Shown here one piece after another: positions 1 through 64,000 of a stretch of 64,000 nucleotides of DNA (position 1 is its first letter; every line of letters begins with the position of its first letter). The position numbers and the translations under genes are program-made. The notes under the pieces were generated by a model that made no database searches, was not told the DNA's origin, and worked only from the letters and a program-made list of their open reading frames with translations. This stretch comes from a virus. The stretch is taken from the IMG/VR virus record IMGVR_UViG_3300017963_000246. One strand, given 5' to 3'.

Positions 1-43
1 GTAGCGTACGTGCTGGGGTGGAAGGCTGGGAAGGGGGAGGGCG

Positions 44-505
44 ATGCAAAGGAAACTGGTTGAGATGTCGTTCCCCTTTCTTCAACAGTTCATGACGGAG
101 GGGCACAAGGCGACCCTCATCGAATGCGTACACGGTCTCCCGGCCGACGCGAAGCTCGTCGGATCCATCGCGAGAGACGTCACGAGTACCCGCAACGGCG
201 TGTGGACGTACGAGCCTTTGATCGGGCTGTTGTTCGAAAGCGAGCAATGGGTGGATGACCCGGTCGGACGACACGTCGAACTCCCTAGCGGAGAATACGT
301 GGAAGTCTTGATGCCGGAGTTCAAGACGCTGCGGGACCGAGACGCGATCACCATTGATTTGAAAGACAGCGGCAGCATCCGAATCGTGGGCGTGCGGGAA
401 GACGCGTCGGTCAGCAAAAGCGAGGATTGCACGGTGTGGCCGACCGTGACCAGGCACAAGTACCCACTCGACCGGCTGCCGCTGGAAGTGGAGGAGTTCA
501 CGTGA
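44..505 (+). CDS. hypothetical protein
   Basis: 153-aa ORF; G-rich SD-like run (GGGGGAGGG) upstream of ATG 44; stop overlaps next start (GTGA 502-505). No motif recognised. Confidence 0.6.
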   Translation: MQRKLVEMSFPFLQQFMTEGHKATLIECVHGLPADAKLVGSIARDVTSTRNGVWTYEPLIGLLFESEQWVDDPVGRHVELPSGEYVEVLMPEFKTLRDRDAITIDLKDSGSIRIVGVREDASVSKSEDCTVWPTVTRHKYPLDRLPLEVEEFT

Positions 506-1227
506 GCATCGGCGTGTTCGCACCTGGGCTCGGTTTTTACGTCGGGCGCATCGAGGCGCGGCAGCCGTTCACATTCGTCAGGATGGGGGATGGCGAATGG
601 TCGACCATCCTCCAAGATCGGACCCGGACGTCCTCCAAGTCGCAGCACATCGACATCCCGAAGCTGAAGAGGCTGATGCGGACGATGATGGTCGAATGTC
701 CCAAGGACCCGCGGTTCGTCATCTCGATGAGGCCGGGGAGCCAGCGGCCCGGAATCGAGACGTGGCTGGAGCGCAATGCCAGGACCAACATAAAGTGGCA
801 CGACTGCCGTGTACTGTACCAGGCCAGCAAGCACGGGAACCTATATCCGTGGGTGAAGGCGGTTCGCGAATGCGGGCTCCCGGTCGTCGTGGTCGGGCCG
901 GAGCGGCACAAGACCTTGAACGGGAGGATGTTCGACATAGCGCAGCACGTGGTCATCCCGAACCGGGATTGCTTCGTGGAACAGGACCGCATCCTGGCTG
1001 AGGTCTGCTTACCCAACCGGCCGGCGGTCATCCTGTTCTCGGCCGGTCCGGCGGCGAAGGTGATGTGCTGGCAACTGTGGAAGCGGGGCGTGGGCGAGTC
1101 GAGCTTCGTGTTCGACGTGGGGAGCCTGCTCGACGTTTATTGCGTCCCGATGAAGAAGAGCCGGAAGTACCACAAGTACCTGGCGAACAACCCGGAACTC
1201 ATCCGGCGCAACCTGACGGGGGAATGA
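502..1227 (+). CDS. GT-D type (DUF1792-like) glycosyltransferase, paralogue 1
   Basis: In-frame GTG 502 overlaps upstream stop; FTFVRMGDGEW resembles the RFGDGE signature of GT-D/DUF1792 enzymes; clear paralogy to next ORF (VVVGPE/VLVGPE, SAGPAAKV/HAGPASPV, DVGSLLD/DLGSILD). ORF-track extension to 427 overlaps previous gene and is discounted. Confidence 0.6.
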   Translation: MSIGVFAPGLGFYVGRIEARQPFTFVRMGDGEWSTILQDRTRTSSKSQHIDIPKLKRLMRTMMVECPKDPRFVISMRPGSQRPGIETWLERNARTNIKWHDCRVLYQASKHGNLYPWVKAVRECGLPVVVVGPERHKTLNGRMFDIAQHVVIPNRDCFVEQDRILAEVCLPNRPAVILFSAGPAAKVMCWQLWKRGVGESSFVFDVGSLLDVYCVPMKKSRKYHKYLANNPELIRRNLTGE

Positions 1228-1994
1228 TGCTCAAGACGATGACGAGGCCGTTTCAGTGGTGGGTGGACAAGATACGCTCGGAGAGGCCGTTCACGTTCGT
1301 CCGCTACGGAGACGGGGAGCTCAACGCGATGTTTTGGTGCGGTCGTAAAAAGGGCGGGGGTCGCACGAAGAACGGCGACTTCCACACGCTGCGCAGTCCA
1401 GAACTGCGAAGGCTCCTCAAAAAGAGCATCACCCAGCCGGGCGCGGCGCAGAACTATTATCGCAGCCTCTGGCTGGACCAGAACGGAAGGCCAAGGGAGC
1501 GGTTGGCGCGTGACCACCTATCCACGGTCAGCCCGGAAGGCGTGACGTGGTGGAACGCACTGGCAATACAGGCCGCGCTCAACGCGGGTCGGGGACACGC
1601 GTTCTTCCAGGCGATGCGAGGGCAAGAGCGCCCGATAGTCCTCGTCGGCCCTGAGCACCTGAGGAAGGTCAACAAAGCGGGATGCTTCAATTATGCCAAG
1701 TTCGTCCAGGTGCCGTACCGGAGGGCGTTCTTTGCGCGAGAGCGGATAGTCGAGGACGCGCTGGAAGTCGAAGGTCCGGCGCTGTACAGCGTTCACGCAG
1801 GACCAGCCAGCCCGGTCATCGCATGGATGCTGTGGAAGGAGCGGGGCGACGTGGCGACTGTCCTCGACCTCGGCTCCATATTGGACGGGTATCCGGACAA
1901 ACGGTTCGGAGGACCGGGGCAAGGAAAGATGACGCGGTCGTTCTGGAAGAAGCGCGCGACGAAGGCCATCATACAAAGGAACCTTCACGGATGA
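1224..1994 (+). CDS. GT-D type (DUF1792-like) glycosyltransferase, paralogue 2
   Basis: ATG 1224 overlaps upstream TGA (ATGA); FTFVRYGDGELNAMF motif; paralogous to 502-1227. Confidence 0.6.
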   Translation: MMLKTMTRPFQWWVDKIRSERPFTFVRYGDGELNAMFWCGRKKGGGRTKNGDFHTLRSPELRRLLKKSITQPGAAQNYYRSLWLDQNGRPRERLARDHLSTVSPEGVTWWNALAIQAALNAGRGHAFFQAMRGQERPIVLVGPEHLRKVNKAGCFNYAKFVQVPYRRAFFARERIVEDALEVEGPALYSVHAGPASPVIAWMLWKERGDVATVLDLGSILDGYPDKRFGGPGQGKMTRSFWKKRATKAIIQRNLHG

Positions 1995-2686
1995 ACGAGC
2001 ACATCGAATTCCTGACGCAGCTTGAGCTCATGGGGGCGGAGAACCACGTCGACGAGCTGTACCTCTGGCCGCGGACGCCAATAGCCAATTTGCAGGCGGA
2101 GGCGTGGCAGCGGGTCGGCGTCTCGGACTGGCGGGCGGACGATGAGCGGTCCAGGCCGGCGCAGGTTCTGAGGGTGCTGGAGGACCTGACGTACAACAGG
2201 CTCATATCGGAACAGTTCTCCTATCTGGACATCTGCTGCGGGGATGGCGTCATCCTGTGGCACGTACGTCGCACATATCCGTTCGCGACGGTGTGCGGCG
2301 TGGACCTGGCGGACCAGGATACGCATGTGCTCGTGCAGGAGAGCGGCGTCAAGGTGTTCCGAATCGCTATCCAACGTTTGTTCAAGACCACGGGGCCGAG
2401 GTTCGACGTCGTGACGATGTTCAACACGTACCGGGGCTGGACGTCCGCGGACCTACGAGAGGACGAAAAGTGGCTCGTCGACGCCGTGGATGAATGGCTG
2501 CGCCGGAACGCACGCTTCGCTATCTTGACGGTCGGGCGGAGCGATGTCGGGCGCAGGCAAGTGGAAACGCTGAAGGGTCGGGGCTTTTGGGTGACGGAGG
2601 TGGGCACGGCTGAGGACAGGAGCACCATGATACTCGTGTTCCCGTGCGACGCGGGGGAGGGACTGTGGAGCCAACAGCGACGGTGA
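1991..2686 (+). CDS. class I SAM-dependent methyltransferase
   Basis: ATG 1991 in ATGA overlap with upstream stop; YLDICCGDGVILW (SAM motif I), GVDL acidic motif II, FDVVTMFNTY; ORF-track extension to 1682 overlaps previous gene. Confidence 0.65.
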   Translation: MNEHIEFLTQLELMGAENHVDELYLWPRTPIANLQAEAWQRVGVSDWRADDERSRPAQVLRVLEDLTYNRLISEQFSYLDICCGDGVILWHVRRTYPFATVCGVDLADQDTHVLVQESGVKVFRIAIQRLFKTTGPRFDVVTMFNTYRGWTSADLREDEKWLVDAVDEWLRRNARFAILTVGRSDVGRRQVETLKGRGFWVTEVGTAEDRSTMILVFPCDAGEGLWSQQRR

Positions 2687-3456
2687 AGTTGTACCACGGC
2701 GATTGTCTGGAGATTCTACCGACGCTTGAGGCGGGGAGCGTGGATGCTGTGATTGCGGATCTTCCCTATGGCATAACGGCGTGTAAGTGGGACACGGTGA
2801 TACCATTCGAGCCGCTGTGGACGCAGTATAAGCGGGTCATCAAGAGGCGCGGGGCAATTGTGTTGTTCGGGTCTCAGCCGTTCGTCAGCGTACTGGTGAT
2901 GAGTAATCTGAAGTGGTTTAGGTATGAATGGATATGGGAGAAAGACAAAGGGCCAAACTTTGGAGCTGTGAAGTTCCGCCCTTTTACTGTAAGTGAACAT
3001 ATTGTCGTGTTTTCCAAGAACAGGCATACATATAATCCTCAGATGTGGAACGCTGGATTTGTGACAAATCGCTCCGCGTCCGACGGGCAATATGTAGGTG
3101 AGCAAAATGTATATGGTTCTAATGGTCTTAGAACAACGTGGCGGAATGCAACGAATAGATATCCGCGAAATGTGATTAGATTTGCTGTACCAAAGCATAA
3201 TGATGGGCGGAATGATGGACATTGCCATCCAACTCAAAAACCCGTTCCTTTACTCGAATATCTTATTCGCACATATACTAATGAGGGTGAGGCAGTGCTT
3301 GACAACACCATGGGCTCCGGCACAACCGGCGTTGCCTGTGTCCAGACTGGGCGGGACTTTATTGGGATTGAAATCGACAAGGGCTATTTCGACATCGCCA
3401 AGGCGCGGATTGAGAAAGCACAAGCAGAGATATTACAACTGGAGATGCTTGTCTGA
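2665..3456 (+). CDS. DNA methyltransferase (N6-adenine/N4-cytosine, beta-class motif order)
   Basis: KLYHGDCLEILP, VDAVIADLPYG (DPPY-type motif IV variant), HPTQKPVPLLEYLI, LDNTMGSGTTGVAC..DFIGIEID (SAM motif I after motif IV). Start set at GTG 2665 behind GGGAGGG; 2644 or 2683 also possible. Confidence 0.85.
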   Translation: MEPTATVKLYHGDCLEILPTLEAGSVDAVIADLPYGITACKWDTVIPFEPLWTQYKRVIKRRGAIVLFGSQPFVSVLVMSNLKWFRYEWIWEKDKGPNFGAVKFRPFTVSEHIVVFSKNRHTYNPQMWNAGFVTNRSASDGQYVGEQNVYGSNGLRTTWRNATNRYPRNVIRFAVPKHNDGRNDGHCHPTQKPVPLLEYLIRTYTNEGEAVLDNTMGSGTTGVACVQTGRDFIGIEIDKGYFDIAKARIEKAQAEILQLEMLV

Positions 3457-4853
3457 TGGAGCCAATCGCGACGATCATAATGCCGACGGTCGACCTCGAC
3501 CGTGCCGGGGAGACGCTGGCGATGTCCAGGGCCACGGCGGGCGTCGAGACGAGCGCCTTCCTGTACTGGGACTTCAAGCCGCGCGGAGCGGTCTGGTCGT
3601 CGAACGCACTGTTCAAGGCGGCGCTACACATGGAGACGCCGTACGTGGCCTACATGAACGACGACACGGTTCCGGAGCAACAAGACTGGCTGAAGCTGAT
3701 GATAGGGGCCCTGGAGCGGGACGCGAAGTTCGGCTGGGCGTGTCCGTCCGGCGAGTGCTCCACAAACCCGCAGCGCAGCGGCAGGCCGGGCGACCCGTTC
3801 GAGGTCCACGTCGTGAAGAAGCCGATGGCATGGTTCGTGGCGGTCATCAAGCGGGAGTGCCTGGAGGACGTGGGCGGGTTCTGGGAGGAGCTCATCCACT
3901 ACGGGGACGAGAGCGACTGGATTCAGCGGGCGTTCCGCAAAGGGTGGAAGCAGATTTGGACCAGGGGCGTCTACATCCGGCACAACAAGCAGGGCGGCGG
4001 GGAGATGAAAAGCCTGCGCAACGTGTGGGCCGGGCACGACAAGCGGCTGTACCGCAAGCGGTGGGTCGGTGGGAAAAAAAAGACGAAAGCGCAGGCGGGG
4101 AATGAGAGTCTAAAAGTGAAGACTTCCGGACTGCTGAAGGGGTCACAATTCTCCTGCATCGCCGGGACGGGCAGGACCGGCTCGCACTGGCTGCAGAAGT
4201 TCATCCAGGTACACGCGGTCGGCAAGGTGCAGACGTTCCACGACGGGCTTCCGAACCGGCTGAAGCACCGTCCTTCGGCCCGGTGGCAGATGGCAAACTA
4301 CCTGCTCAACCTGGAGGCCAAGGCCCCCGGCGCGGAGGTGTACGTCGAGTGCAACCCGGCGCTTCTGGAGTGGGTGATGCTCGACCATCCGGGGGGCGAG
4401 GTGCTCCCGGCAGGGATGCTTGACAGGGACTCAAAGGTTTTGTTGGCTGTCCGGCACCCGTACGGCTACGTCAAGAGCATCAAGGCGAAGGCGTGGGCCT
4501 GGAATTGGCACAAGAAGCCGGGATGCACCATCAAGGGTTGGCAGACGGCGAGCTTGGCAGAGAAGGCGTCAAAAGCGTGGGCGTTCAAGAACCGGCTCAT
4601 CTTGGAGTCGTTCCAACATGTACCGTACGTACGGTTCGAGGACTTGTTCAGCGACGGTGGTGCAGTGTTCGTGCGCGACGCGCTGGAAACACTCGGTATA
4701 GAGACCGACGTCCCTGACGAGCAGATAGAGCACGAGCTCGGGTACAGGGCCGCGCCGAAAGGTGGCTGGCAAACACCGTTGACCGATTCTGAGAAGGGGT
4801 GCATAGTGGACATTTGCGGGCCGATGATGGGAGAATTCGGCTATGACGCGTAG
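3456..4853 (+). CDS. bifunctional GT2-like glycosyltransferase / sulfotransferase-like protein
   Basis: N-terminal IIMPTVDLDR and YMNDDTV (GT2-like DxD); C-terminal half has CIAGTGRTGSHWL (5'-PSB P-loop-like) and AVRHPYGYVKS (3'-PB RxPxxxxxS), as in PAPS-dependent sulfotransferases. Confidence 0.6.
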   Translation: MEPIATIIMPTVDLDRAGETLAMSRATAGVETSAFLYWDFKPRGAVWSSNALFKAALHMETPYVAYMNDDTVPEQQDWLKLMIGALERDAKFGWACPSGECSTNPQRSGRPGDPFEVHVVKKPMAWFVAVIKRECLEDVGGFWEELIHYGDESDWIQRAFRKGWKQIWTRGVYIRHNKQGGGEMKSLRNVWAGHDKRLYRKRWVGGKKKTKAQAGNESLKVKTSGLLKGSQFSCIAGTGRTGSHWLQKFIQVHAVGKVQTFHDGLPNRLKHRPSARWQMANYLLNLEAKAPGAEVYVECNPALLEWVMLDHPGGEVLPAGMLDRDSKVLLAVRHPYGYVKSIKAKAWAWNWHKKPGCTIKGWQTASLAEKASKAWAFKNRLILESFQHVPYVRFEDLFSDGGAVFVRDALETLGIETDVPDEQIEHELGYRAAPKGGWQTPLTDSEKGCIVDICGPMMGEFGYDA

Positions 4854-5526
4854 CAGATGTGCAATGGTGATCTCAATCCCCAGAGCAGGAAGCTCCTGCG
4901 TGGCTGGGGCGCTCCATCGGCTGGGCGTTGACATGGGGACTGGTCATTTTCAGGGGAAGGATAAGGCCAACCCGCGCGGATACTATGAAGACCTCCAATG
5001 GCGCTACGCCAACCAGCGCGTGACGGGTCGCGGGTATGATGCCGAGCGTGCTGTGAAGGTAAAACCGGGCAAGAAGCAGAAACAGATTTGGCGGGAGCTC
5101 GCGGCGCAGTACAAGTCGAAATCCTTGTGGGGGATGAAGGACCCGTGGCTGTGCTTCGTCGGCAGGCACGTGTGGAAGGCGTTGCGTGAAGAGGACGTGA
5201 ACGTCCGCGCGGTGTTCGTCCGAAGGGATTTCGAGGCAAGCTGCGCGAGCATCTGCAAGCACATCCAGAAAAGCTACCGGGGCAAGTACAGGATGAAGCC
5301 GAGCGAGATAGCGTCTACCTGGCTGTGGGCGTTCGAGCAGCGTCGGGCGGAATGGGATGGGGAAAGCCTCGACGTCTGGTACGAGGAACTGCTCGCAGAC
5401 CCGGACGCGGAAATCCGGCGCATGGCGGGGTTCTGTTATGCGGGACTGGAGATACCTATACCGGGCATCTCAGACGCGGTGAAGTGGGTGTCGCCGGCAC
5501 TCCAGCATTTCAAGGGGGGACGATGA
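4843..5526 (+). CDS. sulfotransferase family protein
   Basis: VISIPRAGSSCVAGAL (5'-PSB-like), GMKDPW, VFVRRDFEASCAS (3'-PB-like); 11-nt overlap with upstream gene. Confidence 0.6.
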   Translation: MTRSRCAMVISIPRAGSSCVAGALHRLGVDMGTGHFQGKDKANPRGYYEDLQWRYANQRVTGRGYDAERAVKVKPGKKQKQIWRELAAQYKSKSLWGMKDPWLCFVGRHVWKALREEDVNVRAVFVRRDFEASCASICKHIQKSYRGKYRMKPSEIASTWLWAFEQRRAEWDGESLDVWYEELLADPDAEIRRMAGFCYAGLEIPIPGISDAVKWVSPALQHFKGGR

Positions 5527-6650
5527 TACAGGTGTTCTCGAACAGCCTCGACGTCATCGAGGCGCAAGCGATGATGAAAGTGCTGTACTCCAAATGGCTC
5601 GGCCGCGGGGAACGGTGCCGCGAGTTCGAGCAGGCTTGGGACCGGCACATCATCCAGGAAGGGTCGCTCTTGTTCAACTGCTGCACGGCGGCGAGCAAGG
5701 TTGCCCTGCAGGCGCTAGGCGTGGGACGGGGAGACGAGGTCATCTTGCCGACGTGTCATTTCGTCGGGGTGGCGAATGCCGTCATCGAAGTCGGAGCATT
5801 TCCGCGGTTCGCAGATGTGGACCCGATGACGATGCACATTCTGCCGAGTGAAATCGACAGGCTGAGGAACCAGTACACGAAGGCCGTGTTCATGCTTCAC
5901 TACGGCGGGCACGCGGCTTCAATGGAAGACATCATGGCGGCGTCAGAAGGGCTCCTCGTGTTGGAGGATGCGGCGAACGGACCGTGCACGGCCGTCGACG
6001 GCAAAGCGATAGGAACGTTCGGGGACGCCGGGGTGTGGTCGTTCGACGCGATGAAGGTGTTGGTGATGGGTGACGGAGGGATGCTTTGGCTCCGGGACGA
6101 AGAGGCTCAAAAACGGGCCGAGGCGCTGCGGTACATGGGCCTCGCTCCCAAGAGTAAAAGCGGCATCGACAGTTCGGCAGAGCGAGACAGGTGGTGGGAG
6201 TTCGATTTGGTCGAGTGCAGCGGGCGGTACACGTCGAACGACGTCCTGGCGGCGGCCGCGCTGATGCAGATGACCAGGCTCCCTGCGACGGTGCAGCGGC
6301 GAAGGGACATATGGAGAGCGTACCAGACGGAGCTCAGAGACGTGCCTGAAATTACGCGCCCTCCCGAGCCCTTGCCGGGGTCGACGATGACCGGATACCT
6401 GTACTGGATCCAGTGCGACGACAGGGACTTGCTTGCGCGGTACCTACTGGACAACGGCGTGTACACGACGTTCCGGTATTGGCCGCTGCACTTGGTGCCG
6501 TACTACAGGGACATGGGACTCTGCCCCGAGGCGCTTCCAAACGCAGAACGCGCAGCGGAACGGACGTTGTGCCTGCCCATCCACCAGAACCTGACGGCGG
6601 CGGACGTCGACAAGGTCATCTCCCTGGTGAGGGAGTTTTATAGGAGGTAG
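5523..6650 (+). CDS. DegT/DnrJ/EryC1/StrS-family PLP-dependent sugar aminotransferase
   Basis: ATG 5523 in ATGA overlap; ILPTCHFVGVANAV, SFDAMKVLVMGDGG (PLP-lysine box), LCLPIHQNL; ORF-track extension to 5325 discounted. Confidence 0.85.
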   Translation: MIQVFSNSLDVIEAQAMMKVLYSKWLGRGERCREFEQAWDRHIIQEGSLLFNCCTAASKVALQALGVGRGDEVILPTCHFVGVANAVIEVGAFPRFADVDPMTMHILPSEIDRLRNQYTKAVFMLHYGGHAASMEDIMAASEGLLVLEDAANGPCTAVDGKAIGTFGDAGVWSFDAMKVLVMGDGGMLWLRDEEAQKRAEALRYMGLAPKSKSGIDSSAERDRWWEFDLVECSGRYTSNDVLAAAALMQMTRLPATVQRRRDIWRAYQTELRDVPEITRPPEPLPGSTMTGYLYWIQCDDRDLLARYLLDNGVYTTFRYWPLHLVPYYRDMGLCPEALPNAERAAERTLCLPIHQNLTAADVDKVISLVREFYRR

Positions 6651-6651
6651 G

Positions 6652-7347
6652 ATGGCGAACAAGGCGCTTCAGCAGGGGGAGCAGCTCTTACAGACCGACA
6701 GGACGCTGTACATGGACCTGGGGAACAACAGGTATGCCAGGGTGCTCGGTTCTATCGTGGCGCTTGGAAACCAGGTGGTGTCGGATGCAAATCCGTTCCC
6801 GGTGCTTTTGAAAACCGGCGGTGGGCAGGACATCTCGACAGACGACATCACGGACGCGCTGACGACAATCGACATCTTCCACCACGAAGCGCACGAGGGG
6901 GAACTGTTCTCTGTTTCGTACAAGACGGCGGACGGGGCTCCATTGGCAGACAATGCGACCATAGTGCTTGCCATCCAATCCGCGACGAAATACCTGCACT
7001 TCCAGGCGTTCGGGGCACTGGGCGGGGACGCCGAGATGGAGTTCTACAGTGGTTCGACCATCGCGGCTGACGGGACGCTGATGACGCCAAGCAACCACAA
7101 CATCTCCAAGGGACTGAGTGATGCAACAGTCAGGCGTGACCCGACCGTGACCGTTGCCGGAACCCTGCGGGACAATTTCCTCATCCCAGGCGGGACCGGA
7201 GGAAACGCGATAGGCGGGGACGGGGACCAGCGGGACGAGTGGATAATCCCGCCGCTGACATGGGCGTTCGCACGGCTGACGAACCGGGCGGGGAACGCGC
7301 AGCCTGCGTCTCTAAAGGCGGTGTGGTACGAGGAGAGTACAAACTAA
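6652..7347 (+). CDS. hypothetical protein (probably virion-associated by position)
   Basis: 231-aa ORF with AGGAGG SD before ATG 6652; beta-rich; no motif recognised. Confidence 0.7.
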   Translation: MANKALQQGEQLLQTDRTLYMDLGNNRYARVLGSIVALGNQVVSDANPFPVLLKTGGGQDISTDDITDALTTIDIFHHEAHEGELFSVSYKTADGAPLADNATIVLAIQSATKYLHFQAFGALGGDAEMEFYSGSTIAADGTLMTPSNHNISKGLSDATVRRDPTVTVAGTLRDNFLIPGGTGGNAIGGDGDQRDEWIIPPLTWAFARLTNRAGNAQPASLKAVWYEESTN

Positions 7348-7529
7348 TGTCAAACACGATGTTCTTGACGGGTCCAGACGGGGATGCGGTTTCGGCGAGA
7401 TGCGATGCCGATGGGCGGCTGATTACGGTGGCGGAAGCGAAGGCCGTCTACGGCTGGCTTGTTCCGGCGTTGCTCTGCGTGAACGTGGCCGAGCTCGGCG
7501 CAATCATCGCGCTGTTGATTTTTAGGTAA
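7347..7529 (+). CDS. small protein with C-terminal transmembrane segment
   Basis: ATG 7347 overlaps upstream TAA (TAATG); 60 aa ending WLVPALLCVNVAELGAIIALLIF. Confidence 0.5.
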   Translation: MSNTMFLTGPDGDAVSARCDADGRLITVAEAKAVYGWLVPALLCVNVAELGAIIALLIFR

Positions 7530-7538
7530 GGAGGAAAC

Positions 7539-7928
7539 ATGACAGCAGGCGGATTCTACGAGGCGGACGGTGTAACATATGATGACCTTCGGGTTTCGGA
7601 CATGGGGGCTGAGAACGTCAGCTTCCCAGGCGCGGCAGACGAGCGTCGGAGAGTTGTTTACGCGGCCATTCCAAATGCGCGCCACGTCATCACGTTCGTC
7701 CACGGGTGGTATGATTCAGTTCCCACGGGCGGCAATATTCGCATCGAGTACGGAGACACGAACGTGCTCGCGTTCCGAGTGCCCGTGACCGGGGCCGGGA
7801 CCGGCTTCTTGCCCGTGTTCCTACGCGCCCCGACCAACACGAGGGTGCGCATCACGCTCGCTCCGGGCGGGGGGACCGTGCGCGGATATCTGAACGTCGG
7901 GCATCGGGTAGAAAGGCCAATCCCATGA
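7539..7928 (+). CDS. hypothetical protein
   Basis: 129-aa ORF, AAGGAGG SD; stop overlaps next start (ATGA). Confidence 0.65.
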   Translation: MTAGGFYEADGVTYDDLRVSDMGAENVSFPGAADERRRVVYAAIPNARHVITFVHGWYDSVPTGGNIRIEYGDTNVLAFRVPVTGAGTGFLPVFLRAPTNTRVRITLAPGGGTVRGYLNVGHRVERPIP

Positions 7929-10900
7929 GCCCCGGACTGACGGGCGACAGTGCGTTGACGGCGGTGTTGCCGTTCGGGGGCGCGCTGCCGGAATTCAGGT
8001 TTGACCCGGCCTCAATGCTGTTCACGCCTCAGATGGCCGAGCGTACCGGCCACTTTGCCGACTATGGATGGATTGCCCAAGGTAGAAGGGATGGAACAGG
8101 AACCCCCGACGTGGTCAATCTGGACTCGGGGGATATCCTTGGCAACCTTACGGAAACCCGAACTCAGAGACTAGATCCGTGTCAAGGCACTGCCTCTTTT
8201 TGGATATGCCCTGAGTGGGATGGTGACGATGGAATCGCTCATCGCTTCGCACCGTACATCTACAAAGACACAGACGATGCCCTGTATCTGAATTTCGGTG
8301 CGGGTGTAGCAACACACTCCGTGGATATTTCTGGATGGACCGCGGGGACACGATATCATGTGGCCATCTCGTGGGACAGCAATCGGCCCATAGATGGCAC
8401 AAACCACATTCGCATTACGATCAATGATACTCACAACTTTGGACAAAGCGATGATTGGGCTGCGGTTACGGTTCCTTCCACCATAGGAATCGGCCATTCT
8501 GGCTCGACCAGTGCCGATGCCATAATTGAAATGTTCCGCATCGACCGTTTTGTATGGTATGATGGTACCTATGGAACCGACATCGTAGGCGGGGACTTTG
8601 ATTTGATTGCCGCAGCCTACAACGCCGGCGCAGGAGAGGACCCCGCTCAGTGGATAGGTGCTTGGGATGCTACTCTTTGCGTCCCTACCGACCAAGCAGG
8701 TGGTCAATTCACCGGCACGGGCCAAGCGTGGTCTATGCCAATGGCCGATGCACTCCTTGAAACCACTTGGATGGACGATGGGAACTACTACGGTGAACCT
8801 CACGCTTGGGGGCTTACTACAGCAGGTGCCAATGGTTATGCTGACTGTGGTTCTGCTGCTGTTCTAGACGATGTGCCAGCTGGTGGGGCTGCAATGACCA
8901 TCGAAGGCTGGTACAAGTTCAATGTTTCCAGTTCTTCAGGTGGCATGTATCTGGCAGAGAAGGGCACTGGGTTCGATTCCGGGTGGAGAATGACAGATCT
9001 GGGGGCTGCAAATACGTTGCAGTTTTGGGTTGCCTGTGCCACCACGGATGCCTATGCCAGATACAGTCATGGTGGAGCCCTGTATGATGGTAGGTGGCAC
9101 CATATCGCATGTACCTATGATGACACCACCAAGATAGCGGAGATGTTTGTTGATGGGGTTCTCGTGGATGCTGGTGGCACCACTACTGGCGTGGGCAATT
9201 ACCAGACAGACGCGGCCCAACCTTTCCGTATTGGTTGTGACCTTGGGGCATTTGCCGTGCCTATGGATATTGGGTGGGTCCGGTATTCTAGCAATCTCCG
9301 TTACACTGCCGATTTCGTAGCTCCCCGCCTTATGCCTGGGGCTGATGGAAACACAGTCGAGCAATGGGCATCGGATGAGGGATCAGGCGCCACTATCGCA
9401 GCAACAGTTACATCCCCAGGTAACGACGGAACACTCAACGGGACATATGCTTGGATCGACACGTGGGATTGGAACAGCACCACGCCGGTCGTCCCGCAGT
9501 CATTGAATATTGGGGGAATTACAAACTGTGGATCTGCTGCGGCTCTGGACAACCTTCCTAATGCTGCCGTTACTGTGGATTATTGGGCAAGGGGAGCGGT
9601 CGATTCAGCCTATGGCGCACGTCTGTTTCAAAAGTCTACAAACTTTTATACATACGCTACTGGCACTGCATTGCGGGCTGGTATAGGTTGTGCGGTTACG
9701 TCAAGAGAGGCCATAGCGACAACTTGGAAAGACAACTGCTGGCATCATTGGATGATGACGTATGACCCTGGGGGGGATAGTAAGATTCGTCTGTTCCAAG
9801 ATGGTTATTTGGTGGCTGTTTCTGCCGCTACAGCAGGGGCATATAGTGGCGATGCCGCATCGAATCTAGTCCTTGGGGCTCAATCTGGAGCTAGCAATAA
9901 GCTGGATGGAGCCATGGGTTGGTTCCGTCTGTCTAATAACATTCGTCAAACCAGTCCAGGCGATACCGTAGGGCAACGTTATTTCATACCCAATGACCGC
10001 ATGAACCCTCCCGCTCCAGATGGGAACACAGTAGAGCAATGGAATCATCAGGATGGGGCGGGTACTACCTTGACAGCATCGGTGACTTCTCCGGGCAATG
10101 ATGGGACGATTTATGCCAGCTCGGAGTGGCTCAACTCTGGCGATATGACACTAGACGAGCCGGGTGCGGAGGTGCTTGGCACGCAGGGGTACAATCTCAT
10201 CTCTGACGGTGCCGCCGATGGAATGTCCATCCTTGCGACTGTTACGGCCTCCAAGGGGTTCGTCCTGAGGGCATCCATTTCGATTGAGGCTGACGGGCAC
10301 GGTTGGCCCACGATATCAGTGTACGATGTCTCGAATGCAGCCTGGATCAAGCAAAACTACTACCTACCGCGCATCACCGATGTCCATACGGGGGCCAACA
10401 ATTCGGCTACCTTGATAAACTCCAATGGTGCGTTTACTCAGCAATTGGTAGGTTGGACTGTCCACAACGTTACGGACAATAGCCAGGGCGTGATTACTGC
10501 GGTCAGTGGCGATGGAACGACCATCACGGCGGCATTGGCAGGCGGCACTGATAATGACTGGGACACGAACGATGTGCACAGCCTTGAGCCGCCAAACGGT
10601 GACCACTACTCCCGGCATCCGTTCATGATGGAAGCGATGATGGTGTTTGATTCACCTGCGGCTTGTACGCAGATCCGCATAGACATCACCAATGCGGAAG
10701 GGGCTGGTTGCCTATCGGTGCACCAGGTGGAGGTGTATCAGCATTCCATAACAAACGGTTCGATGGATGCAGGGGCAGGAGGCCCGTGGTTGCCGACTGG
10801 ATGGGGATGGTGGGCCGGTGCACCGGGGGCATTGGAGTGTGTGCAGGAAAACGCAACGATTCATAGCCCTGGATCTTCTGTAGAGTGGGCTACGCCAGCA

Positions 10901-11707
10901 GCAGATGAGGGGTTAGTTGCTCCCTTCCCATCACCTGGCACGAGTGGCTTTATTATGATAGGCTGTTGGGGATACGAAACAGCGAACGGGCTTCAGCTAC
11001 ATATGGAGTCTACGTGGGCTGCTAGGGAACATCTTACTGCTGGCGGAGTGTGGCGGGGCATTGCTGGGGCGTACTGGTCACACTACTCAGAGGTTATGCG
11101 CATTATAGATACCAATAGGCGTCCCGCATTGCGAGCAGACACAGGGGCAGCGGGATTCTTTGACGACGCATATTGTATGAACCTGACTGCTGTGACCCTC
11201 ACCGCCACGCCAGCATCTGAGCCCAATAGCGCGGAGGATGGGGGTACTCGTGTAGATGGAGACGACCAAGCGACCGTCCCGATTCCTGTGGGTGACCTGC
11301 CGGTCAACGGTTGCGTCATCGTGTGGAGCACAGTCCCACGGCGAGATGACACGGACCTCGTAGAACTCGGAAATGCGACGCCGCGCTGGATCGTCTTCTG
11401 GGGCGACGCGAACAACTATGTCGCCGTCTACATGAACGCGGCGGGCAGCTTACGAATGGAGGCCAACGCGAACGGGGCCGGTGCGGTGCTGGGAACGTGG
11501 GCTACCGGCGGCGGCGCGTTCGTGCCCGGTGCCAGGAACGATTGGAAACTCACCACGGACGGAGGGGACTTGACTTTGGCCGTGGACGGCACGGACAGAA
11601 TCGAGATTTCGCCTGGCGAGTTCGGCGTGGAGTTCAACACTATCTATGTCGGCCAGGACAACGTGAACGAACAGCAGATTGACGCAGCCTTTTTGGCAAC
11701 ACCATAA
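7925..11707 (+). CDS. large multi-LamG (concanavalin-A-like lectin) domain protein, probable fibre/receptor-binding protein
   Basis: 1260 aa; repeated LamG-like modules (TIEGWYKF..RWHHIACTYD, VDYWARG..CWHHWMMTYD, ASFWICPEWD..YHVAISWD). Modules are separated by a duplicated linker DGNTVEQW..G.G.T..A.VTSPGNDGT (nt ~9343 and ~10018). Confidence 0.8.
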   Translation: MSPGLTGDSALTAVLPFGGALPEFRFDPASMLFTPQMAERTGHFADYGWIAQGRRDGTGTPDVVNLDSGDILGNLTETRTQRLDPCQGTASFWICPEWDGDDGIAHRFAPYIYKDTDDALYLNFGAGVATHSVDISGWTAGTRYHVAISWDSNRPIDGTNHIRITINDTHNFGQSDDWAAVTVPSTIGIGHSGSTSADAIIEMFRIDRFVWYDGTYGTDIVGGDFDLIAAAYNAGAGEDPAQWIGAWDATLCVPTDQAGGQFTGTGQAWSMPMADALLETTWMDDGNYYGEPHAWGLTTAGANGYADCGSAAVLDDVPAGGAAMTIEGWYKFNVSSSSGGMYLAEKGTGFDSGWRMTDLGAANTLQFWVACATTDAYARYSHGGALYDGRWHHIACTYDDTTKIAEMFVDGVLVDAGGTTTGVGNYQTDAAQPFRIGCDLGAFAVPMDIGWVRYSSNLRYTADFVAPRLMPGADGNTVEQWASDEGSGATIAATVTSPGNDGTLNGTYAWIDTWDWNSTTPVVPQSLNIGGITNCGSAAALDNLPNAAVTVDYWARGAVDSAYGARLFQKSTNFYTYATGTALRAGIGCAVTSREAIATTWKDNCWHHWMMTYDPGGDSKIRLFQDGYLVAVSAATAGAYSGDAASNLVLGAQSGASNKLDGAMGWFRLSNNIRQTSPGDTVGQRYFIPNDRMNPPAPDGNTVEQWNHQDGAGTTLTASVTSPGNDGTIYASSEWLNSGDMTLDEPGAEVLGTQGYNLISDGAADGMSILATVTASKGFVLRASISIEADGHGWPTISVYDVSNAAWIKQNYYLPRITDVHTGANNSATLINSNGAFTQQLVGWTVHNVTDNSQGVITAVSGDGTTITAALAGGTDNDWDTNDVHSLEPPNGDHYSRHPFMMEAMMVFDSPAACTQIRIDITNAEGAGCLSVHQVEVYQHSITNGSMDAGAGGPWLPTGWGWWAGAPGALECVQENATIHSPGSSVEWATPAADEGLVAPFPSPGTSGFIMIGCWGYETANGLQLHMESTWAAREHLTAGGVWRGIAGAYWSHYSEVMRIIDTNRRPALRADTGAAGFFDDAYCMNLTAVTLTATPASEPNSAEDGGTRVDGDDQATVPIPVGDLPVNGCVIVWSTVPRRDDTDLVELGNATPRWIVFWGDANNYVAVYMNAAGSLRMEANANGAGAVLGTWATGGGAFVPGARNDWKLTTDGGDLTLAVDGTDRIEISPGEFGVEFNTIYVGQDNVNEQQIDAAFLATP

Positions 11708-11717
11708 GGAGGGCACG

Positions 11718-12056
11718 ATGGCAGAAGGTGATTACAGGTTCCGGATTCCGGGCGGCGTGGGGAGCGAGCCGGAAATTTCTCTCAACGGGATGGTTCGGTT
11801 CGACGTCTTCGTGGAGCGCAGTTTCGGCGGCGACCTCGAGAATTGGAGACAAATCAACATGGGGCATTTCACGTTGCAAGTCCCCGGCTCCGTAATCGAA
11901 CAAGCACAAAACGCCGGGCAGGTGCTCGCGTATATCGAAGGGCAAATCCTCAACAAGGGTCTGGCGCAAGCGGACCTGGCACGCCGGGCGCTCATTGCGC
12001 TTTTGCCGGGAGGCGAATGGCCGACAAGCGACATCACGCGGACGCTGGGTTTGTGA
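11718..12056 (+). CDS. hypothetical protein
   Basis: ATG 11718 preceded by AAGGAGGG; 112 aa. Confidence 0.65.
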   Translation: MAEGDYRFRIPGGVGSEPEISLNGMVRFDVFVERSFGGDLENWRQINMGHFTLQVPGSVIEQAQNAGQVLAYIEGQILNKGLAQADLARRALIALLPGGEWPTSDITRTLGL

Positions 12057-12292
12057 CGTGGCTGCTGCAGAACTGGCACAGGCTCGCGCTCGACGGCGTC
12101 CTGACTTTCGCGACGTGTGGGTTGGCGGCGTCTGGGGTGTGGCACTGGACCTCGACCACATTCCGGCCTTGGTTGGATGGTACGCTCCGGCGCTCGGCTA
12201 CCGGCCGCTGCATGCGCCGATTGCGGTTTTGGCTCTCTGTGTGTGCCTTGCTTGTTGTACATCTTGCCTTGGACGGATTCTTTGGGAGATGA
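12053..12292 (+). CDS. possible small membrane protein
   Basis: In-frame GTG 12053 overlapping upstream TGA (GTGA); 79 aa with hydrophobic stretches (VLTFATCGLAASGVW, FWLSVCALLVVHLAL); fills the gap to the next gene. Weak support. Confidence 0.3.
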   Translation: MTWLLQNWHRLALDGVLTFATCGLAASGVWHWTSTTFRPWLDGTLRRSATGRCMRRLRFWLSVCALLVVHLALDGFFGR

Positions 12293-12293
12293 A

Positions 12294-12533
12294 ATGTCGG
12301 TCATAGGTTATGGGCGCTCCGTCGTTGTCCCTACGCCTGGAGTTAAGGTGGTGCAGGACAAGGATGATTTCATCGCGGAAGAGGGCATCCAGTTTTTCAA
12401 CGACTGGTTCTCTACCGTCAGCGGGTACGATGTCGAGTTTCAGGACGTCGCACAGGCGCTTGACGCGATGGAAACGCTCAAGACTACGTTCGATGCCGTC
12501 CGAGCCAAGTTGCAGGTGGTGCGGTTGAGATAG
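12294..12533 (+). CDS. hypothetical protein
   Basis: ATG 12294 behind GGGAG; 79 aa; ORF-track extension to 12117 discounted. Confidence 0.55.
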   Translation: MSVIGYGRSVVVPTPGVKVVQDKDDFIAEEGIQFFNDWFSTVSGYDVEFQDVAQALDAMETLKTTFDAVRAKLQVVRLR

Positions 12534-12542
12534 GAGGCCAGC

Positions 12543-13412
12543 ATGGCCGACCAAAGCATACCGAGAAAGAACCAGGCGTACACGCTGGCGACGACGCTCG
12601 TGTCCCAGGCTGACGCGAACCTCATGGAGAACCCGCCGACGGTCGCAGCCGGAGACGTGCGGGTGTCCGTGGACGGCGGGGCTTTTGGCGCGACGACCGC
12701 AGCACCGACCGTCACCCCCGCGGCCGACGTTCGTGCCCAGGTGGTCTTGACCGCGGACGAAATGAACGGGGACGTCATCGTGGTCGCCTGGAGTGATGCG
12801 GCGGGAGCCCAGTGGCAGGACCAGACGTGGGTGCTGTTCCCGACGGACAACACGCTCGCTGTCCTGGCTGCTTCGATAGCGGCTGTCCCGGCTGCGGTGT
12901 GGGCGGTTGGCGTGCGGACGCTGACCAGCTTTGGGACGCTGGTCGCAGACGTGGCGTCGGCGGTGTGGTCATTCGCGACGAGGACCCTGACGATGTCGGC
13001 GGCAGCAATCGTGGCGGCCGTGAGCGGGACGTCCGTCACGCAGGTGCGCGCGACGACGTGGAACTTCTCCATCACGGGGATGGGTAGCATCGCGGACCGG
13101 GCGGAGTTCTTCTTCACGCTCAAACGCAGAACCCGGGACGGCGACGCGGACGCGCTCGTGAAAATCGAGGAGACCATCGGGCTCCAGGTGATAAACGGCC
13201 AGACGGCGGGCACGCCGGCGAACGGATCCATCACGGTGACGGATGCCGCAGCCGGTGACGTGACGGTGGTGCTGGCCGACGAGGAGACCGCAAAGCTGTC
13301 TGAGGAAGCAAACTTGGTTTACGACTTCAAGAAAATCACGGCAGGAGGCGTCTCCACGCAGCTGACCACGAGCCGGTTCAACATCACGTCGACGGTCACG
13401 GAGGAAACGTGA
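12543..13412 (+). CDS. hypothetical structural protein
   Basis: 289-aa ORF, AGGAGG SD; Ala/Thr/Val-rich; lies just before head-tail connector genes. Confidence 0.7.
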   Translation: MADQSIPRKNQAYTLATTLVSQADANLMENPPTVAAGDVRVSVDGGAFGATTAAPTVTPAADVRAQVVLTADEMNGDVIVVAWSDAAGAQWQDQTWVLFPTDNTLAVLAASIAAVPAAVWAVGVRTLTSFGTLVADVASAVWSFATRTLTMSAAAIVAAVSGTSVTQVRATTWNFSITGMGSIADRAEFFFTLKRRTRDGDADALVKIEETIGLQVINGQTAGTPANGSITVTDAAAGDVTVVLADEETAKLSEEANLVYDFKKITAGGVSTQLTTSRFNITSTVTEET

Positions 13413-13442
13413 GTCAGTCCAGAAACAATAGAGGCTAATCAA

Positions 13443-14171
13443 ATGAGCTATACATCCTTAGGGGAGTTGAAATCCGCGGTCAAGCGCACTGATGCGACAG
13501 ACGATACATGGCTCCAGATACTGATTGACTCGGCATCCATCGCCATCGACAGGTTCTGCAACCGCGACGAGGGGTTCTTTGTCGCACAATCGGAAGCGAC
13601 GGACCGGTATTATCGCGGCCGGGGCGCTTCTTGGCAGGAGATTGACGAATGCATCGAGGTCGAACAGGTCGCGGTGAAGGACAGCGTGTCAGACGCGACA
13701 TACACGCTGTGGTCGGCCCCGACGACCAACATGGCCGGCGACGGGGACTGGCTCGCGTTCAGCGGGGACCCGGACGACCCAGACTTCAACAGCCTTCCCT
13801 ACGACGCGCTGATGGTGGACATCAACGGCGACTATTCCGTGTTCACGGGCTGGCAAGGCGTGTCGGACGTGTACTTCAGGGGCGGCGACCTGTACCCGTC
13901 TCGGAGGAGTCTCCGCTCGTCCAACCTGGCGCGCGTCCCGACGGTCCGAGTGCGGGCGAAGTGGGGATGGTCAGAGGAAGTCCCGGAGGGCATCCGCGCG
14001 GCGTGCGTGATGCAGGCATCGAGGTGGTTCAAGCGGCTCGAAGGCAACATGGCGACCGCGCTGGCGAACGCGGAGTTCGGCACTCTGGAGGTGTACCGGA
14101 CCCTCGACCCTGACGTCGGGTTCATTCTGAACCAGGGGCGCTACATCCGGCCCCCGACCGGGAGGCGGTAG
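13443..14171 (+). CDS. head-tail connector (gp6-like) protein
   Basis: N-terminus SLGELKSAVKRTDATDDTWLQILIDSASIAIDRFCNR matches the typical gp6-like connector opening; gene order. Confidence 0.65.
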   Translation: MSYTSLGELKSAVKRTDATDDTWLQILIDSASIAIDRFCNRDEGFFVAQSEATDRYYRGRGASWQEIDECIEVEQVAVKDSVSDATYTLWSAPTTNMAGDGDWLAFSGDPDDPDFNSLPYDALMVDINGDYSVFTGWQGVSDVYFRGGDLYPSRRSLRSSNLARVPTVRVRAKWGWSEEVPEGIRAACVMQASRWFKRLEGNMATALANAEFGTLEVYRTLDPDVGFILNQGRYIRPPTGRR

Positions 14172-14698
14172 TGAAGCGGCTCGGCGGAACCAAGGGGCTT
14201 CACAAGGGGTTCGACTTCTCTGTGAAGCTCAAGGGAGTTAAACGGGTCACTGCGAAGGCGGACCAGATGGCCCGCGACCTCAGCGGACGCCCGGTCGAGG
14301 ACGCGATGCGCAAGGCGACGATGGTCGTGACCAGGAGCGCGAGGAAGAGGGCTCCCGTAGACACGGGCGTCCTCCGGGCGTCCATCATGCCGGAGGTCGT
14401 GATGAGAGACAGGGTCATCACGGGAGTGGTGGGGAGCAACGTCAAGTATGCACCGTACCAAGAATTCGGAACGCGTCCCATCCCGAACGTGCCGCGAAGC
14501 GTCATCTGGCGATGGGCTCTGCGCAAGAGCAGCGGCAACCAGTCGCAGGCTCGGTCGCTGTTCGCCAGGGCGTACAGCAGCATCCGCCGGTTCGGCGTGA
14601 AGGCGAAGCGGTACCTGCGCGGAGCGCTCGAAGAAGAACTTCCGAAGGTGAAGGAACTCCTGTTTCACTCAGTTGAGCAGATCGTCCGGAGGAAATGA
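14171..14698 (+). CDS. HK97 gp10-family head-tail joining protein
   Basis: GTG start overlapping upstream stop; APVDTGVLRASI ... VGSNVKYAPYQEFGT pattern typical of the gp10 family. Confidence 0.7.
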   Translation: MKRLGGTKGLHKGFDFSVKLKGVKRVTAKADQMARDLSGRPVEDAMRKATMVVTRSARKRAPVDTGVLRASIMPEVVMRDRVITGVVGSNVKYAPYQEFGTRPIPNVPRSVIWRWALRKSSGNQSQARSLFARAYSSIRRFGVKAKRYLRGALEEELPKVKELLFHSVEQIVRRK

Positions 14699-15192
14699 TG
14701 GTCACGGTGACGTTTGTCACGTTTCAGCAGATGGCAGGCGCGGTCAAAGACGTGCTAGAAGCGGCCCTGACCCCGTACGTCGCGGGACCTCCGGTGACTA
14801 CGGTCAAGCAGGTTTACGGGTACGACGAACTGTACGAGGGAATGAACGAATGGCCCGCCATCGAGGTGTATGTCGAGGACTGGGAACTGTCGTACGACAG
14901 CGACCTAGACCGGACCGTGTTCTGCCAGGATGGCGACAAACGCAGCATCACGAATTGCCACATCCACGTGGACGTGTACGCGGCGCGGCGGAACCAGTTG
15001 AACGAGAACTGGCGGGACGCGCTCGTGCTGGCGAACGCAGTCAACGCGGTCCTGGAGGACGAGTGTGCGTGCCCGCTGTTTGACCTGGCTGGGATGCACG
15101 ACCTGCACTGGACGGCGTCGAGGGTCGTGTTCTCGCGTGCGCAGGCGGAATACTGCGGATACCGGTTCATCCTGACGGTCAAGGTGTACTAG
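14695..15192 (+). CDS. hypothetical neck/tail completion protein
   Basis: 165-aa ORF, ATGA overlap with upstream gene; call is from position only. Confidence 0.6.
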   Translation: MMVTVTFVTFQQMAGAVKDVLEAALTPYVAGPPVTTVKQVYGYDELYEGMNEWPAIEVYVEDWELSYDSDLDRTVFCQDGDKRSITNCHIHVDVYAARRNQLNENWRDALVLANAVNAVLEDECACPLFDLAGMHDLHWTASRVVFSRAQAEYCGYRFILTVKVY

Positions 15193-15202
15193 GAGGGGGA
15201 AA

Positions 15203-15568
15203 ATGCTTTACAGGATTCACCAGAACCTGCTCGTCAACAGGAGCACGGGCGAGACTATCCGGCGCGGGACGGTGAGCTGCCTGCCCGGACTGGGGAAGGA
15301 CAAGGTCGCCATCCTGCTCAGGATGGGGCACATCACGCCGGTCAAGGCTCCGAAGTGGGACGCGTGGGGTGGTTGGAAGCTGCGCGGAGAAAGACTCGAC
15401 GCGACCGGCATCGACCCGATTGCGTTCGTCGAGATGGACGCGGGCGACGTCGTGGAGCGCACCAAAGTGGAGGACTTCCAGGACTGGGACGAAGAAGCGG
15501 TCTTGAAATGGAAAGAGGAAATCAAGGCGCGGTTGGGCATCGGCAGCGTCGAAGAGCGTCGCCGGTGA
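15203..15568 (+). CDS. hypothetical protein
   Basis: 121-aa ORF with AGGAGGGGG SD. Confidence 0.6.
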   Translation: MLYRIHQNLLVNRSTGETIRRGTVSCLPGLGKDKVAILLRMGHITPVKAPKWDAWGGWKLRGERLDATGIDPIAFVEMDAGDVVERTKVEDFQDWDEEAVLKWKEEIKARLGIGSVEERRR

Positions 15569-15610
15569 GGCGATAAACACAGGTCCAGTTAGGACCAACA
15601 GGAGGGCGAA

Positions 15611-16078
15611 ATGCCACAGACAACTTCAACAGTACCGATGAGCTGCGCGCTGATTGAGATGGCGACGGCGTCGGCTTGTACGCCGTGGACGGACATCAGC
15701 GGCTCGGTGAACGCCGTGACGGGTGTCACGCAGACTAAAGCGGTCGGCGACGAGTACACGTTCGACGGACCGTACGCAATCTCCGAGGTGGGCAAGTTCG
15801 AGCCGTTCGACATGACCGTGCGCATCATGTACACGAACGTGGCGGCGGAAGCCTACCGTGCAGTGCGGGAGGTGTTCCACACCGACGGCGACTGCGACGG
15901 CAAGATGTGCCTGCGCATTGTTCCAGGCGGGACGGTAGGCGACGACGGGTTCGTGACGAACTATGCGCCGGTCATCAGCTTCCAGTGGTTCGAGGTGAAC
16001 GCCGGCGAGGCTGGGCCGATTGCGCTAGAGTTCGTGATCCACGTCGCGTCGATAGACCCAATCGTCTACGTGTCGTAG
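15611..16078 (+). CDS. candidate major tail (tube) protein
   Basis: 155-aa ORF with AGGAGGG SD immediately upstream of the G/GT chaperone pair; assignment from gene order only. Confidence 0.45.
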   Translation: MPQTTSTVPMSCALIEMATASACTPWTDISGSVNAVTGVTQTKAVGDEYTFDGPYAISEVGKFEPFDMTVRIMYTNVAAEAYRAVREVFHTDGDCDGKMCLRIVPGGTVGDDGFVTNYAPVISFQWFEVNAGEAGPIALEFVIHVASIDPIVYVS

Positions 16079-16103
16079 GCGAGCCGGAGAGGGGGAGAGG
16101 CAC

Positions 16104-16505
16104 ATGCCGAAACGACTCGGAGAACGGCAGTTTCCGACGCCGCAGGTCCAGTCCGACGGGTCCTGGATTCGCGTGCGGTCCCTGACCGTGCGCGAGGTGT
16201 TCGACGTCCAGAGGGAACGGGAGCAGGTCAGCAACCTGTGGTTCAAGATCGGCGCTCTCATCGCAAGGGTCGCGCTGTTCCTGTTCCCTAAAATCAGGCG
16301 CAAGGGGCGCTCGGAAGAGTACCTCGACTTCGCGCGTGACGTGTGTTCCAAAGTCACGGCGTGGAACTGGGTGGACGGAGAAGGGAACCCGCTGCCGCTG
16401 CCATCAGACGACACCGACGTCGTCGGGCGGTTGACGGACAAGGAACTCGCGGTGGTCGCGGCTGCCGTGTTCGGACAGATGGCTTCGGAGGAGCAAAAAA
16501 ACTGA
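16104..16505 (+). CDS. tail assembly chaperone (G-like, unshifted product)
   Basis: 133-aa ORF directly upstream of the tape measure, ending ..EEQKN* across a run of seven A. Confidence 0.7.
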   Translation: MPKRLGERQFPTPQVQSDGSWIRVRSLTVREVFDVQREREQVSNLWFKIGALIARVALFLFPKIRRKGRSEEYLDFARDVCSKVTAWNWVDGEGNPLPLPSDDTDVVGRLTDKELAVVAAAVFGQMASEEQKN

Positions 16506-16828
16506 CAAACGGGCTGTCCGGCGTACTGTTCGCAGGTGCCGGACAGCCCCCGCTCAGGTGGGACATCCTCCGGCTCTGCGCTCGGCTGAAAGTGCTTCCG
16601 TCCGTCATGGACGACGGGATGCGACGGCTGCTCGGAGACGGATGGGAAACGCACCGGGAACGGTGGCGCGTCCTGTCGATGTGCGCGACGTACGGTTGCG
16701 TGCCGGACGCGCTGCTCGACGAGGACTGGCACAGGCTAGTGGATGACCATGCGATGCTGCTCGCGAAGCAGCAAATCGAGGAACAGAACATGACGTGGCG
16801 ACCACCGATGGGAGGTCGACGTGGGTAG
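16104..16828 (+). CDS. tail assembly chaperone fusion (GT-like) made by -1 ribosomal frameshift
   Basis: The -1 frame is open from the A-run to 16828 (..AKKLTNGLSG...MGGRRG*) and ends inside the tape-measure start region, as in lambda G/GT. Confidence 0.6.
16496..16502 (+). promoter_or_regulatory. -1 programmed frameshift slippery heptamer A_AAA_AAC
   Basis: Zero-frame CAA AAA AAC TGA; X_XXY_YYZ pattern one codon before the G stop. Confidence 0.65.
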
Positions 16829-19028
16829 ACAATCGTTTTTGGTCGAGGTCGTAATCGCGCTCAAAAACAACGCGACGGCGGGGCTCAACGAGTTCAAACG
16901 TGGCTTTGCAAACGCCGCCAATATCCCGGCGAACTTCAATGATATGATGGGCCGCGCCGGGGTCGCGCTTGGAAACTTCACGGCACAGATACCGGCGATG
17001 GTTGGCGACCTGCTGCGTTTGGGCGTGGAATCTGAAACGACGACGCGGCGGTTCGAGCAATTTGCCGGAGGAAGCGAAAGAGCCACGGTGCTCTTGGAAG
17101 CGTTCAGGCGCGGAGCGGATGGTACGATAGACAAGCTGTCCGGGATGGAAGCCGCCGCACGCCTGCTGCAGATGGGTCTTGTGGGCAACGCAGATGAGAT
17201 GGAGAACGTGACGGCGATGGCTGTCAAGCTGGGCAACCAGACGATGTCTGCCGGCGACCGCATCGGAGACTTTGCCGCGCTCCTGGCGAACCAGTCCATC
17301 CCCAGGCTGGACAACTTCGGCATATCGTCTGGAAAGGTCCGGAAGCGTATAAATGAGCTGCTTGAAAGTGGACAGGCACTCAGCCGCGAAGACGCCTTCA
17401 AGATGGCAGTAATGGAGGAGGGGGCGAAGGCCCTGGACACGCTTGGAGACACAGCGGACCTCACGAGCGCCAAGCTGGACAAGTTGTCCGCAGGATTTCA
17501 GGACGCCAAGGTCGGCGCTGGGGAGTTCCTCCTCGAGGTGGGCGAGAACTTGCTTAACGCCCTGTTCGACACGGACAAGGGGATAGATGAACTGGCCAGC
17601 CGCCTTCGCAATTTCGGGAGCACGTTGAAGGAAACAGCGTTTCTTGGAGAGCTTTGGTGGAAGACCGCCGTCGAGATTGACCAACACGGCGGCAAGTGGG
17701 CGGAAACCCAAGAGAAGGTTGCCAGGCAAATGCTCGCTACCAGGGGAGAACTGGAAACCCAGACCGACGCGATGAAGGAGGCATTCGCGCAGTATGAGGA
17801 CCTGGACGGGATTGGCGAACAGTATCGTCGGACTATGGAAGGCGAAACTGACACGACGGCTCTGTTCACGGACGAGACGCAAACCCTCGGCCAGGAGCTC
17901 AAACGCCTTCGCATGGCGGAGCTGGGAGCAGCATCTGCGGCCACAAAGCTCGCCGAGAAGCAGGCGGAAGCCGTCAAGCAGCTCGTGGAAACGAAGCGGT
18001 TCGCCCTCGAATCGTCGATGGCGTTCACCGACTTCTTCCGCAGCTCCAAAGAGGCAGCGGAGCGACATGCGACGAGCGTCGAGGAGCTCGAACAGCAGCA
18101 CCAGGCCAAAGTCGCCGAGATAATGGAGCGGGGCAAGACCCGGTACGTGAAAATCGACGTTGAGTCTGCCCGGTTGGAAATGCGCATCCTGAAGGCGCGA
18201 CTTGAGCAAGCGCGGACGGCGCGCCAGAAGTTCGATGGGGAAACGACCGAACTTGAGCGGTTGCGCAACCGTCAGTCAATCAAAGACCTGCAGGAGAGCA
18301 TCGCGGAAAAAACGGCTGTTCTGGGACGGGCAAACAAAGGGTGGATAGCCATCGCCGGGGAGTCAACAGGCGCGATGTTGGCCCAGGAAGAGCTTGCCTA
18401 CCAGGAAGAAAAAACGGCACTGGAAGAAGCGCGCGCCGAGCAGGAGCGCATCCAGCGCGAGTCATTCGGCAGGATGATATTACAGCAGTTCACTGCGTGG
18501 GCGACGATGAAGGGTATTGCTGCGGATAGGTCCATCGAGATGCAGATATCCCTGGCGGAACGGTTCGGCCTCATCGACGAAGAGGCAGCGACGTTCGCGC
18601 GCAACATGATAACAGAGTTCGAGACGTGGGCTACCGGGACGGGGAAGAGCGCGGACGCGGTGGCCCAGAAGCTGTACGACCTGAAGTTTGGATTTGCCGA
18701 GTTCAAGAACGCGTTGGAGAACATCCCGACCGACATCGACGTCAACGTGCGACTGAACACGATAGGGGAGATTCACCAAGCCGCATCGTATGGCGGAGCG
18801 CCGGTCCCTGAACTCATGCAGCAGCACGGTGGCCAGACGATGGTCGGACCGGGGTTCGGAGGCCCGATGAGGTTCATGGCCGGCGAGGGCGCGAGCCCGG
18901 AGGTCGTCACCGTCCAGCCGATGAGCCAGGACAACCGCAGCGTGCGGTTCGGGGATGTCAACATAAACAACGGAATGGACGAGGCAATGTTAGCGGCTCT
19001 CGTTTCCCGAGCAATGGAGGATTTCTAG
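16821..19028 (+). CDS. tape measure protein
   Basis: 735 aa, GTG start behind GGAGG; long alpha-helical Ala/Glu/Leu-rich protein directly after the frameshifted chaperone. Confidence 0.85.
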   Translation: MGRQSFLVEVVIALKNNATAGLNEFKRGFANAANIPANFNDMMGRAGVALGNFTAQIPAMVGDLLRLGVESETTTRRFEQFAGGSERATVLLEAFRRGADGTIDKLSGMEAAARLLQMGLVGNADEMENVTAMAVKLGNQTMSAGDRIGDFAALLANQSIPRLDNFGISSGKVRKRINELLESGQALSREDAFKMAVMEEGAKALDTLGDTADLTSAKLDKLSAGFQDAKVGAGEFLLEVGENLLNALFDTDKGIDELASRLRNFGSTLKETAFLGELWWKTAVEIDQHGGKWAETQEKVARQMLATRGELETQTDAMKEAFAQYEDLDGIGEQYRRTMEGETDTTALFTDETQTLGQELKRLRMAELGAASAATKLAEKQAEAVKQLVETKRFALESSMAFTDFFRSSKEAAERHATSVEELEQQHQAKVAEIMERGKTRYVKIDVESARLEMRILKARLEQARTARQKFDGETTELERLRNRQSIKDLQESIAEKTAVLGRANKGWIAIAGESTGAMLAQEELAYQEEKTALEEARAEQERIQRESFGRMILQQFTAWATMKGIAADRSIEMQISLAERFGLIDEEAATFARNMITEFETWATGTGKSADAVAQKLYDLKFGFAEFKNALENIPTDIDVNVRLNTIGEIHQAASYGGAPVPELMQQHGGQTMVGPGFGGPMRFMAGEGASPEVVTVQPMSQDNRSVRFGDVNINNGMDEAMLAALVSRAMEDF

Positions 19029-21127
19029 TGGCGGAGGTACTCGAAATCAGCGACGGCACCACGACGATCAGCCTCATCACTGCGACGGGGACCGTGGGCT
19101 GGCACTTGCGCGGGTTCCGCGCCGGGTGGCTCCCTCAGGTCCCGCGATACAAGGGCGGCGGGACGTGGCAAGACAGCTCGCTTGCGACTGGGAGATACCT
19201 GGCGGACAAGAAGTTCGCGAACGTCATCGACACGTTGTTCCTGCATCTGGAAGCGTCGGACCAGGACAACGCGATCTCGACGATACGCGCCCTGCAGCAA
19301 CTGCTCGAAAAGGCCGCAGAATACTGGGTGACGGATTGGCAAGAAGAACCAGTGTGGATTCGGGCGCAGGCAGAAGACGAGACGAACTCCCGCTACGCCA
19401 TCATCTACACGGGCCTCATCCCGGAGTTCAACGACCCGTACGGGTGCAGGTTCGAAGGCGGGGTCTCCACGGCGAACGACACGTGGATGTGGAACCTCTC
19501 GCTCATCCTGGAGCACGGCCTATGGATGGCGAATGCTCCCGGTACGGGCACAGTTACAGAACTGAGTGCACTGGAAGCGTATGATGGACGGAACCTTGGA
19601 AACGTCGATAGTGGAGGCATTCGCGACCCTACGTCTGACAATGAAGTCTACATTGCAAATAAGTTCAATGAGGCGAACGTGACAGATATCTATACCTGGA
19701 GCGCTGCGAATGGATTCTCGGCAAATCTGATGGCGGCAGTCCTACCATACGACCTCGTCGACATCGTAGGCGCAGCACCGGCTGTGAACGACTATGTCGC
19801 GTTTGGCATCGACACGGGCTTGGCGGATAGCGGGCCTTTCTGCTCTTTGGTGTTCGACATCGGAACAGCTATCAGCGGTATCACGCTCACCTGGGAATAT
19901 TGGAACGGCGCGTGGGTGGCCCTTACAACACAGGATAATACTAAAAATGCAGGAGCGGGCGGTGGAGTTCCCTTCGATACGACCGGCGTCCATTCTGTGC
20001 ACTGGGAGCACGAAGCGGATTGGACCACGACCGCAGTAAACGGAGTCACTGGATATTGGGTGCGTGCAAGGGTGACTGCCGCTCCGGGTCCACATACTGC
20101 CCCGACCCAACAGAACCGTGATGTATATAGCATAACGTGGGGCTATACTGAAATCCAAGCAAACGTCATTGGCGGAGATATCTCGGCGTTAGTGAGAATA
20201 TATTTGCAGAATTGGTCGTACGGGTCAGGTGGTCCAACAGGAAATATGCGGTGCAGTCACTATGTGGTCGGAGGGCGTTCTGTCTCGCGGGGAAGCAATT
20301 TTCGCGCATATCTGAATTTCGCAGACGAGCAAAATCCTACCGGCGTTGCTGTGACAGCAGGAGTGAACTCGGCATTCCAGAATCGCATTCAGTCTCAGAC
20401 CGGGCGTGTAATACGATGGACGCGCCAGGCAGGGAGCGAAAGAATCGCAGACATCGACCTTACAAGTTCCATGGCAGCAGAATATACTGGCCGATATCGC
20501 GTGTTCCTTCGGCTATATCAGAGCGCAGGTGCTGACTATGACCTGCCAATTGAATTGCGAGTGCGAGAATATGGGACGCTAACTCCGGCCACAACGTTGG
20601 CATCGGCGACCTTTCGGGCACAACAGGATTTCGCAATCGCGGACTTTGGAACTCACGACTTTGGCTTTTCTGGATACGCTCCAACGTCGGTGCTCACACC
20701 ATTTACGCTTGACTTTGAAATCTGGAGCCAGGCAAATACGTCGGGCACGACGTATCTCATCCTATACGATCTCATCTTTATTCCAGTAGATGAATGGGCC
20801 GGAGAATTCCAGGTTGTCGTGGACACAACGGACAGCTCACAGCATGTGTCTTATGACTCTCGGCTCGTCGTGGATAGCGTCGAATATCCAAAGCGCAGTA
20901 TCCGTTCGTACGTCGAGAATATATCAGGCAGCTATATTCAATCCACGTATCTGGCGACATCGCCAGATAGTGCGCAGGTACAATCAGACGAACAGCAACG
21001 CATATGGGCCTTTGCGGGATTCAACGACAACACCGTCCTGGACGTGTATGCCTACATGCCGTATTCATGCCATTCGATTCAGGTGGCTAGGATGGAACGG
21101 TTCCTTGTGATGAGGGGGGCGACGTGA
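19028..21127 (+). CDS. minor/distal tail protein
   Basis: 699-aa ORF, GTG start overlapping the tape-measure stop; position only. Confidence 0.55.
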   Translation: MAEVLEISDGTTTISLITATGTVGWHLRGFRAGWLPQVPRYKGGGTWQDSSLATGRYLADKKFANVIDTLFLHLEASDQDNAISTIRALQQLLEKAAEYWVTDWQEEPVWIRAQAEDETNSRYAIIYTGLIPEFNDPYGCRFEGGVSTANDTWMWNLSLILEHGLWMANAPGTGTVTELSALEAYDGRNLGNVDSGGIRDPTSDNEVYIANKFNEANVTDIYTWSAANGFSANLMAAVLPYDLVDIVGAAPAVNDYVAFGIDTGLADSGPFCSLVFDIGTAISGITLTWEYWNGAWVALTTQDNTKNAGAGGGVPFDTTGVHSVHWEHEADWTTTAVNGVTGYWVRARVTAAPGPHTAPTQQNRDVYSITWGYTEIQANVIGGDISALVRIYLQNWSYGSGGPTGNMRCSHYVVGGRSVSRGSNFRAYLNFADEQNPTGVAVTAGVNSAFQNRIQSQTGRVIRWTRQAGSERIADIDLTSSMAAEYTGRYRVFLRLYQSAGADYDLPIELRVREYGTLTPATTLASATFRAQQDFAIADFGTHDFGFSGYAPTSVLTPFTLDFEIWSQANTSGTTYLILYDLIFIPVDEWAGEFQVVVDTTDSSQHVSYDSRLVVDSVEYPKRSIRSYVENISGSYIQSTYLATSPDSAQVQSDEQQRIWAFAGFNDNTVLDVYAYMPYSCHSIQVARMERFLVMRGAT

Positions 21128-22302
21128 GCTTTGCGCAACAGACGGGCATCTCAATTGCACTGTTTCGACCAAGCATAGACGCAGGAACCAGTTATGATCC
21201 GCGAGGCACCCTTGTCAGAGAGGACCTCGGAACACGCGTAGAAATGTATGAGCATACTCTGTCGGTCAATAATGGATACTTTCGAGCGCGATTTGTCATC
21301 AAGGACGATGTTCTTGAACTTGAACGCTGGATGGACCGAATTGGATACCATGTTGAAGTCAGCGGCTCCGGACTCGACCTCATATGGGAAGGCTTCGTCA
21401 ACCGCATCGCTCTGAACATTGGGCCAGTATCGTTCACTCGAGGGCCTTTGACAGACGTTGGCAACAAGGTGGCCGTCGTGTATTCCGAGCTTGACACGAC
21501 GGCAGACGAGCCGGTCTTCGGAATGCGCCAGAAATCACCATATGTTGAGGATTCGACGAGCCAAGATACCTATGGGGTCATTGAAAAAATCATCTCTGTC
21601 GGAGGTGCTCGCCCAGTAAACGCGCGGCAGGTCCGCGACACTTGGCTGACGGAGAATGCGGAGCCGATGACGACCCAGGAGTTCAATAACCAAGCGCACG
21701 CAGAGCCTTCCGTGACGGTCGAATGCGTCGGGTATTGGTGGTTTTTGAAAGCGTTTACATGGAACCAGATAGCCAATAGTGGAACACGCGGCATCAGTGA
21801 CCAAGTCCAAGATGTTTTGGCAGGCGACCCGAATGGTCTATTTTCCACCGATTACTCGCAGATAGAATCGAACACGTTGGCAATCAAGCGATATACAGAC
21901 GAGGATAACACAGCCTGGGATTGGCTCATTGGCCTAGTGGCTCACGGAGACGTGAACGATAACAGATACATATTTGGGATCTATGCCAATAGAAGGGCTG
22001 TCTACGCACAACAAGAGAGCAGCATCGAATACGTGCAACGCCTCTCCGAAGCACGATATCAAGTGGACACGCTTCGCGGGATAGAAGTCAAGCCTTGGAA
22101 CGTCGTGCCGGCGAAGTGGTTGTTCTATCCAGATTTTCTTAGGGGAGAAGTCATCCATACTACGATGAGACTCGATCCTCGATATGAATTCATCGAACAG
22201 GTGATATATACTGCTCCAGAAGGACTTAGGCATTACGGCGGTCGCTCTGACACTTTGCCTCAAAAGCTCGCAAAATTGGGACTAGGAGGAAGTGCTGTAT
22301 GA
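21124..22302 (+). CDS. minor tail / baseplate-like protein
   Basis: 392-aa ORF, GTGA overlap; position only. Confidence 0.55.
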   Translation: MSFAQQTGISIALFRPSIDAGTSYDPRGTLVREDLGTRVEMYEHTLSVNNGYFRARFVIKDDVLELERWMDRIGYHVEVSGSGLDLIWEGFVNRIALNIGPVSFTRGPLTDVGNKVAVVYSELDTTADEPVFGMRQKSPYVEDSTSQDTYGVIEKIISVGGARPVNARQVRDTWLTENAEPMTTQEFNNQAHAEPSVTVECVGYWWFLKAFTWNQIANSGTRGISDQVQDVLAGDPNGLFSTDYSQIESNTLAIKRYTDEDNTAWDWLIGLVAHGDVNDNRYIFGIYANRRAVYAQQESSIEYVQRLSEARYQVDTLRGIEVKPWNVVPAKWLFYPDFLRGEVIHTTMRLDPRYEFIEQVIYTAPEGLRHYGGRSDTLPQKLAKLGLGGSAV

Positions 22303-23087
22303 CCATGCAACGACGAAACGACGAATTGATGAACAACCTGCGAGCCGACTTCCAAGGACGCTATGAACCCAATTTCGCCTGGAAATCTGCGACTTCTTCT
22401 ATGCTGGTCATCCCTGGATTACGCGGTTGCTGGCCCATGAATGCCTTTGACCCGACAACGGCATTGGACCCAAGCGGAAATGCTAGACACCTGACCTTGG
22501 CCGGGAATTGTGTATATGACTATGAAAATCTGTATCCATTCATCACCATGCAAGGAACAAATGACTGGTTGACCCGAACGGATGAAGCAGCCCTCGATAT
22601 TCTTGGCACGGAAGTTTATGTCGCTACTTCCGTACGCGGACTTTCGATGGGAGGATGGTTCAGGCCGGGAAGGGCAGCAACGCAAGAGGACCTGATGACA
22701 AAGTGGGCGGCTGCGCCGCAACAGTCATGGTATCTGCGCAAGTTGGCAGCAAATACGATACAGTTCCAGGTCCAGGACGGGGCGGCTGCTAATTTCTCCG
22801 TCACATCCACGGAAACGGTCTCCGCAGATACCTGGTACCATATTGCCGGAACCTTCTTCGCAAATGCTTCCATTGAAGTTTACGTGAACTCCATCCAGGC
22901 ACAGAACGTTGCTGCGCCAGTCGCGTCAGTAAGAAATAGCACCGCAGATTTTCGCATCGGGGCGAACGGAGCTGGTGCAAATGATTATCAGGGAGACGTG
23001 TCCATGTGTTGGCTCAGTGCGATGGCACTAAGTGAAAGTATAGTAACCGCTCACTATCAGCAGACGCGCGCGATGTACGGAGTGTGA
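22299..23087 (+). CDS. LamG-domain tail protein
   Basis: LSMGGWFRPGR ... DTWYHIAGTF ... VYVNS pattern of LamG/concanavalin-like domains; ATGA overlap. Confidence 0.6.
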   Translation: MTMQRRNDELMNNLRADFQGRYEPNFAWKSATSSMLVIPGLRGCWPMNAFDPTTALDPSGNARHLTLAGNCVYDYENLYPFITMQGTNDWLTRTDEAALDILGTEVYVATSVRGLSMGGWFRPGRAATQEDLMTKWAAAPQQSWYLRKLAANTIQFQVQDGAAANFSVTSTETVSADTWYHIAGTFFANASIEVYVNSIQAQNVAAPVASVRNSTADFRIGANGAGANDYQGDVSMCWLSAMALSESIVTAHYQQTRAMYGV

Positions 23088-23088
23088 C

Positions 23089-23529
23089 ATGGCACAGTTC
23101 ACGGTGGACATAACGGCAGTGGTGCGGAACGGACAATTGGCGATTCGGGTGCAGCGCGGCGACCAGTTCGTTGAGAGCGTGCTGCCACTGGGCGAGGTGG
23201 TAGACCCGCTCTCCGCGGTTGAGTGGGCGGTGAACCGCACGATGGACGACGAAGCCGTGGCGACGGCGGTGCAGAAACGGGTGACGTTCTCCGCGACGCA
23301 GCAGCCGGACGGGACGTGGGCGGTCGACTCGGTCGACTCCGTGGAGACGCTGCCGGCCGACGTCGGAAGGAACGGACTTGCGACGCTTCCGGGTTGGGCG
23401 TCGTGGTCCGCGCAGGAGGCTGCGAACTGGATTGACGGGAGCGTGACGGACCTGACCAGCGCGAAGGCTGCGCTGCAGGCAATGGCGAAGGCGATAGTGT
23501 ATCTCAGGAAGGCAGTCGTGGGGAGGTAG
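23089..23529 (+). CDS. hypothetical protein
   Basis: 146-aa ORF in the late gene chain. Confidence 0.6.
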   Translation: MAQFTVDITAVVRNGQLAIRVQRGDQFVESVLPLGEVVDPLSAVEWAVNRTMDDEAVATAVQKRVTFSATQQPDGTWAVDSVDSVETLPADVGRNGLATLPGWASWSAQEAANWIDGSVTDLTSAKAALQAMAKAIVYLRKAVVGR

Positions 23530-23530
23530 G

Positions 23531-24289
23531 ATGGGATTCGAGAACGGTGGGTTCGAGGGCGAGTATTACATGGACGGAGCGCCAGAGGTTTTTGTCGCGC
23601 CGTTCTGGAAGGCATTCTATTCCGAGAACGGAACGACTCCGGAGGGGCACGGGCCGACGGTCCGGCCGGAGTTCAAGAAATTGCCAGCCAGCGTCGACCC
23701 CAGGCGCGTACGGGAGGGCGAGGCAGCGCAGTGCTGGTTCACGGTGTGGAACAACCACGACGCCGGGGTGATGCAGGCGTTCACGGTCCCGGAGGGCAAC
23801 AAGGTCACGTTCCGCGCGTGGCTGCACTGCTGGTGCTCCGACAGCAACGACCCGACCGCGGACGACGGGGAGATGTACGGTTCGGTTGGTCTTGACCCGC
23901 AGGGCGGCTGGAATCCGTGGGACGTGCGCGTGAAGTGGAAGCCGTGGACCAGGTTGACTGCGGAGTGGCAGAAGTTGGCGGTGACCACCGTCCCGACCGG
24001 GCCTGTGACGACTGCGTTCGTGCGCACATGGAACAAGTACAAATTGGCCCATAACGACGCGTACCTCGACGAGGCATCCATCGTTCTGACTCCCATCGAG
24101 CCTCCTCCGACCGGGGACTGCCGCTACGACCCCAAGGACATCGCCAACGCCGTCGGCCTCATCGAGTCCAGGCTGGACATGCTCCAGACGGCCGTGATGG
24201 CGCACGTAGACCAGAAGCTGGCAGCCCATCTAGCAGCAGTTCGGCAGCTCATCGACAAGCGGAACCCTGTCATCTGGCCGAAGGAATGA
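23531..24289 (+). CDS. hypothetical protein
   Basis: 252-aa ORF with GGGAGG SD; Trp-rich beta-type sequence; no catalytic motif recognised. Confidence 0.6.
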   Translation: MGFENGGFEGEYYMDGAPEVFVAPFWKAFYSENGTTPEGHGPTVRPEFKKLPASVDPRRVREGEAAQCWFTVWNNHDAGVMQAFTVPEGNKVTFRAWLHCWCSDSNDPTADDGEMYGSVGLDPQGGWNPWDVRVKWKPWTRLTAEWQKLAVTTVPTGPVTTAFVRTWNKYKLAHNDAYLDEASIVLTPIEPPPTGDCRYDPKDIANAVGLIESRLDMLQTAVMAHVDQKLAAHLAAVRQLIDKRNPVIWPKE

Positions 24290-24290
24290 C

Positions 24291-24875
24291 GTGGAGGCCA
24301 TAAGAGAATTCGTCTCGAATCCGGGCTTCTGGTCGCTTGTCGGGGTCGTGGTGTTCATCGTCTGGCAGAAGTGGGACAGCATCATCGCGTTCCTGAAGGG
24401 CAAGCAGGCACACGCGCAGGAGCTCGAACGGGAGGAGCACGAGTCGGACATCGCGTTCGAGCGCGAGCTCAAGGCGAAGACGCTCCGCAACGGGGAGTGG
24501 AGCAAGGAGCTCGTCGACCAGTTCTTGACGCTGCTGCGCCAGTCGGAGCAAGAGCGACAATCGGCGACGAAGCAGTTGGTCGAACAGTCGGCGGCGTCCG
24601 CCAGGCAGGTAGAGAACATCACGCAGCAGGCCCTGGACCGGATGAAGGAGATGGTCGAGGTCGTCCGGCTGCAGGGCGACAGGAACGACGCGCGCGACCG
24701 CCAGGTGATACGGGCCATCGAGGCGTCGACGGCGCAGGGCGGGAAAATCGAGGGGCTCCTGTCGGCTCTGTGGTACGTGCTGGTCCAGGGTTACAAAGCG
24801 AAGTCGCCGGAGGGGGCCAGGGCGCTGGTAGAACACGCGGAGAAGGCGGATGCTGGAGAAGAAGGAGACGGCTGA
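24291..24875 (+). CDS. membrane-anchored coiled-coil protein
   Basis: GTG start; N-terminal TM (FWSLVGVVVFIVW) followed by a charged helical region. Confidence 0.55.
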   Translation: MEAIREFVSNPGFWSLVGVVVFIVWQKWDSIIAFLKGKQAHAQELEREEHESDIAFERELKAKTLRNGEWSKELVDQFLTLLRQSEQERQSATKQLVEQSAASARQVENITQQALDRMKEMVEVVRLQGDRNDARDRQVIRAIEASTAQGGKIEGLLSALWYVLVQGYKAKSPEGARALVEHAEKADAGEEGDG

Positions 24876-25221
24876 GGTCGTCAAGGATTTTCTGTTCGAG
24901 ATACTGGAGAACTTGCCGGAGGAACTCGCGCTGCGTCTCCGCGCCCTCGAACGAAGCTGGCACACGCTGTCGGAAGAGCTGGAAGGCATCCGGCAGCGAG
25001 CCTCCCCTCTCGGCGACAGGGCGGACACCGACGAAGAGCGGCAGCGGTGCAGGCGAATGTCTCGCTCCCTGCTGAGGCTCCGGCAGGAGCTCAACTACCA
25101 GAAGACGGCCATCGTCAACCTGTTGGATTGCTTGACGAAGCTGACGGTCGTCGCTCCGCTCATTGAGGAGTTGAAGGGTCTATTGGCGGACCCTGACGTT
25201 TGTGATGGGGAGGAAACATGA
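24850..25221 (+). CDS. hypothetical coiled-coil protein
   Basis: 123-aa ORF in the late chain. Confidence 0.5.
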   Translation: MLEKKETAEVVKDFLFEILENLPEELALRLRALERSWHTLSEELEGIRQRASPLGDRADTDEERQRCRRMSRSLLRLRQELNYQKTAIVNLLDCLTKLTVVAPLIEELKGLLADPDVCDGEET

Positions 25222-25505
25222 GCGTGCTTGGAGTCGGGCTGTGCGGTTCCGACGGTCAGGTGCTCGTGGCGGACGAGCGGATGGAGGCCGCTTTTGACGG
25301 CGCGAAGGGACGCTCGCTGCTGGAGTTCTACGAGGCAGCGAACAGGGAGACCGTGTGCACCCTGCTGGAGGTCGCGAAGTCGATGGGCACCGTCCGGTGC
25401 AACACCATGCGTCTGGCGGGCATCGGACCGGCGTGGACCACGTTGGTCCACAAAGTGAGCCGGGGATTCGAGGGATTCCTGGTCGTACTCGAAAAGGGAG
25501 GTTAG
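25218..25505 (+). CDS. hypothetical protein
   Basis: 95-aa ORF, GGGGAGG SD, ATGA overlap. Confidence 0.5.
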   Translation: MSVLGVGLCGSDGQVLVADERMEAAFDGAKGRSLLEFYEAANRETVCTLLEVAKSMGTVRCNTMRLAGIGPAWTTLVHKVSRGFEGFLVVLEKGG

Positions 25506-25721
25506 ATGTTCAACACGAAAGAGTTCTGGATCGCGGTGGTCGACCTGGTGGTGAGCGTGGCGCTGTATTTCGGGGCGAAATACCTGGCTCCGGAGGCGTT
25601 CGAGGACGTCAAATTCCTCATCGGCGTCTTGCAGCCGTTCGTCATCATGATCATCGGCGTCCTGGTGACTGCCAAGGTCATCGCGGGAGTGGCGGCGCTT
25701 ACGGCGGCCATTCGAAAGTAG
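25506..25721 (+). CDS. holin-like small membrane protein
   Basis: 71 aa with 2-3 hydrophobic helices (FWIAVVDLVVSVALYF, FLIGVLQPFVIMIIGVLV, VIAGVAALTAAI); last gene of the + block; GGGAGG SD. Confidence 0.45.
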   Translation: MFNTKEFWIAVVDLVVSVALYFGAKYLAPEAFEDVKFLIGVLQPFVIMIIGVLVTAKVIAGVAALTAAIRK

Positions 25722-25727
25722 GGACGT

Positions 25728-25753
25728 GGGGGAGGGCAACGAGGCCCTCCCCC
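25728..25753. terminator. GC-rich hairpin between convergent late and early blocks
   Basis: GGGGGAGGGC-aacgag-GCCCTCCCCC, a perfect 10-bp stem between stop 25721 (+) and stop 25771 (-); no strong U-tract. Confidence 0.5.
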
Positions 25754-25770
25754 TGCTTCCCCCCTGGAGC

Positions 25771-27441
25771 CTAGATTTCTCCGCGGACGAACCCGGAGAT
25801 GGTGTTCGGCGTAGCCGTACTGTACCCTACCACATCGAGCATCCCTGGGTCGGTTGGGTCGCTGATGGAGAATCCGTTGCTCGTCATCCCCACGACAACG
25901 AGCTTGGCGTCGATTCCGGTTTTTTCCCGATACAGTTGCACGGCTTGACATGGGTGCATCTCGGGATTCGCCCACGTCTCGGAATCAGTGTAAATCAAAA
26001 ACGCGTCGACGTCCCAGCCCTTCTCCAGGGCGTAGAGCATCGGCAGCGCGCAGTCTGTCCCCCCGAAAGGCATCCCGTCGGTCAGCGCGACCACGTCGTC
26101 GAGGCGCTGCCTCTTGGACAGCGGAAGAACAGAGATGCCGTCCTTCCCGCCATATCCCCAGCGGCTCCTGCCCTTCTTCGCCATCGCGCCCTCCCCTGCG
26201 CACGAGAACGCGGTCGTGAACACCTTGTCCTCCGTCCGAAGCGCGACCATCGCCATCGCGGCCGAGCCGGCCCGCGGCGTGACGCCGGTCATCCCGGCGA
26301 CCTCTCCATTGGACATCGACCCAGACACGTCGAGCGCGAGCATCATCCGTTTCCCCGCAGGTTCCACGTTCTGGAACGACAAGTAGAACGCCTCGTCCAG
26401 CGCGTCGACAATACCTGTGATGGGGTCCCAGGAAAGCGAACCGCGAAACCCGTGTCCCTGCTCGTAAGTCTTCATCGCGACCAGGACGGACAGGGGATGG
26501 ACGCGGGCCTTGGCAAGGCGCTCTGGATCGAGCAGCCGCATGCACACAACGTCCGTGTCGGCGCTCAGCGGTTTCAAGAGACCGATCTGGGTCATCTTCC
26601 CCAAGTTGCGAAGCATCGCCGTCATCGGCATCTTGTCCAACAGCGCGGACCACACGACCTCGCTTTTCAGATGCTCGGTCGGTACCATCTCCCTGGTCAA
26701 CCTGTATAGGCTGATGGCTTCAGCGACGTCAACCGACGTGGCCTCCCGCTTCAGAGATTCGAACGCGTTGATTTGGGCAAGGTGCGCAGGCGGGTCGGTC
26801 AAGATGGTGCCTTCCCATCCGTTCACGGCCCAGTTGTACAGATCGTTGTGCGGACCGTCAACCGGGTTCACGTGTGCCTTGCGCAAGACGTCTCTGTGGG
26901 ACCAGCCGTCCCGGCTCTGGTACTTTAGCAACTGGTAGGCGAGTCGGTCGGCCGGCTTATCGTTGTACCAATGCGCAAACGCCTCCCGCAACCCGCGTCC
27001 CCAGCCACGGAATCCCTGCACGAACTCCGCGAAGTGGAACAAGTGCGTGCCGATTCGCGCGACTTTCGGGAGAGCCGCGTATGCCAGATTGCGTGTCTCG
27101 TTGTCATCTGCCGCGGCGGCCATCGCCAGCGCGAACAGCGCGGGGTCGTTCTTCGGCGCGCGGCCGGCTAGGGATATTTCAACGATACGCTCAACTGTCC
27201 TAGCTCCGTCTTCCTTTAGGCATTCCGCCACGGCCTCGGCGTTCTCCCTGGTCAATTCCCGCGCGGTGGCGTAGTACGTGTTCGCGGACGAACCCAGGAC
27301 GAGGAATCGGTCAAGGCGCTTCCAGCAGTCAAGCCCGAATACGAACCCGCCGGCGCGGCCTTTCACCATCGCCTTGCCAGGGATGGGCTCCGACTGGGGA
27401 GTCTTACGGGTCTGATAGAGGTTCTTGTAGTTCCAGGACAT
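25771..27441 (-). CDS. rsr: Ro60-related protein (Rsr): TROVE domain + vWA domain
   Basis: ATG 27441 behind AAAGGAGAA. N-terminus FGLDCWKRLDRFLVLGSSANTYYA and LAGRAPKNDPALFALA (TROVE-like). C-terminal vWA with MIDAS LDVSGSM, FGGTDCALP, FLIYTDSETW and GMLDVVGYSTATPNTISGFVRGEI tail, as in bacterial Rsr. Confidence 0.9.
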   Translation of the reverse strand: MSWNYKNLYQTRKTPQSEPIPGKAMVKGRAGGFVFGLDCWKRLDRFLVLGSSANTYYATARELTRENAEAVAECLKEDGARTVERIVEISLAGRAPKNDPALFALAMAAAADDNETRNLAYAALPKVARIGTHLFHFAEFVQGFRGWGRGLREAFAHWYNDKPADRLAYQLLKYQSRDGWSHRDVLRKAHVNPVDGPHNDLYNWAVNGWEGTILTDPPAHLAQINAFESLKREATSVDVAEAISLYRLTREMVPTEHLKSEVVWSALLDKMPMTAMLRNLGKMTQIGLLKPLSADTDVVCMRLLDPERLAKARVHPLSVLVAMKTYEQGHGFRGSLSWDPITGIVDALDEAFYLSFQNVEPAGKRMMLALDVSGSMSNGEVAGMTGVTPRAGSAAMAMVALRTEDKVFTTAFSCAGEGAMAKKGRSRWGYGGKDGISVLPLSKRQRLDDVVALTDGMPFGGTDCALPMLYALEKGWDVDAFLIYTDSETWANPEMHPCQAVQLYREKTGIDAKLVVVGMTSNGFSISDPTDPGMLDVVGYSTATPNTISGFVRGEI

Positions 27442-27460
27442 TTCGATTCTCCTTTCCGAA

Positions 27461-27490
27461 CAAAAAGGCGCGGCCCACACGGACCGCGCC
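27461..27490 (-). terminator. intrinsic terminator closing the ncRNA array
   Basis: Minus-strand GGCGCGGuccgugugggCCGCGCC followed by TTTTTG; lies ~20 nt upstream of the rsr SD. Confidence 0.7.
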
Positions 27491-27494
27491 ACGG

Positions 27495-27775
27495 CTCACA
27501 AATGCGGGCAAAAGGTTGTGCACGGGGATAACCATTCTGTAGGTAACCGTGCACGAGCGGCCCTGCAACGAACTCATTCAAGATGCGGGCGAAACGTGTG
27601 GTCGGGGACCGGAATTCTCCGGCTGGCGGATATCTAGTCCGCTCTATGGCATGAAGCCATCGGCAGATAACCGAGCCACGGTCGGCCCTGCATCGTCTTT
27701 CAGTTGTTAAGCGGACGAACGATTGCGCAGCGGCTTTATCTCCACAGGATAACGCTGCACGAGCGGCCCTGCTAG
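27495..27775 (-). ncRNA. three structured RNA modules sharing the AGGGCCG-N9-10-GGUUAYC core (candidate Y-RNA-like RNAs)
   Basis: Cores at 27747-27770, 27666-27689 and 27542-27564. In each module the 3' part of the core opens a hairpin with compensatory changes (GCAGCG/CGCUGC; GGCUCGG/CCG..AGCC; GUGCACGG/CCGUGCAC). A duplicated UUyGCCCGCAUyU box follows modules 4 and 5. No credible ORF. Confidence 0.55.
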
Positions 27776-27885
27776 TAGGAAAGGCCGGATTCGAACCGGA
27801 TTGACATTTGCCAGGTAACCTTCGTACGGCGGCCCTCAGGGCGAAAGTGTCCGAAGGGTTCCCTCCCAACGAGGGTCCTTTCCTA
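27776..27885 (-). ncRNA. tRNA-like RNA 2 (cloverleaf frame with replaced anticodon arm)
   Basis: Acceptor AGGAAAG/CUUUCCU (7 bp), D-arm CCCUC-GUUGG-GAGGG, T-arm CCGG-UUCGAAU-CCGG. About 55 nt containing the conserved core (27814-27836) sit where the anticodon arm should be; no canonical anticodon loop. Confidence 0.6.
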
Positions 27886-27895
27886 TTGGTGTAGG

Positions 27896-28017
27896 GATGT
27901 GGGGCTGGACTTGAACCAGCGGCCTCTCCATTACAAGTGGTAACCTTCTCGACGTCGGCCCTCTTGGGGCTAAAGTGCCGGAAGGGATTTAGCGCTCTTC
28001 CTCTGAGCTACCCACAT
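27896..28017 (-). ncRNA. tRNA-like RNA 1 (cloverleaf frame with ~50-nt conserved insertion)
   Basis: Acceptor AUGUGGG/CCCACAU (7/7 bp), UA, D-arm GCUC-AGAGGAA-GAGC, T-arm GCUGG-UUCAAGU-CCAGC. The conserved core (27939-27962) lies between the D-arm and a degenerate anticodon-like hairpin (loop CUUGUAA). The 5' end coincides with the predicted TSS of promoter 28026-28054; no encoded CCA. Confidence 0.6.
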
Positions 28018-28025
28018 CCAAGCAC

Positions 28026-28054
28026 ATTATACCATGAACTGACGGTCTTGTCAA
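28026..28054 (-). promoter_or_regulatory. sigma70-type promoter P1 (drives the ncRNA array)
   Basis: Minus strand TTGACA-17 nt-TATAAT with TGG extended -10. Confidence 0.8.
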
Positions 28055-28281
28055 TACGCGATTTCAAGTCGTGCTTTCACGTCGTCGAGCCATTCCGCCG
28101 TGGGCTGGCCCTCTTGGTCTATGCCGATGCAAAGCGTCCGTTCCTCATACCGGATATGGTCAGAATGACCTCCGGCTTCGCACCATGTGAGAATAGTCGC
28201 CTGGTTTCGGATGTACGCGCCAACAAAGACTAATACTACCACAAGAAAGACACAACAGACTATACCTATCCATGCATCCAT
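28051..28281 (-). CDS. small membrane protein
   Basis: ATG 28281 behind AAGGAGG; MDAWIGIVCCVFLVVVLVFVGAYI TM helix; 76 aa. Confidence 0.55.
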   Translation of the reverse strand: MDAWIGIVCCVFLVVVLVFVGAYIRNQATILTWCEAGGHSDHIRYEERTLCIGIDQEGQPTAEWLDDVKARLEIAY

Positions 28282-28282
28282 A

Positions 28283-28978
28283 TCACGTTTCCTCCTTCGC
28301 AACCTTCACCCAGTACCGCGCGGTCGACTCCGCTTTCGGCACGAACCCATGAGAAGCCAGCAATTCGTTCACACCGGTGACCGTCAGCGTCGCGCGCTCC
28401 CCGTCCAAACCCGCGGCGATGTCCCGCCAATCTCCGATGGATGCCTCCTTTGGTGGCCGCGGCTTCACGCTTCCTTCACGTTGCCTCTGCTCCCACCCGT
28501 GCCGGCTTTCGTTCCACTTGCGCCAGCGTTCGCCGAACGACGCCTGTCTGAGGCCAAGTTCCATCGCGTTCGCGTAAAAGTCCAAGGACGAACACAGCAG
28601 CAGCGCAAGCGGACCGTAACTTCGCGCCCACGTCACCCAAGCCAGCGCGAGCTCCGTCTGCCTGGAGAATACGACGAACATGTTTCCCAGTGTTGCCAAC
28701 AGAGACACGGCGATGCCGAGCCAGTCCCAAAGGTGTGCCTCGCCGATTTTCCATTTGCGCCAGACTTCCATTACGGTGGCGATGGTGCCCATTTCTCCGC
28801 CGACGACCATGAGCGCCGACCCGACGAGTTGTGTTCCTAGTGACGGTGCCTGGGCGCTGATGGCCTCCAGCCCATACAGGGACACGCCCACGACCCACAA
28901 GAGGGCTGGCGCGAGGAGCGCGGCGAACATCCCGTCGAGCAGCTTGGGTTCAGGTTTCCAGTATGTTGACTTCGACAC
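28283..28978 (-). CDS. multi-pass membrane protein with soluble C-terminal domain
   Basis: 231 aa; four or more hydrophobic helices, then a charged C-terminal region. Confidence 0.7.
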   Translation of the reverse strand: MSKSTYWKPEPKLLDGMFAALLAPALLWVVGVSLYGLEAISAQAPSLGTQLVGSALMVVGGEMGTIATVMEVWRKWKIGEAHLWDWLGIAVSLLATLGNMFVVFSRQTELALAWVTWARSYGPLALLLCSSLDFYANAMELGLRQASFGERWRKWNESRHGWEQRQREGSVKPRPPKEASIGDWRDIAAGLDGERATLTVTGVNELLASHGFVPKAESTARYWVKVAKEET

Positions 28979-29159
28979 GGGCCGACGCCTCCTTCAAGAA
29001 TGCCTGGAACTTGCGCTTCCATCGCCGGAAGCACCTGCCCTGATGAAAGTGCAGGTGGGTGGTTATGTCGTCGCAGAGCGGGCCGAGCACGTCCACCTTT
29101 GCGCGGTACTCCCCGCGTTTTATCTCCCGGGCGCACTCGTCACACGTCATGGTATACAT
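28950..29159 (-). CDS. small zinc-ribbon-like protein
   Basis: ATG 29159 behind GGAAAGGA; MTCDECAREI ... GPLCDD ... HFHQGRC; ORF-track extension to 29291 discounted. Confidence 0.5.
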   Translation of the reverse strand: MYTMTCDECAREIKRGEYRAKVDVLGPLCDDITTHLHFHQGRCFRRWKRKFQAFLKEASARVEVNILET

Positions 29160-29228
29160 GAACCGTCCTTTCCCGTCGTTTTTCCCGAAAAATCCCGTGT
29201 TTTTTGGCACTGTTTTTTGGGCGGTGTA

Positions 29229-29257
29229 TACATATGATATATCATATTTGCTGTCAA
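29229..29257 (-). promoter_or_regulatory. weaker sigma70-like promoter
   Basis: Minus strand TTGACA-17 nt-TATGTA; shares the GGTATTGACAG context of the strong promoters. Confidence 0.35.
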
Positions 29258-29304
29258 TACCAGATAATACACAGTAATCACTGCCAATCATTTTTACGAT
29301 GACC

Positions 29305-29373
29305 TACTACCTGTAGTATGCCAAACCCCTGTTTTGGGCATTTTTCGCGCTTTCGTATACTACCTGTAGTATG
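29305..29373. repeat. two copies of palindromic 16-mer TACTACCTGTAGTATG (operator-like)
   Basis: Perfect copies at 29305-29320 and 29358-29373 (53-bp spacing). Each contains the inverted repeat TACTAC-CT-GTAGTA. Both lie in a 190-bp non-coding gap. Confidence 0.7.
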
Positions 29374-29393
29374 TCGGTAAACAGGCGTTTTAG

Positions 29394-29411
29394 AAGCCCG
29401 CTGGGCTTTTT
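29394..29411 (+). terminator. plus-strand intrinsic terminator-like hairpin
   Basis: AAGCCC-gct-GGGCTT followed by TTTTT; orientation is opposite to the flanking genes. Confidence 0.45.
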
Positions 29412-29482
29412 AGTTCTGTTTTGGTTGGCAGTTCTACGGCATAGCTCCGCACGGGTCAGCTGACTTGCACGCTCGTCCCGAT

Positions 29483-30442
29483 TCATTCGTTCGCCAGGCC
29501 CCTGTTTTCAAGCTCTCGAATGAAAGACTCCCGCGGCGGGGGAGGGGGGAGCTCTTGCGTGTACTGCAACCAAAAGTCCCCGTCGTCGAAATTGAGCTCG
29601 GCCCCGAGGTTGTGGTTCTGCTCGTCGCGCCAGCGCAGCAGTCCGGCGTCCAGCAACGCGTCCCTCGTCTGCGTGAACTCCCCCGGTGAGATGTCGAACT
29701 TGACGGCCCACGGCTCAGACATCCTGACGCCGTTTTTCCGGTCCAGGTCGTGCAGCGCCGCCCGGACGAGGTTCCACCACTCACGGGTGAGCAGGTTGGG
29801 GATTTCCCCAAGTTCCACCCGTCCGCCCGGCAGTTGCCTTGAGAACGACAGCGCGCGCGACGGAATCTCGACCACCCGAACCGCCGGCTCTTTTCCCTGG
29901 ACGCCGTGTGACCACGGCCATATCGGCTCCAGTCGGTTCGCCATCTGCGGCGACGTGTGTCGCATCGAGTGCTCCGGGTCCGTAAGCTCCACATAAACCT
30001 CCCGGCCGACCGCGACGAAGACGACCATGAAGATGACGGCCGCGACCTGGAACGGCAGCTTGGCGGACAAGTCCCACCTGAGCCGCCACGGCGGCAGCGT
30101 GGCCTCTCCGACGTCGAGGCCGACAATGGCCCAGGTGACCAGGACGCAGACGGACGCGCAGATGGTGAAGGGCTTGACGCTTCCGGTGCTTCGCTTGTCA
30201 GACCTGGCCCGCATCCGGGTCAGAAGCAGCAGGCTCGCGAACCCGATGATGTAGACGCTCCAGGGTCCCCACAGTATCAGATTCCCCCATAGGACGCCGA
30301 AGAACAGCAGTCCCAACGCGATGAGGAACAGGCCGCCGAACAACAGGCGGTTGTACTCCTGCGTCTCTTTTCTGGTGGTCCTCGGTCCCCTGCCGATGCC
30401 TCCGATCATCCCCGTCGCCCCGTCTCCCAACTGACGAACCAC
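29483..30442 (-). CDS. membrane protein with C-terminal winged-helix-like domain
   Basis: 319 aa; four N-terminal TM helices (LLFGGLFLIALGLLFFGVLW etc.), soluble C-terminal half. Confidence 0.7.
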   Translation of the reverse strand: MVRQLGDGATGMIGGIGRGPRTTRKETQEYNRLLFGGLFLIALGLLFFGVLWGNLILWGPWSVYIIGFASLLLLTRMRARSDKRSTGSVKPFTICASVCVLVTWAIVGLDVGEATLPPWRLRWDLSAKLPFQVAAVIFMVVFVAVGREVYVELTDPEHSMRHTSPQMANRLEPIWPWSHGVQGKEPAVRVVEIPSRALSFSRQLPGGRVELGEIPNLLTREWWNLVRAALHDLDRKNGVRMSEPWAVKFDISPGEFTQTRDALLDAGLLRWRDEQNHNLGAELNFDDGDFWLQYTQELPPPPPRESFIRELENRGLANE

Positions 30443-30703
30443 ACGGCTCCGATGAACACTGCCAACGCTATCACGAATGCCATCGCCATATCATGCCTTT
30501 CCGAGTTTGTTAAGGCGGGCGCGGGGACCGACTGCGGACGTAAGCGTCCTCGCCCTGTTCCACCAGGGCTACGTGCGTGGCTAGACACACGGGACAAGTC
30601 CTCCGCGCCCTATGATTCTCCGCTCGTCACAAGTCATCTACAACGGGTGGTCAGCCCCGGACGGAGAAATGTGCTGCGGTTGCTCACCGACGCCTCCCTC
30701 TAT

Positions 30704-31051
30704 TCATCCCACACGACATTGAGAAAACAACCATGCTTTAGTCAACGACACGTGCGTGTCCGCGGCCTTCCTGCGGACCTCCGCACGCATCGCGCTTGCC
30801 TCGTAGACCGGCAGCGTGCGCTTGAGCTCTTCGAGCCCTTCGTCTCCAAGCAGCACCGCCAGTTCCTGCCGCTTTCGCGCGTCCGCGTTCTTGCCGTCGA
30901 TGCGTCCCGACTTGTAGGCCAAGCCGAGGATGCAGCCCTCAGTCTCAAGAATTCGTGCGCGGAAGTCATCCAAGAGCCATTTTGCCTGGAGCTCGTCGGC
31001 CAGGGCTTCCTCGTATTCGTCTGCCAGCATCATCACTTGGTCGTAGTCCAT
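30704..31051 (-). CDS. hypothetical protein
   Basis: ATG 31051 in ATGA overlap with the upstream stop; 115 aa, helical, acidic N-terminus. Confidence 0.65.
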   Translation of the reverse strand: MDYDQVMMLADEYEEALADELQAKWLLDDFRARILETEGCILGLAYKSGRIDGKNADARKRQELAVLLGDEGLEELKRTLPVYEASAMRAEVRRKAADTHVSLTKAWLFSQCRVG

Positions 31052-31290
31052 CACCCCTCCCCTACAAAGATGCAACTACAAGATATCAGTTGTCCTCCGC
31101 ATAAAGGACAGATTTCCATGTCACATCCGGGATGGTGATAGCCTCCAGTTGTCACACCGCAGTCCGGGCACCGCTCGCCAGTATACGGGATGGGGTCCAT
31201 CTTGCTCCCAGTCGCAAAAACTATCGGTACTTTATCACACGACTTTGTGACCAGCATGTCTCGCCCGCAATATTCGCAAACAGCCATCAC
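31051..31290 (-). CDS. cysteine-rich zinc-binding protein
   Basis: 79 aa with CEYCG, CPDCG, HHPGC, CPLCG motifs. Confidence 0.65.
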   Translation of the reverse strand: MMAVCEYCGRDMLVTKSCDKVPIVFATGSKMDPIPYTGERCPDCGVTTGGYHHPGCDMEICPLCGGQLISCSCIFVGEG

Positions 31291-32453
31291 TTCTCCTTGG
31301 CCAACTGGTGCCGGACGAGGGTTTCAAAGGCTTTGTCCTCATCGACGCCGGCAATGGCTTTGGATGCGTGGTTCTGCGCGTTGTAGCCCAAGATTTTCCA
31401 CCAACGGACGTCCTTGTCGCCGCCGATGGAGCTCCACAGCCCTTCCCAAGTCACGGGTCCGAGTTTCAGCAGCGCGGCAAGCGCGGTCTCATGCCCCTGC
31501 TCGACGAGCCCCCATAGGGTCGCTGGGTCCTCTTCAAACACCTGCTTGAGCGTCTTCCCGTCAACGACCGTGAGCTCCGGTTTGTCGATGGGTAGCTTTT
31601 GCGTCTGGCGTTTCGGTTTTTCTGACTGCTCCAAGGTGCCGGTCGGCGCTTCCGGTTTCGGTTCCGGCCTCTCTGGCACGTCCTCGTACTCGGCGTCCAC
31701 GCCCTCGTCATAGCTGGGGTCGTACGGCTCGTCGACCGAAGCGGGAAGCAACGCCTCCCGCGCGCGGACCTGCGCGGCCTCGAACTCACCGCGCAGAAAC
31801 TCGTCGGTCAACTGGATGTGCACAAGCGACTTCGTGACCTTCATCCGTTTGCCGGTTTTGAGGTTCGGCGCTCCGATGCGCTCGTCCTCTCTCCACAGCG
31901 TGAACGGTTTGCCGTCCAGCGGTTCCGCAGCGACAAGCTTTGACGCTATCTCCGAGATGTCGTGCCAGCCGTGCGTGATGAGCGTGACCGTGCCGATATG
32001 CCCGGCCTTCCAGAGTTCAGGAAGGATGAGCTCCAGCCGGCCGACCGGCTTGACCTCGCACTCCGGACACTTGTTCTCGACGTCCTTGCAGTCGAATTCG
32101 CATGGACGACTCCCGTGCCGCGTGCGCGGACCCTCTATCCAATCGACCCAGTTCTCCCCGTCGCACCGCAGCTTCAGGATGTTGCTCTGCGTGTACGTCT
32201 CCCGCCAGGACGAGAACGCCTCTTCCAGGTTGCGCCCCTGAACGTACACGGGCTGGATGATGCGCGGCTCCTCGCCGTAGGCGTCATGGAACGCCTTGAT
32301 GACCAGTGGATCTGGTGAGTCGAAGCGGAAGTGGTCGAGGTCCTGGGGCATCCGGCCCCGCGCCGCGTCTTTGCTCTCACCCTTCTTCAGCTTTCCAAGC
32401 GACTTGAACCTCGGTGTGATGCTGTCTCTGTCCGTTGCTCCCTTGATGGGCAT
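31287..32453 (-). CDS. hypothetical DNA-metabolism protein with internal Cys4 zinc ribbon
   Basis: 388 aa, GGGAGG SD; CEFDC..NKCPEC; acidic Pro/Glu-rich linker and C-terminal domain. Position next to replication/recombination genes suggests an annealing or ssDNA-binding role, which is not demonstrable here. Confidence 0.8.
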   Translation of the reverse strand: MPIKGATDRDSITPRFKSLGKLKKGESKDAARGRMPQDLDHFRFDSPDPLVIKAFHDAYGEEPRIIQPVYVQGRNLEEAFSSWRETYTQSNILKLRCDGENWVDWIEGPRTRHGSRPCEFDCKDVENKCPECEVKPVGRLELILPELWKAGHIGTVTLITHGWHDISEIASKLVAAEPLDGKPFTLWREDERIGAPNLKTGKRMKVTKSLVHIQLTDEFLRGEFEAAQVRAREALLPASVDEPYDPSYDEGVDAEYEDVPERPEPKPEAPTGTLEQSEKPKRQTQKLPIDKPELTVVDGKTLKQVFEEDPATLWGLVEQGHETALAALLKLGPVTWEGLWSSIGGDKDVRWWKILGYNAQNHASKAIAGVDEDKAFETLVRHQLAKEK

Positions 32454-32454
32454 T

Positions 32455-32799
32455 TCAGCCTCCCTTTTTGAATAGCTTGCTCCGTCCTCGTGTGTGGTCT
32501 ACAGGTACAGATTGGTCACGCGGCGTGCCAAAGAGTTCTTCGATGGCCTGCTCGTACGTGACTGGGTCCACTTGCTGAACGAGCGATTGGAGTTCCTCCG
32601 GAAGGGCTCGCAACCGATAGGGGAACTCGCGCTCCTGTCGCTCGTAGAGTCTGCGACTGACGAAATCCCGTGCCCCGCAGGCCCCGCACTCCGCGAAATC
32701 AGTCGACGTTTCGGAGCCTGTGTCCCATCGGGACTTGTGGACGATGGCTCCGCCGCACTGGTTGCAGCAGTACCACCGCTCCAATTGCTCGTACGTCAC
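32455..32799 (-). CDS. zinc-ribbon protein
   Basis: In-frame GTG 32799; CCNQCGG ... ECGACG; upstream part of the 209-aa ORF overlaps a better ORF in another frame. Start uncertain. Confidence 0.45.
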   Translation of the reverse strand: MTYEQLERWYCCNQCGGAIVHKSRWDTGSETSTDFAECGACGARDFVSRRLYERQEREFPYRLRALPEELQSLVQQVDPVTYEQAIEELFGTPRDQSVPVDHTRGRSKLFKKGG

Positions 32800-32836
32800 G
32801 AGCCGCGCGTTGACCGTGCAGCCGGTCTGGGTGAAG

Positions 32837-33142
32837 TCACGCGTGGGGGGCAACACGGGTCTGCCTCCATACGTTCGCGAGGGCCTTGCGGAGAGCGACG
32901 CCTTTCCCTTCGTCTGCGTCCCACCTGTCTGGAAAGCTGACCTTAGAAAAACCTCGTCCGACAACCCAGTTCTTGTCTCCCCATTCGACGGCAACCTTGA
33001 CGAACGTCCACGGGCGCAGTTGCTCGACCCCCATCGTGTACGCCTCATGCGGTATGCTGTCATCTTTGATGACCAGCCCGACATCGGCTTTGCCCAAAAC
33101 TTTGGCGTACGTGTCGATGAACACGTCTCTTTTCCTGCACAT
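32837..33142 (-). CDS. DUF1876-like small protein
   Basis: 101 aa; GRGFSKVSFPDRWDADEGKGVALRKALANV resembles the G.G.A...P.D....G...A..RAL pattern of DUF1876/Rv2632c-like proteins. Confidence 0.55.
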   Translation of the reverse strand: MCRKRDVFIDTYAKVLGKADVGLVIKDDSIPHEAYTMGVEQLRPWTFVKVAVEWGDKNWVVGRGFSKVSFPDRWDADEGKGVALRKALANVWRQTRVAPHA

Positions 33143-33143
33143 T

Positions 33144-33833
33144 TCAGTCTCCTTTCAGTTCATTTCTATCTGTTTCTGGTGCGAACCCGTCAGGCCACAC
33201 CGTGTACTCATTCCAATGCGCCCATCTCAGGTTGGACCATCTCAGGTTGGCCCCGCGCAGGTTGGCCCATCTCAGGTCGGCCCCGCGCAGGTTGGCCCCG
33301 CGCAGGTTGGCCTCGTACAGGGTGGCCCCGCTCAGGTTGGCCCCGCGCAGGTCGGCCCCGCGCAGGTCGGCCAGGCGCAGCTCGGCCCCGCGCAGGTTGG
33401 CCCCGCGCAGGTTGGCCCCGCTCAGGGTGGCCTCGTACAGGTTGGCCTCGTACAGGTTGGCCCCGCTCAGGGTGGCCTCGTACAGGTTGGCCCCGCGCAG
33501 GTCGGCCCCGCGCAGGTCGGCCAGGCGCAGGTACCGCCACAACGCACGCGGCGACACGCGGCGCAACTCGACGGCCTGGTAACTGCCCTTGTCTTCGTCT
33601 TCACCCACCAGCACAACACCCCGCGCCCACCATGCCCGCCAGTCGCGTGGTGCCCAACGAGCATCAAGTGATTTCATCAGGTGCAGTCGCCCCGGCCCGC
33701 AGGCCCTGCCGTCTGGCTCTGCTGGCTCCGGGTGTTCTGTGCGTGCCCATTTCTGACCGCGTTGGGGCAGGTTGTAGACGAATGGCTCGCCTTTGTAGTA
33801 AGTGCATCCTGTCGGGTCAAGGAATTTCCACAT
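33144..33833 (-). CDS. pentapeptide-repeat protein
   Basis: ATG 33833 behind AAGGGAG; about 27 consecutive A(D/N)LxG-type pentapeptides ([28 protein letters not shown]...) following a ~90-aa N-terminal domain. Confidence 0.85.
33225..33535 (-). repeat. 15-nt-periodic tandem repeat (coding, pentapeptide repeats)
   Basis: ccccgcgcaggttggc-type units visible in the DNA; lies inside CDS 33144-33833. Confidence 0.8.
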
Positions 33834-33863
33834 TACAGTCTCCCTTCTTGTGTCTGGACACAA

Positions 33864-34244
33864 TTATTCCGGTGCGGCGACTTCCTCCTCGATGTCATAG
33901 GTGTGCACCGCCCAGCGGGCGGCCTTCGACATGTCGAGCCCGTATGTCACCGCGATTTCCACGAGCTGTGATTTTAGGTCCGCATGCATTCGCAGTTTCA
34001 GCAACCGGGTGAGCCTCATCGTGGCGCTGCGGACCATCCCGCTCCTGGACGAACCAGGGTGCCGACGGACCAGGGCGTCCAACGCTCGCACGAAGGCGTC
34101 GTCAACGTAACTGATGTTCAGCTGTCTGCGTTGTCCCCCCTTCGGGTCTGGGTAAGACACCTGCAGCAGCCGTCTTGTCTTGCCGGTCCCGTACGGCGTG
34201 CGCACGGGCTCCGGTCTCAGTTCCAGCAATCGTTCTATCGTCAT
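33864..34244 (-). CDS. hypothetical protein (first gene after promoter P2)
   Basis: 126 aa, AGGAGG SD. Confidence 0.65.
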   Translation of the reverse strand: MTIERLLELRPEPVRTPYGTGKTRRLLQVSYPDPKGGQRRQLNISYVDDAFVRALDALVRRHPGSSRSGMVRSATMRLTRLLKLRMHADLKSQLVEIAVTYGLDMSKAARWAVHTYDIEEEVAAPE

Positions 34245-34261
34245 TCATTCCTCCTGACTCC

Positions 34262-34290
34262 ATTATACCATGAAGCAGGACTGTTGTCAA
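34262..34290 (-). promoter_or_regulatory. sigma70-type promoter P2
   Basis: Minus strand TTGACA-17-TATAAT with TGG extended -10. Confidence 0.8.
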
Positions 34291-34691
34291 TACTGTTCTA
34301 GGATTCCTTTCAGCGGGTGCGCCTTGAACGGTAGGCTTTTCAACCACTGGACCACGGCCTCTTCCCCGTACAGCTTGCATTGCCGCTTGAACGCGACCAG
34401 ACGGCCAGGCGGATTTTTTCCGCCGAGAGAGAGGTTACAGTCCCGACAGAGCAATAGGCAATTATAGGCCGTGAATATCAAAACGCGCCGGCCCTTCGGT
34501 TGCCAGCCCTGGACGTTCCCGCGAGATATCATGCACTCGTGCATGTGGACCCCGGCGGTCGACGCGCCCAGCGGTTGCCAGCACCCGGCGCACATGAACT
34601 GCCGCTGCAAGAGCCACCGCTTGAGCTTGAACCGGTGCTCGCGCACGGAGTCCCCTGCCTGCGGGAACAGGTAGTCGGGGACCAGTATCAT
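34287..34691 (-). CDS. HNH-like endonuclease
   Basis: CAGC ... VHMHECMISRGN ... NCLLLCRDCN arrangement typical of small phage HNH nucleases. Confidence 0.55.
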   Translation of the reverse strand: MILVPDYLFPQAGDSVREHRFKLKRWLLQRQFMCAGCWQPLGASTAGVHMHECMISRGNVQGWQPKGRRVLIFTAYNCLLLCRDCNLSLGGKNPPGRLVAFKRQCKLYGEEAVVQWLKSLPFKAHPLKGILEQY

Positions 34692-34870
34692 GGCAGTCCG
34701 TCTCGAACCGCGATGTCCTCGCGCAAGGCGTCAACTGCGTTGCGCAAATCGAACACCATCTGTTTCAGCGTATCGCGCTCTTTTACCAAGCTGCGTACCT
34801 CCGCAGCGTCCCTCACGGTTGTCATCCCCGTCTCAATTCTCTTGATTATGCTTTTCCAAAGTTCGCTCAT
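34688..34870 (-). CDS. hypothetical coiled-coil protein
   Basis: ATG 34870 in ATGA overlap; 60 aa. Confidence 0.5.
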   Translation of the reverse strand: MSELWKSIIKRIETGMTTVRDAAEVRSLVKERDTLKQMVFDLRNAVDALREDIAVRDGLP

Positions 34871-35076
34871 CTCCAGTCCTCCAGTCTGTAGTCGTCCAAG
34901 TCCTCGTCCGGCTCTGGCGTCCCGTCCGGCATGATTTGTCTCTTTCCGCTGCATTCGGGCCATTGTGAGCACGACCAAAACGGCGGCCAATCTTGTCCCG
35001 CCTTGGGCTTTCTGAGTTTCATCTTCGCCCCACATTCTGGACAGTATGGCTCCGGTTTCGTGCGAATACCTATCAT
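34867..35076 (-). CDS. topoisomerase-type C4 zinc-finger protein
   Basis: YCPECGAKMKLRKPKAG...PFWSCSQWPECSG matches the zf-C4 topoisomerase DNA-binding finger. Confidence 0.65.
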   Translation of the reverse strand: MIGIRTKPEPYCPECGAKMKLRKPKAGQDWPPFWSCSQWPECSGKRQIMPDGTPEPDEDLDDYRLEDWR

Positions 35077-35504
35077 ACCGTCACCTCCAGTGCCTCAAGC
35101 GCGGCGTGGCAGATTGCGATGAGTAGCGTGTCCGCCTGCGTCCAATTATCCGGCGTCCCATTCCAACCAGACATGCCATGTGGCGTGAACCCAGCCCAGT
35201 ATTTGTCATACCATTTCCCGCCCGGCACATCAAATGGCGTCCGCATTTGACACCAGAAGCCGTGCTGTTGCATCTTCTCCACCACCTGCCAGGCGGCGGC
35301 GATGTCGGTGGATGGCCGCCAGGGATGAGACTCCCCTTCCTCTGTAGGTTCTGGACGCTCCGTCCATACAAGCCACTTCCCATCGTAGAATCCAGTCCAT
35401 CCCTCAGCTATAGGACGGCCATTGATCACCTTGATCGGCGCCCATCCCATCACATGTTCAGCAACTAGCGCATCCAACTCTCTACCAGCATCCGGGTATT
35501 CCAT
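35073..35504 (-). CDS. hypothetical protein (phage ABA-sandwich-like N-terminus)
   Basis: 143 aa; GRELDALVAEHVMGW opening as in Phage_ABA_S-type proteins. Confidence 0.65.
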   Translation of the reverse strand: MEYPDAGRELDALVAEHVMGWAPIKVINGRPIAEGWTGFYDGKWLVWTERPEPTEEGESHPWRPSTDIAAAWQVVEKMQQHGFWCQMRTPFDVPGGKWYDKYWAGFTPHGMSGWNGTPDNWTQADTLLIAICHAALEALEVTV

Positions 35505-35505
35505 T

Positions 35506-35787
35506 CTATTCTCCTATCGACCCGGCCAACACGTCCGCAGCCCGTCTTGCGTCCCGATTCTTCACGGTGACCATGATAGTATCTTCGACAATCATGTGTC
35601 CCCACGATTTTATGCCGGCGCTGTTCAACGCTCGCTCAATCTCCCGTCCTGTCCACTCTAGGCCGTGAGGGATGAGAAACGTATGAGACCCGCCGGACAA
35701 GAGGTCCCTTATCCCGGCACACACCGGCGTTATCCAATCGAAGGAGCTCCCGAATTCCAGCAGCTCGTCCACTTTGTCAGTCGGCAT
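35506..35787 (-). CDS. hypothetical protein
   Basis: ATG 35787; 93 aa. Confidence 0.6.
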   Translation of the reverse strand: MPTDKVDELLEFGSSFDWITPVCAGIRDLLSGGSHTFLIPHGLEWTGREIERALNSAGIKSWGHMIVEDTIMVTVKNRDARRAADVLAGSIGE

Positions 35788-35974
35788 CCGTACACTCCTT
35801 GAGCAGCCCGAAGTTGAGCGCCAGCGTCTTGAGGGTCGCCCGGCATCCGGCTTCGTATCCGAGGACGTACGTGCGGTCCTTTTCGCCGGTTTCCGCAAGC
35901 GTCTGCAGGACCGCGTACTCCGCCGCCCGCAGCGCGTTTCGGACTTCGCTTTTCAGGACCACGTCAAGGCCCAC
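35777..35974 (-). CDS. hypothetical protein
   Basis: In-frame GTG 35974 overlapping the upstream gene end; 65 aa. Confidence 0.45.
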   Translation of the reverse strand: MGLDVVLKSEVRNALRAAEYAVLQTLAETGEKDRTYVLGYEAGCRATLKTLALNFGLLKECTDAD

Positions 35975-36146
35975 GGTGAGCCTCCCTGGTCGCCCTGTCG
36001 CTCGGCCACTCTGTCTCCAGCGGTGCAGGCGTCCACTCTGCTCCTGTTCGGTCCATCCCGTCCCAGCCGTTGCAGGCCAGGAGCGTCGAGGCGAGCAACA
36101 CGACGCAAGCCAAGACAATCCACTTTTTACTCATCGTCTCCCTCAT
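35964..36146 (-). CDS. putative lipoprotein
   Basis: MSKKWIVLACVVLLASTLLAC: signal peptide with LLAC lipobox. Start at 36146 or 36134. Confidence 0.55.
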   Translation of the reverse strand: MRETMSKKWIVLACVVLLASTLLACNGWDGMDRTGAEWTPAPLETEWPSDRATREAHRGP

Positions 36147-36462
36147 CCAGCGCGGCCAACGCGGCCCGCGCGTTCATCGCGTCGCACATCGGCTCTTCGA
36201 TGGAGCAACCTTCCGTCTCGCAGCAAGGACCGCCGGCGACGTCTTCCAGGGTGGCAATCATCCTCTGCACCTGCGGGACTTCCCGCCACTTGCCCGTTGC
36301 GATCGTGAACGCTAGGGCCTCGGGGTCGGACAGGTCGATAGTAGAGGGCGGAACGTTCTTGATGCGAATCCAGTGTGGATAATCGTTACCTTCACGGTGG
36401 AAGTACTCAGTGTCTATGTATCCAGGTACGGACGTCTGCGTCAACTTTTGCCACTCGTTCAT
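36127..36462 (-). CDS. hypothetical protein
   Basis: ATG 36462 in ATGA overlap behind GAGGAGG; 111 aa. Confidence 0.6.
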   Translation of the reverse strand: MNEWQKLTQTSVPGYIDTEYFHREGNDYPHWIRIKNVPPSTIDLSDPEALAFTIATGKWREVPQVQRMIATLEDVAGGPCCETEGCSIEEPMCDAMNARAALAALDEGDDE

Positions 36463-36755
36463 GCCACCTCCTCGTAGTCCAGCACCATCGCCTTCCGGCC
36501 GCTCTCCAGCTTGACCGGATATGCGCTCTTCCAATGCGCTTTTGCCTTGAGCCAGTCGACGTCTAACACGTCCCACGGTATCCAACCCCCGTGCATCGGG
36601 CACTGGAACTCAAACACACGCGTGGTCGCTTCAGTGCTCCAACCGAGCTTGTCTGCTTCCCCGACGGCGACGAACGCGGCTCCCGCGCAATCATCACACA
36701 AAGGGATATACCCTTCCCTGTGCGTCGCCTGCTCCCCGCAGCAATAGCAGGTCAT
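36459..36755 (-). CDS. hypothetical Cys-rich protein
   Basis: ATG 36755 in ATGA overlap; MTCYCCGEQ...CDDC. Confidence 0.6.
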   Translation of the reverse strand: MTCYCCGEQATHREGYIPLCDDCAGAAFVAVGEADKLGWSTEATTRVFEFQCPMHGGWIPWDVLDVDWLKAKAHWKSAYPVKLESGRKAMVLDYEEVA

Positions 36756-36874
36756 AGCGTCACCCACGACTCGGCCGGAACGTTCGTCAGGACCATGGCC
36801 AGCGCGAACAAGAGCAGCCCCAGTCCGACGATGCAAAACAGCGCGAGCTTCACGAACGCTTTTCCGCCCATCAT
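36752..36874 (-). CDS. 40-aa single-pass membrane peptide
   Basis: Below the ORF-track cutoff. ATGATG 36874 overlaps the upstream stop and its own stop overlaps the next ATG. Sequence: MMGGKAFVKLALFCIVGLGLLLFALAMVLTNVPAESWVTL. Confidence 0.45.
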   Translation of the reverse strand: MMGGKAFVKLALFCIVGLGLLLFALAMVLTNVPAESWVTL

Positions 36875-37137
36875 ATTCCTTCCAATCCTTCAGACAACCA
36901 TGTCAAGGTGTCTTCCGCCGACGGTGGATCACAGCAACACCACGAACGATAATACCGCAGCCACTCTTCTTCTGTACGGTGCAAGTCACAGTGTTCAATA
37001 TGTCCGCCGTCCTTTAGCGGAAGCGACTTCTTGCGACACCCATCCGTGACGCACTGTGGCAACTTGCGTCTATCAATCTTTCGCGGGCCGTTTTCAATCC
37101 GGTTGGCTGCCCCGGTCAATCTCGACAAGTTTTTCAT
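36871..37137 (-). CDS. hypothetical protein
   Basis: ATG 37137 behind GGAAGGAGA; 88 aa, Cys/His-rich. Confidence 0.6.
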   Translation of the reverse strand: MKNLSRLTGAANRIENGPRKIDRRKLPQCVTDGCRKKSLPLKDGGHIEHCDLHRTEEEWLRYYRSWCCCDPPSAEDTLTWLSEGLEGI

Positions 37138-37403
37138 ATCAGTCTCCTTCCTCGCTCCCGTCGGCCGCCCATTTGGACGTTGCCCGGCCCGGACCACTTG
37201 GAGGTGGGAGCGTACGGGCCAGCCCCCGGAGGGGCTAGTTGCAGGCGAACGTCAGAATCGCCACGGCTATCTGGTGGTCGCTCATGTCGATGTCGTCATC
37301 CTCCTGCCTCAGTTCGTACACGTGCTGATACACGGTTTCGAGACGCATCTCGGCGACTTCCGCCTTGCTCACCTGTCCCCCGCAAAAGATGTCGAACAGC
37401 TCC

Positions 37404-37595
37404 TCACCCGTCATTTCCAGTCTCCTCTCTGACCAGGTCCCAGGCCTCGATGAAGCAGACCTCGGCCCCGTCGACTTCGTATACCTCTGACTCCCTACCG
37501 GGCAGCAAGGCCACCTTGTGCCCGTTCATCTCTGCGATCTCGCCCTCGCGCATCGTGGCGAGGAGGTCTGCCAATTCCATGTCTTTGTATGTCAT
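37404..37595 (-). CDS. hypothetical protein
   Basis: 63-aa ORF in the gene chain. Confidence 0.55.
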   Translation of the reverse strand: MTYKDMELADLLATMREGEIAEMNGHKVALLPGRESEVYEVDGAEVCFIEAWDLVREETGNDG

Positions 37596-37840
37596 CGCTC
37601 GTCCCTCAAGTGGCTATCCACCTTGTGCGCCATCCATGAGTCTACTGGGCGGCCGTTGCTGGTGATTCGGTATCCGAACCCGCTGACAAAGTGTGCCCGG
37701 AGCGGCTTTGCGCTCCTGACCAGGCTGTCGAACTCGGCGCGCAGGACGTCGTAGTGGTGGGGGCGGTTCGATGCCTCGGTGCCCTCGACCTGTTGCCAGC
37801 CCTCGTCCGTGTGGACTTCCAACCTGTACGTCGGGTACAT
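37592..37840 (-). CDS. hypothetical protein
   Basis: ATG 37840 behind AGAGGAGA, preceded by the conserved hairpin element. Confidence 0.6.
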   Translation of the reverse strand: MYPTYRLEVHTDEGWQQVEGTEASNRPHHYDVLRAEFDSLVRSAKPLRAHFVSGFGYRITSNGRPVDSWMAHKVDSHLRDER

Positions 37841-37849
37841 CTCGTTTCT

Positions 37850-37878
37850 CCTCTGCCGGGATAGGCTCCCGGCGGGCC
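37850..37878 (-). promoter_or_regulatory. conserved intercistronic hairpin-SD element, copy 1
   Basis: Minus strand GGCCCGCCGGGAGCCuaUCCCGGCAGAGGAGA; 7-bp stem GCCGGGA/UCCCGGC abutting the SD. Confidence 0.6.
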
Positions 37879-37886
37879 ATTTTCGG

Positions 37887-38087
37887 TTAGCTCTCGACTT
37901 CGGCCATCGCGGCGAGGTACTCTGCACGATGCTTGCTCTTCAATATCGCGGCGTTGATTGCGTTGGCCAGAAAAGCGTGGACGCTCTCTTCGTAGATGTC
38001 ACCGCCGCCCTTGGCGATTTTGTCAGCGGCATTCGCGTGCTCGGCCCAAGTCTCGGCGATTTTCCTGATGTACCCTTTCCGGTCCAT
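37887..38087 (-). CDS. hypothetical protein (first gene after P3)
   Basis: 66-aa ORF. Confidence 0.6.
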   Translation of the reverse strand: MDRKGYIRKIAETWAEHANAADKIAKGGGDIYEESVHAFLANAINAAILKSKHRAEYLAAMAEVES

Positions 38088-38128
38088 TTGAGTCCCCTTT
38101 CGGCTAGCGTTCCGTTTACCTTATATCC

Positions 38129-38157
38129 ATTGTACCATGAATCTGCCCATTTGTCAA
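38129..38157 (-). promoter_or_regulatory. sigma70-type promoter P3
   Basis: Minus strand TTGACA-17-TACAAT with TGG extended -10. Confidence 0.75.
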
Positions 38158-38187
38158 TACCCAATATACACGAGTTTCAAGACTCGT

Positions 38188-38355
38188 TCAGAGCAACTTG
38201 TCCTGCGCCGGCTTCACCAAGCGGTCGAACGCCTCGATGACCTCCTTCGCTTCCTTGTACGCGTCGCCCAGCCCGCCGTATCGGTGGCTCAGGGCGAGAC
38301 TGCGCAAGCGCCGTAGGGCGTTGCGGACGGTTTCTTCATCTTCTTTCTTCGTCAC
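38188..38355 (-). CDS. 55-aa hypothetical protein
   Basis: Below the ORF-track cutoff; GTG 38355 overlaps the upstream stop (ATGTGA). Sequence VTKKEDEETVRNALRRL...; stop lies inside the conserved CTGAACGAGT box. Confidence 0.4.
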   Translation of the reverse strand: MTKKEDEETVRNALRRLRSLALSHRYGGLGDAYKEAKEVIEAFDRLVKPAQDKLL

Positions 38356-38639
38356 ATCGGCTCTCCGAAGTCCTGCACGAACGTCGCGTCGACCTCCGCC
38401 AGGGCCAATTCCCGGTCACGCTGAGATGCCCGTGGTGACACGCGCTCCAGGTAGACCCAGTACCGCGCGGTTTCATACAGCCGCTCCAGCTTTTCCAGCC
38501 GCGCGCGCAGCTTGGCCAACTCGGCCTCCCTTTCTATCACGGCCCAGCCCACCAGGCGCAGGCCGTCGTCGATTTCCGGCAGCACGTCGAACTGGTTCTC
38601 TTGCGGTCCTCTTTCGTTGTACCGTCCGGTGTCTAGCAT
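38352..38639 (-). CDS. hypothetical protein
   Basis: ATG 38639 behind GAGGAGA; 95 aa. Confidence 0.6.
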   Translation of the reverse strand: MLDTGRYNERGPQENQFDVLPEIDDGLRLVGWAVIEREAELAKLRARLEKLERLYETARYWVYLERVSPRASQRDRELALAEVDATFVQDFGEPM

Positions 38640-38649
38640 CTTGGTCTCC

Positions 38650-38979
38650 TCACCCGTATGCGACGGGGCGCGGCGCTCCGCATCCATCGCACCTTCGCTC
38701 CTCTCTTGGGTTGGGCGTTTTGCAGAAGACGCACAGCCACTCCGCCGCGGCCCTGGTCTCCCTGATGAACTCCTCGTGTGCGAGGAATTCCCCAAAGCCA
38801 GAGAGCGTCATCTCCCAGTGCGAGCGCTCGTGGACTTGGACAAAACTCCCGCCAAAGTCGTACTCGTCATGCATGTTGTTGAACAACGTCGCCGACATCA
38901 CGGCGGCCTCGCCGGACAGCACCATCCCGTCCGCCATCTCGACGGTGACCCGGACCGGCTTTCCTGCACATATGCTCAC
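38650..38979 (-). CDS. protein with C-terminal RanBP2-type zinc finger
   Basis: GTG 38979 overlaps the primase stop behind GGAGGG; WLCVFCKTPNPREERRCDGCGAPR fits W-x-C-x2-C-x3-N-x6-C-x2-C. Confidence 0.55.
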   Translation of the reverse strand: MSICAGKPVRVTVEMADGMVLSGEAAVMSATLFNNMHDEYDFGGSFVQVHERSHWEMTLSGFGEFLAHEEFIRETRAAAEWLCVFCKTPNPREERRCDGCGAPRPVAYG

Positions 38980-39902
38980 ATCACCCTCCTGCTCTGCGAC
39001 AACACCTGCCCGAACAACGAGTCGTCCGCCCGGATGAGCAGGTCGTCCGGTTTCATCGGAAAGGCGCACACGCGGACCTCCCGAATCGCCTTCGCCAATT
39101 CTTTCCCCAAGTCCCAGGCCGCCTTATCCGCGTCAGGGTCGAACCCGATGAGTAGCCGGCGGACGTTCTTGAAATGTGGAACCCATCGCATGTCGAACCC
39201 CTTGCACCCGTACACGGCGATGGTCGGGAACCCGTGCTGGTTCGCCACGATAGCCTTCTTGCATCCTTCCACAAGTAAGAGGTCCTTCTCCGTCGAAACA
39301 AGGTCGCTGCGGTACAGTTGCCGGCCCAGCCCCGCCCGATGAGGACGATATTTATTTCCGTTCGGGGCCCCGACTAGGCGGTGACGGATGTTGAGCAGAC
39401 GCTCTCCGGTGTGGTCGAACACGGGGATGGTGTGACTAGGTCGGTGCTCCTGGTCGGTCGGACACGTGTAGCAAAAGCCGAGAGCCAGGGTGTCCTGCGT
39501 CTCTTCGCTGATACCCTGGCTCTCCCACCATTTCCTCTCGTCTTCGTCCAGATAGTTGTGATACATCAGGTGGTCAGTGCACCGCGCCATCTCCTCCAAC
39601 CTGAGGACGCGCGCCGCCGTCTTCATCTGCTCGACGCGCATCCGGTTCTGCTCGCCCTCGATGCGGCGGAGGCGTATCTCGTCCGGGGTCAGAACCTGTC
39701 GCTCATCGTCGTCGAGCCAGCCTCGACATCCCCCTTTCCTGCAGAAAAATCCACCATTGAGGAATAAAATGAAGCCGTCCTCTTTGGCTTGCCCGCAGAT
39801 GGGACACGGCCCGTGGGCTTCGTCTCCCTGGACCTTGAACTCGAATCCTGGCCAGCGCTTCTCGGCAAGGGTAACCGCCTCAAAAATGCTCGTGAGGTTC
39901 AT
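38976..39902 (-). CDS. DnaG-like DNA primase (zinc finger + TOPRIM)
   Basis: HGPCPICG...FFCRKGGC zinc-binding region; LLLVEGCKKAI and LLIGFDPDADK (TOPRIM E and DxD); ATG 39902 in ATGA overlap. Confidence 0.8.
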   Translation of the reverse strand: MNLTSIFEAVTLAEKRWPGFEFKVQGDEAHGPCPICGQAKEDGFILFLNGGFFCRKGGCRGWLDDDERQVLTPDEIRLRRIEGEQNRMRVEQMKTAARVLRLEEMARCTDHLMYHNYLDEDERKWWESQGISEETQDTLALGFCYTCPTDQEHRPSHTIPVFDHTGERLLNIRHRLVGAPNGNKYRPHRAGLGRQLYRSDLVSTEKDLLLVEGCKKAIVANQHGFPTIAVYGCKGFDMRWVPHFKNVRRLLIGFDPDADKAAWDLGKELAKAIREVRVCAFPMKPDDLLIRADDSLFGQVLSQSRRVM

Positions 39903-40636
39903 CCGTGTCTCCCTTCTGTCAACAACTCCCAAACCGTCGCAACCACAAGCGGAACTTGTCCGTTGCCAATGGCGCTTCCGCGCTCCAGGTAATGGGCCAC
40001 CCCATTATCGCTTCCAGCGTTTCTATTGATGACTTGTAACCACACGTCTCGAGAGTTCTGTTTTCCAACTCTGCGTTGTACCGGTGCCTGCCCGTTTTGG
40101 AGATTCCCCAACCACGCCTTCCCATCGCTTTTGTTGGAGAAGGCCACAACGAAAAGCCTATCTCGCACAAACGGCGCTCCCACCTCGGCAGCCGATAACA
40201 CACGCCATCGCGCATCATACCCGCTTTGGGCCAACTCGCTGAGTACCTGTCCATAGTACCCGTGAGACCCGGCAAGCAAGCCTGGTACGTTTTCCAATAG
40301 AACCCATGCGGGTTGGACCTCTCTAATGATACGAATGGTGTCAGGCCACATGTTGCGCTCGTCTGCGTCGGCCTGCTGTCTGCCGGCGACTGAGAAGGGT
40401 TGGCACGGGAATCCCGCTGTGACGATATCCACGCATCCAGCCCAGGGACGCCCGTCGAATGTTCGGGCATCGTCCCAGATCGGGGCGTCGTCGAGCAGTC
40501 CGTCTGCGATTCTGGCTTGGAGCACGTCGATGCAATACTGTTCCCATTCGACGTAGCAGACGGTGCACCAGCCGAGCAACCATTTTGTGGCAAGTAGTCC
40601 TCCACCCACGCCGGCAAATAGCGCCAACTCATTCAT
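39899..40636 (-). CDS. DNA (cytosine-5)-methyltransferase
   Basis: Motif I LFAGVGGG, motif IV GFPCQPFS, motif VI LLENVPGL, motif VIII FVRDRLFVVA, motif X GNGQVP. Confidence 0.9.
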   Translation of the reverse strand: MNELALFAGVGGGLLATKWLLGWCTVCYVEWEQYCIDVLQARIADGLLDDAPIWDDARTFDGRPWAGCVDIVTAGFPCQPFSVAGRQQADADERNMWPDTIRIIREVQPAWVLLENVPGLLAGSHGYYGQVLSELAQSGYDARWRVLSAAEVGAPFVRDRLFVVAFSNKSDGKAWLGNLQNGQAPVQRRVGKQNSRDVWLQVINRNAGSDNGVAHYLERGSAIGNGQVPLVVATVWELLTEGRHG

Positions 40637-40646
40637 GTATCTCCTT

Positions 40647-41642
40647 TCAGAAATCGTACGTAGGCTCCTTGGCGTCCGACTCCAACTCCCCGAGCCGCAG
40701 GTATCGCGGGTCGAAGTGCATCGACCACGTGCGCCGGGACGTGTTGAACCGCTCCTTCAGCTTGGAGATGACCAGCAGGTTCTCGTGCATCTGCACGGGC
40801 TTCCCGCCGATGGATATGGTCTCCTGGTCTTGGTGCGTGTTCCAGGGACGCCAGAGCGAGAACCACTTGTCACAAGTCTGGTATATACGGCTCGACCACT
40901 GACCATCGCGTGTGCCGGGGATGGGCAGCTTGTAGTCGTCCACTTCCTGCCGCGCCTGGACGGCCAAGACGACCGGGCACCCGCAGCGCATCCCCAGTTC
41001 CTTCATCAGGTCGGCCGCGTGCGTGACCTCGGACACGAGGTCTCTAGCCCTGGCGACGGGCACGAGCTGGAGATAGTCGCCGCAGAGCAGGGTCACCTTC
41101 TTCTTGAACTCGTGCTTGATGTGCTCGACGATGCGCCACACGGCTTCCATCGTCAGGCGGCTGGTGCTGGTCCGCGTCCCTTTTGTGATGCTCTGGCCGA
41201 CGAGCCAGACGGGGAGCCCGATGCGCTTGGCCGCGGAGGTTTCTACTTCGTCGATGGGCACGCGGCCGCGCACGATGTCGGTCACGGTGTACGTCTTGGT
41301 CACGTGGAACATCGAATCTATCTCCTCCATCACCTGCTCCCAGGAGACGTGGACGACGCACTCGGTGTCCATCGCGCCTCGCGCTTTGATGCGTTCGGCC
41401 TCGGTCGCGGACAGGTAGGCGAGGATGCTCGACTTGCAGTGAGTGGGCCTTCCCACGACCACGGTCATGTCGCCCGGATGCATGGGGATGAGCTCGTCGT
41501 CCATCGCGGGGATGCCCCAGGTGACTCCGGGAGCGTCCTTCATCTGCTTGGCCCACTCTACGTGAGCCCTTGACGCCTCTGTCGGCGTGTGGAGCAGCGG
41601 TGCCAGTTCGTCCGGGAGTGTTGCATCTTTTTCCTCAGCCAT
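40647..41642 (-). CDS. DnaB-like replicative helicase (RecA-fold domain)
   Basis: Walker A VVVGRPTHCKSS, Walker B/DnaB box LLCGDYLQLV. Confidence 0.8.
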   Translation of the reverse strand: MAEEKDATLPDELAPLLHTPTEASRAHVEWAKQMKDAPGVTWGIPAMDDELIPMHPGDMTVVVGRPTHCKSSILAYLSATEAERIKARGAMDTECVVHVSWEQVMEEIDSMFHVTKTYTVTDIVRGRVPIDEVETSAAKRIGLPVWLVGQSITKGTRTSTSRLTMEAVWRIVEHIKHEFKKKVTLLCGDYLQLVPVARARDLVSEVTHAADLMKELGMRCGCPVVLAVQARQEVDDYKLPIPGTRDGQWSSRIYQTCDKWFSLWRPWNTHQDQETISIGGKPVQMHENLLVISKLKERFNTSRRTWSMHFDPRYLRLGELESDAKEPTYDF

Positions 41643-41892
41643 TGTCCGCCACCCATCTACCTTTCAAAGTCGTACGCATCCGACGCAGGCTTTCGAAGAT
41701 GATACCGAGGTCGTGATCGAACATCGCGCTGTACGCCCGCGCGGATTCTCTTTCCACGGTGGCTAGTTTCCGACGCATATTCTCCAGTTCGCGCTCCTGC
41801 TCCTGCAGCTGGGTGAGCATCGCCTCCAGTCGGGCCGCGTCTATGACCGCGCCCGCGTCCTCCGCGATGAGGTCCCACAGGTCTTCATACAT
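41635..41892 (-). CDS. hypothetical coiled-coil protein
   Basis: 85-aa ORF, GAGGAGG SD, overlaps neighbours at both ends. Confidence 0.55.
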   Translation of the reverse strand: MYEDLWDLIAEDAGAVIDAARLEAMLTQLQEQERELENMRRKLATVERESARAYSAMFDHDLGIIFESLRRMRTTLKGRWVADNG

Positions 41893-42187
41893 CGGCGACC
41901 TCCTCGGCTCGGATCCGTTTTAGGGCTTCTCTGACGTAGCTCATATGGACGGACGTGCACGGCACCAGGCAGTCGACCGGCGTTCCTTCGCTGTTCGCCG
42001 TCGTCCGCAAAACGCCGGGTTGGCCTTTGCGCCAGTACCGGCAAAACACGGTGTCCCCTCTCCAGCTCGTCACGAACCCGTACTCAACGTCTGGGTGCGT
42101 GGAGTCCCACTGGAAGCAACCGTCGTTGCCTTTCACCTGCGCGTGCCTTGGGACGTACGCTATCTGCATTCCTTCGTACAGGTGCAT
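41885..42187 (-). CDS. hypothetical protein
   Basis: 100-aa ORF. Confidence 0.6.
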   Translation of the reverse strand: MHLYEGMQIAYVPRHAQVKGNDGCFQWDSTHPDVEYGFVTSWRGDTVFCRYWRKGQPGVLRTTANSEGTPVDCLVPCTSVHMSYVREALKRIRAEEVADV

Positions 42188-42214
42188 TTCAGTCTCCTTT
42201 GTCTGTTGATACCT

Positions 42215-42388
42215 CTAGCCGCTGAGCGCGATGAGATAGGCTTCAATCTCGGCTTCTGCCATTTCCGTCGTGAACGGTTCCCACTCGTCGCAATAGCGCA
42301 ACCCGTCAGGCGTCACGTGCTGCGCGATGGTGCTGTCGTGTTCCGTCTTGCAAGCGTCGCAATACCACCGTTTAGCCTTTTTCATCAT
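42215..42388 (-). CDS. small Cys-containing protein
   Basis: ATGATG 42388 behind AAGGAGG; 57 aa (WYCDACK). Confidence 0.5.
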   Translation of the reverse strand: MMKKAKRWYCDACKTEHDSTIAQHVTPDGLRYCDEWEPFTTEMAEAEIEAYLIALSG

Positions 42389-42399
42389 AGCCTCCTTCT

Positions 42400-43290
42400 C
42401 TAAAACAGTTCCGGGCAATTGCGCTTGGTTTCCTCGATGACGCGGCCGTAGAGGCGCTTGAAGTCGACGGTCGGGAACTTGTGCTTCTTCACGATGTCCC
42501 ACATCTCGTCGGCCACGATGTCGTGCCAGACCCGCCCCAACAGTTCGGGTATCCTCTTGCGGGTGAGCGGGCCGGCGTCACGCATCTTGGCGAGGGCTTT
42601 CTCCACGCGCCCCCTGGTAACGTACTCGGTCGCGATTGCGAGCTCGACCTGCTGTTTCATCGCCACTGTTGGGGCTCCGAACGTCTCCAGGTTACGCTCC
42701 TTGAACTCGTTCTTGACCAGCTTCCCCCATACGGTCTCGCCCCACTCGTTCTCCCAACCGTATCGCTTGATGACGATACCTTCGCCGGGACCGTTGCCGT
42801 CCTCGATGAGATAGGTGTTACGGTCGAGCAGCCCGACCAGGTGCTCTTCGGTGGGACTGAGGACGACTTCGAGCGGCGCGATGACCGGAAAGGGCAGGGG
42901 CGAAACCAGGGGTTCGTACTCGTCGTATGCCAAGTATCGCTCCTCTGCGTCATGGTAGACGTCGAAGATGTAGAACTGTCGCCAGGCTTCCTTCCTGTAG
43001 GTGCGCAGGGTGTGGGGTACAAGCCACTCGCCGTACAGGCGCAGGTCGGGATAGTCCGTAAAGAACGGCAGGAAGTCGTCGGTGTGTTCGGCTACGAACG
43101 CCAGGAACCCGGCGTTGTCTTCCCCTTCCGACAGGTGGCGTCTCCGGCTGCCGGCACACAGTTGCCCGGTGTCCATCCACACGCTGGCGTTCGTGCCGTC
43201 AATCTTCGGGAACACGTAGCAGGTGCCGTCCAGCAGCCCGGCGACCTCGTCGCTCCCCAATCTCTCGATGTGCCTGTACTTCTTGAACAT
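42400..43290 (-). CDS. ATP-dependent RNA ligase (Rnl2/PF09414-like nucleotidyltransferase)
   Basis: Motif I FPKIDGTNASVW (KxDGxN), motif IV GEGIVIKRY, motif V WGKLVKNEFKE; AAAGGAGA SD; first gene after P4. Confidence 0.75.
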   Translation of the reverse strand: MFKKYRHIERLGSDEVAGLLDGTCYVFPKIDGTNASVWMDTGQLCAGSRRRHLSEGEDNAGFLAFVAEHTDDFLPFFTDYPDLRLYGEWLVPHTLRTYRKEAWRQFYIFDVYHDAEERYLAYDEYEPLVSPLPFPVIAPLEVVLSPTEEHLVGLLDRNTYLIEDGNGPGEGIVIKRYGWENEWGETVWGKLVKNEFKERNLETFGAPTVAMKQQVELAIATEYVTRGRVEKALAKMRDAGPLTRKRIPELLGRVWHDIVADEMWDIVKKHKFPTVDFKRLYGRVIEETKRNCPELF

Positions 43291-43316
43291 GTCCGTCTCC
43301 TTTCGCGTCTGTGATC

Positions 43317-43345
43317 ATTATACCCTGGGTCGCTCAGCATGTCAA
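43317..43345 (-). promoter_or_regulatory. sigma70-type promoter P4
   Basis: Minus strand TTGACA-17-TATAAT (no TG extension). Confidence 0.75.
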
Positions 43346-43356
43346 TACCCAAGCCC

Positions 43357-51705: not shown

Positions 51706-52002
51706 TCACTTGATCCAGAGAACGAGCTGACCCATGCGTGGCTTGTCCAGCCTTTCCAGATTGAACTCGGCCTTGTGGCCACAAGTTGAACTGTCGTATT
51801 TCCAAATCCTTGGGTCCCGGTCTTCGCTGTAGCCAGAAAATTCGAAGGCTTCATCATGCTTGTAATCGAAGTAGACCGCCTCTCCATCGTCGTTCAGTGC
51901 CTGAACAGTCCCGAGCATCATCTCCCAAACGGCTGGGCGGTGGCTCCTGGTTGGCTTCATCTTGCGGGCTTTGCGGTTGAGGTAGTGGGTTGTCTCTGCC
52001 AT
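51706..52002 (-). CDS. hypothetical protein
   Basis: 98-aa ORF with GAGAGGAGAA SD directly after the tRNA-like element. Confidence 0.6.
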   Translation of the reverse strand: MAETTHYLNRKARKMKPTRSHRPAVWEMMLGTVQALNDDGEAVYFDYKHDEAFEFSGYSEDRDPRIWKYDSSTCGHKAEFNLERLDKPRMGQLVLWIK

Positions 52003-52034
52003 CGTGTTCTCCTCTCTGTAGTCTCGTTCCCCCC

Positions 52035-52102
52035 TGGCTGCGCCGGAGGGAGTCGAACCCTCTGCCGCCCCAGACCTAGTCTACTAGGATATGAGCGGCG
52101 CA
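52035..52102 (-). ncRNA. orphan tRNA-like element (acceptor stem + T-arm + encoded CCA; no canonical D or anticodon arm)
   Basis: Minus strand UGCGCCG ... GAGGG-UUCGACU-CCCUC CGGCGCA G CCA, with a mini-hairpin CCUAG-uaga-CUAGG in between. Pairing extends to a 15-bp inverted repeat (52031-52045 / 52096-52110). Confidence 0.5.
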
Positions 52103-52131
52103 GCCAGGGGAGCCCGAGGGCTCCGGTTGAG

Positions 52132-52527
52132 CTAGTTCTCATCCATCCAAGTCTCGACGGCGTCCGCCAGTTCCATCGCCTCGTCGAGGGAGAGGTACGG
52201 GAACTTGTGTTCTTTGAGTCCGGCCCCGTCATAGTCGAGCTCCCAGATTTCCCCGCTCTCGATGGCGTCTTCCATAATCGCGGCCACCGCTGGAGATAGT
52301 CCGGCTCCGGCTCCCTCGGCCTTGACCTTGTTGATGAGGTCGTCGACGTTCCTGCCTCGGCTCACGTACCCGTGGTCGGCGCTGGCCAGGATTTTCAGGT
52401 GGGCCACGATGTAGGCGTCGGCGTTCTGGTCGTCACTCTCGCGGACGTAGGTGTCGAGTAGGGCGATGGCTTCGAGCATGTGTTCTTTGGCTTCTTCCAG
52501 TGTGGTGAGCAGTTCGTCGCGGTCCAT
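52132..52527 (-). CDS. highly acidic hypothetical protein (first gene after P7)
   Basis: 131 aa, very Asp/Glu-rich. Confidence 0.65.
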   Translation of the reverse strand: MDRDELLTTLEEAKEHMLEAIALLDTYVRESDDQNADAYIVAHLKILASADHGYVSRGRNVDDLINKVKAEGAGAGLSPAVAAIMEDAIESGEIWELDYDGAGLKEHKFPYLSLDEAMELADAVETWMDEN

Positions 52528-52571
52528 TTCAGTCTCCCTTCGGTGGTGGGCGTTTTGTTTATCTTGTAACC

Positions 52572-52600
52572 ATTATACCATGTTTCCCCTCATTTGTCAA
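52572..52600 (-). promoter_or_regulatory. sigma70-type promoter P7
   Basis: Minus strand TTGACA-17-TATAAT with TGG extended -10. Confidence 0.8.
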
Positions 52601-52630
52601 TACCCAATTTAGGCAGTTTTGAAAACTCGT

Positions 52631-52873
52631 TCAGCGGAGGAGACCGAGCAGGCGCAAAGTCTCGTCTTCACTCACGGCCAGGAACGTCTCGATCTCCTCG
52701 CTGTACACTTTCGCTTCTGCGACGGGGTAGCCGCGAACGTCGGGGAAAACCGCGCGGTATCTCCAGCCGCCCCCGCACACCTTGGACGAATCAACCAGGT
52801 ACGCGGTGTTGAGTTCGTGGCGGTCTCCGGTCCTGACAATGACGTGCGAACCGAACGGATATGGCTCTTTCAC
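52631..52873 (-). CDS. hypothetical protein
   Basis: GTG 52873 overlapping the vWA stop (GTGA) behind GGAGGAGGG; 80 aa. Confidence 0.55.
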   Translation of the reverse strand: MKEPYPFGSHVIVRTGDRHELNTAYLVDSSKVCGGGWRYRAVFPDVRGYPVAEAKVYSEEIETFLAVSEDETLRLLGLLR

Positions 52874-53490
52874 TTTCCCTCCTCCAGTCGAAGCACCAAC
52901 TTGCAGTGCTCCAGGAACTTGCTCGCGTCGAACTTGCTGCCCATGTCTCTGAATGCTCCGCCCGTCGCGGAGGCTATGCGCATCAACGTCAGCTTTCCGG
53001 GACCGTCCTTCGGCCCGACGAACACCGTGTCCACCGGGCACCTGAGCAACTGCGCCGAGGGGACTGGGTCCCCGTCAGTGCTCTCGCCGTCTGAGATGAG
53101 CAGCGCGCGCATGCGCGGGTGCCTCAATTGCAGCGCGGCCCCGAACGCCTTGCACATCGCCGTGCCGCCGTTCAGGTGGGGGAGGGCTCCGGGGTTCCCG
53201 CTGGCCGACCCCTTGACCGGCTGCGTGTTGTCCGAGAACACGAACGCGGCTAGCCTGCCCTTCGCCATCGGGGCCAGCCTCATCCACGCCTGCCGCAGCG
53301 CGTCGAACCTGGAGCAGGGGATGCCGTTCATCCCGGTCGCGTCCATCGCGCCCATCGAGCCGGACGAGTCGAGCAGGACGACGCGGTCTATCTTGGCCGC
53401 TTGTGCCAATGTCTTGTTGCGGTTCTTGAGGAGCTTGGAAGCCGTGGCCTTCGCCAGGGCTCCCCCTACGACAGTCAATTGCTTGCCCAT
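52870..53490 (-). CDS. von Willebrand factor A (vWA) domain protein
   Basis: MIDAS VVLLDSSGSM, ...GGTAM..., LLISDGESTD. Confidence 0.8.
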   Translation of the reverse strand: MGKQLTVVGGALAKATASKLLKNRNKTLAQAAKIDRVVLLDSSGSMGAMDATGMNGIPCSRFDALRQAWMRLAPMAKGRLAAFVFSDNTQPVKGSASGNPGALPHLNGGTAMCKAFGAALQLRHPRMRALLISDGESTDGDPVPSAQLLRCPVDTVFVGPKDGPGKLTLMRIASATGGAFRDMGSKFDASKFLEHCKLVLRLEEGK

Positions 53491-53505
53491 GGTTGACCTC
53501 CCAGC

Positions 53506-53838
53506 CTATGAATGGGCTTCCCTTGTCTCTTTGTACAGAGCCTCCAGCGTGACCCCGTCCTTCAGGTATGGGGCCAAGAACGCTTCGACCGATTCCATGT
53601 CTGGGACCAGCTTGACCCAGAAGAACGAGTCTTTGGGCCAAGCCCGGTACTTGTTGCCCACCTGGACCGTCGAGAACTTGACCGACTTGCGCAGGTGCGT
53701 CTCGAACTTGGCCGCGGTGTTCCCGTGGGTGTAGAAATAACCGAGTCGGGCGGTGAAGGTTCCATCCTTGCTAGCGGTGACCTTGTCGGCCCCCGCGAGC
53801 AGTAGTGCGGTTTTGACTTGCTTCGTAGCCTTTGCCAT
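53506..53838 (-). CDS. hypothetical protein (first gene after P8)
   Basis: 110-aa ORF. Confidence 0.65.
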   Translation of the reverse strand: MAKATKQVKTALLLAGADKVTASKDGTFTARLGYFYTHGNTAAKFETHLRKSVKFSTVQVGNKYRAWPKDSFFWVKLVPDMESVEAFLAPYLKDGVTLEALYKETREAHS

Positions 53839-53873
53839 TTCCGTCTCCTCTCGTGTTTGTTTATCTTATAACC

Positions 53874-53902
53874 ATTATACCATGTTTCGAGTCATTTGTC
53901 AA
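53874..53902 (-). promoter_or_regulatory. sigma70-type promoter P8
   Basis: Minus strand TTGACA-17-TATAAT with TGG extended -10. Confidence 0.8.
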
Positions 53903-53922
53903 TACCCAATTTATATGACTTT

Positions 53923-54390
53923 TCACCTCTTCTGCTGCTTGACGAACTCCCAAGCCGCGTACACCTGGGTGAACGCCTCGGCGCTGCCGCCGCGGTCCGG
54001 GTGGGTCTCCATCGCGCGCTTGCGGAACGCGGACCTGATGACGTCCATCCCGGCGTCTGGGTCGCATCCGAGCACCGCTGCCCACCAATCCGGGTCGGCC
54101 GTGCCAGCGGGAGCCTCGTGCGCCTCTTCGTAGTCGATGCGGGGTGGCTCGCCCTCTTCGACCAGAACGTACCCGGCGCACCACTCAGCGACGGTCTCGC
54201 GCAGCCCCCGGAGCGCTTCCTTGAACGACGGGAACGATCCGGCGGTACGGATGCGCCATAGACTGCCGGCGATGCCCTTGGACCAGGACTCGACGCGCCA
54301 GCCCGCTGCCGTGAAGAACGCGTGAACCTGGCGCAGCTTGACGTGTCCCTCCCCGGTGACGAGGCATCCGAACCAGTAAAAGGCGTTCAC
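53923..54390 (-). CDS. J-domain (DnaJ-like) protein
   Basis: C-terminal DVIRSAFRKRAMETHPDRGGS with the HPD tripeptide; unrelated ~90-aa N-terminal domain. Confidence 0.8.
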   Translation of the reverse strand: MNAFYWFGCLVTGEGHVKLRQVHAFFTAAGWRVESWSKGIAGSLWRIRTAGSFPSFKEALRGLRETVAEWCAGYVLVEEGEPPRIDYEEAHEAPAGTADPDWWAAVLGCDPDAGMDVIRSAFRKRAMETHPDRGGSAEAFTQVYAAWEFVKQQKR

Positions 54391-54605
54391 GACTTATTCT
54401 CCCACTCGACCTCGACCGCTGCATCCCACACCCAGTGCAGGTCGTCGTCGAGCCACTCCCAGTGCTCTTCTGCGTCGGCGGCGACCTCGGCCAGCCGGGT
54501 GCTGTTGACCTCGCCGGTGCGGGCGTCGACGATGTAATTGATTCCTTTGTCCTCAACGAGTAACTCGCGCATGGTAGCCTTCACGCTCTCTTTGGTGTGT
54601 GCCAT
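54387..54605 (-). CDS. hypothetical acidic protein
   Basis: ATG 54605 behind AGAGGAGA, preceded by the conserved hairpin element. Confidence 0.6.
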   Translation of the reverse strand: MAHTKESVKATMRELLVEDKGINYIVDARTGEVNSTRLAEVAADAEEHWEWLDDDLHWVWDAAVEVEWENKS

Positions 54606-54611
54606 TTTAGT

Positions 54612-54645
54612 CTCCTCTGCCGGGATTTCGGCTCCCGGCGGGCCG
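54612..54645 (-). promoter_or_regulatory. conserved intercistronic hairpin-SD element, copy 2
   Basis: Minus strand CCGGCCCGCCGGGAGCCgaaaUCCCGGCAGAGGAGA. Confidence 0.6.
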
Positions 54646-54652
54646 GTGGGGG

Positions 54653-54859
54653 TTAGGCGAACTCTGCTACCATTCGGCATATCTCGTGGTGCGCGGTTTC
54701 CTGCTGGGTTACGTGGCGGTAATCCCTAGTCTTTGCTATGACCGTGCGGTCGCGGTCCCAAGCCTCGGCCCAAGACCATCCCCGGTATGTGTATACCATC
54801 GAAAAAAACTTGCCGTCTTGGTGTTCGGTCCTGTAGGTGTACTGCTCTGGCTGTACCAT
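54653..54859 (-). CDS. hypothetical protein
   Basis: 68-aa ORF preceded by the conserved hairpin element. Confidence 0.6.
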   Translation of the reverse strand: MVQPEQYTYRTEHQDGKFFSMVYTYRGWSWAEAWDRDRTVIAKTRDYRHVTQQETAHHEICRMVAEFA

Positions 54860-54866
54860 TTCCTAT

Positions 54867-54900
54867 CTCCTCTGCCGGGATTTCGGCTCCCGGCGGGCCG
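54867..54900 (-). promoter_or_regulatory. conserved intercistronic hairpin-SD element, copy 3
   Basis: Minus strand CCGGCCCGCCGGGAGCCgaaaUCCCGGCAGAGGAGA, identical core to copy 2. Confidence 0.6.
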
Positions 54901-54907
54901 GTGTGGG

Positions 54908-55279
54908 CTAGTAGGTGGCTTTTTCTGCGACTCGCTCAATTGTTTCCTGCGAGATTGTCAGGGTGTCCCGTCCTTCGGTCATCAGGTAGAAACTTTCGCG
55001 AGAGAGGGCGTCAAAGTGCTCATCGTGGAAGGTCCAGTCTTTCGATTGCTCCTCTGTCCAGGTCGCCCGGATTTCCTCTTGCGTCTCGTGGATCTCTGCG
55101 AATCTTTCGGCGGCTTTGCCCATCCTGTGGTAGACTCTGGAGATTGCTTGGTAGTACTCTTTGCCCTCGTCTGCCAATCGGGCCGCTCTCCGCATTTCGT
55201 CCAGGTAGCAATCGGTCAGCTTGTACATTCCTTCGTCTATCGCCTCTGTTGCTAGTTGCTGCATCCTCTGCGCGTCCAT
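54908..55279 (-). CDS. hypothetical protein (first gene after P9)
   Basis: 123-aa helical ORF. Confidence 0.65.
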   Translation of the reverse strand: MDAQRMQQLATEAIDEGMYKLTDCYLDEMRRAARLADEGKEYYQAISRVYHRMGKAAERFAEIHETQEEIRATWTEEQSKDWTFHDEHFDALSRESFYLMTEGRDTLTISQETIERVAEKATY

Positions 55280-55324
55280 TTCCTATCTCCTTTGTCTGTG
55301 TCTGTGTTCCTCTTATCTAACTAC

Positions 55325-55353
55325 ATTATACCATGAATCCTTTCATTTGTCAA
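55325..55353 (-). promoter_or_regulatory. sigma70-type promoter P9
   Basis: Minus strand TTGACA-17-TATAAT with TGG extended -10. Confidence 0.8.
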
Positions 55354-55382
55354 TACCCAATTTATATGAAAAGGGAAACTGG

Positions 55383-55514
55383 TCAGGCCCTCCGCACCGT
55401 ATACACGATTTGGTAACAGCCGGGGGCGACCTGCTCCGCCCCCGTGATGGTGACCCTGAGTCCCTGAGTCTGCGCCCAGGCTACGAAGAACAATCCGACT
55501 AGGATGACGTTCAT
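55383..55514 (-). CDS. 43-aa hydrophobic peptide
   Basis: ATG 55514 in ATGA overlap with the upstream stop; MNVILVGLFFVAWAQTQG... Confidence 0.4.
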   Translation of the reverse strand: MNVILVGLFFVAWAQTQGLRVTITGAEQVAPGCYQIVYTVRRA

Positions 55515-56839
55515 GCTGCCTCCAGTAATAGCGCCAGGTCCGGCACCGCCGCGTCGGACACGGGCTCCCGCTCTACCGCCAGCTTGAGCTCGTCCGCCCA
55601 CCGCTCGATGCCGCCCTCGCTGTCTTTCCTGTGGATGACGAACCGTGGTCCTTCCGAAGTGCCCGTGAGGGTCTGTCCGACCTCCCCGTATCGAACGTCC
55701 ATGAGGTTGGCCTCGGGGAGGACCCTGCCGAGCACTGAAATCCATTCCTCCTCTTCCAAGTCGCGCTGGGGTGCCGACGGGAGGACGTACGTCGCCGTTC
55801 CTTGCCCGCAGCGCTCCCACACGACCCAATCGCCGCACTCCACGAGGAAGCCGTCGGCTGTCAGCCACGTGGATCCTGTGGCAAGTTCCTTGACGACCTC
55901 CAGGTACCGCTGGTCGTATCCACTCTCCAGAATCTCGCGGGCCTTGCCGTTCTCCACCTGGACGCCCTGCTTGAGGAAAAGCTCCACGACGGCGGTCACG
56001 TCCAGGACCACGCCCCGGCTCGTCAGGTCGGCAATCTCGTCGCGGACCTCTTTCGTCGCCTTCTTGACCCGCTCCGTCCAGAGCAGCCGGCGGAACGTCT
56101 CCGCGTCCCCGTCGGCCATCGTGACCTCGTAATCCAGCCATTCCCACTCGACCGAGTTCGGGCCTTGGGAGACTGCTACCCTATGGCCCTCTACCTTGAC
56201 GCGCTGCTTGGACCGCTTGTACTGCGGGAGCATCGCGGGGTCGTACTCGAACGGGAGCTGGTCGACGGGAATCCACAGCATGTCGCCGGGCAGCGGGAAC
56301 CGCACCCGCTTGGGCCACCAGTCAAGCTCGCAGAGGTTGGAGACCGCCTTGACCTCCATTGTCGTCGGCTCCCAGCGGAGGATTTCCGTCACCACGACGT
56401 CGCCGTTCCGCTTGACCATCGCCTCCATCGTGCCGCGCCCCATGCGTGGGAACTCGACTGGGAGGTCGGTGGACGATTCTGCAAAGTGCTTCCCGATGGC
56501 CGCGCATGTGATGGTGAACCACTCGTCGCCGACCTTGGTGGAGCAGGCCCAGCCGTGGTGGGTCTGGCGGGGATGGCCAACGTGGTCGACCCGAAAGGTG
56601 AGCCGCTCCGCTTCGATGGTGGGGACGTTGACGACCTCGACGTCTTTGGGGTTGAGCCAGCCGCTCTTGCTGACGGTCCCGGTGACGCGGACCTCCGCGC
56701 CTTTGATGATGGTGCCGAGGAAGCGCGATGGGGCCATCCCTTTGAGCTCCTGGCCTGCGACGTTGAGCATGAAAAAAAACCGAGTCTTGCCGCGTTTTGG
56801 GCTGTACGCTTTGGTGACTGTTCCGTAAAACGTGTCCAT
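55511..56839 (-). CDS. large early hypothetical protein
   Basis: ATG 56839 behind AAGGAGA; 442 aa; no motif recognised. Confidence 0.75.
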   Translation of the reverse strand: MDTFYGTVTKAYSPKRGKTRFFFMLNVAGQELKGMAPSRFLGTIIKGAEVRVTGTVSKSGWLNPKDVEVVNVPTIEAERLTFRVDHVGHPRQTHHGWACSTKVGDEWFTITCAAIGKHFAESSTDLPVEFPRMGRGTMEAMVKRNGDVVVTEILRWEPTTMEVKAVSNLCELDWWPKRVRFPLPGDMLWIPVDQLPFEYDPAMLPQYKRSKQRVKVEGHRVAVSQGPNSVEWEWLDYEVTMADGDAETFRRLLWTERVKKATKEVRDEIADLTSRGVVLDVTAVVELFLKQGVQVENGKAREILESGYDQRYLEVVKELATGSTWLTADGFLVECGDWVVWERCGQGTATYVLPSAPQRDLEEEEWISVLGRVLPEANLMDVRYGEVGQTLTGTSEGPRFVIHRKDSEGGIERWADELKLAVEREPVSDAAVPDLALLLEAA

Positions 56840-56888
56840 CTGAGTCTCCTTGCCCGGATACAAGGCCTCCGGGCCAGGGCTCTATCGT

Positions 56889-57404
56889 CTACTCTTCCGC
56901 GAACAGCGACTTGAGCTCCACGGGGTCCAGGTGCTGGTCCTTGAGCAATGCGTCCCCGGCCAGCCGGCCGATGTGGTTGAGTTTCCTCTCTGCGGTGATG
57001 AGCTGCTGCCGCGTTTCCCCAAGCTCTTCGAGCAGGTTCGCAATCTGCTCGGACATCTCGATGGTCGAACGCTTGGCGATTTCGTACGCCTGGAGGGCCT
57101 CGGTCAGGCGTTCCTCCGTCCGCACGCTGTCTCGACACACGGCCTCGTACTCTTCCCGCAAGCGGTCATAGTCGGAAGCCTTGGTGGTCTGGGCGTGAAC
57201 CATCGTGCCCCAGATGTCGGTGCTGACGTCGAGCTCTATCTGCTTGCAGACCCAGGTGCACATCTCGGAATGGAACAGGCTGTGAAGGTAGGTGTTGTGG
57301 TTGTGCTCGAACGCGGACCTGAGCGCGTGCAGGAGGTCCATCTCCTCCTGCTTGGTGGGGCTTTGGTTTTCCCTGATGCATTTGAGGAAGCTGTTGACGT
57401 TCAT
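56889..57404 (-). CDS. hypothetical coiled-coil protein
   Basis: 171-aa ORF. Confidence 0.7.
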   Translation of the reverse strand: MNVNSFLKCIRENQSPTKQEEMDLLHALRSAFEHNHNTYLHSLFHSEMCTWVCKQIELDVSTDIWGTMVHAQTTKASDYDRLREEYEAVCRDSVRTEERLTEALQAYEIAKRSTIEMSEQIANLLEELGETRQQLITAERKLNHIGRLAGDALLKDQHLDPVELKSLFAEE

Positions 57405-57417
57405 CTGGTCTCCTTTT

Positions 57418-57525
57418 CTAGTGCGCCAGCAGGTGCTCGATGATGAAGATCGCGATTTCGATTATCTCGTCGGGGCTGAAGTGCTCCAGGGCTATCGTCG
57501 CTTTGGTGAAGATTTCGAGTGCCAT
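57418..57525 (-). CDS. possible 35-aa leader peptide/first gene after P10
   Basis: ATG 57525 with a weak SD; ORF-track extension runs through the promoter and is discounted. Confidence 0.3.
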   Translation of the reverse strand: MALEIFTKATIALEHFSPDEIIEIAIFIIEHLLAH

Positions 57526-57556
57526 TTGAGTCTCATTTTTTGTGTCTGTCAATACC

Positions 57557-57585
57557 ATTATACCATGAATCGGCCTATTTGTCAA
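57557..57585 (-). promoter_or_regulatory. sigma70-type promoter P10 (leftward, start of early block)
   Basis: Minus strand TTGACA-17-TATAAT with TGG extended -10. Confidence 0.8.
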
Positions 57586-57631
57586 TACCCAATTTGGCCG
57601 ATTTGGGAAACTCGTTTTGTCAAGAGGGTCC

Positions 57632-57660
57632 TTGACAGCGGCCGTCTTTGATGGTATACT
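57632..57660 (+). promoter_or_regulatory. sigma70-type promoter P11 (rightward)
   Basis: Plus strand TTGACA-17-TATACT with TGG extended -10; divergent from P10, with the two -35 boxes 46 bp apart. Confidence 0.75.
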
Positions 57661-57746
57661 GGTAGTGACGAGAGCCATCTCGTCGTCTCCTTTCTCGGGG
57701 GTCGGGGCAGGGCACCCCGGCCCCCGTCGTCATGCGAGGTGATTTT

Positions 57747-58337
57747 ATGTCTGAAACGAGCGACGCACTGCGCCTGGAGTACGTTCCGCTCGACACGTGC
57801 GTCCTTTGGGAACGCAACCCCAAGCTGCACGACATCGGCGGCATCGTCCAGAGCATCCAGCGGTACGGCTTCAAGGACCCGCTGAAGTACGAGCCGACCC
57901 TGAACGCAGGAAACGGAGGCTTGGTGGAGGGGAACGGCCGCGCGGCCGCCCTCGCGATGATGCGCGACCAGGGGGACGAACCCCCGCGCGGGGTCACCAT
58001 CGCGAAGGAGGGAGGGTGGGCGGTCCCCGTGCTGTTCGGCGTGGACGCAGAGAGCGAGGCGGCCGCAGAGGCGTACGCCGTCGACCACAATAACCTCACG
58101 CTGCTCGGCGGAGACTTAACGGGCTTCGACGCGGTTAGGATGTGGGACGCGGGCTATCCGCAGCTCCTCGAAAGTCTGGCGCTGCAGGACGTCTTGCCGG
58201 TGTCCGTAGACGGCGACGTCCTCGACGCGCTGCTCGTGGAGAAGGAAAAGCCAGTGTCAGTCAAAGAGGAGCACGGCGACGAGTCTTCCGCCGTGGTGTG
58301 TCCGAACTGCGGTTACTCTTGGGGGGAATCTGCTTGA
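57747..58337 (+). CDS. ParB-like nuclease-domain protein with C-terminal zinc ribbon
   Basis: YVPLDTCVLWERNPKLHD ... VEGNGRAAAL (ParB/Srx-type box); VVCPNCGY. Start at ATG 57747 behind GAGGTG (ATG 57732 also possible). Confidence 0.7.
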   Translation: MSETSDALRLEYVPLDTCVLWERNPKLHDIGGIVQSIQRYGFKDPLKYEPTLNAGNGGLVEGNGRAAALAMMRDQGDEPPRGVTIAKEGGWAVPVLFGVDAESEAAAEAYAVDHNNLTLLGGDLTGFDAVRMWDAGYPQLLESLALQDVLPVSVDGDVLDALLVEKEKPVSVKEEHGDESSAVVCPNCGYSWGESA

Positions 58338-58452
58338 CGACTCAAGCGGAACAGCGACTCGGCGAATCGAGCTGCGCGGGTTTTGTGTTTTTTGTCGTTT
58401 CACCATCTGCTCATTCCGGACGGGCCGGGAGCCTGCCCGACGAAGAGCATCC

Positions 58453-58647
58453 TCACTGGCGGCAGGTGATGGAGATGAGCCGCAGGGCGGACGGAATGAA
58501 CAGCTTTTTCCCGCTCACCTCGCGGTACCGGATCAAGGCCAGCCGGTACTCGTCCGCGGCCTTCTTCAGGACGGCGAAGCTGATGACGCCCTGCTGGTGC
58601 AGGAGCTTCGCCTCAAGCAGTTTGTTCCGTTCGAATTTGCACTTCAT
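58453..58647 (-). CDS. small basic protein, antisense-oriented between the ParB paralogues
   Basis: 64 aa, GAGAGGAGG SD, own consensus promoter P12. Confidence 0.6.
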   Translation of the reverse strand: MKCKFERNKLLEAKLLHQQGVISFAVLKKAADEYRLALIRYREVSGKKLFIPSALRLISITCRQ

Positions 58648-58673
58648 CGATGCCTCCTCTCGTAGTCAAGACC

Positions 58674-58702
58674 ATTGTACCACATTTCTACCACTTTGTC
58701 AA
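58674..58702 (-). promoter_or_regulatory. sigma70-type promoter P12
   Basis: Minus strand TTGACA-17-TACAAT with TGG extended -10. Confidence 0.7.
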
Positions 58703-58720
58703 TACCTAAAAGGAGGATGA

Positions 58721-64000: not shown

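Follow-up and report, generated by a model that had tools for sequence, protein, structure and literature searches.

The stretch analysed here (the window, 64,000 nucleotides) comes from the metagenomic genome, about 78 kb long, of an uncultured tailed phage, and starts inside a gene island. Seven consecutive genes are present in the sequence on the + strand at 502-6650. Their junctions, read from the sequence, overlap or abut: GTGA at 502-505, ATGA at 1224-1227 and 1991-1994, a 22-nt overlap at 2665-2686, TGATG at 3454-3458, an 11-nt overlap at 4843-4853, ATGA at 5523-5526, and finally a 1-nt spacer before the gene at 6652. The JGI gene calls place the starts of the second glycosyltransferase (GT-D2) and of the DNA methyltransferase at 1224 and 2665. 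Third-position GC is 0.72-0.85 in six of the seven genes, the exception being the DNA methyltransferase. Just upstream is a small conserved ORF, p146 (44-505, + strand); two relatives (L004, L013) have weak orthologues of it in the corresponding place, and Pfam and PHROG give no match. Promoter-like and terminator-like sites show no enrichment over shuffled sequence. A sequence-only reading of the window had described seven tightly packed genes of named families, and the junctions, together with Pfam and PHROG scans, bear this out; the motifs that it quoted were all found. The seven do not make a complete unit: the window edge cuts an island of at least 15 genes.

About 4 kb of this island and the major capsid gene lie directly upstream of base 1. 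The order on the contig is protease, HK97 capsid protein, p147, p227, two glycosyltransferases, a Sulfotransfer_2 protein, a third glycosyltransferase, the window genes, p231 and connectors; the seven window genes are the downstream two-thirds of the island between the major capsid and head-tail connector genes. The whole island contains three sulfotransferases and six glycosyltransferase domains, namely one Nucleotid_trans-like, two GT2-like (both under the curated Pfam cut-offs), one TOD1/MUCI70-like and two GT-D. No recognisable fold or family was found for p147, p227 or p231.

The first two genes of the seven encode GT-D fold glycosyltransferases, GT-D1 (502-1227, + strand; Pfam GT-D 2.5e-7, over the curated cut-off) and GT-D2 (1224-1994, + strand; 3.8e-4, under the cut-off, with 1227-1994 scanned). 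They are paralogous, as had been claimed, with 27.5% identity (E 6e-26). Orthologues of GT-D1 in five relatives share 44-51% identity, and those of GT-D2 52-66%. The R-x-G-D-G-E (DxE) motif is invariant in the GT-D alignment, and the family profile to which GT-D2 belongs (A5) has significant PDB matches only to 4pfx, 4phr and 5v4a (E 1e-3), with the remainder at E >=0.24. These are structures from the glycosylation system of the serine-rich repeat adhesin Fap1, whose dGT1/GalT1 (DUF1792) proteins are the founding GT-D enzymes. The DxE metal motif is common to both, although similarity is low, and the Fap1 enzymes work in the cytoplasm, lengthening a protein-bound glycan sugar by sugar with no lipid carriers; the phage differs in lacking GtfA/B-type priming enzymes, an accessory Sec system and a serine-rich repeat acceptor. 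To our knowledge, all GT-D enzymes characterised so far extend protein-bound O-glycans, in the cytoplasm. The third gene (1991-2686, + strand) encodes a SAM-dependent methyltransferase, matching Methyltransf_12 at 2e-6 (Methyltransf_12/23/25 at 2e-6 to 9e-5, under the cut-offs) and preserving motif I as LDICCGDG. Its orthologues (51-58% identity) keep its position, and its substrate is probably the glycan.

The fourth gene (2665-3456, + strand) encodes an N6/N4 (CcrM-like) DNA methyltransferase (N6_N4_Mtase 4e-31; phrog_67 1.4e-79; CcrM-like in NCBIfam). Its family had been recognised correctly, but the membership in the glycan pathway that came with it does not hold up. GC falls to 0.46 at 2801-3200 from about 0.62 on either side, third-position GC of the gene is 0.52, and in the synteny comparison the relatives have no orthologue at this island position. 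Judged by composition and synteny, the gene is a horizontally acquired insertion that stands outside the glycan pathway.

The fifth ORF (3456-4853) is a fusion. Its N-terminal half (3456-4115, + strand) is a GT2-like (GT-A) domain (PHROG glycosyltransferase 2e-7; Pfam Glycos_transf_2 0.017, under the cut-off) with PT...N...LNDD (DxD)...HY invariant in an 18-sequence alignment and a weak PDB match to GlfT2; in relatives it is a stand-alone gene of about 210 aa, 60-66% identical in the close ones. The C-terminal half (ORF5-C; 4131-4853, + strand) is a sulfotransferase-fold domain under the Pfam cut-off (Sulfotransfer_1, 1e-3) and a separate gene of about 255 aa in 13 relatives. Its profile alone found no PDB sulfotransferase, and its profile-profile match to ORF6, the next gene, is weak (probability 23%). 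The sulfotransferase assignment is upheld by an AlphaFold2 model (pLDDT mostly 70-94, residues 220-465), whose top 15 Foldseek matches consist entirely of PAPS sulfotransferases (best E 6e-6), with nucleoside and nucleotide kinases ranking lower. The P-loop GRTGSHW and R333-x7-S341 are conserved. Fusion of the two domains is found only here and in one relative (63% identity); elsewhere they are adjacent separate genes, which argues that both act on the same product.

ORF6 (4843-5526, + strand) encodes a short Sulfotransfer_3-type sulfotransferase (Pfam 4.4e-7, over the cut-off). A profile of 28 homologues matches Stf1, TPST1/2, the CurM sulfotransferase and SULT1 in the PDB, with only sulfotransferases at significant E, and R14/G16/S18, E49/D50, K99 and R128...S136 are invariant. 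All of the ORF6 neighbourhoods examined (L003, L004, L007-L019) are in viral contigs or beside phage structural genes. The 219-aa Sulfotransfer_2 protein upstream of the window is also over its Pfam cut-off and resembles heparan-sulfate sulfotransferases; its profile finds heparan-sulfate 6-O- and 2-O-sulfotransferases in the PDB and, at significant E, only sulfotransferases. Each of the three proteins has a P-loop 5'-PSB motif (PKTGGTS, GRTGSHW and PRAGSS) and a 3'-PB motif with R-x7-S spacing, and the Walker A motif GxxxxGK[ST] is absent from all three. Throughout families of 15 to 28 sequences these PAPS-site motifs do not vary, an argument that purifying selection maintains the cofactor site. 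Both sulfotransferases named in the sequence-only reading therefore survive the ORF6 profile and the ORF5-C fold, neither of which places them in an unrelated P-loop family.

A glycosylation island without sulfation, in which one or more sulfotransferase-like proteins are inactive or the P-loop fold serves a different chemistry, for instance the kinase-like phosphorylation of a glycan or base, appears improbable. It would agree with the sub-threshold Pfam score of ORF5-C, its unproductive PDB profile search and the kinases further down its Foldseek list, as well as with the absence of PAPS-synthesis genes from the phage. It would not readily account for the presence of both PAPS-binding motifs, with canonical R-x7-S and no Walker A, in all three proteins, the invariance of these motifs, the sulfotransferases that fill the top fold matches of ORF5-C, or the above-threshold Pfam scores of ORF6 and the 219-aa protein and their PDB matches, which at significant E are exclusively sulfotransferases.

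The last of the seven genes (5523-6650, + strand) encodes a DegT/DnrJ/EryC1 PLP-dependent NDP-sugar aminotransferase (Pfam DegT 2.5e-81; PseC/WecE-like in NCBIfam, under the equivalog cut-offs) with the PLP-lysine motif SFDAMK and orthologues at 52-55% identity. It is followed by the conserved 231-aa p231 (6652-7347, + strand; phrog_5335, unknown function), which has no PDB match; its orthologues in five relatives (L003, L004, L008, L010, L013) share an invariant H-H-E-x-H-x-G, reading HHEIHEGE in most relatives, and NRAGNAQ, and its role may be enzymatic or that of a head accessory protein. The LamG domains reported further downstream were confirmed at 7925-11707 and 22299-23087. The gene at 7925-11707 (+ strand; GC 0.50-0.56) encodes a 1260-aa protein with Laminin_G_3 (ConA-like lectin) domains (6.7e-24) that has no full-length orthologue in close relatives, with smaller LamG proteins only in L004 and L014; it varies among relatives and may serve as a head fibre or decoration protein. 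Downstream, the island is bounded by a head-tail adaptor gene (13443-14171) and an HK97 gp10-like/tail-completion gene (14171-14698), both on the + strand with orthologues in relatives (phrog_442, phrog_5 and, in precomputed Pfam, HK97-gp10_like).

At least five other uncultured phage contigs (L003, L004, L012/L024, L013/L032, L019/L022) share the whole island in synteny, their proteins about 30-65% identical, and L008, L010, L011 and L014 share part of it. A minimal sulfotransferase and GT2 pair lies beside tail genes (L009/L018), beside connectors (L007) and in viral contigs (L015-L017). From 451 capsid-gene relatives, 80 were fetched, 46 of them with at least 3.5 kb downstream; p147 and the Nucleotid_trans-like glycosyltransferase come directly after the capsid gene in 46/46, and p227 is present in 44/46. 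Across 20 diverse relatives, the region downstream of the capsid gene is rich in GT1/GT4, GT2, TylF-type sugar methyltransferases, 4,6-dehydratases/epimerases and sulfotransferases (Sulfotransfer_3 in 6 ORFs, Sulfotransfer_1 in 2). In the cultured phages with the nearest capsid proteins, no more than about 1 kb separates the capsid gene from the connector, which makes the island an insertion between the two.

The computational evidence makes it probable, with some reserve, that the island serves to attach an aminated, methylated and sulfated oligosaccharide to a head protein, late in infection and in the cytoplasm. No island enzyme has a hydrophobic or membrane segment, and the soluble phage enzymes would work in the cytoplasm during head assembly, using nucleotide-sugars, SAM and PAPS of the host. 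Because the phage itself encodes neither PAPS synthesis nor a 4,6-dehydratase, the host would have to supply both the sulfate donor and the keto-sugar. In the presumed order of steps, the DegT aminotransferase would convert an NDP-keto-sugar to an NDP-amino-sugar, and the six glycosyltransferase domains would assemble the oligosaccharide directly on the head protein. The Nucleotid_trans-like glycosyltransferase is probably the priming enzyme, since it is clade-wide and nearest the capsid gene, and the role of acceptor probably falls to the major capsid protein or the neighbouring conserved 147-aa protein. The SAM methyltransferase would methylate the chain and the three PAPS-dependent sulfotransferases would add sulfate esters, the fused one presumably to the product of its own GT2. 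The capsid would thereby acquire an anionic coat of glycan, with a presumed biological benefit; late expression is suggested by the position of the island.

The sequence-only reading had offered virion proteins and, as a second option, the host envelope as targets. The former is strengthened by the capsid-connector position, fixed in the clade, and by the lack of membrane segments, with glycan and sulfate on the virion being predictions. Enzymes altering a surface polysaccharide, an S-layer glycan or a lipid-linked intermediate, for instance as a barrier to superinfection or to keep progeny off lysed cells, would have a parallel in the well-known phage glycosyltransferases that alter O-antigens, and in PHROGs the category 'moron, auxiliary metabolic gene and host takeover' takes in phage families of both glycosyltransferases and sulfotransferases. 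Undecaprenyl-linked intermediates can also be substrates of cytoplasmic glycosyltransferases. However, beyond the absence of membrane segments, the Pfam scan found no flippase, polymerase or acyl/ligase partner among the genes scanned, and the ORFs scanned included no detected integrase. Rather than forming an autonomous cassette, the island lies within the head operon, its genes overlapping and promoter-like sites not enriched, and its capsid-glycosyltransferase linkage is fixed across a large clade, unlike serotype-conversion cassettes. Remodelling of the host envelope is considered very improbable.

The main rival to a glycan on a head protein is hypermodification of the DNA, an acceptor that the initial interpretation left out, because a TET-associated glycosyltransferase (TAGT) adjoins the terminase gene. 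The TAGT gene (PF20691, 1.6e-43) overlaps a radical SAM/SPASM gene and adjoins a ParB-like gene, upstream of the terminase, and a C5 cytosine methylase lies at 39899-40636. TAGT would prime a sugar on a hydroxymethylated base, which the island enzymes, all soluble and with a DNA methyltransferase among them, would extend, aminate, methylate and sulfate before packaging. Phage glycosyltransferases can make di- and trisaccharides on 5hmC, with ParB, methylases and terminase as neighbours (bioRxiv 10.1101/2023.12.21.572611), and a passage of PMC10829341 credits phage sulfotransferase- and glycosyltransferase-based nucleotide modification systems to Iyer et al. 2013. Such phage TET/5mYOX-methylase-glycosyltransferase clusters, of whose TAGT family a member is present here, also build glycans on a macromolecule before packaging, sometimes with sugar-tailoring partners. 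The island, however, adjoins the capsid gene and not TAGT, a methylase or an oxygenase. TAGT is >10 kb away, with terminase, portal, protease and capsid genes between, and no link from it to the island was found. The capsid gene anchors the island in all 46 relatives, and no TAGT, radical SAM, ParB or C5-methylase homologue occurs in the 80 capsid-centred loci, including the two (L026, L083) that reach 4.5 kb or more beyond the terminase on its upstream side, the TAGT site here, both without the island's sulfotransferase part. Neither the window nor the missing 14 kb yielded a TET/JBP or other 2OG oxygenase, the DNA methyltransferase in the island is the low-GC insertion described above, and protein or polysaccharide glycans are the known setting of GT-D and heparan-sulfate-type sulfotransferases. 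DNA as the acceptor is thought unlikely.

For a glycan on a head protein, the mycobacteriophages offer a comparison. Their enzymes are thought, and for some phages have been shown, to glycosylate capsid and tail proteins; for the island this is a prediction. Work by Freeman and colleagues from 2023 is said to place Che8 and Myrna, too, among the virion-glycosylation mycobacteriophages. Cluster O phages carry an O-methyltransferase and three glycosyltransferases inside the structural operon (gp35 and gp36-38 in Corndog; PMC4351075), an arrangement of soluble enzymes like that of the island. The island is much larger, with its six glycosyltransferase domains including GT-D and TOD1/MUCI70 types, and adds an aminotransferase and three sulfotransferases; its host may not be an actinobacterium, and neither ORF6 nor GT-D2 has a match among 50,697 GenBank phage records.

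As far as we know, a sulfated sugar chain on the virion has been shown experimentally for no phage, and no experimental demonstration of phage-encoded sulfation was found in the literature. To that extent the earlier statement that phage-encoded sulfation is undescribed stands; as annotation it does not, with a PHROGs family annotated 'Galactose-3-O-sulfotransferase' and the systems mentioned in PMC10829341. In giant viruses, predicted sulfotransferases lie inside glycosylation clusters (PMC10117803). One of them, Moumouvirus australiensis (Megavirinae), infects eukaryotes and has one sulfotransferase against three in the phage; it also brings a sulfate adenylyltransferase/APS kinase of its own and complete nucleotide-sugar pathways, neither of which the phage encodes, and in both viruses sulfation is a prediction. 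Its 12-gene fibril-glycosylation cluster combines an aminotransferase, glycosyltransferases and a predicted sulfotransferase, as does the island, and one of its glycosyltransferases is related to the GT-D structures 4PHR/5V4A; the authors suggest that the capsid-associated fibril sugars may be sulfated (PMC10117803).

A conserved glycan-tailoring island, anchored at the major capsid gene and holding three sulfotransferases when complete, lies between the capsid gene and the head-tail connector genes of this phage. On computational evidence throughout, it is a real island, probably of the virus-encoded virion glycosylation kind. Its downstream two-thirds fall at 502-6650, where the sequence-only reading had described seven consecutive genes on the + strand; they are confirmed by the listed ORFs, by the sequence itself and by a filter on third-position GC, and all of the quoted motifs are present. 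Four junctions are 4-nt overlaps (GTGA at 502-505, ATGA at 1224-1227, 1991-1994 and 5523-5526), one is a TGATG (3454-3458), and overlaps of 11 nt and 22 nt occur at 4843-4853 and 2665-2686. Searches of Pfam, PHROGs and NCBIfam assign the seven, all on the + strand, as a GT-D glycosyltransferase (502-1227; Pfam 2.5e-7, above the cut-off), a second GT-D (1224-1994; Pfam 3.8e-4, below the cut-off), a SAM methyltransferase (1991-2686; 2e-6), a CcrM-like N6/N4 DNA methyltransferase (2665-3456; 4e-31), a protein with GT2-like and Sulfotransfer_1-like domains (ORF5, 3456-4853; PHROG glycosyltransferase 2e-7, Sulfotransfer_1 1e-3 and below the cut-off), a Sulfotransfer_3 protein (ORF6, 4843-5526; 4.4e-7, above the cut-off) and a DegT aminotransferase (5523-6650; 2.5e-81).

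These seven genes were rejected as a complete unit, because the window edge cuts the island. An exact-protein look-up matched island genes to metagenomic phage contigs 69.8-78.1 kb long, which come from several assemblies (JGI 3300028840 and 3300017971, ENA ERZ27256783 and Logan SRR6963591); this puts the genome size at about 78 kb, and some 14 kb joining the end of the window to its start are absent from the window. Here, the terminase gene (61942-63357) is followed by small genes, a portal gene fused to a MuF domain, a metallophosphoesterase gene, an S78 protease gene and the gene for the HK97-type major capsid protein (435 aa), and then by genes for proteins of 147, 227, 214, 194, 219, 240 and 95 aa, after which window base 44 is reached. 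Pfam classifies the 214-aa protein as a Nucleotid_trans glycosyltransferase (8e-5, above the cut-off), the 194-aa protein as weakly GT2-like, the 219-aa protein (4925-5584 in the fetched locus L001) as Sulfotransfer_2 (2e-5, above the cut-off) and the 240-aa protein as a TOD1/MUCI70 glycosyltransferase-like protein (3e-18). The island thus begins directly after the capsid gene and ends at a head-tail adaptor (13443-14171) and a gp10-like protein (14171-14698). No membrane segments were predicted in any island protein, and no flippase, polymerase or ligase was found in the island. Among GenBank phages, neither a megablast search with 1-8000 nor tblastn searches with the terminase, ORF6 and the second GT-D returned a match; for the latter two proteins there were zero matches among 50,697 records.

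An all-against-all BLAST comparison of fetched neighbourhoods recovered the same island order in L003, L004, L012/L024, L013/L032 and L019/L022, at protein identities of roughly 30-65%. The conserved order is capsid, p147 and p227 (the 147- and 227-aa proteins), the 214-aa and 194-aa glycosyltransferases, the 219-aa sulfotransferase, TOD1, GT-D1, GT-D2, methyltransferase, GT2, a sulfotransferase of about 255 aa, another of about 225 aa, DegT, p231 (a conserved 231-aa protein) and the adaptor. Parts of the island are present in L008, L010, L011 and L014, and a minimal sulfotransferase and GT2 pair is found beside tail genes (L009/L018), beside connector genes (L007) and in the viral contigs L015-L017. 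The two halves of ORF5 are separate, neighbouring genes in the relatives, apart from one (63% identity) in which they are also fused, and the fusion links the GT2 of ORF5 to its sulfotransferase.

Alignment of the capsid protein identified 451 relatives in IMG/VR, 80 of which were fetched. Downstream sequence of 3.5 kb or more was available after the capsid gene in 46 loci, and in all of them p147 and the Nucleotid_trans-like glycosyltransferase directly follow that gene; p227 is present in 44 of the 46, and matches to all three lie on the capsid gene's strand. Where at least 9 kb was available downstream (24 loci), an ORF6-type sulfotransferase was detected in four and a GT-D in six. A Pfam scan of 148 ORFs from the capsid-downstream regions of 20 diverse relatives found GT1/GT4 domains in 16-20 ORFs, methyltransferases including the TylF type, Nucleotid_trans, GT2, NAD-dependent epimerases/4,6-dehydratases, Polysacc_synt_2, Sulfotransfer_3 (six ORFs, best 6e-18) and Sulfotransfer_1 (two ORFs, best 5e-22). 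In the cultured phages with the nearest capsid proteins (Streptomyces phage Dagobah and Caulobacter phage TMCBR2, 35% identity), the distance from capsid to connector is only about 1 kb. The survey and this short junction therefore identify the island as a clade-specific variable insertion at the capsid-connector junction, with the Nucleotid_trans-like glycosyltransferase as its constant core and the sulfotransferases as a recurrent option. Most of the 80 capsid-centred loci are simpler relatives in which a single protein of about 550 aa, of the type found at L026:13044-14708, takes the place of the several small glycosyltransferases; one part of it is a GT1/GT4 domain and another resembles the Nucleotid_trans-like enzyme, and it is always encoded a few genes after the capsid gene. 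Alignments of the sulfotransferase and capsid proteins found no relatives and no host clue in GTDB genomes, in pattern-seeded scans of limited sensitivity. When the terminase, radical SAM and portal proteins were each used alone as queries, nothing beyond this phage or one distant relative came up.

The three sulfotransferases differ in how they are recognized. ORF6 scores 30.8 bits against a Pfam Sulfotransfer_3 cut-off of 27, and its 53 homologues are all metagenomic. At significant expectation values, a profile built from 28 sequences matches only sulfotransferases in the PDB (Stf1 at 1.5e-6, the tyrosylprotein sulfotransferases TPST1/2, the CurM ST domain and SULT1). The P-loop P13-R14-A-G16-S-S18 (PRxGxS), R128...S136, a GYxED motif and K99 are invariant or nearly so in this alignment. 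Its profile, together with the putative 5'-phosphosulfate P-loop and 3'-phosphate R-x7-S motifs, places ORF6 in the superfamily of sulfotransferases that use PAPS, the sulfate donor. A full HMMER scan with an E limit of 1e-30 yielded 167 representatives, and a limit of 1e-10 raised the number to 7,243, which rules out a tiny family. The 219-aa protein (25.2 bits, Sulfotransfer_2 cut-off 22) matches heparan sulfate 6-O-sulfotransferase (1.9e-5) and 2-O-sulfotransferase by profile, and its motifs HxPKxGGT (here HxPKTGGT) and RxPxxRxxS are invariant in six sequences; it belongs to Sulfotransfer_2, and its predicted type is that of carbohydrate sulfotransferases.

The C-terminal domain of ORF5 (4131-4853) falls below its Pfam cut-off (Sulfotransfer_1, 18.9 bits versus 22), its family profile detects no sulfotransferase in the PDB, and hhalign aligns it only weakly with the ORF6 family (probability 23%); single-sequence phmmer searches of ORF5 and ORF6 against the PDB gave nothing useful. 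It is called a sulfotransferase because of its fold and motifs. In an AlphaFold2 model, residues 220-465 mostly have pLDDT values of 70-94, and the best 15 Foldseek matches of this domain are all PAPS sulfotransferases (E 6e-6 to 5e-4), with nucleotide kinases ranking lower. The motifs G-R240-T-G-S-H-W and R333-x7-S341 are conserved in 15 sequences, and we take them to correspond to the canonical SULT-family PAPS-binding PKSGTTW and R-x7-S. Thirteen shorter homologues are free-standing genes encoding about 255 aa. Candidate catalytic residues, chosen for their invariance, are E49/D50, K99 and H140 in ORF6, E298 in the ORF5 domain and H53 in the 219-aa protein. Neither profile nor fold searches assigned the sulfotransferase-like proteins of the sequence-only reading to unrelated P-loop families, and those calls were borne out.

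Of the remaining enzymes, GT-D1 exceeds its Pfam cut-off (31.1 bits versus 27) and GT-D2 does not (20.7). A joint profile of 13 sequences matches only 4pfx/4phr/5v4a in the PDB at significant expectation values, and R-x-G-D-G-E, containing the predicted DxE metal motif, is invariant in the family and aligns with the GT-D structures; profile and motif identify both proteins as GT-D (DUF1792) glycosyltransferases. The GT2-like domain of ORF5 (3456-4115) reaches 15.5 bits against a Pfam GT2 cut-off of 23.3, with a PHROG glycosyltransferase match at 2e-7. Its family of 18 sequences, which includes the 194-aa paralogue, keeps PT...N...LNDD...HY with LNDD invariant, and its sole PDB match is a weak one to GlfT2 (0.03). 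The protein encoded at 5523-6650 is a DegT/DnrJ/EryC1 aminotransferase by its full-length profile (274 bits, positions 7-359 of 360) and its predicted PLP lysine motif, SFDAMK; it is similar to PseC and WecE without reaching any NCBIfam equivalog cut-off. Plant relatives of TOD1/MUCI70 have been linked to galacturonosyl transfer, and a UDP-glucose dehydrogenase fragment is present in one relative (L004); these are leads for an acidic sugar in the chain, and nothing more.

The DNA methyltransferase (2665-3456) was rejected as a member of the glycan pathway and is considered an insertion because of its low GC content (0.46 at 2801-3200 versus about 0.62 in the flanks; third-position GC 0.52) and absent synteny, with no orthologue at its island position in the relatives. 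It resembles a mobile anti-restriction gene of recent acquisition. A 196-aa N6_N4_Mtase is present in L004, elsewhere than at the island position.

What is established here is the families to which the proteins belong, their gene order and conservation, the ORF5 fusion and the solubility of the enzymes, and a sulfated glycan of some kind is probably what the island builds. In the mechanism that we propose, the island would be transcribed together with the head genes. DegT would convert a keto-sugar from the host into an NDP-amino-sugar; the Nucleotid_trans-like glycosyltransferase would prime a protein of the head (the capsid protein or p147); the GT2-like, TOD1/MUCI70-like and GT-D enzymes would extend the chain; and the methyltransferase and three sulfotransferases would decorate it with host SAM and PAPS. 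A head protein is moderately favored as the acceptor.

The rival acceptor is DNA, with the island acting on a DNA-linked glycan rather than on a virion protein. The genome does contain a TET-associated glycosyltransferase (TAGT; PF20691, 1.6e-43) at 59298-60266 (+), overlapped by a radical SAM/SPASM gene (60253-61389, +), with a ParB-like gene nearby (58721-59371, +), the three together lying just upstream of the terminase; a short C5 cytosine methylase (39899-40636, -; 245 aa) lies 20 kb from this module. A ParB/methylase setting is typical for phage DNA glycosyltransferases, and short glycans on 5hmC are possible (bioRxiv 10.1101/2023.12.21.572611). However, no TET/JBP or other 2OG oxygenase was detected among the 77 ORFs scanned in the window or among the precomputed annotations for the flanking 14 kb, and the terminase, portal, protease and capsid genes separate TAGT from the island. 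In TET/5mYOX-type clusters glycosyltransferases adjoin an oxygenase and/or C5 methylase, and here TAGT and the C5 methylase are both far from the island. Homologues of TAGT, the radical SAM enzyme, ParB and the C5 methylase are missing from the 80 capsid-centred loci; two of these reach 4.5 kb or more beyond the terminase on its upstream side and still lack TAGT, and both also lack the sulfotransferase part of the island. The TAGT family is itself very large and highly conserved, and occurs in many phages (more than 7,700 matches). A DNA-linked acceptor is thus improbable. TAGT is read as a second, separate glycosylation system directed at DNA, 58721-61389 (+) is a probable DNA-glycosylation module, and the radical SAM enzyme is a candidate maker of the hydroxylated base.

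To our knowledge, only a few mycobacteriophages are known to glycosylate their virions, and there the modification alters antibody recognition. The glycosyltransferases of this island are likewise embedded in the virion structural operon, as overlapping and conserved genes. Cluster O mycobacteriophages encode an O-methyltransferase and three glycosyltransferases within the structural operon (PMC4351075), and one Megavirinae glycosylation cluster combines an aminotransferase, a GT-D-like glycosyltransferase, a sulfotransferase and an APS kinase, with sulfation predicted only (PMC10117803). GT-D enzymes are also a feature of cytoplasmic Fap1 O-glycosylation. The suggestion that phage-encoded sulfation had not been described holds for experiment, as no experimental case was found in the literature, but not for annotation, since phage sulfotransferase genes appear in phrog_3347 and in scattered genome papers; a citing paper (PMC10829341) credits their prediction to Iyer et al. 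2013.

The fullest reading, of a large clade of uncultured tailed phages (at least 451 IMG/VR capsid relatives) with a hypervariable capsid-adjacent glycan island, here building an aminated, methylated and multiply sulfated capsid oligosaccharide, is tentative, its chances being slightly short of even. Such an island would be comparable to an O-antigen locus, but for virions. If true, this would be the first virion sulfation encoded by a phage, and evidence for diversifying selection on virion surface glycans. With a capsid-anchored island that recurs in hundreds of phages from the environment and exchanges its glycosyltransferases, methyltransferases, dehydratases and sulfotransferases between relatives, virion glycans would be a general and evolvable trait. 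Sulfate esters would make the capsid coat strongly negative and hydrated, which could influence how stable the particles are, how they adsorb to minerals, mucus or decoy surfaces, and how hosts or grazers recognize them. The enzymes (GT-D, sulfotransferases of about 220-255 aa and a natural glycosyltransferase-sulfotransferase fusion) are small, soluble and testable by synthesis without phage culture, and may serve in glycoengineering of protein nanoparticles.

Several other features were observed. A terminator-like hairpin at 6620-6645 (CTCCCTGGTGAGGGAG then TTTTATAGGA) lies at the extreme end of the DegT gene and overlaps the ribosome-binding site of the next gene; such hairpins are no more numerous in the region than in shuffled sequence. 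That next gene, p231 (6652-7347), has an invariant H-H-E-x-H-x-G (HHEIHEGE in most relatives) and an NRAGNAQ...WYEE motif; in L011 and L012 its place is taken by something different. Its single-sequence AlphaFold model is poor (pLDDT 39) and mostly beta, and profiles of p227 and p231 had no matches in the PDB; p231 may be a cupin-like enzyme that binds metal, or else a structural protein of the jelly-roll type. A 1260-aa Laminin_G_3 protein (7925-11707; GC 0.50-0.56) has no full-length orthologue in the closest relatives, which have smaller LamG proteins or none at this position, and is a predicted variable lectin-like head or neck appendage adjoining the glycan island.

On the opposite arm, a Ro60/TROVE protein with a vWA domain (25771-27492, -; 2e-53 and 2e-44) and an RNA ligase (42400-43290, -) are encoded, and Rfam and tRNA scans of the window detected no Y-RNA-like partner, other RNA family or tRNA. 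A pentapeptide-repeat protein (33144-33863, -; 1.5e-36), a DnaJ-domain protein (53923-54390, -) and a Gp3-like 'recombination directionality factor-like' protein (31287-32453, -) are also present, with no integrase among the ORFs scanned. Finally, the metallophosphoesterase between portal and protease (467 aa; L005:18757-20160, in a fetched locus extending outside the window; phrog_20266, 8.7e-35) occupies an unusual place, within the head-morphogenesis block.

What the first reader, a model, noticed from the sequence alone, without database searches (positions are those of the whole stretch)
25771..28054. Phage-borne Ro60/Rsr orthologue coupled to its own promoter-driven ncRNA operon
Seen: CDS 25771-27441 (-) has the full Ro60 architecture. 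It has a TROVE-like N-terminus (FGLDCWKRLDRFLVLGSSANTYYA) and a C-terminal vWA with MIDAS DVSGSM and a GMLDVVGYSTATPNTISGFVRGEI tail. Directly upstream on the same strand is a ~560-nt stretch with no credible ORF. That stretch begins 8-10 nt after a perfect TTGACA-17-TGGTATAAT promoter (28054-28026). It ends at a GC hairpin plus TTTTT (27490-27461), only ~20 nt before the rsr SD. Established: in Deinococcus and Salmonella, Rsr acts with adjacent Y RNAs. YrlA carries a tRNA-like domain, the Deinococcus Y RNA tethers Rsr to PNPase, and the Salmonella locus is co-operonic with the rtcBA RNA-repair genes. Inference: this phage carries a complete Ro60 RNP kit with an expanded five-module RNA partner locus. 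The role of Ro60/Y RNA during phage infection is essentially unexplored; candidates are RNA quality control, countering RNA-targeting defence, or hijacking host exonucleases.
Basis: partly seen in the sequence, partly recalled or inferred. Interest (0 to 1): 0.85.

Follow-up and report, generated by a model that had tools for sequence, protein, structure and literature searches.

The report
Phage Ro60 with five Y RNAs
A roughly 78-kb phage carries the RNA-binding ring protein Ro60 behind a strongly promoted array of five partner "Y RNAs"; phage Ro60 with Y RNAs is already known, but two of these RNAs are built like ordinary tRNAs with the Ro60-binding hairpin in place of the anticodon arm, a layout I did not find described.

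Summary
CDS 25771-27441(-) is a full-length Ro60/Rsr: TROVE 1.9e-44, Ro60-type vWA 1.8e-53, and an end-to-end match to Xenopus Ro60 at 6e-120. Upstream lie a perfect extended sigma-70 promoter, one of seven such promoters on this strand. Next come about 515 nt holding five modules that each carry the Ro60-binding motif, then a terminator-like hairpin about 20 nt before the start codon.

- Y RNAs next to phage Ro60 were reported in 2014 (22 phages).
- A Thermus phage Ro60-Yrl-PNPase complex was characterised in 2025.
- IMG/VR holds at least 356 viral contigs with Ro60.
- Arrays of 5-8 modules occur elsewhere.

What is new is the topology of modules 1 and 2. They have the native tRNA gene order: an open 9-bp acceptor stem starting at the predicted transcription start, D arm, closed Ro60-binding hairpin in the anticodon position, variable arm, T arm. 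Classic YrlA is circularly permuted relative to this.

A covariance model built without the window scores them at 88 and 44 bits. It finds the same form beside Ro60, always on its strand, in about half of 157 related loci. Function during infection remains inferred.

The parts
28026..28054 (-). Sigma-70 consensus promoter: -35 TTGACA at 28054-28049, 17-nt spacer, extended -10 TGgTATAAT at 28034-26. The predicted start is G28019 or G28018. The stop codon of the upstream 83-aa ORF lies inside the -35 element.
   Evidence: 12/12 match; one of 7 perfect copies, all on the minus strand, with 0 expected by chance. Sequence read.
27895..28019 (-). Module 1: a tRNA-order Y RNA.
- Acceptor 5' strand GGAUGUGGG, 28019-11
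- U8 A9
- D arm GCUC-AGAGGAA-GAGC, 28008-27994
- Ro arm 27985-27944: proximal stem, Ro helix UUUAGCCC/GGGCCGA, loop CAAGA
- UUAC 27943-40
- Variable arm CCA-CUUGUAA-UGG, 27940-28
- T arm GCUGG-UUCAAGU-CCAGC, 27920-04
- Acceptor 3' strand CCCACAUCC, 27903-27895
   Evidence: Model R1, built without window sequence, scores it 88.2 bits, E 1.5e-20. The MFE fold gives this structure. Sequence read.
27776..27885 (-). Module 2: a degenerate tRNA-order Y RNA.
- Acceptor UAGGAAAGG / CCUUUCCUA (9 bp)
- D-like hairpin CCCUC-GUUGG-GAGGG
- Ro arm 27857-27819: GCCC-UGA-GGGCCG
- UUAC
- Small variable hairpin
- T arm CCGG-UUCGAAU-CCGG
   Evidence: R1 scores it 44.5 bits, E 1.8e-9. MFE fold.
27711..27772 (-). 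Module 3: a 62-nt hairpin Y RNA, GCAGGGCCG...GUUAUC...CGUCCGC. The Ro helix is formed by its two ends.
   Evidence: R2 gives 15 bits, E 0.02 within 3 kb, which is weak.
27585..27691 (-). Module 4: a 107-nt Y RNA. A terminal Ro helix (GCAGGGCCGA / UUUCGCCCGC) and upper stem enclose three small hairpins, giving a predicted four-way junction.
   Evidence: MFE fold, z -2.18. It shares its ends with modules 3 and 5. Model R2 does not detect it.
27504..27566 (-). Module 5: a 63-nt hairpin Y RNA, GCAGGGCCG...GGUUACC...UUUUGCCCGC.
   Evidence: R2, built from 41 hairpins of other loci, scores it 28.7 bits. E is 6.6e-5 within 3 kb and 0.012 over the whole window. Fold z -2.44.
27462..27490 (-). Terminator-like hairpin GGCGCGGUCC-GUGU-GGGCCGCGCC followed by UUUUU, between the RNA array and the rsr ribosome-binding site.
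27449..27457 (-). Shine-Dalgarno sequence GGAAAGGAG, 7 nt before the ATG at 27441.
   Evidence: Sequence read.
25771..27441 (-). Ro60/Rsr orthologue, 556 aa: TROVE ring plus Ro60-type vWA domain with MIDAS motif DVSGSM.
   Evidence: Pfam. (1YVP 6e-120, 9NEN 9.7e-117, 2NVO 3.5e-116). (NCBIfam Rsr 504 bits). (phrog_850, 9e-82)..
25728..25753 (-). G+C-rich hairpin GGGGGAGGGC-CUCGUU-GCCCUCCCCC, 17 nt after the rsr stop codon, between rsr and the convergent + strand gene. It may be a transcript end or stabiliser.
   Evidence: Sequence read. The terminator scan does not flag it because it lacks a T run.

Best explanation
This is a phage Ro60 ribonucleoprotein cassette.

Transcription. A strong host-type (sigma-70 consensus) promoter, one of seven identical ones on this strand of the phage, drives one transcript that begins at the first base of module 1. 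The transcript carries five Y RNA modules.
- Modules 1 and 2 are tRNA-shaped molecules in the normal tRNA gene order: acceptor 5' strand, D arm, a closed hairpin carrying the conserved Ro60-binding bulged helix where the anticodon stem-loop would be, variable arm, T arm, acceptor 3' strand.
- Modules 3-5 are conventional Y RNAs whose two ends form the Ro60-binding helix.

Inferred steps.
- Host tRNA-processing enzymes (RNase P, 3' trimming, perhaps CCA addition) and other RNases cut the array into separate RNAs.
- The hairpin plus U-run stops most transcripts, so the RNAs are made in excess. Read-through supplies rsr mRNA.
- Ro60 binds the GGGCCGA/UUGCCC helix of each RNA.
- The variable remainder of each RNA (tRNA-like body, hairpin, cloverleaf) tethers Ro60 to different host partners. 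By precedent the most likely partner is PNPase, which would redirect or damp host RNA decay. A link to RNA repair through the phage's own RNA ligase is also possible.

Shown here: the protein's identity, the signals, the motifs, the family membership of modules 1, 2 and 5, and linkage to Ro60 across many loci. Inferred: expression, processing, binding and any effect on infection.
For: Protein.

Signals.

No gene is called in the leader in four assemblies.

Modules 1 and 2. Model R1 was built from 72 tRNA-order modules of other loci. It scores module 1 at 88.2 bits and module 2 at 44.5 bits, with nothing else in 64 kb above 16 bits.

The same RNA lies next to Ro60 elsewhere.
- 98 hits at E<=1e-11 in 57 of 80 bacterial loci, all on the Ro60 strand.
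- About 21 of 77 viral loci.

Strand bias of the Ro motif. It occurs 330 times on the Ro60 strand and 2 times on the other strand across 157 loci.

Reverse test. Of 80 IMG/VR stretches found by the RNA pattern alone, 57 have a Ro60 homologue within 3.7 kb. All 57 are on the same strand, and in 52 the RNA is upstream.

Structure.
- The acceptor stem uses many pair types.
- The Ro arm folds as one hairpin in 62 of 71 members.
- The proximal stem is complementary to its own partner in 50 of 56, against a mean of 30.8 and a maximum of 41 with shuffled partners.
- CCA is encoded at positions 74-76 in 14 of 77, and ACCA follows an 8-bp stem in 9 of 77.

Modules 3-5 are paralogues with compensatory stem changes. 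Module 5 matches model R2.

Precedents.
- In M. smegmatis, YrlA and YrlB lie upstream of rsr, are processed from one precursor and are bound by Rsr. YrlA is cut by RNase P and gains CCA (PMC4201824).
- Thermus phage phiLo Ro60 binds its upstream Yrl1 and Yrl2 and host PNPase (PMC12135203).
Against: - There is no expression, processing or binding data for this phage. Host and sample biology are unknown.
- No Rfam family matches.
- Modules 3 and 4 have weak or no covariance-model support. Module 3's fold is no better than shuffles (z -0.43).
- The window's modules deviate from the published GNCGAA motif at its sixth base (GCCGAC, GCCGCC, GCCGCU).
- The four metagenome copies read (L003-L006) are identical across the RNA region, so there is no within-phage covariation.
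- My set of tRNA-order modules was selected on acceptor pairing. The pairing percentage is therefore partly circular.
- A terminator directly in front of rsr, with no second promoter, leaves Ro60 expression unexplained unless read-through occurs.
Confidence: 0.78

Rival explanations
1. The 560-nt stretch acts mainly in cis, as a structured 5' leader of rsr mRNA. Ro60 binds its own leader at the five sites and controls terminator read-through, stability or translation. On this view the leader autoregulates rsr and does not yield free trans-acting Y RNAs.
For: - There is no promoter between the array and rsr, and the terminator-like hairpin ends 4 nt before the Shine-Dalgarno sequence.
- In 52 of 57 RNA-anchored viral loci the RNAs lie upstream of Ro60 on the same strand.
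- Hairpins directly before the Shine-Dalgarno sequence are also visible in L011 and L087.
Against: - In some loci the same RNA modules lie downstream of Ro60 (5 of 57) or kilobases away. Some large contigs carry extra copies far from Ro60.
- tRNA-like ends and encoded CCA point to excised stable RNAs.
- In M. smegmatis the upstream RNAs are processed and accumulate bound to Rsr (PMC4201824).
- The two roles are not mutually exclusive.
Confidence: 0.1
2. Modules 1 and 2 are real decoding tRNA genes interrupted by an intron-like insertion between the D arm and the anticodon arm. The 'variable arm' CCA-CUUGUAA-UGG would be the true anticodon arm (UGU, Thr). The link to Ro60 would then be incidental or limited to processing.
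For: - The Rfam tRNA model scores related modules at 45-55 bits despite the insert.
- 30 of 73 members have a 3-6 bp stem with a 7-nt loop of the form YU-NNN-R at that place.
- An open acceptor stem with encoded CCA occurs in a subset.
Against: - Module 1 scores only 14.4 bits on the tRNA model, against a cutoff of 29. ARAGORN finds no tRNA.
- The stem is 3 bp in module 1.
- 22 of 73 members have no such 7-nt-loop arm, and several have almost no variable arm at all.
- The insert carries the conserved Ro60-binding helix and is the best-conserved non-tRNA part.
- From my own knowledge, no bacterial splicing system for that position is known.
- The sequence next to the D arm (GAGCGCUAAAU) matches classic YrlA.
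Confidence: 0.03
3. The array is a decaying remnant captured together with a bacterial rsr gene and has no function in the phage.
For: - Module 2 has a degenerate D arm and a 4-bp T stem.
- The Ro motifs deviate from the family consensus.
- The closest Ro60 relatives are bacterial, at 55-59% identity.
Against: - A perfect phage-type promoter is placed so that transcription starts at base 1 of module 1.
- All helices are intact, with 9-bp acceptor stems.
- The region (25701-28320) has no differences in the four metagenome copies read, L003-L006.
- The same architecture recurs in many viral contigs.
Confidence: 0.05

Closest known systems
YrlA / YrlB with Rsr (Salmonella Typhimurium, Mycobacterium smegmatis; Chen et al. 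2014, PMC4201824; Wang et al. 2018, bioRxiv 10.1101/312249)
   Same: - ncRNAs sit beside rsr on the same strand. In M. smegmatis they lie upstream and are processed from one precursor.
- One RNA has a tRNA-like domain with near-invariant D and T arms, a YUAY element and a variable arm, plus a Ro-binding 5' motif.
- A second type is a plain hairpin.
- Module 1 even shares the GAGCGCUNAAA flank of the D arm with classic YrlA.
   Different: - In YrlA the T arm precedes the D arm, the acceptor stem is closed by a loop and the RNA ends lie in the Ro helix (described as a circularly permuted tRNA that lacks a free CCA end).
- Here the D arm precedes the T arm, the acceptor stem is open and the Ro helix is closed by a 3-5 nt loop.
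- Both strands of the Ro helix are recognisable here. In Salmonella and M. smegmatis only the 5' strand is.
- There are five modules rather than two.
Thermus phage phiLo phiRo60 with Yrl1 and Yrl2 (Hu et al. 2025, PMC12135203)
   Same: A phage-encoded Ro60 with Y-like RNAs directly upstream. It is the only phage system with biochemistry: Ro60 binds the RNAs, and host PNPase joins to form a RYPER-like complex that slows PNPase.
   Different: - The phiLo RNAs are described as stem-bulge-stem Y RNAs with a CGAA motif, and no tRNA-like module is mentioned.
- There are two RNAs, not five.
- phiRo60 did not appear among PDB sequence matches to this protein at E<=0.001, so the proteins are distant or that entry is missing from the copy searched.
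Mycobacteriophage (Bixzunavirus) Ro-like protein with YrlA
   Same: A phage Ro60, with a DNA match of about 69% over part of the gene in 206 Mycobacterium phage records. A tRNA-like D arm and a hairpin Y RNA are visible upstream of the gene in phage Colt.
   Different: - The Colt RNA reads as the classic permuted type. The D arm is followed by the 3' strand, and the Y hairpin follows that.
- The phages are otherwise unrelated: there is no other DNA similarity.
Deinococcus radiodurans Yrn1/Yrn2-Rsr-PNPase (RYPER)
   Same: - Several Y RNAs are encoded upstream of rsr in a polycistronic precursor.
- Both strands of the bulged Ro helix are conserved.
- Module 4 (Ro stem plus three hairpins) resembles the Yrn1 layout.
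- The Y RNA tethers Ro60 to PNPase.
   Different: - In Yrn1 the Ro helix takes the place of the acceptor stem. In modules 1 and 2 it takes the place of the anticodon stem-loop.
- No sequence-level match was tested or found.
Circularly permuted tRNA genes (Cyanidioschyzon and others), cited in 10.1101/312249
   Same: The relation between modules 1 and 2 and classic YrlA is a circular permutation of one fold.
   Different: This is an analogy only. In those cases the permuted precursor is processed back into a normal tRNA.

Membership tests
Ro60 / Rsr | N-terminal TROVE (HEAT-repeat ring) domain | tested here: met
   Pfam PF05731, 1.9e-44, 153 bits against a cutoff of 23.
Ro60 / Rsr | C-terminal Ro60-type vWA domain with MIDAS motif DxSxS | tested here: met
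   PF25045, 1.8e-53, covering the full profile 1-165. The motif DVSGSM is read in the translation.
Ro60 / Rsr | End-to-end similarity to structurally solved Ro60 proteins | tested here: met
   1YVP 6e-120 (query 16-551 aligned to chain 7-533), 9NEN 9.7e-117, 2NVO 3.5e-116.
Ro60 / Rsr | NCBIfam Rsr equivalog score cutoff | tested here: not met
   NF041674 scores 504 bits at 3.4e-151 with full-length coverage, but the curated cutoff is 900. The protein is a divergent member, not an equivalog by that rule.
Y RNA (generic Ro60 partner) | Bulged helix with a conserved 5' strand (GGUCCGA-like) paired to a UUGACU-like 3' strand | tested here: met
   All five modules carry GGGCCG(A/C) opposite a (U/C)(U/C)-G(C/U)CC strand, with the second C unpaired. 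The family consensus is CUUGCCCG...CGGGCCGA.
Y RNA (generic Ro60 partner) | Encoded next to Ro60 on the same strand | tested here: met
   The window. The motif occurs 330 times on the Ro60 strand against 2 on the other in 157 loci. All 57 RNA-anchored loci with Ro60 have it on the same strand.
Y RNA (generic Ro60 partner) | Bound and stabilised by Ro60 in vivo | not testable with these tools
   This needs a pull-down or EMSA.
Y RNA (generic Ro60 partner) | Match to the Rfam Y_RNA model | tested here: not met
   No Rfam family scores at E<=10 apart from tRNA at 14.4 bits and chance matches.
YrlA | tRNA-like T arm (GGUUCRANUCC) and D arm (UAGCUCA...GAGC) | tested here: met
   Module 1 has both. 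Module 2 has the T loop but a divergent D hairpin.
YrlA | GNCGAAN0-1G motif near the Ro-binding 5' strand, and YUAY before the variable arm | tested here: inconclusive
   UUAC or UUAU is present in all five modules. The motif reads GCCGACG, GCCGCCG, GCCGCUCG, GCCGACCG and GCCGCUCG, matching five of six fixed bases. Many relatives have an exact GCCGAAGG.
YrlA | Permuted order: Ro 5' strand, V arm, T arm, closed acceptor stem-loop, D arm, Ro 3' strand, with the RNA ends in the Ro helix | tested here: not met
   - The order here is acceptor 5' strand, D arm, Ro 3' strand, loop, Ro 5' strand, V arm, T arm, acceptor 3' strand.
- The 9-bp acceptor stems pair across each module.
- The strand after the T arm of module 1 (CCCACAUCC) cannot pair with the strand before the D-like arm of module 2 (UAGGAAAGG).
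- The predicted transcription start coincides with the acceptor 5' end.
tRNA | Recognised by tRNA finders and has a 5-bp anticodon arm | tested here: not met
   ARAGORN finds none. The Rfam tRNA model gives 14.4 bits against a cutoff of 29. The candidate arm has a 3-bp stem.
tRNA-order Y RNA family defined here (model R1) | Open 7-10 bp acceptor stem, D arm, closed Ro hairpin, optional V arm, T arm, in that order | tested here: met
   With a model built without window sequences, module 1 scores 88.2 bits and module 2 scores 44.5 bits.

The most novel reading that the evidence does not exclude
Modules 1 and 2 may belong to a large, so far undescribed class of Y RNA found in phages and in Chloroflexota, Myxococcota, Gemmatimonadota, Armatimonadota and other bacteria. 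These would be genuine tRNA-topology molecules with a free acceptor end, sometimes with an encoded CCA. A closed Ro60-binding hairpin replaces the anticodon stem-loop.

Such RNAs would be the unpermuted counterpart, and a plausible ancestor, of YrlA. Where neighbouring acceptor stems are alike (L097, L100, L135), tandem copies can re-pair into the classic YrlA layout. That offers a simpler origin than the published dimeric-tRNA model.

These RNAs could be matured, CCA-tailed or even charged like tRNAs. Ro60 would then be tethered to tRNA-handling or translation factors, and tRNA-processing enzymes could punctuate Y RNA arrays.
Probability: 0.35. Interest if true: 0.75.

Novelty: new variant of a known kind. 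Interest (0 to 1): 0.5.

Why it matters
Ro60 and Y RNAs matter in human autoimmunity, yet their functions are best understood in bacteria, and the purpose of the tRNA-like part of bacterial Y RNAs is an open question.

This locus is a compact, self-contained test system. It has one strong promoter, five different Y RNAs and one Ro60 in a phage that also carries an RNA ligase.

The tRNA-order modules give two directly testable ideas:
- Y RNA arrays may be cut up by the host tRNA-processing machinery.
- The permuted YrlA may have arisen from ordinary tRNA-shaped ancestors by tandem duplication.

The tRNA-order form sits beside Ro60 in about half of the related loci examined. Covariance models of classic YrlA probably miss or mis-frame many bacterial and viral Y RNAs.

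The system as a whole is not new. It is one more phage Ro60-Y RNA cassette, and its role in infection is still only inferred.

Tried and rejected
- Rfam. Gathering mode over the whole window and E-value mode over 27300-28300 found nothing useful. Twenty related loci gave only tRNA hits, some 120-136 nt long, which turned out to be the tRNA-order modules. Rfam 15 evidently has no model that detects bacterial YrlA-type RNAs.
- ARAGORN found no tRNA or tmRNA.
- Folding the whole 566-nt leader gives a long-range fold that mixes modules and is not informative. Folding each module separately is.
- I considered reading a classic YrlA across modules 1 and 2, from the Ro 5' strand of module 1 to the Ro 3' strand of module 2. 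I rejected it because no acceptor hairpin can form between them, while each module closes its own 9-bp stem.
- MAFFT plus RNAalifold on the Ro arms recovered only the 5-bp Ro helix. Variable internal loops misalign the proximal stem, so I used an anchor-based partner-shuffle test instead.
- Model R2 for simple hairpins has only 6 modelled pairs. It supports module 5, supports module 3 weakly, and does not detect module 4.
- There is no within-phage covariation. The four metagenome copies read are identical in the RNA region.
- The extra motif hit at 51219-51238 lies inside a coding region and was set aside as chance.
- Three papers could not be read because they are not held: Sim et al. 2020 (Annu Rev Microbiol), Boccitto and Wolin 2019, and Burroughs and Aravind 2016. 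The supplements of Chen et al. 2014 are not held either. I therefore cannot exclude that tRNA-order forms, or the 'b7a-tRNA' said to occur occasionally next to Rsr, have already been described.

Full report
**What is there**

On the minus strand, read 5' to 3', the upstream 83-aa ORF ends inside a -35 element. A perfect extended promoter follows: TTGACA, 17 nt, TGgTATAAT, at 28054-28026 (12/12). Seven nucleotides after the -10 element, at G28019, a 515-nt non-coding stretch begins. That stretch ends at a 10-bp G+C-rich hairpin plus UUUUU (27490-27462). Four nucleotides later comes GGAAAGGAG, and seven nucleotides after that the ATG at 27441 of a 556-aa ORF that ends at 25771.

The same promoter sequence (TTGACAA...CATGGTATAAT) occurs seven times in the window, always on the minus strand, with none expected by chance. 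It is therefore a real promoter class of this element. One copy sits directly in front of an RNA ligase gene.

**The protein**

- Pfam gives TROVE at 1.9e-44 and the Ro60-specific vWA domain at 1.8e-53 over the whole profile.
- The MIDAS motif DVSGSM is present.
- The protein aligns end to end with Xenopus Ro60 (1YVP, 6e-120), human RO60 and Deinococcus Rsr.
- It matches NCBIfam Rsr over its full length at 504 bits, below that model's strict equivalog cutoff of 900.
- It falls in PHROGs family 850, a phage 'RNA-binding protein' family.

The identical protein is encoded on six metagenome contigs of 70-78 kb. Their different start points and phage-like genes indicate a complete phage genome of about 78 kb. 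Those genes include Gp3-like, Phage_ABA_S, a DnaB-like helicase, a primase, a replication initiator and large tail-like ORFs. The nearest other Ro60 is 59% identical, and close relatives are mostly from Chloroflexota, Myxococcota, Gemmatimonadota and Armatimonadota. No deposited phage is similar beyond about 69% identity over part of the Ro gene.

**The RNA array**

Five modules each carry GGGCCG(A/C), then 9-13 nt, then GUUA(U/C)C.

Modules 3 (27772-27711), 4 (27691-27585) and 5 (27566-27504) are paralogues. All begin GCAGGGCCG and end CG(U/C)CCGC. Their ends pair to give the classic Y RNA helix: GGGC/G(C/U)CC, then an unpaired C, then G paired with U or C.
- Modules 3 and 5 are 62-63-nt hairpins whose upper stems differ by compensatory changes (GCAGCG/CGCUGC against GCACGG/CCGUGC).
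- Module 4 encloses three small hairpins.
- A model built from 41 such hairpins of other loci finds module 5 (28.7 bits), finds module 3 weakly (15 bits), and does not find module 4.

Modules 1 (28019-27895) and 2 (27885-27776) are different. Each is closed by a perfect 9-bp stem formed by its own ends: GGAUGUGGG/CCCACAUCC and UAGGAAAGG/CCUUUCCUA. Inside module 1 the order of elements is:
- U8 A9
- a canonical D arm (GCUC-AGAGGAA-GAGC)
- a 42-nt hairpin whose tip is the Ro helix (UUUAGCCC-CAAGA-GGGCCGA)
- UUAC
- a short arm with a 7-nt loop (CCA-CUUGUAA-UGG)
- a canonical T arm (GCUGG-UUCAAGU-CCAGC)

Module 2 has the same plan, with a divergent D hairpin and a 4-bp T stem.

**Is the tRNA-order form real?**

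The Rfam tRNA model unexpectedly hit 120-136-nt 'tRNAs' directly upstream of Ro60 in related loci. Reading them showed the same plan.

I fetched 80 viral and 80 bacterial loci encoding relatives of this Ro60; 157 remained after removing duplicates. A pattern-plus-pairing scan found 77 such modules in 57 loci. An alignment of 72 of them, excluding the window, shows:
- invariant D-loop and T-loop bases
- the consensus CUUGCCCG...CGGGCCGA..GGUUAUC
- an acceptor stem that uses many pair types, though I had selected for pairing there

The covariance model built from this alignment scores module 1 at 88.2 bits (E 1.5e-20) and module 2 at 44.5 bits (E 1.8e-9). Nothing else in 64 kb scores above 16 bits. 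In the related loci it gives 98 hits at E<=1e-11 in 57 of 80 bacterial loci, and strong full-length hits in about 21 of 77 viral loci, all on the Ro60 strand.

Further support:
- The Ro arm folds as a single hairpin in 62 of 71 members, with GGGC paired to the upstream GCCC in 53.
- The stem next to the tRNA core is perfectly complementary to its own partner in 50 of 56 members. With partners shuffled among members the mean is 30.8 and the maximum 41.
- CCA is encoded right after the discriminator in 14 of 77 members, and ACCA follows an 8-bp stem in 9 more, against about 2% expected by chance. The 3' end therefore behaves like a tRNA end.

**Linkage to Ro60**

Across 157 loci the Ro motif occurs 330 times on the Ro60 strand and twice on the other strand.

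I also scanned IMG/VR with the RNA pattern alone, which returned 109 stretches. Of the 80 fetched, 57 hold a Ro60 homologue within 3.7 kb. In every case it is on the same strand, and in 52 the RNA is upstream.

**Comparison with what is known**

Chen et al. 2014 (PMC4201824) found YrlA next to Ro60 in 254 bacteria and 22 phages and defined it as follows: Ro-binding 5' motif, YUAY, V arm, T arm, closed acceptor stem-loop, D arm, 3' strand. Wang et al. 2018 (bioRxiv 10.1101/312249) solved the tRNA-like domain. [quoted passage not shown] They cite a model in which YrlA arose from a dimeric tRNA transcript.

Modules 1 and 2 share YrlA's parts, down to the GAGCGCUNAAA flank of the D arm. They have the opposite, native tRNA connectivity, so they fail YrlA's defining topology. 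The alternative reading, a classic YrlA running from module 1 into module 2, is excluded because the strands between the two modules cannot pair.

Classic YrlAs also occur in my loci, for example L009, L013, L021, L063, L080, L132 and L153, and in mycobacteriophage Colt. In some tandem arrays with near-identical acceptor stems (L097, L100, L135) either pairing is possible. That suggests how one form could turn into the other.

I found no description of the tRNA-order form in the papers I could read. Three reviews or surveys and the 2014 supplements were not available, so prior description cannot be excluded.

**Phage context and function**

Phage Ro60 is well known. It was seen in mycobacteriophages from 2003 and is noted in jumbo phages (PMC7824862). 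PHROGs has a family for it, and IMG/VR holds at least 356 contigs with it.

Hu et al. 2025 (PMC12135203) showed that Thermus phage phiLo Ro60 binds two upstream Y-like RNAs. Together with host PNPase these form a complex that slows PNPase in vitro.

By analogy I propose the following steps. All are inferred.
1. The promoter fires with the other six copies.
2. The transcript starts at the mature 5' end of module 1.
3. Host RNase P, 3' trimming enzymes and other RNases release the modules.
4. The hairpin plus U-run ends most transcripts, and read-through yields rsr mRNA.
5. Ro60 binds each RNA, and the different RNA bodies recruit different host factors. PNPase is the likeliest.

The phage's own RNA ligase (42400-43290; PF09414 2.6e-18, phrog_548 1.9e-45), behind an identical promoter, makes a link to RNA repair plausible.

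**Verdict**

The cassette is a new member of a known kind. The tRNA-order topology of two of its RNAs is a variant that appears widespread and, as far as I could check, undescribed. Five modules is at the high end among viral loci but not unique.

Noticed in passing
window 52038-52110 (-): An intergenic tRNA-like minihelix. A 15-bp stem (CCCCUGGCUGCGCCG / CGGCGCAGCCAGGGG) encloses a small hairpin (CCUAGUAGACUAGG) and a perfect T arm (GAGGG-UUCGACU-CCCUC). It is a weak hit to model R1 (16 bits, E 0.028) and ARAGORN does not call it a tRNA. It may be a processing or stability signal between two genes.
   Followed up: partly
window 28054, 34290, 43345, 52600, 53902, 55353, 57585 (all -): Seven perfect TTGACA-17-TATAAT promoters with a shared extended form (TTGACAA...CATGGTATAAT), against none expected by chance. 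This is a phage promoter class covering the leftward (replication/early) gene block.
   Followed up: partly
window 42400-43290 (-): An RNA ligase gene (Pfam PF09414 2.6e-18; phrog_548 1.9e-45; only a faint Rnl2 equivalog hit). It lies immediately downstream of one of the seven consensus promoters, in the same phage as Ro60. No polynucleotide kinase/phosphatase was found among the neighbours tested.
   Followed up: partly
window 33220-33530; L003 and L004 3600-4300: An internally repetitive stretch with self-matches of 81-88% identity. It differs in length between metagenome copies of the phage: the called gene is 249 aa in L003 and 229 aa in L004, where it hits Pentapeptide repeat families.
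   Followed up: no
window 3456-4853, 5325-6650, 60253-61389 (+): Glycosyltransferase-like, aminotransferase-like and radical SAM/SPASM genes in the phage. They may be auxiliary or modification functions.
   Followed up: no
L088, L091, L093, L103, L115, L161 and other Myxococcota loci: In these loci Ro60 sits inside or beside large arrays of ordinary tRNA genes (10-25 T-loop motifs within 6.6 kb), with tRNA-order Y RNAs interspersed among them.
   Followed up: no
L097 1400-1841; L100 1982-2235; L135 5274-5561: These are tandem tRNA-order modules with near-identical acceptor stems. [quoted passage not shown] This is a possible evolutionary route between the two forms.
   Followed up: partly
L172, L183, L200, L213, L214, L218, L226, L229, L230, L234: These viral stretches carry the Ro-motif/T-arm RNA pattern but have no Ro60 homologue within several kb. 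Several giant contigs (for example IMGVR_UViG_3300034072_000926 and 3300049044_000033) have extra copies far from their Ro60 gene.
   Followed up: no
window 27940-27928 (-) and 30 of 73 related modules: The variable arm often looks like a short anticodon arm: a 3-6 bp stem with a 7-nt loop of the form YU-NNN-R. The window has CUUGUAA. Among relatives CAU is the commonest middle triplet. Other members lack the arm entirely.
   Followed up: partly
L008 3692-3705; L060 4511-4522; L152 about 745: Some tRNA-order modules carry an extra small GNRA-type hairpin (for example GGGCGAAAGCCC, CCCGCAAGGG) inserted between the D arm and the Ro arm.
   Followed up: no

What the first reader, a model, noticed from the sequence alone, without database searches (positions are those of the whole stretch)
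27495..28017. Five RNA modules share one conserved core; two are tRNA-shaped with the anticodon arm replaced
Seen on the minus strand: the core 5'-AGGGCCG-N9-10-GGUUAYC-3' occurs five times (27962-27939, 27836-27814, 27770-27747, 27689-27666, 27564-27542). Units 1 and 2 are framed by cloverleaf parts. The acceptor stems are 7/7 bp (AUGUGGG/CCCACAU and AGGAAAG/CUUUCCU). The D-arms have GG in the loop. The T-arms have UUCAAGU and UUCGAAU loops. About 50-55 nt containing the core sit where the anticodon arm belongs. Flanking pairings covary between the two units (CCUUC/GAAGG vs CCUUCG/CGAAGG; CGG..CCC-loop-GGGCCG in both, with a CACUUUAG / ACACUUUCG bulge). Units 3-5 lack acceptor and T arms. In them the core opens hairpins with compensatory changes: GCAGCG/CGCUGC enclosing UUAUC-CUGUGGA-GAUAA, and GUGCACGG/CCGUGCAC. 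The AGGGCCG heptamer differs by one base from my recollection of GGUCCGA in the Ro-binding helix of vertebrate Y RNAs. Inference: these are Y-RNA-like molecules in which a Ro-binding module is grafted into a tRNA frame. The topology differs from YrlA: here the acceptor ends are free and could be cut by RNase P/Z, whereas YrlA has a closed acceptor with its ends in the Ro stem. I do not know of a described class with this layout.
Basis: partly seen in the sequence, partly recalled or inferred. Interest (0 to 1): 0.8.

Follow-up and report, generated by a model that had tools for sequence, protein, structure and literature searches.

The report
Phage Y RNAs built like tRNAs
Just upstream of a phage Ro60 (rsr) gene sits a five-part Y RNA operon, and two of its parts are tRNA-shaped Y RNAs wired the opposite way round from the known YrlA class, a layout I also found in many other phages and bacteria and could not find described.

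Summary
On the minus strand, 27459-28054 is a self-contained non-coding operon. It has a perfect sigma-70 promoter, five RNA modules and an intrinsic terminator, and it ends 18 nt before the start codon of a Ro60/Rsr gene (TROVE + vWA).

All five modules carry the conserved Y RNA Ro-binding helix. The 5' strand is GGGCCG-N9-10-GGUUAYC. The partner strand is CUUUNGCCC. Units 3-5 are ordinary Y RNAs, with their ends in that helix.

Units 1-2 are YrlA relatives with the opposite connectivity:
- The 7-bp acceptor stem is open.
- The Ro helix is capped by a 3-5 nt loop and sits where the anticodon arm would be.

This layout is not peculiar to this window. I found 48 such units in viral contigs, cyanobacteria, myxobacteria, Chloroflexota and Armatimonadota. 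Where enough flanking DNA was held, they lie beside Ro60 genes on the same strand. The evidence:
- Acceptor stems covary strongly.
- The Ro helix covaries.
- The capping loops are often stable tetraloops.
- CCA is often encoded at the 3' end.

Rfam's YrlA model misses them, and I found no description in the searchable literature.

Verdict: a real feature and a new variant of a known kind. Ro60 binding, processing and function are inferred, not tested.

The parts
28026..28054 (-). Sigma-70-type promoter, TTGACA-17 nt-TATAAT with an extended -10 TG. The inferred transcription start is near 28019/28018, the GG directly before the unit 1 acceptor stem.
   Evidence: 12 of 12 consensus matches. The start site is inferred from promoter geometry.
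27896..28017 (-). Unit 1, a tRNA-frame Y RNA of 122 nt. Acceptor 5' strand 28017-28011; U8 A9; D arm 28008-27994; Y (Ro-binding) arm 27985-27944; UUA; V hairpin 27940-27923; T arm 27920-27904; acceptor 3' strand 27903-27897; discriminator C at 27896. GG at 28019-28018 can extend the acceptor stem to 9 bp by pairing with CC at 27896-27895.
   Evidence: the fold is a cloverleaf; 98 bits with model R1; 7/7 acceptor pairing; 43 nt, 90.7% identical to a canonical YrlA.
27944..27985 (-). Unit 1 Y arm. Upper stem CCUUCCGGC / GUCG-A-GAAGG. Internal loop ACUUUA / CGAC. Lower stem GCCC / GGGC, capped by CAAGA.
27776..27884 (-). Unit 2, a tRNA-frame Y RNA of 109 nt and more degenerate. It has G8 instead of U8, an atypical D arm (CCCUC-GUUGG-GAGGG) and a 4-bp T stem. 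Y arm 27857-27819: upper stem CCUUCGGAC / GUACGAAGG, lower stem GCCC-UGA-GGGC. Discriminator A at 27776.
   Evidence: 60 bits; 7/7 acceptor pairing; only 3/7 cross-pairing with unit 1.
27710..27773 (-). Unit 3, a canonical (YrlB-like) Y RNA. Lower stem AGC-A-GGGC / GUCC-GCU. Upper stem CGUGCAGCG / CGCUGCG. Apical hairpin UUAUC-CUGUGGA-GAUAA.
27583..27693 (-). Unit 4, a canonical Y RNA. Lower stem AUGC-A-GGGC / GCCC-GCAU. Upper stem GUGG-C-UCGG / CCGACCAC. The apical domain has three hairpins.
   Evidence: MFE -44.8 kcal/mol, z = -2.9.
27503..27567 (-). Unit 5, a canonical Y RNA. Lower stem UGC-A-GGGC / GCCC-GCA. Upper stem CGUGCACGG / CCGUGCAC.
   Evidence: z = -3.2.
27459..27490 (-). Intrinsic terminator, GGCGCGGUCC-GUGU-GGGCCGCGCC followed by a U run.
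25771..27441 (-). rsr, a Ro60 orthologue of 556 aa. Ribosome-binding site GGAAAGGAG; start codon ATG at 27441.
   Evidence: Pfam vWA_Ro60 1.8e-53 and TROVE 1.9e-44; 355 phage records carry homologues annotated as Ro-like RNA-binding protein.

Best explanation
The region is a phage Y RNA operon that serves the Ro60 (Rsr) gene just downstream.

One strong promoter drives a precursor of about 560 nt. It holds five modules and stops at a terminator in front of rsr.

Each module contains the bulged helix that Ro60 recognises in Y RNAs:
- a lower stem GGGC/GCCC;
- an internal loop holding the invariant CCG on one side and CUUU on the other;
- a covarying upper stem of 8-9 bp, followed by UUAYC.

Units 3-5 are plain Y RNAs whose two ends form that helix.

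Units 1-2 are homologues of the tRNA-like Y RNA YrlA, but circularly permuted relative to it. The chain starts and ends in a 7-bp acceptor stem, as in a real tRNA. The Ro helix is closed by a small loop and projects from the anticodon-arm position.

The following steps are inferred:
1. RNase P and the tRNA 3'-end enzymes cut at the acceptor stems. This releases units 1 and 2 and also creates the 5' end of unit 3.
2. CCA is added.
3. Rsr binds the capped helix.
4. The tRNA-like body tethers Rsr to a host partner, either a tRNA-binding enzyme or PNPase, during infection.
For: Shown by sequence or computation:
- A Ro60 gene lies 18 nt beyond the terminator.
- Five copies of the core are present, against 0.01 expected.
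- Units 1 and 2 fold as cloverleaves and units 3-5 as Y stems.
- Unit 1 shows sequence homology to a canonical YrlA.
- The promoter leaves no upstream core that could pair with the partner strand of unit 1.
- The core of unit 2 has no downstream partner strand.
- Acceptor pairing between units 1 and 2 is only 3/7, against 7/7 within each unit.

The class recurs:
- Model R1 finds 48 units in viral, genomic and metagenomic contigs.
- In the first 38-hit alignment, 36 hits have closing loops of 4-8 nt. Of these, 34 have 7/7 and 2 have 6/7 acceptor pairing.
- The two hits with 30-38 nt 'loops' are neighbouring units of canonical arrays. They pair only 5/7 and 4/7.
- Covariation: 98.1% of cells are paired, against 36-52% when the partners are slid. 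All 7 acceptor pairs show changes on both sides.
- Acceptor pairing is 6.94/7 with the unit's own partner and 3.61/7 with other units' partners. There are 28 distinct acceptor strands.
- The upper Ro helix scores -9.07 kcal/mol with its own partner and -5.21 with others (permutation p < 1e-4).
- Closing loops are often GNRA, UUCG or CUUG tetraloops.
- 11 loci hold a single unit, where no alternative reading exists.
- A Ro60 gene lies on the same strand within about 1 kb wherever enough flank was held.
- CCA is encoded directly after the discriminator in 8 of 48 units. In 6 more, A-CCA follows an 8-bp stem. About 0.75 is expected per register.

Precedent from the literature:
- M. smegmatis YrlA is cut by RNase P in its acceptor loop and gains CCA, and both halves stay bound to Rsr (PMC4201824).
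- Ro60 of Thermus phage phiLo, together with its Yrl RNAs, binds host PNPase (PMC12135203).
Against: - There are no expression, end-mapping or binding data for any member of the class.
- No close orthologue of this particular array was found (best Ro60 identity 57%), so unit-specific covariation cannot be tested.
- The window units have only a 4-bp lower stem with a 3-5 nt cap. Most relatives have 5 bp plus a tetraloop.
- Unit 2 lacks U8, has an odd D arm and scores only 60 bits.
- Folding z-scores of units 1 and 2 alone are modest (-1.9 and -1.5).
- The global MFE of the whole precursor does not keep the unit 1 cloverleaf intact.
- Model R1 was seeded with units I had picked for acceptor pairing. 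Alignments fitted to it therefore lean towards the structure. Later hits from other collections were not pre-selected.
- In cyanobacterial arrays the acceptors of neighbouring units are similar (cross-pairing 5-7 of 7). There the canonical reading, with a long acceptor stem, is not excluded.
Confidence: 0.8

Rival explanations
1. Units 1 and 2 are halves of an ordinary YrlA read in a shifted frame. In this reading one molecule runs core 1 - V - T arm 1 - spacer - D arm 2 - partner strand 2, with a closed 'acceptor' stem-loop made from the inter-unit spacer.
For: - The order T arm, then D arm across the unit 1/unit 2 junction is the canonical YrlA order.
- The partner strand of unit 2 could pair with the core of unit 1, because both units share CCUUC/GAAGG and GCCC/GGGC.
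- Model R1 also scores the junctions of true canonical arrays at 30-54 bits.
Against: - The would-be acceptor stem (CCCACAU...AGGAAAG) pairs only 3/7.
- This reading strands the D arm and partner strand of unit 1, which sit directly after the promoter. It also strands the core, V hairpin and T arm of unit 2, which have no downstream partner.
- Rfam YrlA gives no hit even at E = 10.
- Single-unit loci and arrays with unlike acceptors show the same architecture.
Confidence: 0.04
2. Units 1 and 2 are genuine tRNA genes interrupted by an intron-like insert that is removed, giving decoding tRNAs. Unit 1 would be a tRNA-Thr(UGU), with its V hairpin serving as the anticodon arm.
For: - ARAGORN with its intron option calls both units.
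- Rfam's tRNA model scores several relatives above its gathering threshold.
- The V hairpin of unit 1 can be drawn as UACCA-CUUGUAA-UGGAG, which resembles a Thr anticodon arm.
Against: - The 'anticodons' ARAGORN assigns are arbitrary and differ between homologous units.
- V hairpins vary in loop size from 3 to 11 nt, or are absent. Unit 2 has a 4-nt loop.
- The insert is the most conserved part. It carries the Y RNA Ro motif and covaries as a helix.
- The units track Ro60 genes.
- From my own knowledge, no bacterial mechanism is known that would splice a 45-50 nt insert at the junction of positions 26 and 27. Bacterial tRNA introns are group I and far larger.
Confidence: 0.03
3. The array is mainly a cis-acting leader of the rsr mRNA. 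Rsr would bind the Y-like helices in its own 5' UTR to autoregulate terminator read-through or translation, and no free small RNAs would be produced.
For: - The array lies directly upstream of rsr on the same strand.
- No separate rsr promoter was detected between the terminator and the start codon, so rsr may depend on read-through.
Against: - In many relatives the units lie downstream of rsr: L009, L030, L053, L055, L090, L145 and L200.
- A strong terminator separates the array from rsr.
- Covarying acceptor stems and encoded CCA point to released, tRNA-like molecules.
- M. smegmatis YrlA and YrlB, which lie upstream of rsr, are processed from one precursor into free Rsr-bound RNAs.
Confidence: 0.08
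4. The cloverleaf parts are decayed relics of phage tRNA genes next to Y RNAs and have no function of their own.
For: - Unit 2 is degenerate: no U8, a 4-bp T stem and an odd D arm.
- Ro60 loci often sit at the edge of phage tRNA arrays.
Against: Relics would not keep any of the following:
- 7/7 acceptor pairing through 28 different sequences;
- U8 in 40 of 44 units and canonical T loops;
- tetraloop-capped Ro helices across several phyla.
Confidence: 0.03

Closest known systems
YrlA (Rfam RF02553; Chen et al. 2014, PMC4201824; Wang et al. 2018, bioRxiv 10.1101/312249)
   Same: - Encoded beside rsr on the same strand.
- Same Ro-binding 5' strand (a GNCGAA-like motif, then YUAY) and the same partner strand.
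- Same V hairpin. Unit 1 shares 43 nt at 90.7% identity with a prophage YrlA.
- tRNA-like D and T arms with U8, G18G19 and a UUCRANY T loop.
   Different: The connectivity is reversed. YrlA runs core - V - T arm - closed acceptor stem-loop - D arm - partner strand, with its ends in the Ro helix. The units here run acceptor 5' strand - D arm - partner strand - cap loop - core - V - T arm - acceptor 3' strand, with their ends in the acceptor stem. RF02553 does not detect them.
The processed form of M. smegmatis YrlA (cut by RNase P, CCA added; Chen et al. 2014)
   Same: It has an open 7-bp acceptor stem with a CCA end on a Ro-bound, tRNA-like Y RNA. It is processed from a polycistronic precursor upstream of rsr in an actinobacterial setting.
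   Different: There the open acceptor is made by cutting a closed loop, which gives a two-piece RNA with the Ro helix also open. Here the gene order itself gives a one-piece RNA with the Ro helix closed.
YrlB / D. radiodurans Yrn2 / metazoan Y RNAs and nematode sbRNAs
   Same: Units 3-5 have their 5' and 3' ends paired in the Ro-binding bulged helix, followed by UUAYC and a variable apical domain. The helix plan matches that of hY1: GGUC-CGAA-upper stem-GUUAUC on one strand, CACUU-GAC on the other.
   Different: The lower stem is GGGC/GCCC with a bulged A, instead of GGUC/GAC with a bulged C. Five modules share one transcript.
Circularly permuted tRNA genes (Cyanidioschyzon merolae) and two-piece tmRNA from permuted genes
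   Same: These are tRNA-type RNAs that exist in two gene orders related by circular permutation. Both orders give the same three-dimensional frame.
   Different: Those are processed back to a standard tRNA or tmRNA function. Here both orders appear to be end products, and the tRNA-like order is the newly noticed one. This comparison rests on my own knowledge and on the discussion.
b7a-tRNA (Burroughs and Aravind 2016, as cited in Wang et al. 2018)
   Same: It is a tRNA-like non-coding RNA with ordinary tRNA connectivity, linked to RNA-repair loci and occasionally found next to rsr.
   Different: It is described as strongly resembling an authentic tRNA. No Ro-binding helix in place of the anticodon arm is reported. 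I could not read the original paper.

Membership tests
Y RNA (Ro60-associated ncRNA) | Encoded next to a Ro60/TROVE gene on the same strand (the rule in bacteria and phages) | tested here: met
   The rsr start codon is at 27441, 18 nt after the array's terminator. The same linkage holds in relatives.
Y RNA (Ro60-associated ncRNA) | A conserved bulged helix with a GGUCCGA / GNCGAA-type 5' strand and a complementary 3' strand | tested here: met
   There are five cores, four exact and one with a single mismatch. Partner strands of the form CUUUNGCCC are present. The helix covaries in relatives.
Y RNA (Ro60-associated ncRNA) | The 5' and 3' termini of the RNA form the Ro-binding stem | tested here: not met
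   Predicted to be met for units 3-5. Not met for units 1-2, whose Ro stem is capped by CAAGA or UGA.
Y RNA (Ro60-associated ncRNA) | Bound by Ro60 in vivo or in vitro | not testable with these tools
   Needs EMSA or RIP.
YrlA (RF02553) | A tRNA-like domain ordered T arm - closed acceptor stem-loop - D arm, between the two strands of the Ro stem | tested here: not met
   The order is D arm - Ro stem - V hairpin - T arm, with an open acceptor stem. Cross-unit acceptor pairing is 3/7.
YrlA (RF02553) | Reaches the Rfam covariance-model gathering score of 69 bits | tested here: not met
   No hit even at E = 10. The positive controls themselves fall short of 69 bits: Cashline scores 42 bits and Cali 36 bits.
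YrlA (RF02553) | Conserved tRNA-like D and T arms plus a YUAY/V region after the Ro motif | tested here: met
   The stretch from the UUACC motif through the V hairpin to the T arm of unit 1 (43 nt) is 90.7% identical to a canonical YrlA.
tRNA (RF00005) | Acceptor, D and T arms in cloverleaf order, with a 7-bp acceptor stem and a discriminator base | tested here: met
tRNA (RF00005) | A 5-bp anticodon stem with a 7-nt loop at positions 27-43 | tested here: not met
   It is replaced by a 39-42 nt Ro helix plus a variable V hairpin. The anticodons ARAGORN assigns are arbitrary.
tRNA (RF00005) | Detected by standard tRNA finders | tested here: not met
   ARAGORN finds 0 genes in the window. Rfam finds 0 at gathering score and no tRNA hit at E = 10. 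Some relatives do pass RF00005.

The most novel reading that the evidence does not exclude
These are working tRNA/Y RNA hybrids. [quoted passage not shown] They could then be aminoacylated, or be recognised by tRNA-targeting enzymes such as anticodon nucleases, repair ligases, the CCA-adding enzyme or EF-Tu. They would thereby deliver Ro60 to the tRNA or translation machinery, or act as decoys for it, during phage infection. A corollary is that they represent the ancestral form from which canonical YrlA arose by tandem duplication and a frame shift.
Probability: 0.15. Interest if true: 0.9.

Novelty: new variant of a known kind. Interest (0 to 1): 0.68.

Why it matters
Bacterial Y RNAs are known in two forms: plain stems, and YrlA, described as a 'circularly permuted tRNA with a closed acceptor'. 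This finding adds a third form, apparently undescribed, that keeps native tRNA connectivity. It is widespread, occurring in phages, cyanobacteria, myxobacteria, Chloroflexota and Armatimonadota.

1. It may account for the groups where YrlA searches found few candidates. Chen et al. 2014 named cyanobacteria and delta-proteobacteria, and they discarded hits that overlapped tandem tRNA annotations.
2. It bears on the origin of YrlA. A tRNA whose anticodon arm became a Ro site, followed by tandem duplication, gives the permuted canonical form directly. The current model starts from a dimer of ordinary tRNAs.
3. A free, often CCA-encoding acceptor end makes the long-open question of what the tRNA-like domain does directly testable: charging, CCA addition, RNase P cleavage, repair.
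4. Current tools either miss these genes or would call them odd intron-containing tRNAs.

Culturable carriers exist for experiments: Nostoc punctiforme NIES-2108, Sorangium and Polyangium.

Tried and rejected
- Rfam at gathering score and at E = 10 on the window gave only chance hits: NmsRb, Plastid-ycf2 and sR53.
- Megablast of 25 kb of the window against phage genomes found nothing, so this is a novel phage.
- Distant blastn of the array gave only the 43-nt hit to a YrlA.
- A Ro-protein search of viral contigs and metagenomes found no relative above 57% identity, so this exact array has no orthologue to compare with.
- A metagenome scan for a window-specific pattern gave 0 hits.
- RNAalifold on MAFFT alignments did not recover the upper Ro helix, because the partner strand is out of register by 1-2 columns. 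I replaced it with an alignment-free test that compares each strand's own partner with other units' partners.
- The MFE of the whole 561-nt precursor shows long-range alternative pairings and was not informative.
- V hairpins are not consistently anticodon-like, so I dropped the idea that they decode.
- Five cultured Ro-encoding phages (Mareelih, A3Wally, SaltySpitoon, Gilson, Mandalore) show no strong permuted unit.
- Neighbouring genes have no informative Pfam or PHROG hits.
- Four papers could not be retrieved: the 2020 Annual Review, the 2018 Microbiology Spectrum chapter, the 2019 Critical Reviews article, and Burroughs and Aravind 2016. A prior description there cannot be excluded.
Full report
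**What is in the window.** On the minus strand, 28054-27459 is a compact non-coding unit.
- A promoter matches the sigma-70 consensus at 12 of 12 positions, with an extended -10 TG (TTGACA-17-TATAAT, 28054-28026). It should start transcription at about G28019/28018.
- Five RNA modules follow.
- A 10-bp GC-rich hairpin with a U run (27490-27459) ends the unit.
- Eighteen bases further on, ATG 27441 opens a 556-aa protein with the Pfam domains TROVE (1.9e-44) and Ro60 vWA (1.8e-53). This is a Ro60/Rsr orthologue.
- Its best relatives are 'Ro-like RNA binding proteins' of Gordonia, Mycobacterium and Streptomyces phages, at 48% identity or less.
- The window has no near match among sequenced phages, contains no tRNA gene and gives no Rfam hit.

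**Checking the observation.** The core AGGGCCG-N9-10-GGUUAYC occurs four times exactly (0.01 expected) and a fifth time with one mismatch. Each unit alone folds into a cloverleaf whose anticodon position holds a long hairpin. ARAGORN calls nothing by default. With introns allowed it calls arbitrary tRNAs (Leu-caa, Pro-cgg).

**What the core is.** It is the known 5' strand of the Ro-binding helix of Y RNAs. Chen et al. [quoted passage not shown]
- Phages Cashline and Cali carry GGGCCGGAGUUGAUCGGUUACC and AGGCCGAGAGUUUGUCGGUUACC upstream of their Ro genes. Both sit inside RNAs that Rfam's YrlA model recognises, at 42 and 36 bits.
- In Cashline the same stretch also partly matches the nematode sbRNA family.
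- All five window modules share one helix plan: lower stem GGGC/GCCC; an internal loop with CGNN opposite (A)CNUUUN; and an upper stem of 8-9 bp that differs from unit to unit, followed by UUAYC. The upper stems are:
  - unit 1: GUCG-A-GAAGG / CCUUCCGGC
  - unit 2: GUACGAAGG / CCUUCGGAC
  - unit 3: CGUGCAGCG / CGCUGCG
  - unit 4: GUGG-C-UCGG / CCGACCAC
  - unit 5: CGUGCACGG / CCGUGCAC

- In units 3-5 the partner strand lies downstream, so the RNA ends form the helix. These are ordinary YrlB-like Y RNAs.
- In units 1-2 the partner strand lies upstream of the core, and the lower stem is capped by CAAGA or UGA.

**Relation to YrlA.** The 3' half of unit 1 (UUACC, V hairpin, T arm) is 90.7% identical over 43 nt to a canonical YrlA of Mycobacterium abscessus prophage prophiGD43A-5. 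The record annotates that stretch, wrongly, as tRNA-Thr(tgt), and ARAGORN repeats the miscall.

The modules are therefore homologous, but the order differs.
- Canonical YrlA runs core - V - T arm - closed acceptor stem-loop - D arm - partner strand.
- Units 1-2 run acceptor 5' strand - D arm - partner strand - cap - core - V - T arm - acceptor 3' strand.

Reading the array in the canonical frame fails for four reasons.
- The promoter leaves no core upstream of the partner strand of unit 1.
- The core of unit 2 has no partner downstream.
- The inter-unit 'acceptor' pairs only 3/7.
- RF02553 gives no hit at E = 10.

**Is the layout real or a local accident?**
1. A pattern that requires a capped lower stem found 68 viral loci and more than 120 genomic loci. 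Many of these were chance matches or canonical arrays.
2. From 12 clear units I built covariance model R1 and searched all loci.
3. Forty-eight units of the same layout emerged.
   - Viral contigs: L005, L007, L008, L009 (three units), L015, L020, L022, L029, L030, L040, L053, L055.
   - Cyanobacteria: Nostoc punctiforme NIES-2108, Nostoc sp. LEGE 12447, a Leptolyngbyaceae genome and a Prochloraceae genome.
   - Myxobacteria: Sorangium, Polyangium and a Kofleriaceae genome.
   - Chloroflexota and Armatimonadota.
   - Three of about nine distinct metagenomic loci that were retrieved through the Ro protein alone: L194, L197, L200.
4. In the 38-hit alignment A2, the 36 hits with closing loops of 4-8 nt have 7/7 (34 hits) or 6/7 (2 hits) acceptor pairing. 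The two hits with 30-38 nt 'loops' are junctions of canonical arrays and pair only 5/7 and 4/7. They serve as an internal control.
5. Pair counts: 98.1% of cells form standard pairs, against 36-52% with slid partners. The covariation score is 0.74, against 0.17 or less. Every acceptor pair shows changes on both sides.
6. Tests that do not depend on the alignment:
   - Acceptor pairing is 6.94/7 with the unit's own partner and 3.61/7 with other units' partners, over 28 distinct acceptor strands.
   - The upper Ro helix scores -9.07 kcal/mol with its own partner and -5.21 with others (p < 1e-4).
7. Caps are frequently GNRA, UUCG or CUUG tetraloops.
8. Eleven loci hold a single unit. Arrays with unlike acceptors (window, L040, L053, L055) cross-pair only 3/7.
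9. U8 is present in 40 of 44 units, and T loops are canonical.
10. CCA follows the discriminator in 8 of 48 units. A-CCA follows an 8-bp stem in 6 more. About 0.75 is expected per register.
11. A Ro60 gene lies on the same strand within about 1 kb wherever the locus was long enough. It is upstream of the units in some loci and downstream in others.

**Caveats.**
- R1 was seeded with units chosen for acceptor pairing, and alignments fitted to it lean towards its structure.
- In cyanobacterial arrays neighbouring acceptors are alike (cross-pairing 5-7 of 7). There the canonical reading with a long acceptor stem is not excluded. This may be what Chen et al. reported as 'longer acceptor stems'. 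That link is my inference.
- No close relative of this very array exists in the collections searched.
- Unit 2 is degenerate: G8, an odd D arm, a 4-bp T stem and only 60 bits.

**How it most likely works.**
- Shown by sequence analysis: there is one transcription unit, with Ro-type helices in all five modules and native tRNA connectivity in units 1-2.
- Inferred, processing: RNase P and the tRNA 3'-end enzymes cut at the acceptor stems. Unit 3 begins 3 nt after the discriminator of unit 2, so these cuts also release it. This resembles tRNA punctuation.
- Inferred, CCA: CCA is completed by the host enzyme. Unit 1 encodes C-CC-U after its acceptor stem.
- Inferred, binding and partner: Rsr binds the capped helix, and the tRNA-like body recruits a partner.
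- Precedents for the inferred steps:
  - M. smegmatis YrlA and YrlB come from one precursor upstream of rsr.
  - M. smegmatis YrlA is cut by RNase P and receives CCA, and both halves stay with Rsr.
  - Phage phiLo Ro60 and its Yrl RNAs assemble with host PNPase.
- Context: the phage also encodes an RNA ligase (42400-43290). This fits the RNA-repair setting proposed for Ro/YrlA, but it is 15 kb away.

**Comparison and novelty.** Y RNAs, YrlA and their tRNA mimicry are known. What I could not find is this connectivity.
- It is not in Rfam 15. RF02553 misses the units. RF00005 scores some relatives as tRNAs with a long insert.
- It is not in Chen 2014 or Wang 2018, which describe YrlA as a 'circularly permuted tRNA with a closed acceptor' and derive it from dimeric tRNAs.
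- It did not turn up in full-text searches.

I therefore rate it a new variant of a known kind. It is of real interest to the Ro/Y RNA field, but it is not a new category.

Noticed in passing
window 42400-43290 (-): An RNA ligase gene (Pfam PF09414, 2.6e-18; phrog_548, 1.9e-45) sits in the replication module. The phage therefore carries Ro60, Y RNAs and an RNA ligase but no tRNA genes.
   Followed up: partly
L073 1474-1552 (GenBank MW584167, 26001-26079): The 'tRNA-Thr(tgt)' annotated in Mycobacterium phage prophiGD43A-5 is really the core, V hairpin and T arm of a canonical YrlA. ARAGORN reproduces the miscall. The locus has about five tandem Y RNAs upstream of its Ro gene.
   Followed up: yes
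L113, L141, L190 (Nostoc); L080; L093; L083; L007; L055; L143; L090; L200: Many permuted units encode CCA directly after the discriminator (8 of 48). Others encode A-CCA after an 8-bp acceptor stem (6 of 48). This is far above chance.
   Followed up: yes
Such genes could therefore be called odd or intron-containing tRNAs by tRNA finders. I did not check how public records annotate them.
   Followed up: partly
L020/L029/L054 (second unit), L011, L040 5934-6039: Variant units exist in which the D arm is missing or replaced by an unrelated hairpin. The acceptor stem, capped Ro helix and T arm are kept.
   Followed up: no
L023, L055, L065; L205 (Gordonia phage Mareelih): In several phages the Ro60 gene and its Y RNAs sit at the edge of large tRNA gene arrays. 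In Mareelih they lie next to tRNAs and a tmRNA gene.
   Followed up: no
L070 1034-1187: A unit with 7/7 acceptor pairing has a spacer of about 30 nt between the partner strand and the core. It may be an intermediate between the canonical and permuted arrangements.
   Followed up: no
window 27363-27869 (-) and 27937-28233 (+): Open reading frames of 168 and 98 aa overlap the RNA array. They are almost certainly spurious and could be mis-annotated as genes.
   Followed up: no
window 33144-33863 (-), 31287-32453 (-), 39899-40636 (-): The minus-strand arm also encodes a pentapeptide-repeat protein, a Gp3-like recombination directionality factor and a C5 cytosine DNA methylase.
   Followed up: no
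L208 1094-1221 (Streptomyces phage Gilson): A weak hit (29 bits) of the permuted model falls in an unannotated gap upstream of the Ro gene. It may be a divergent Y RNA.
   Followed up: no
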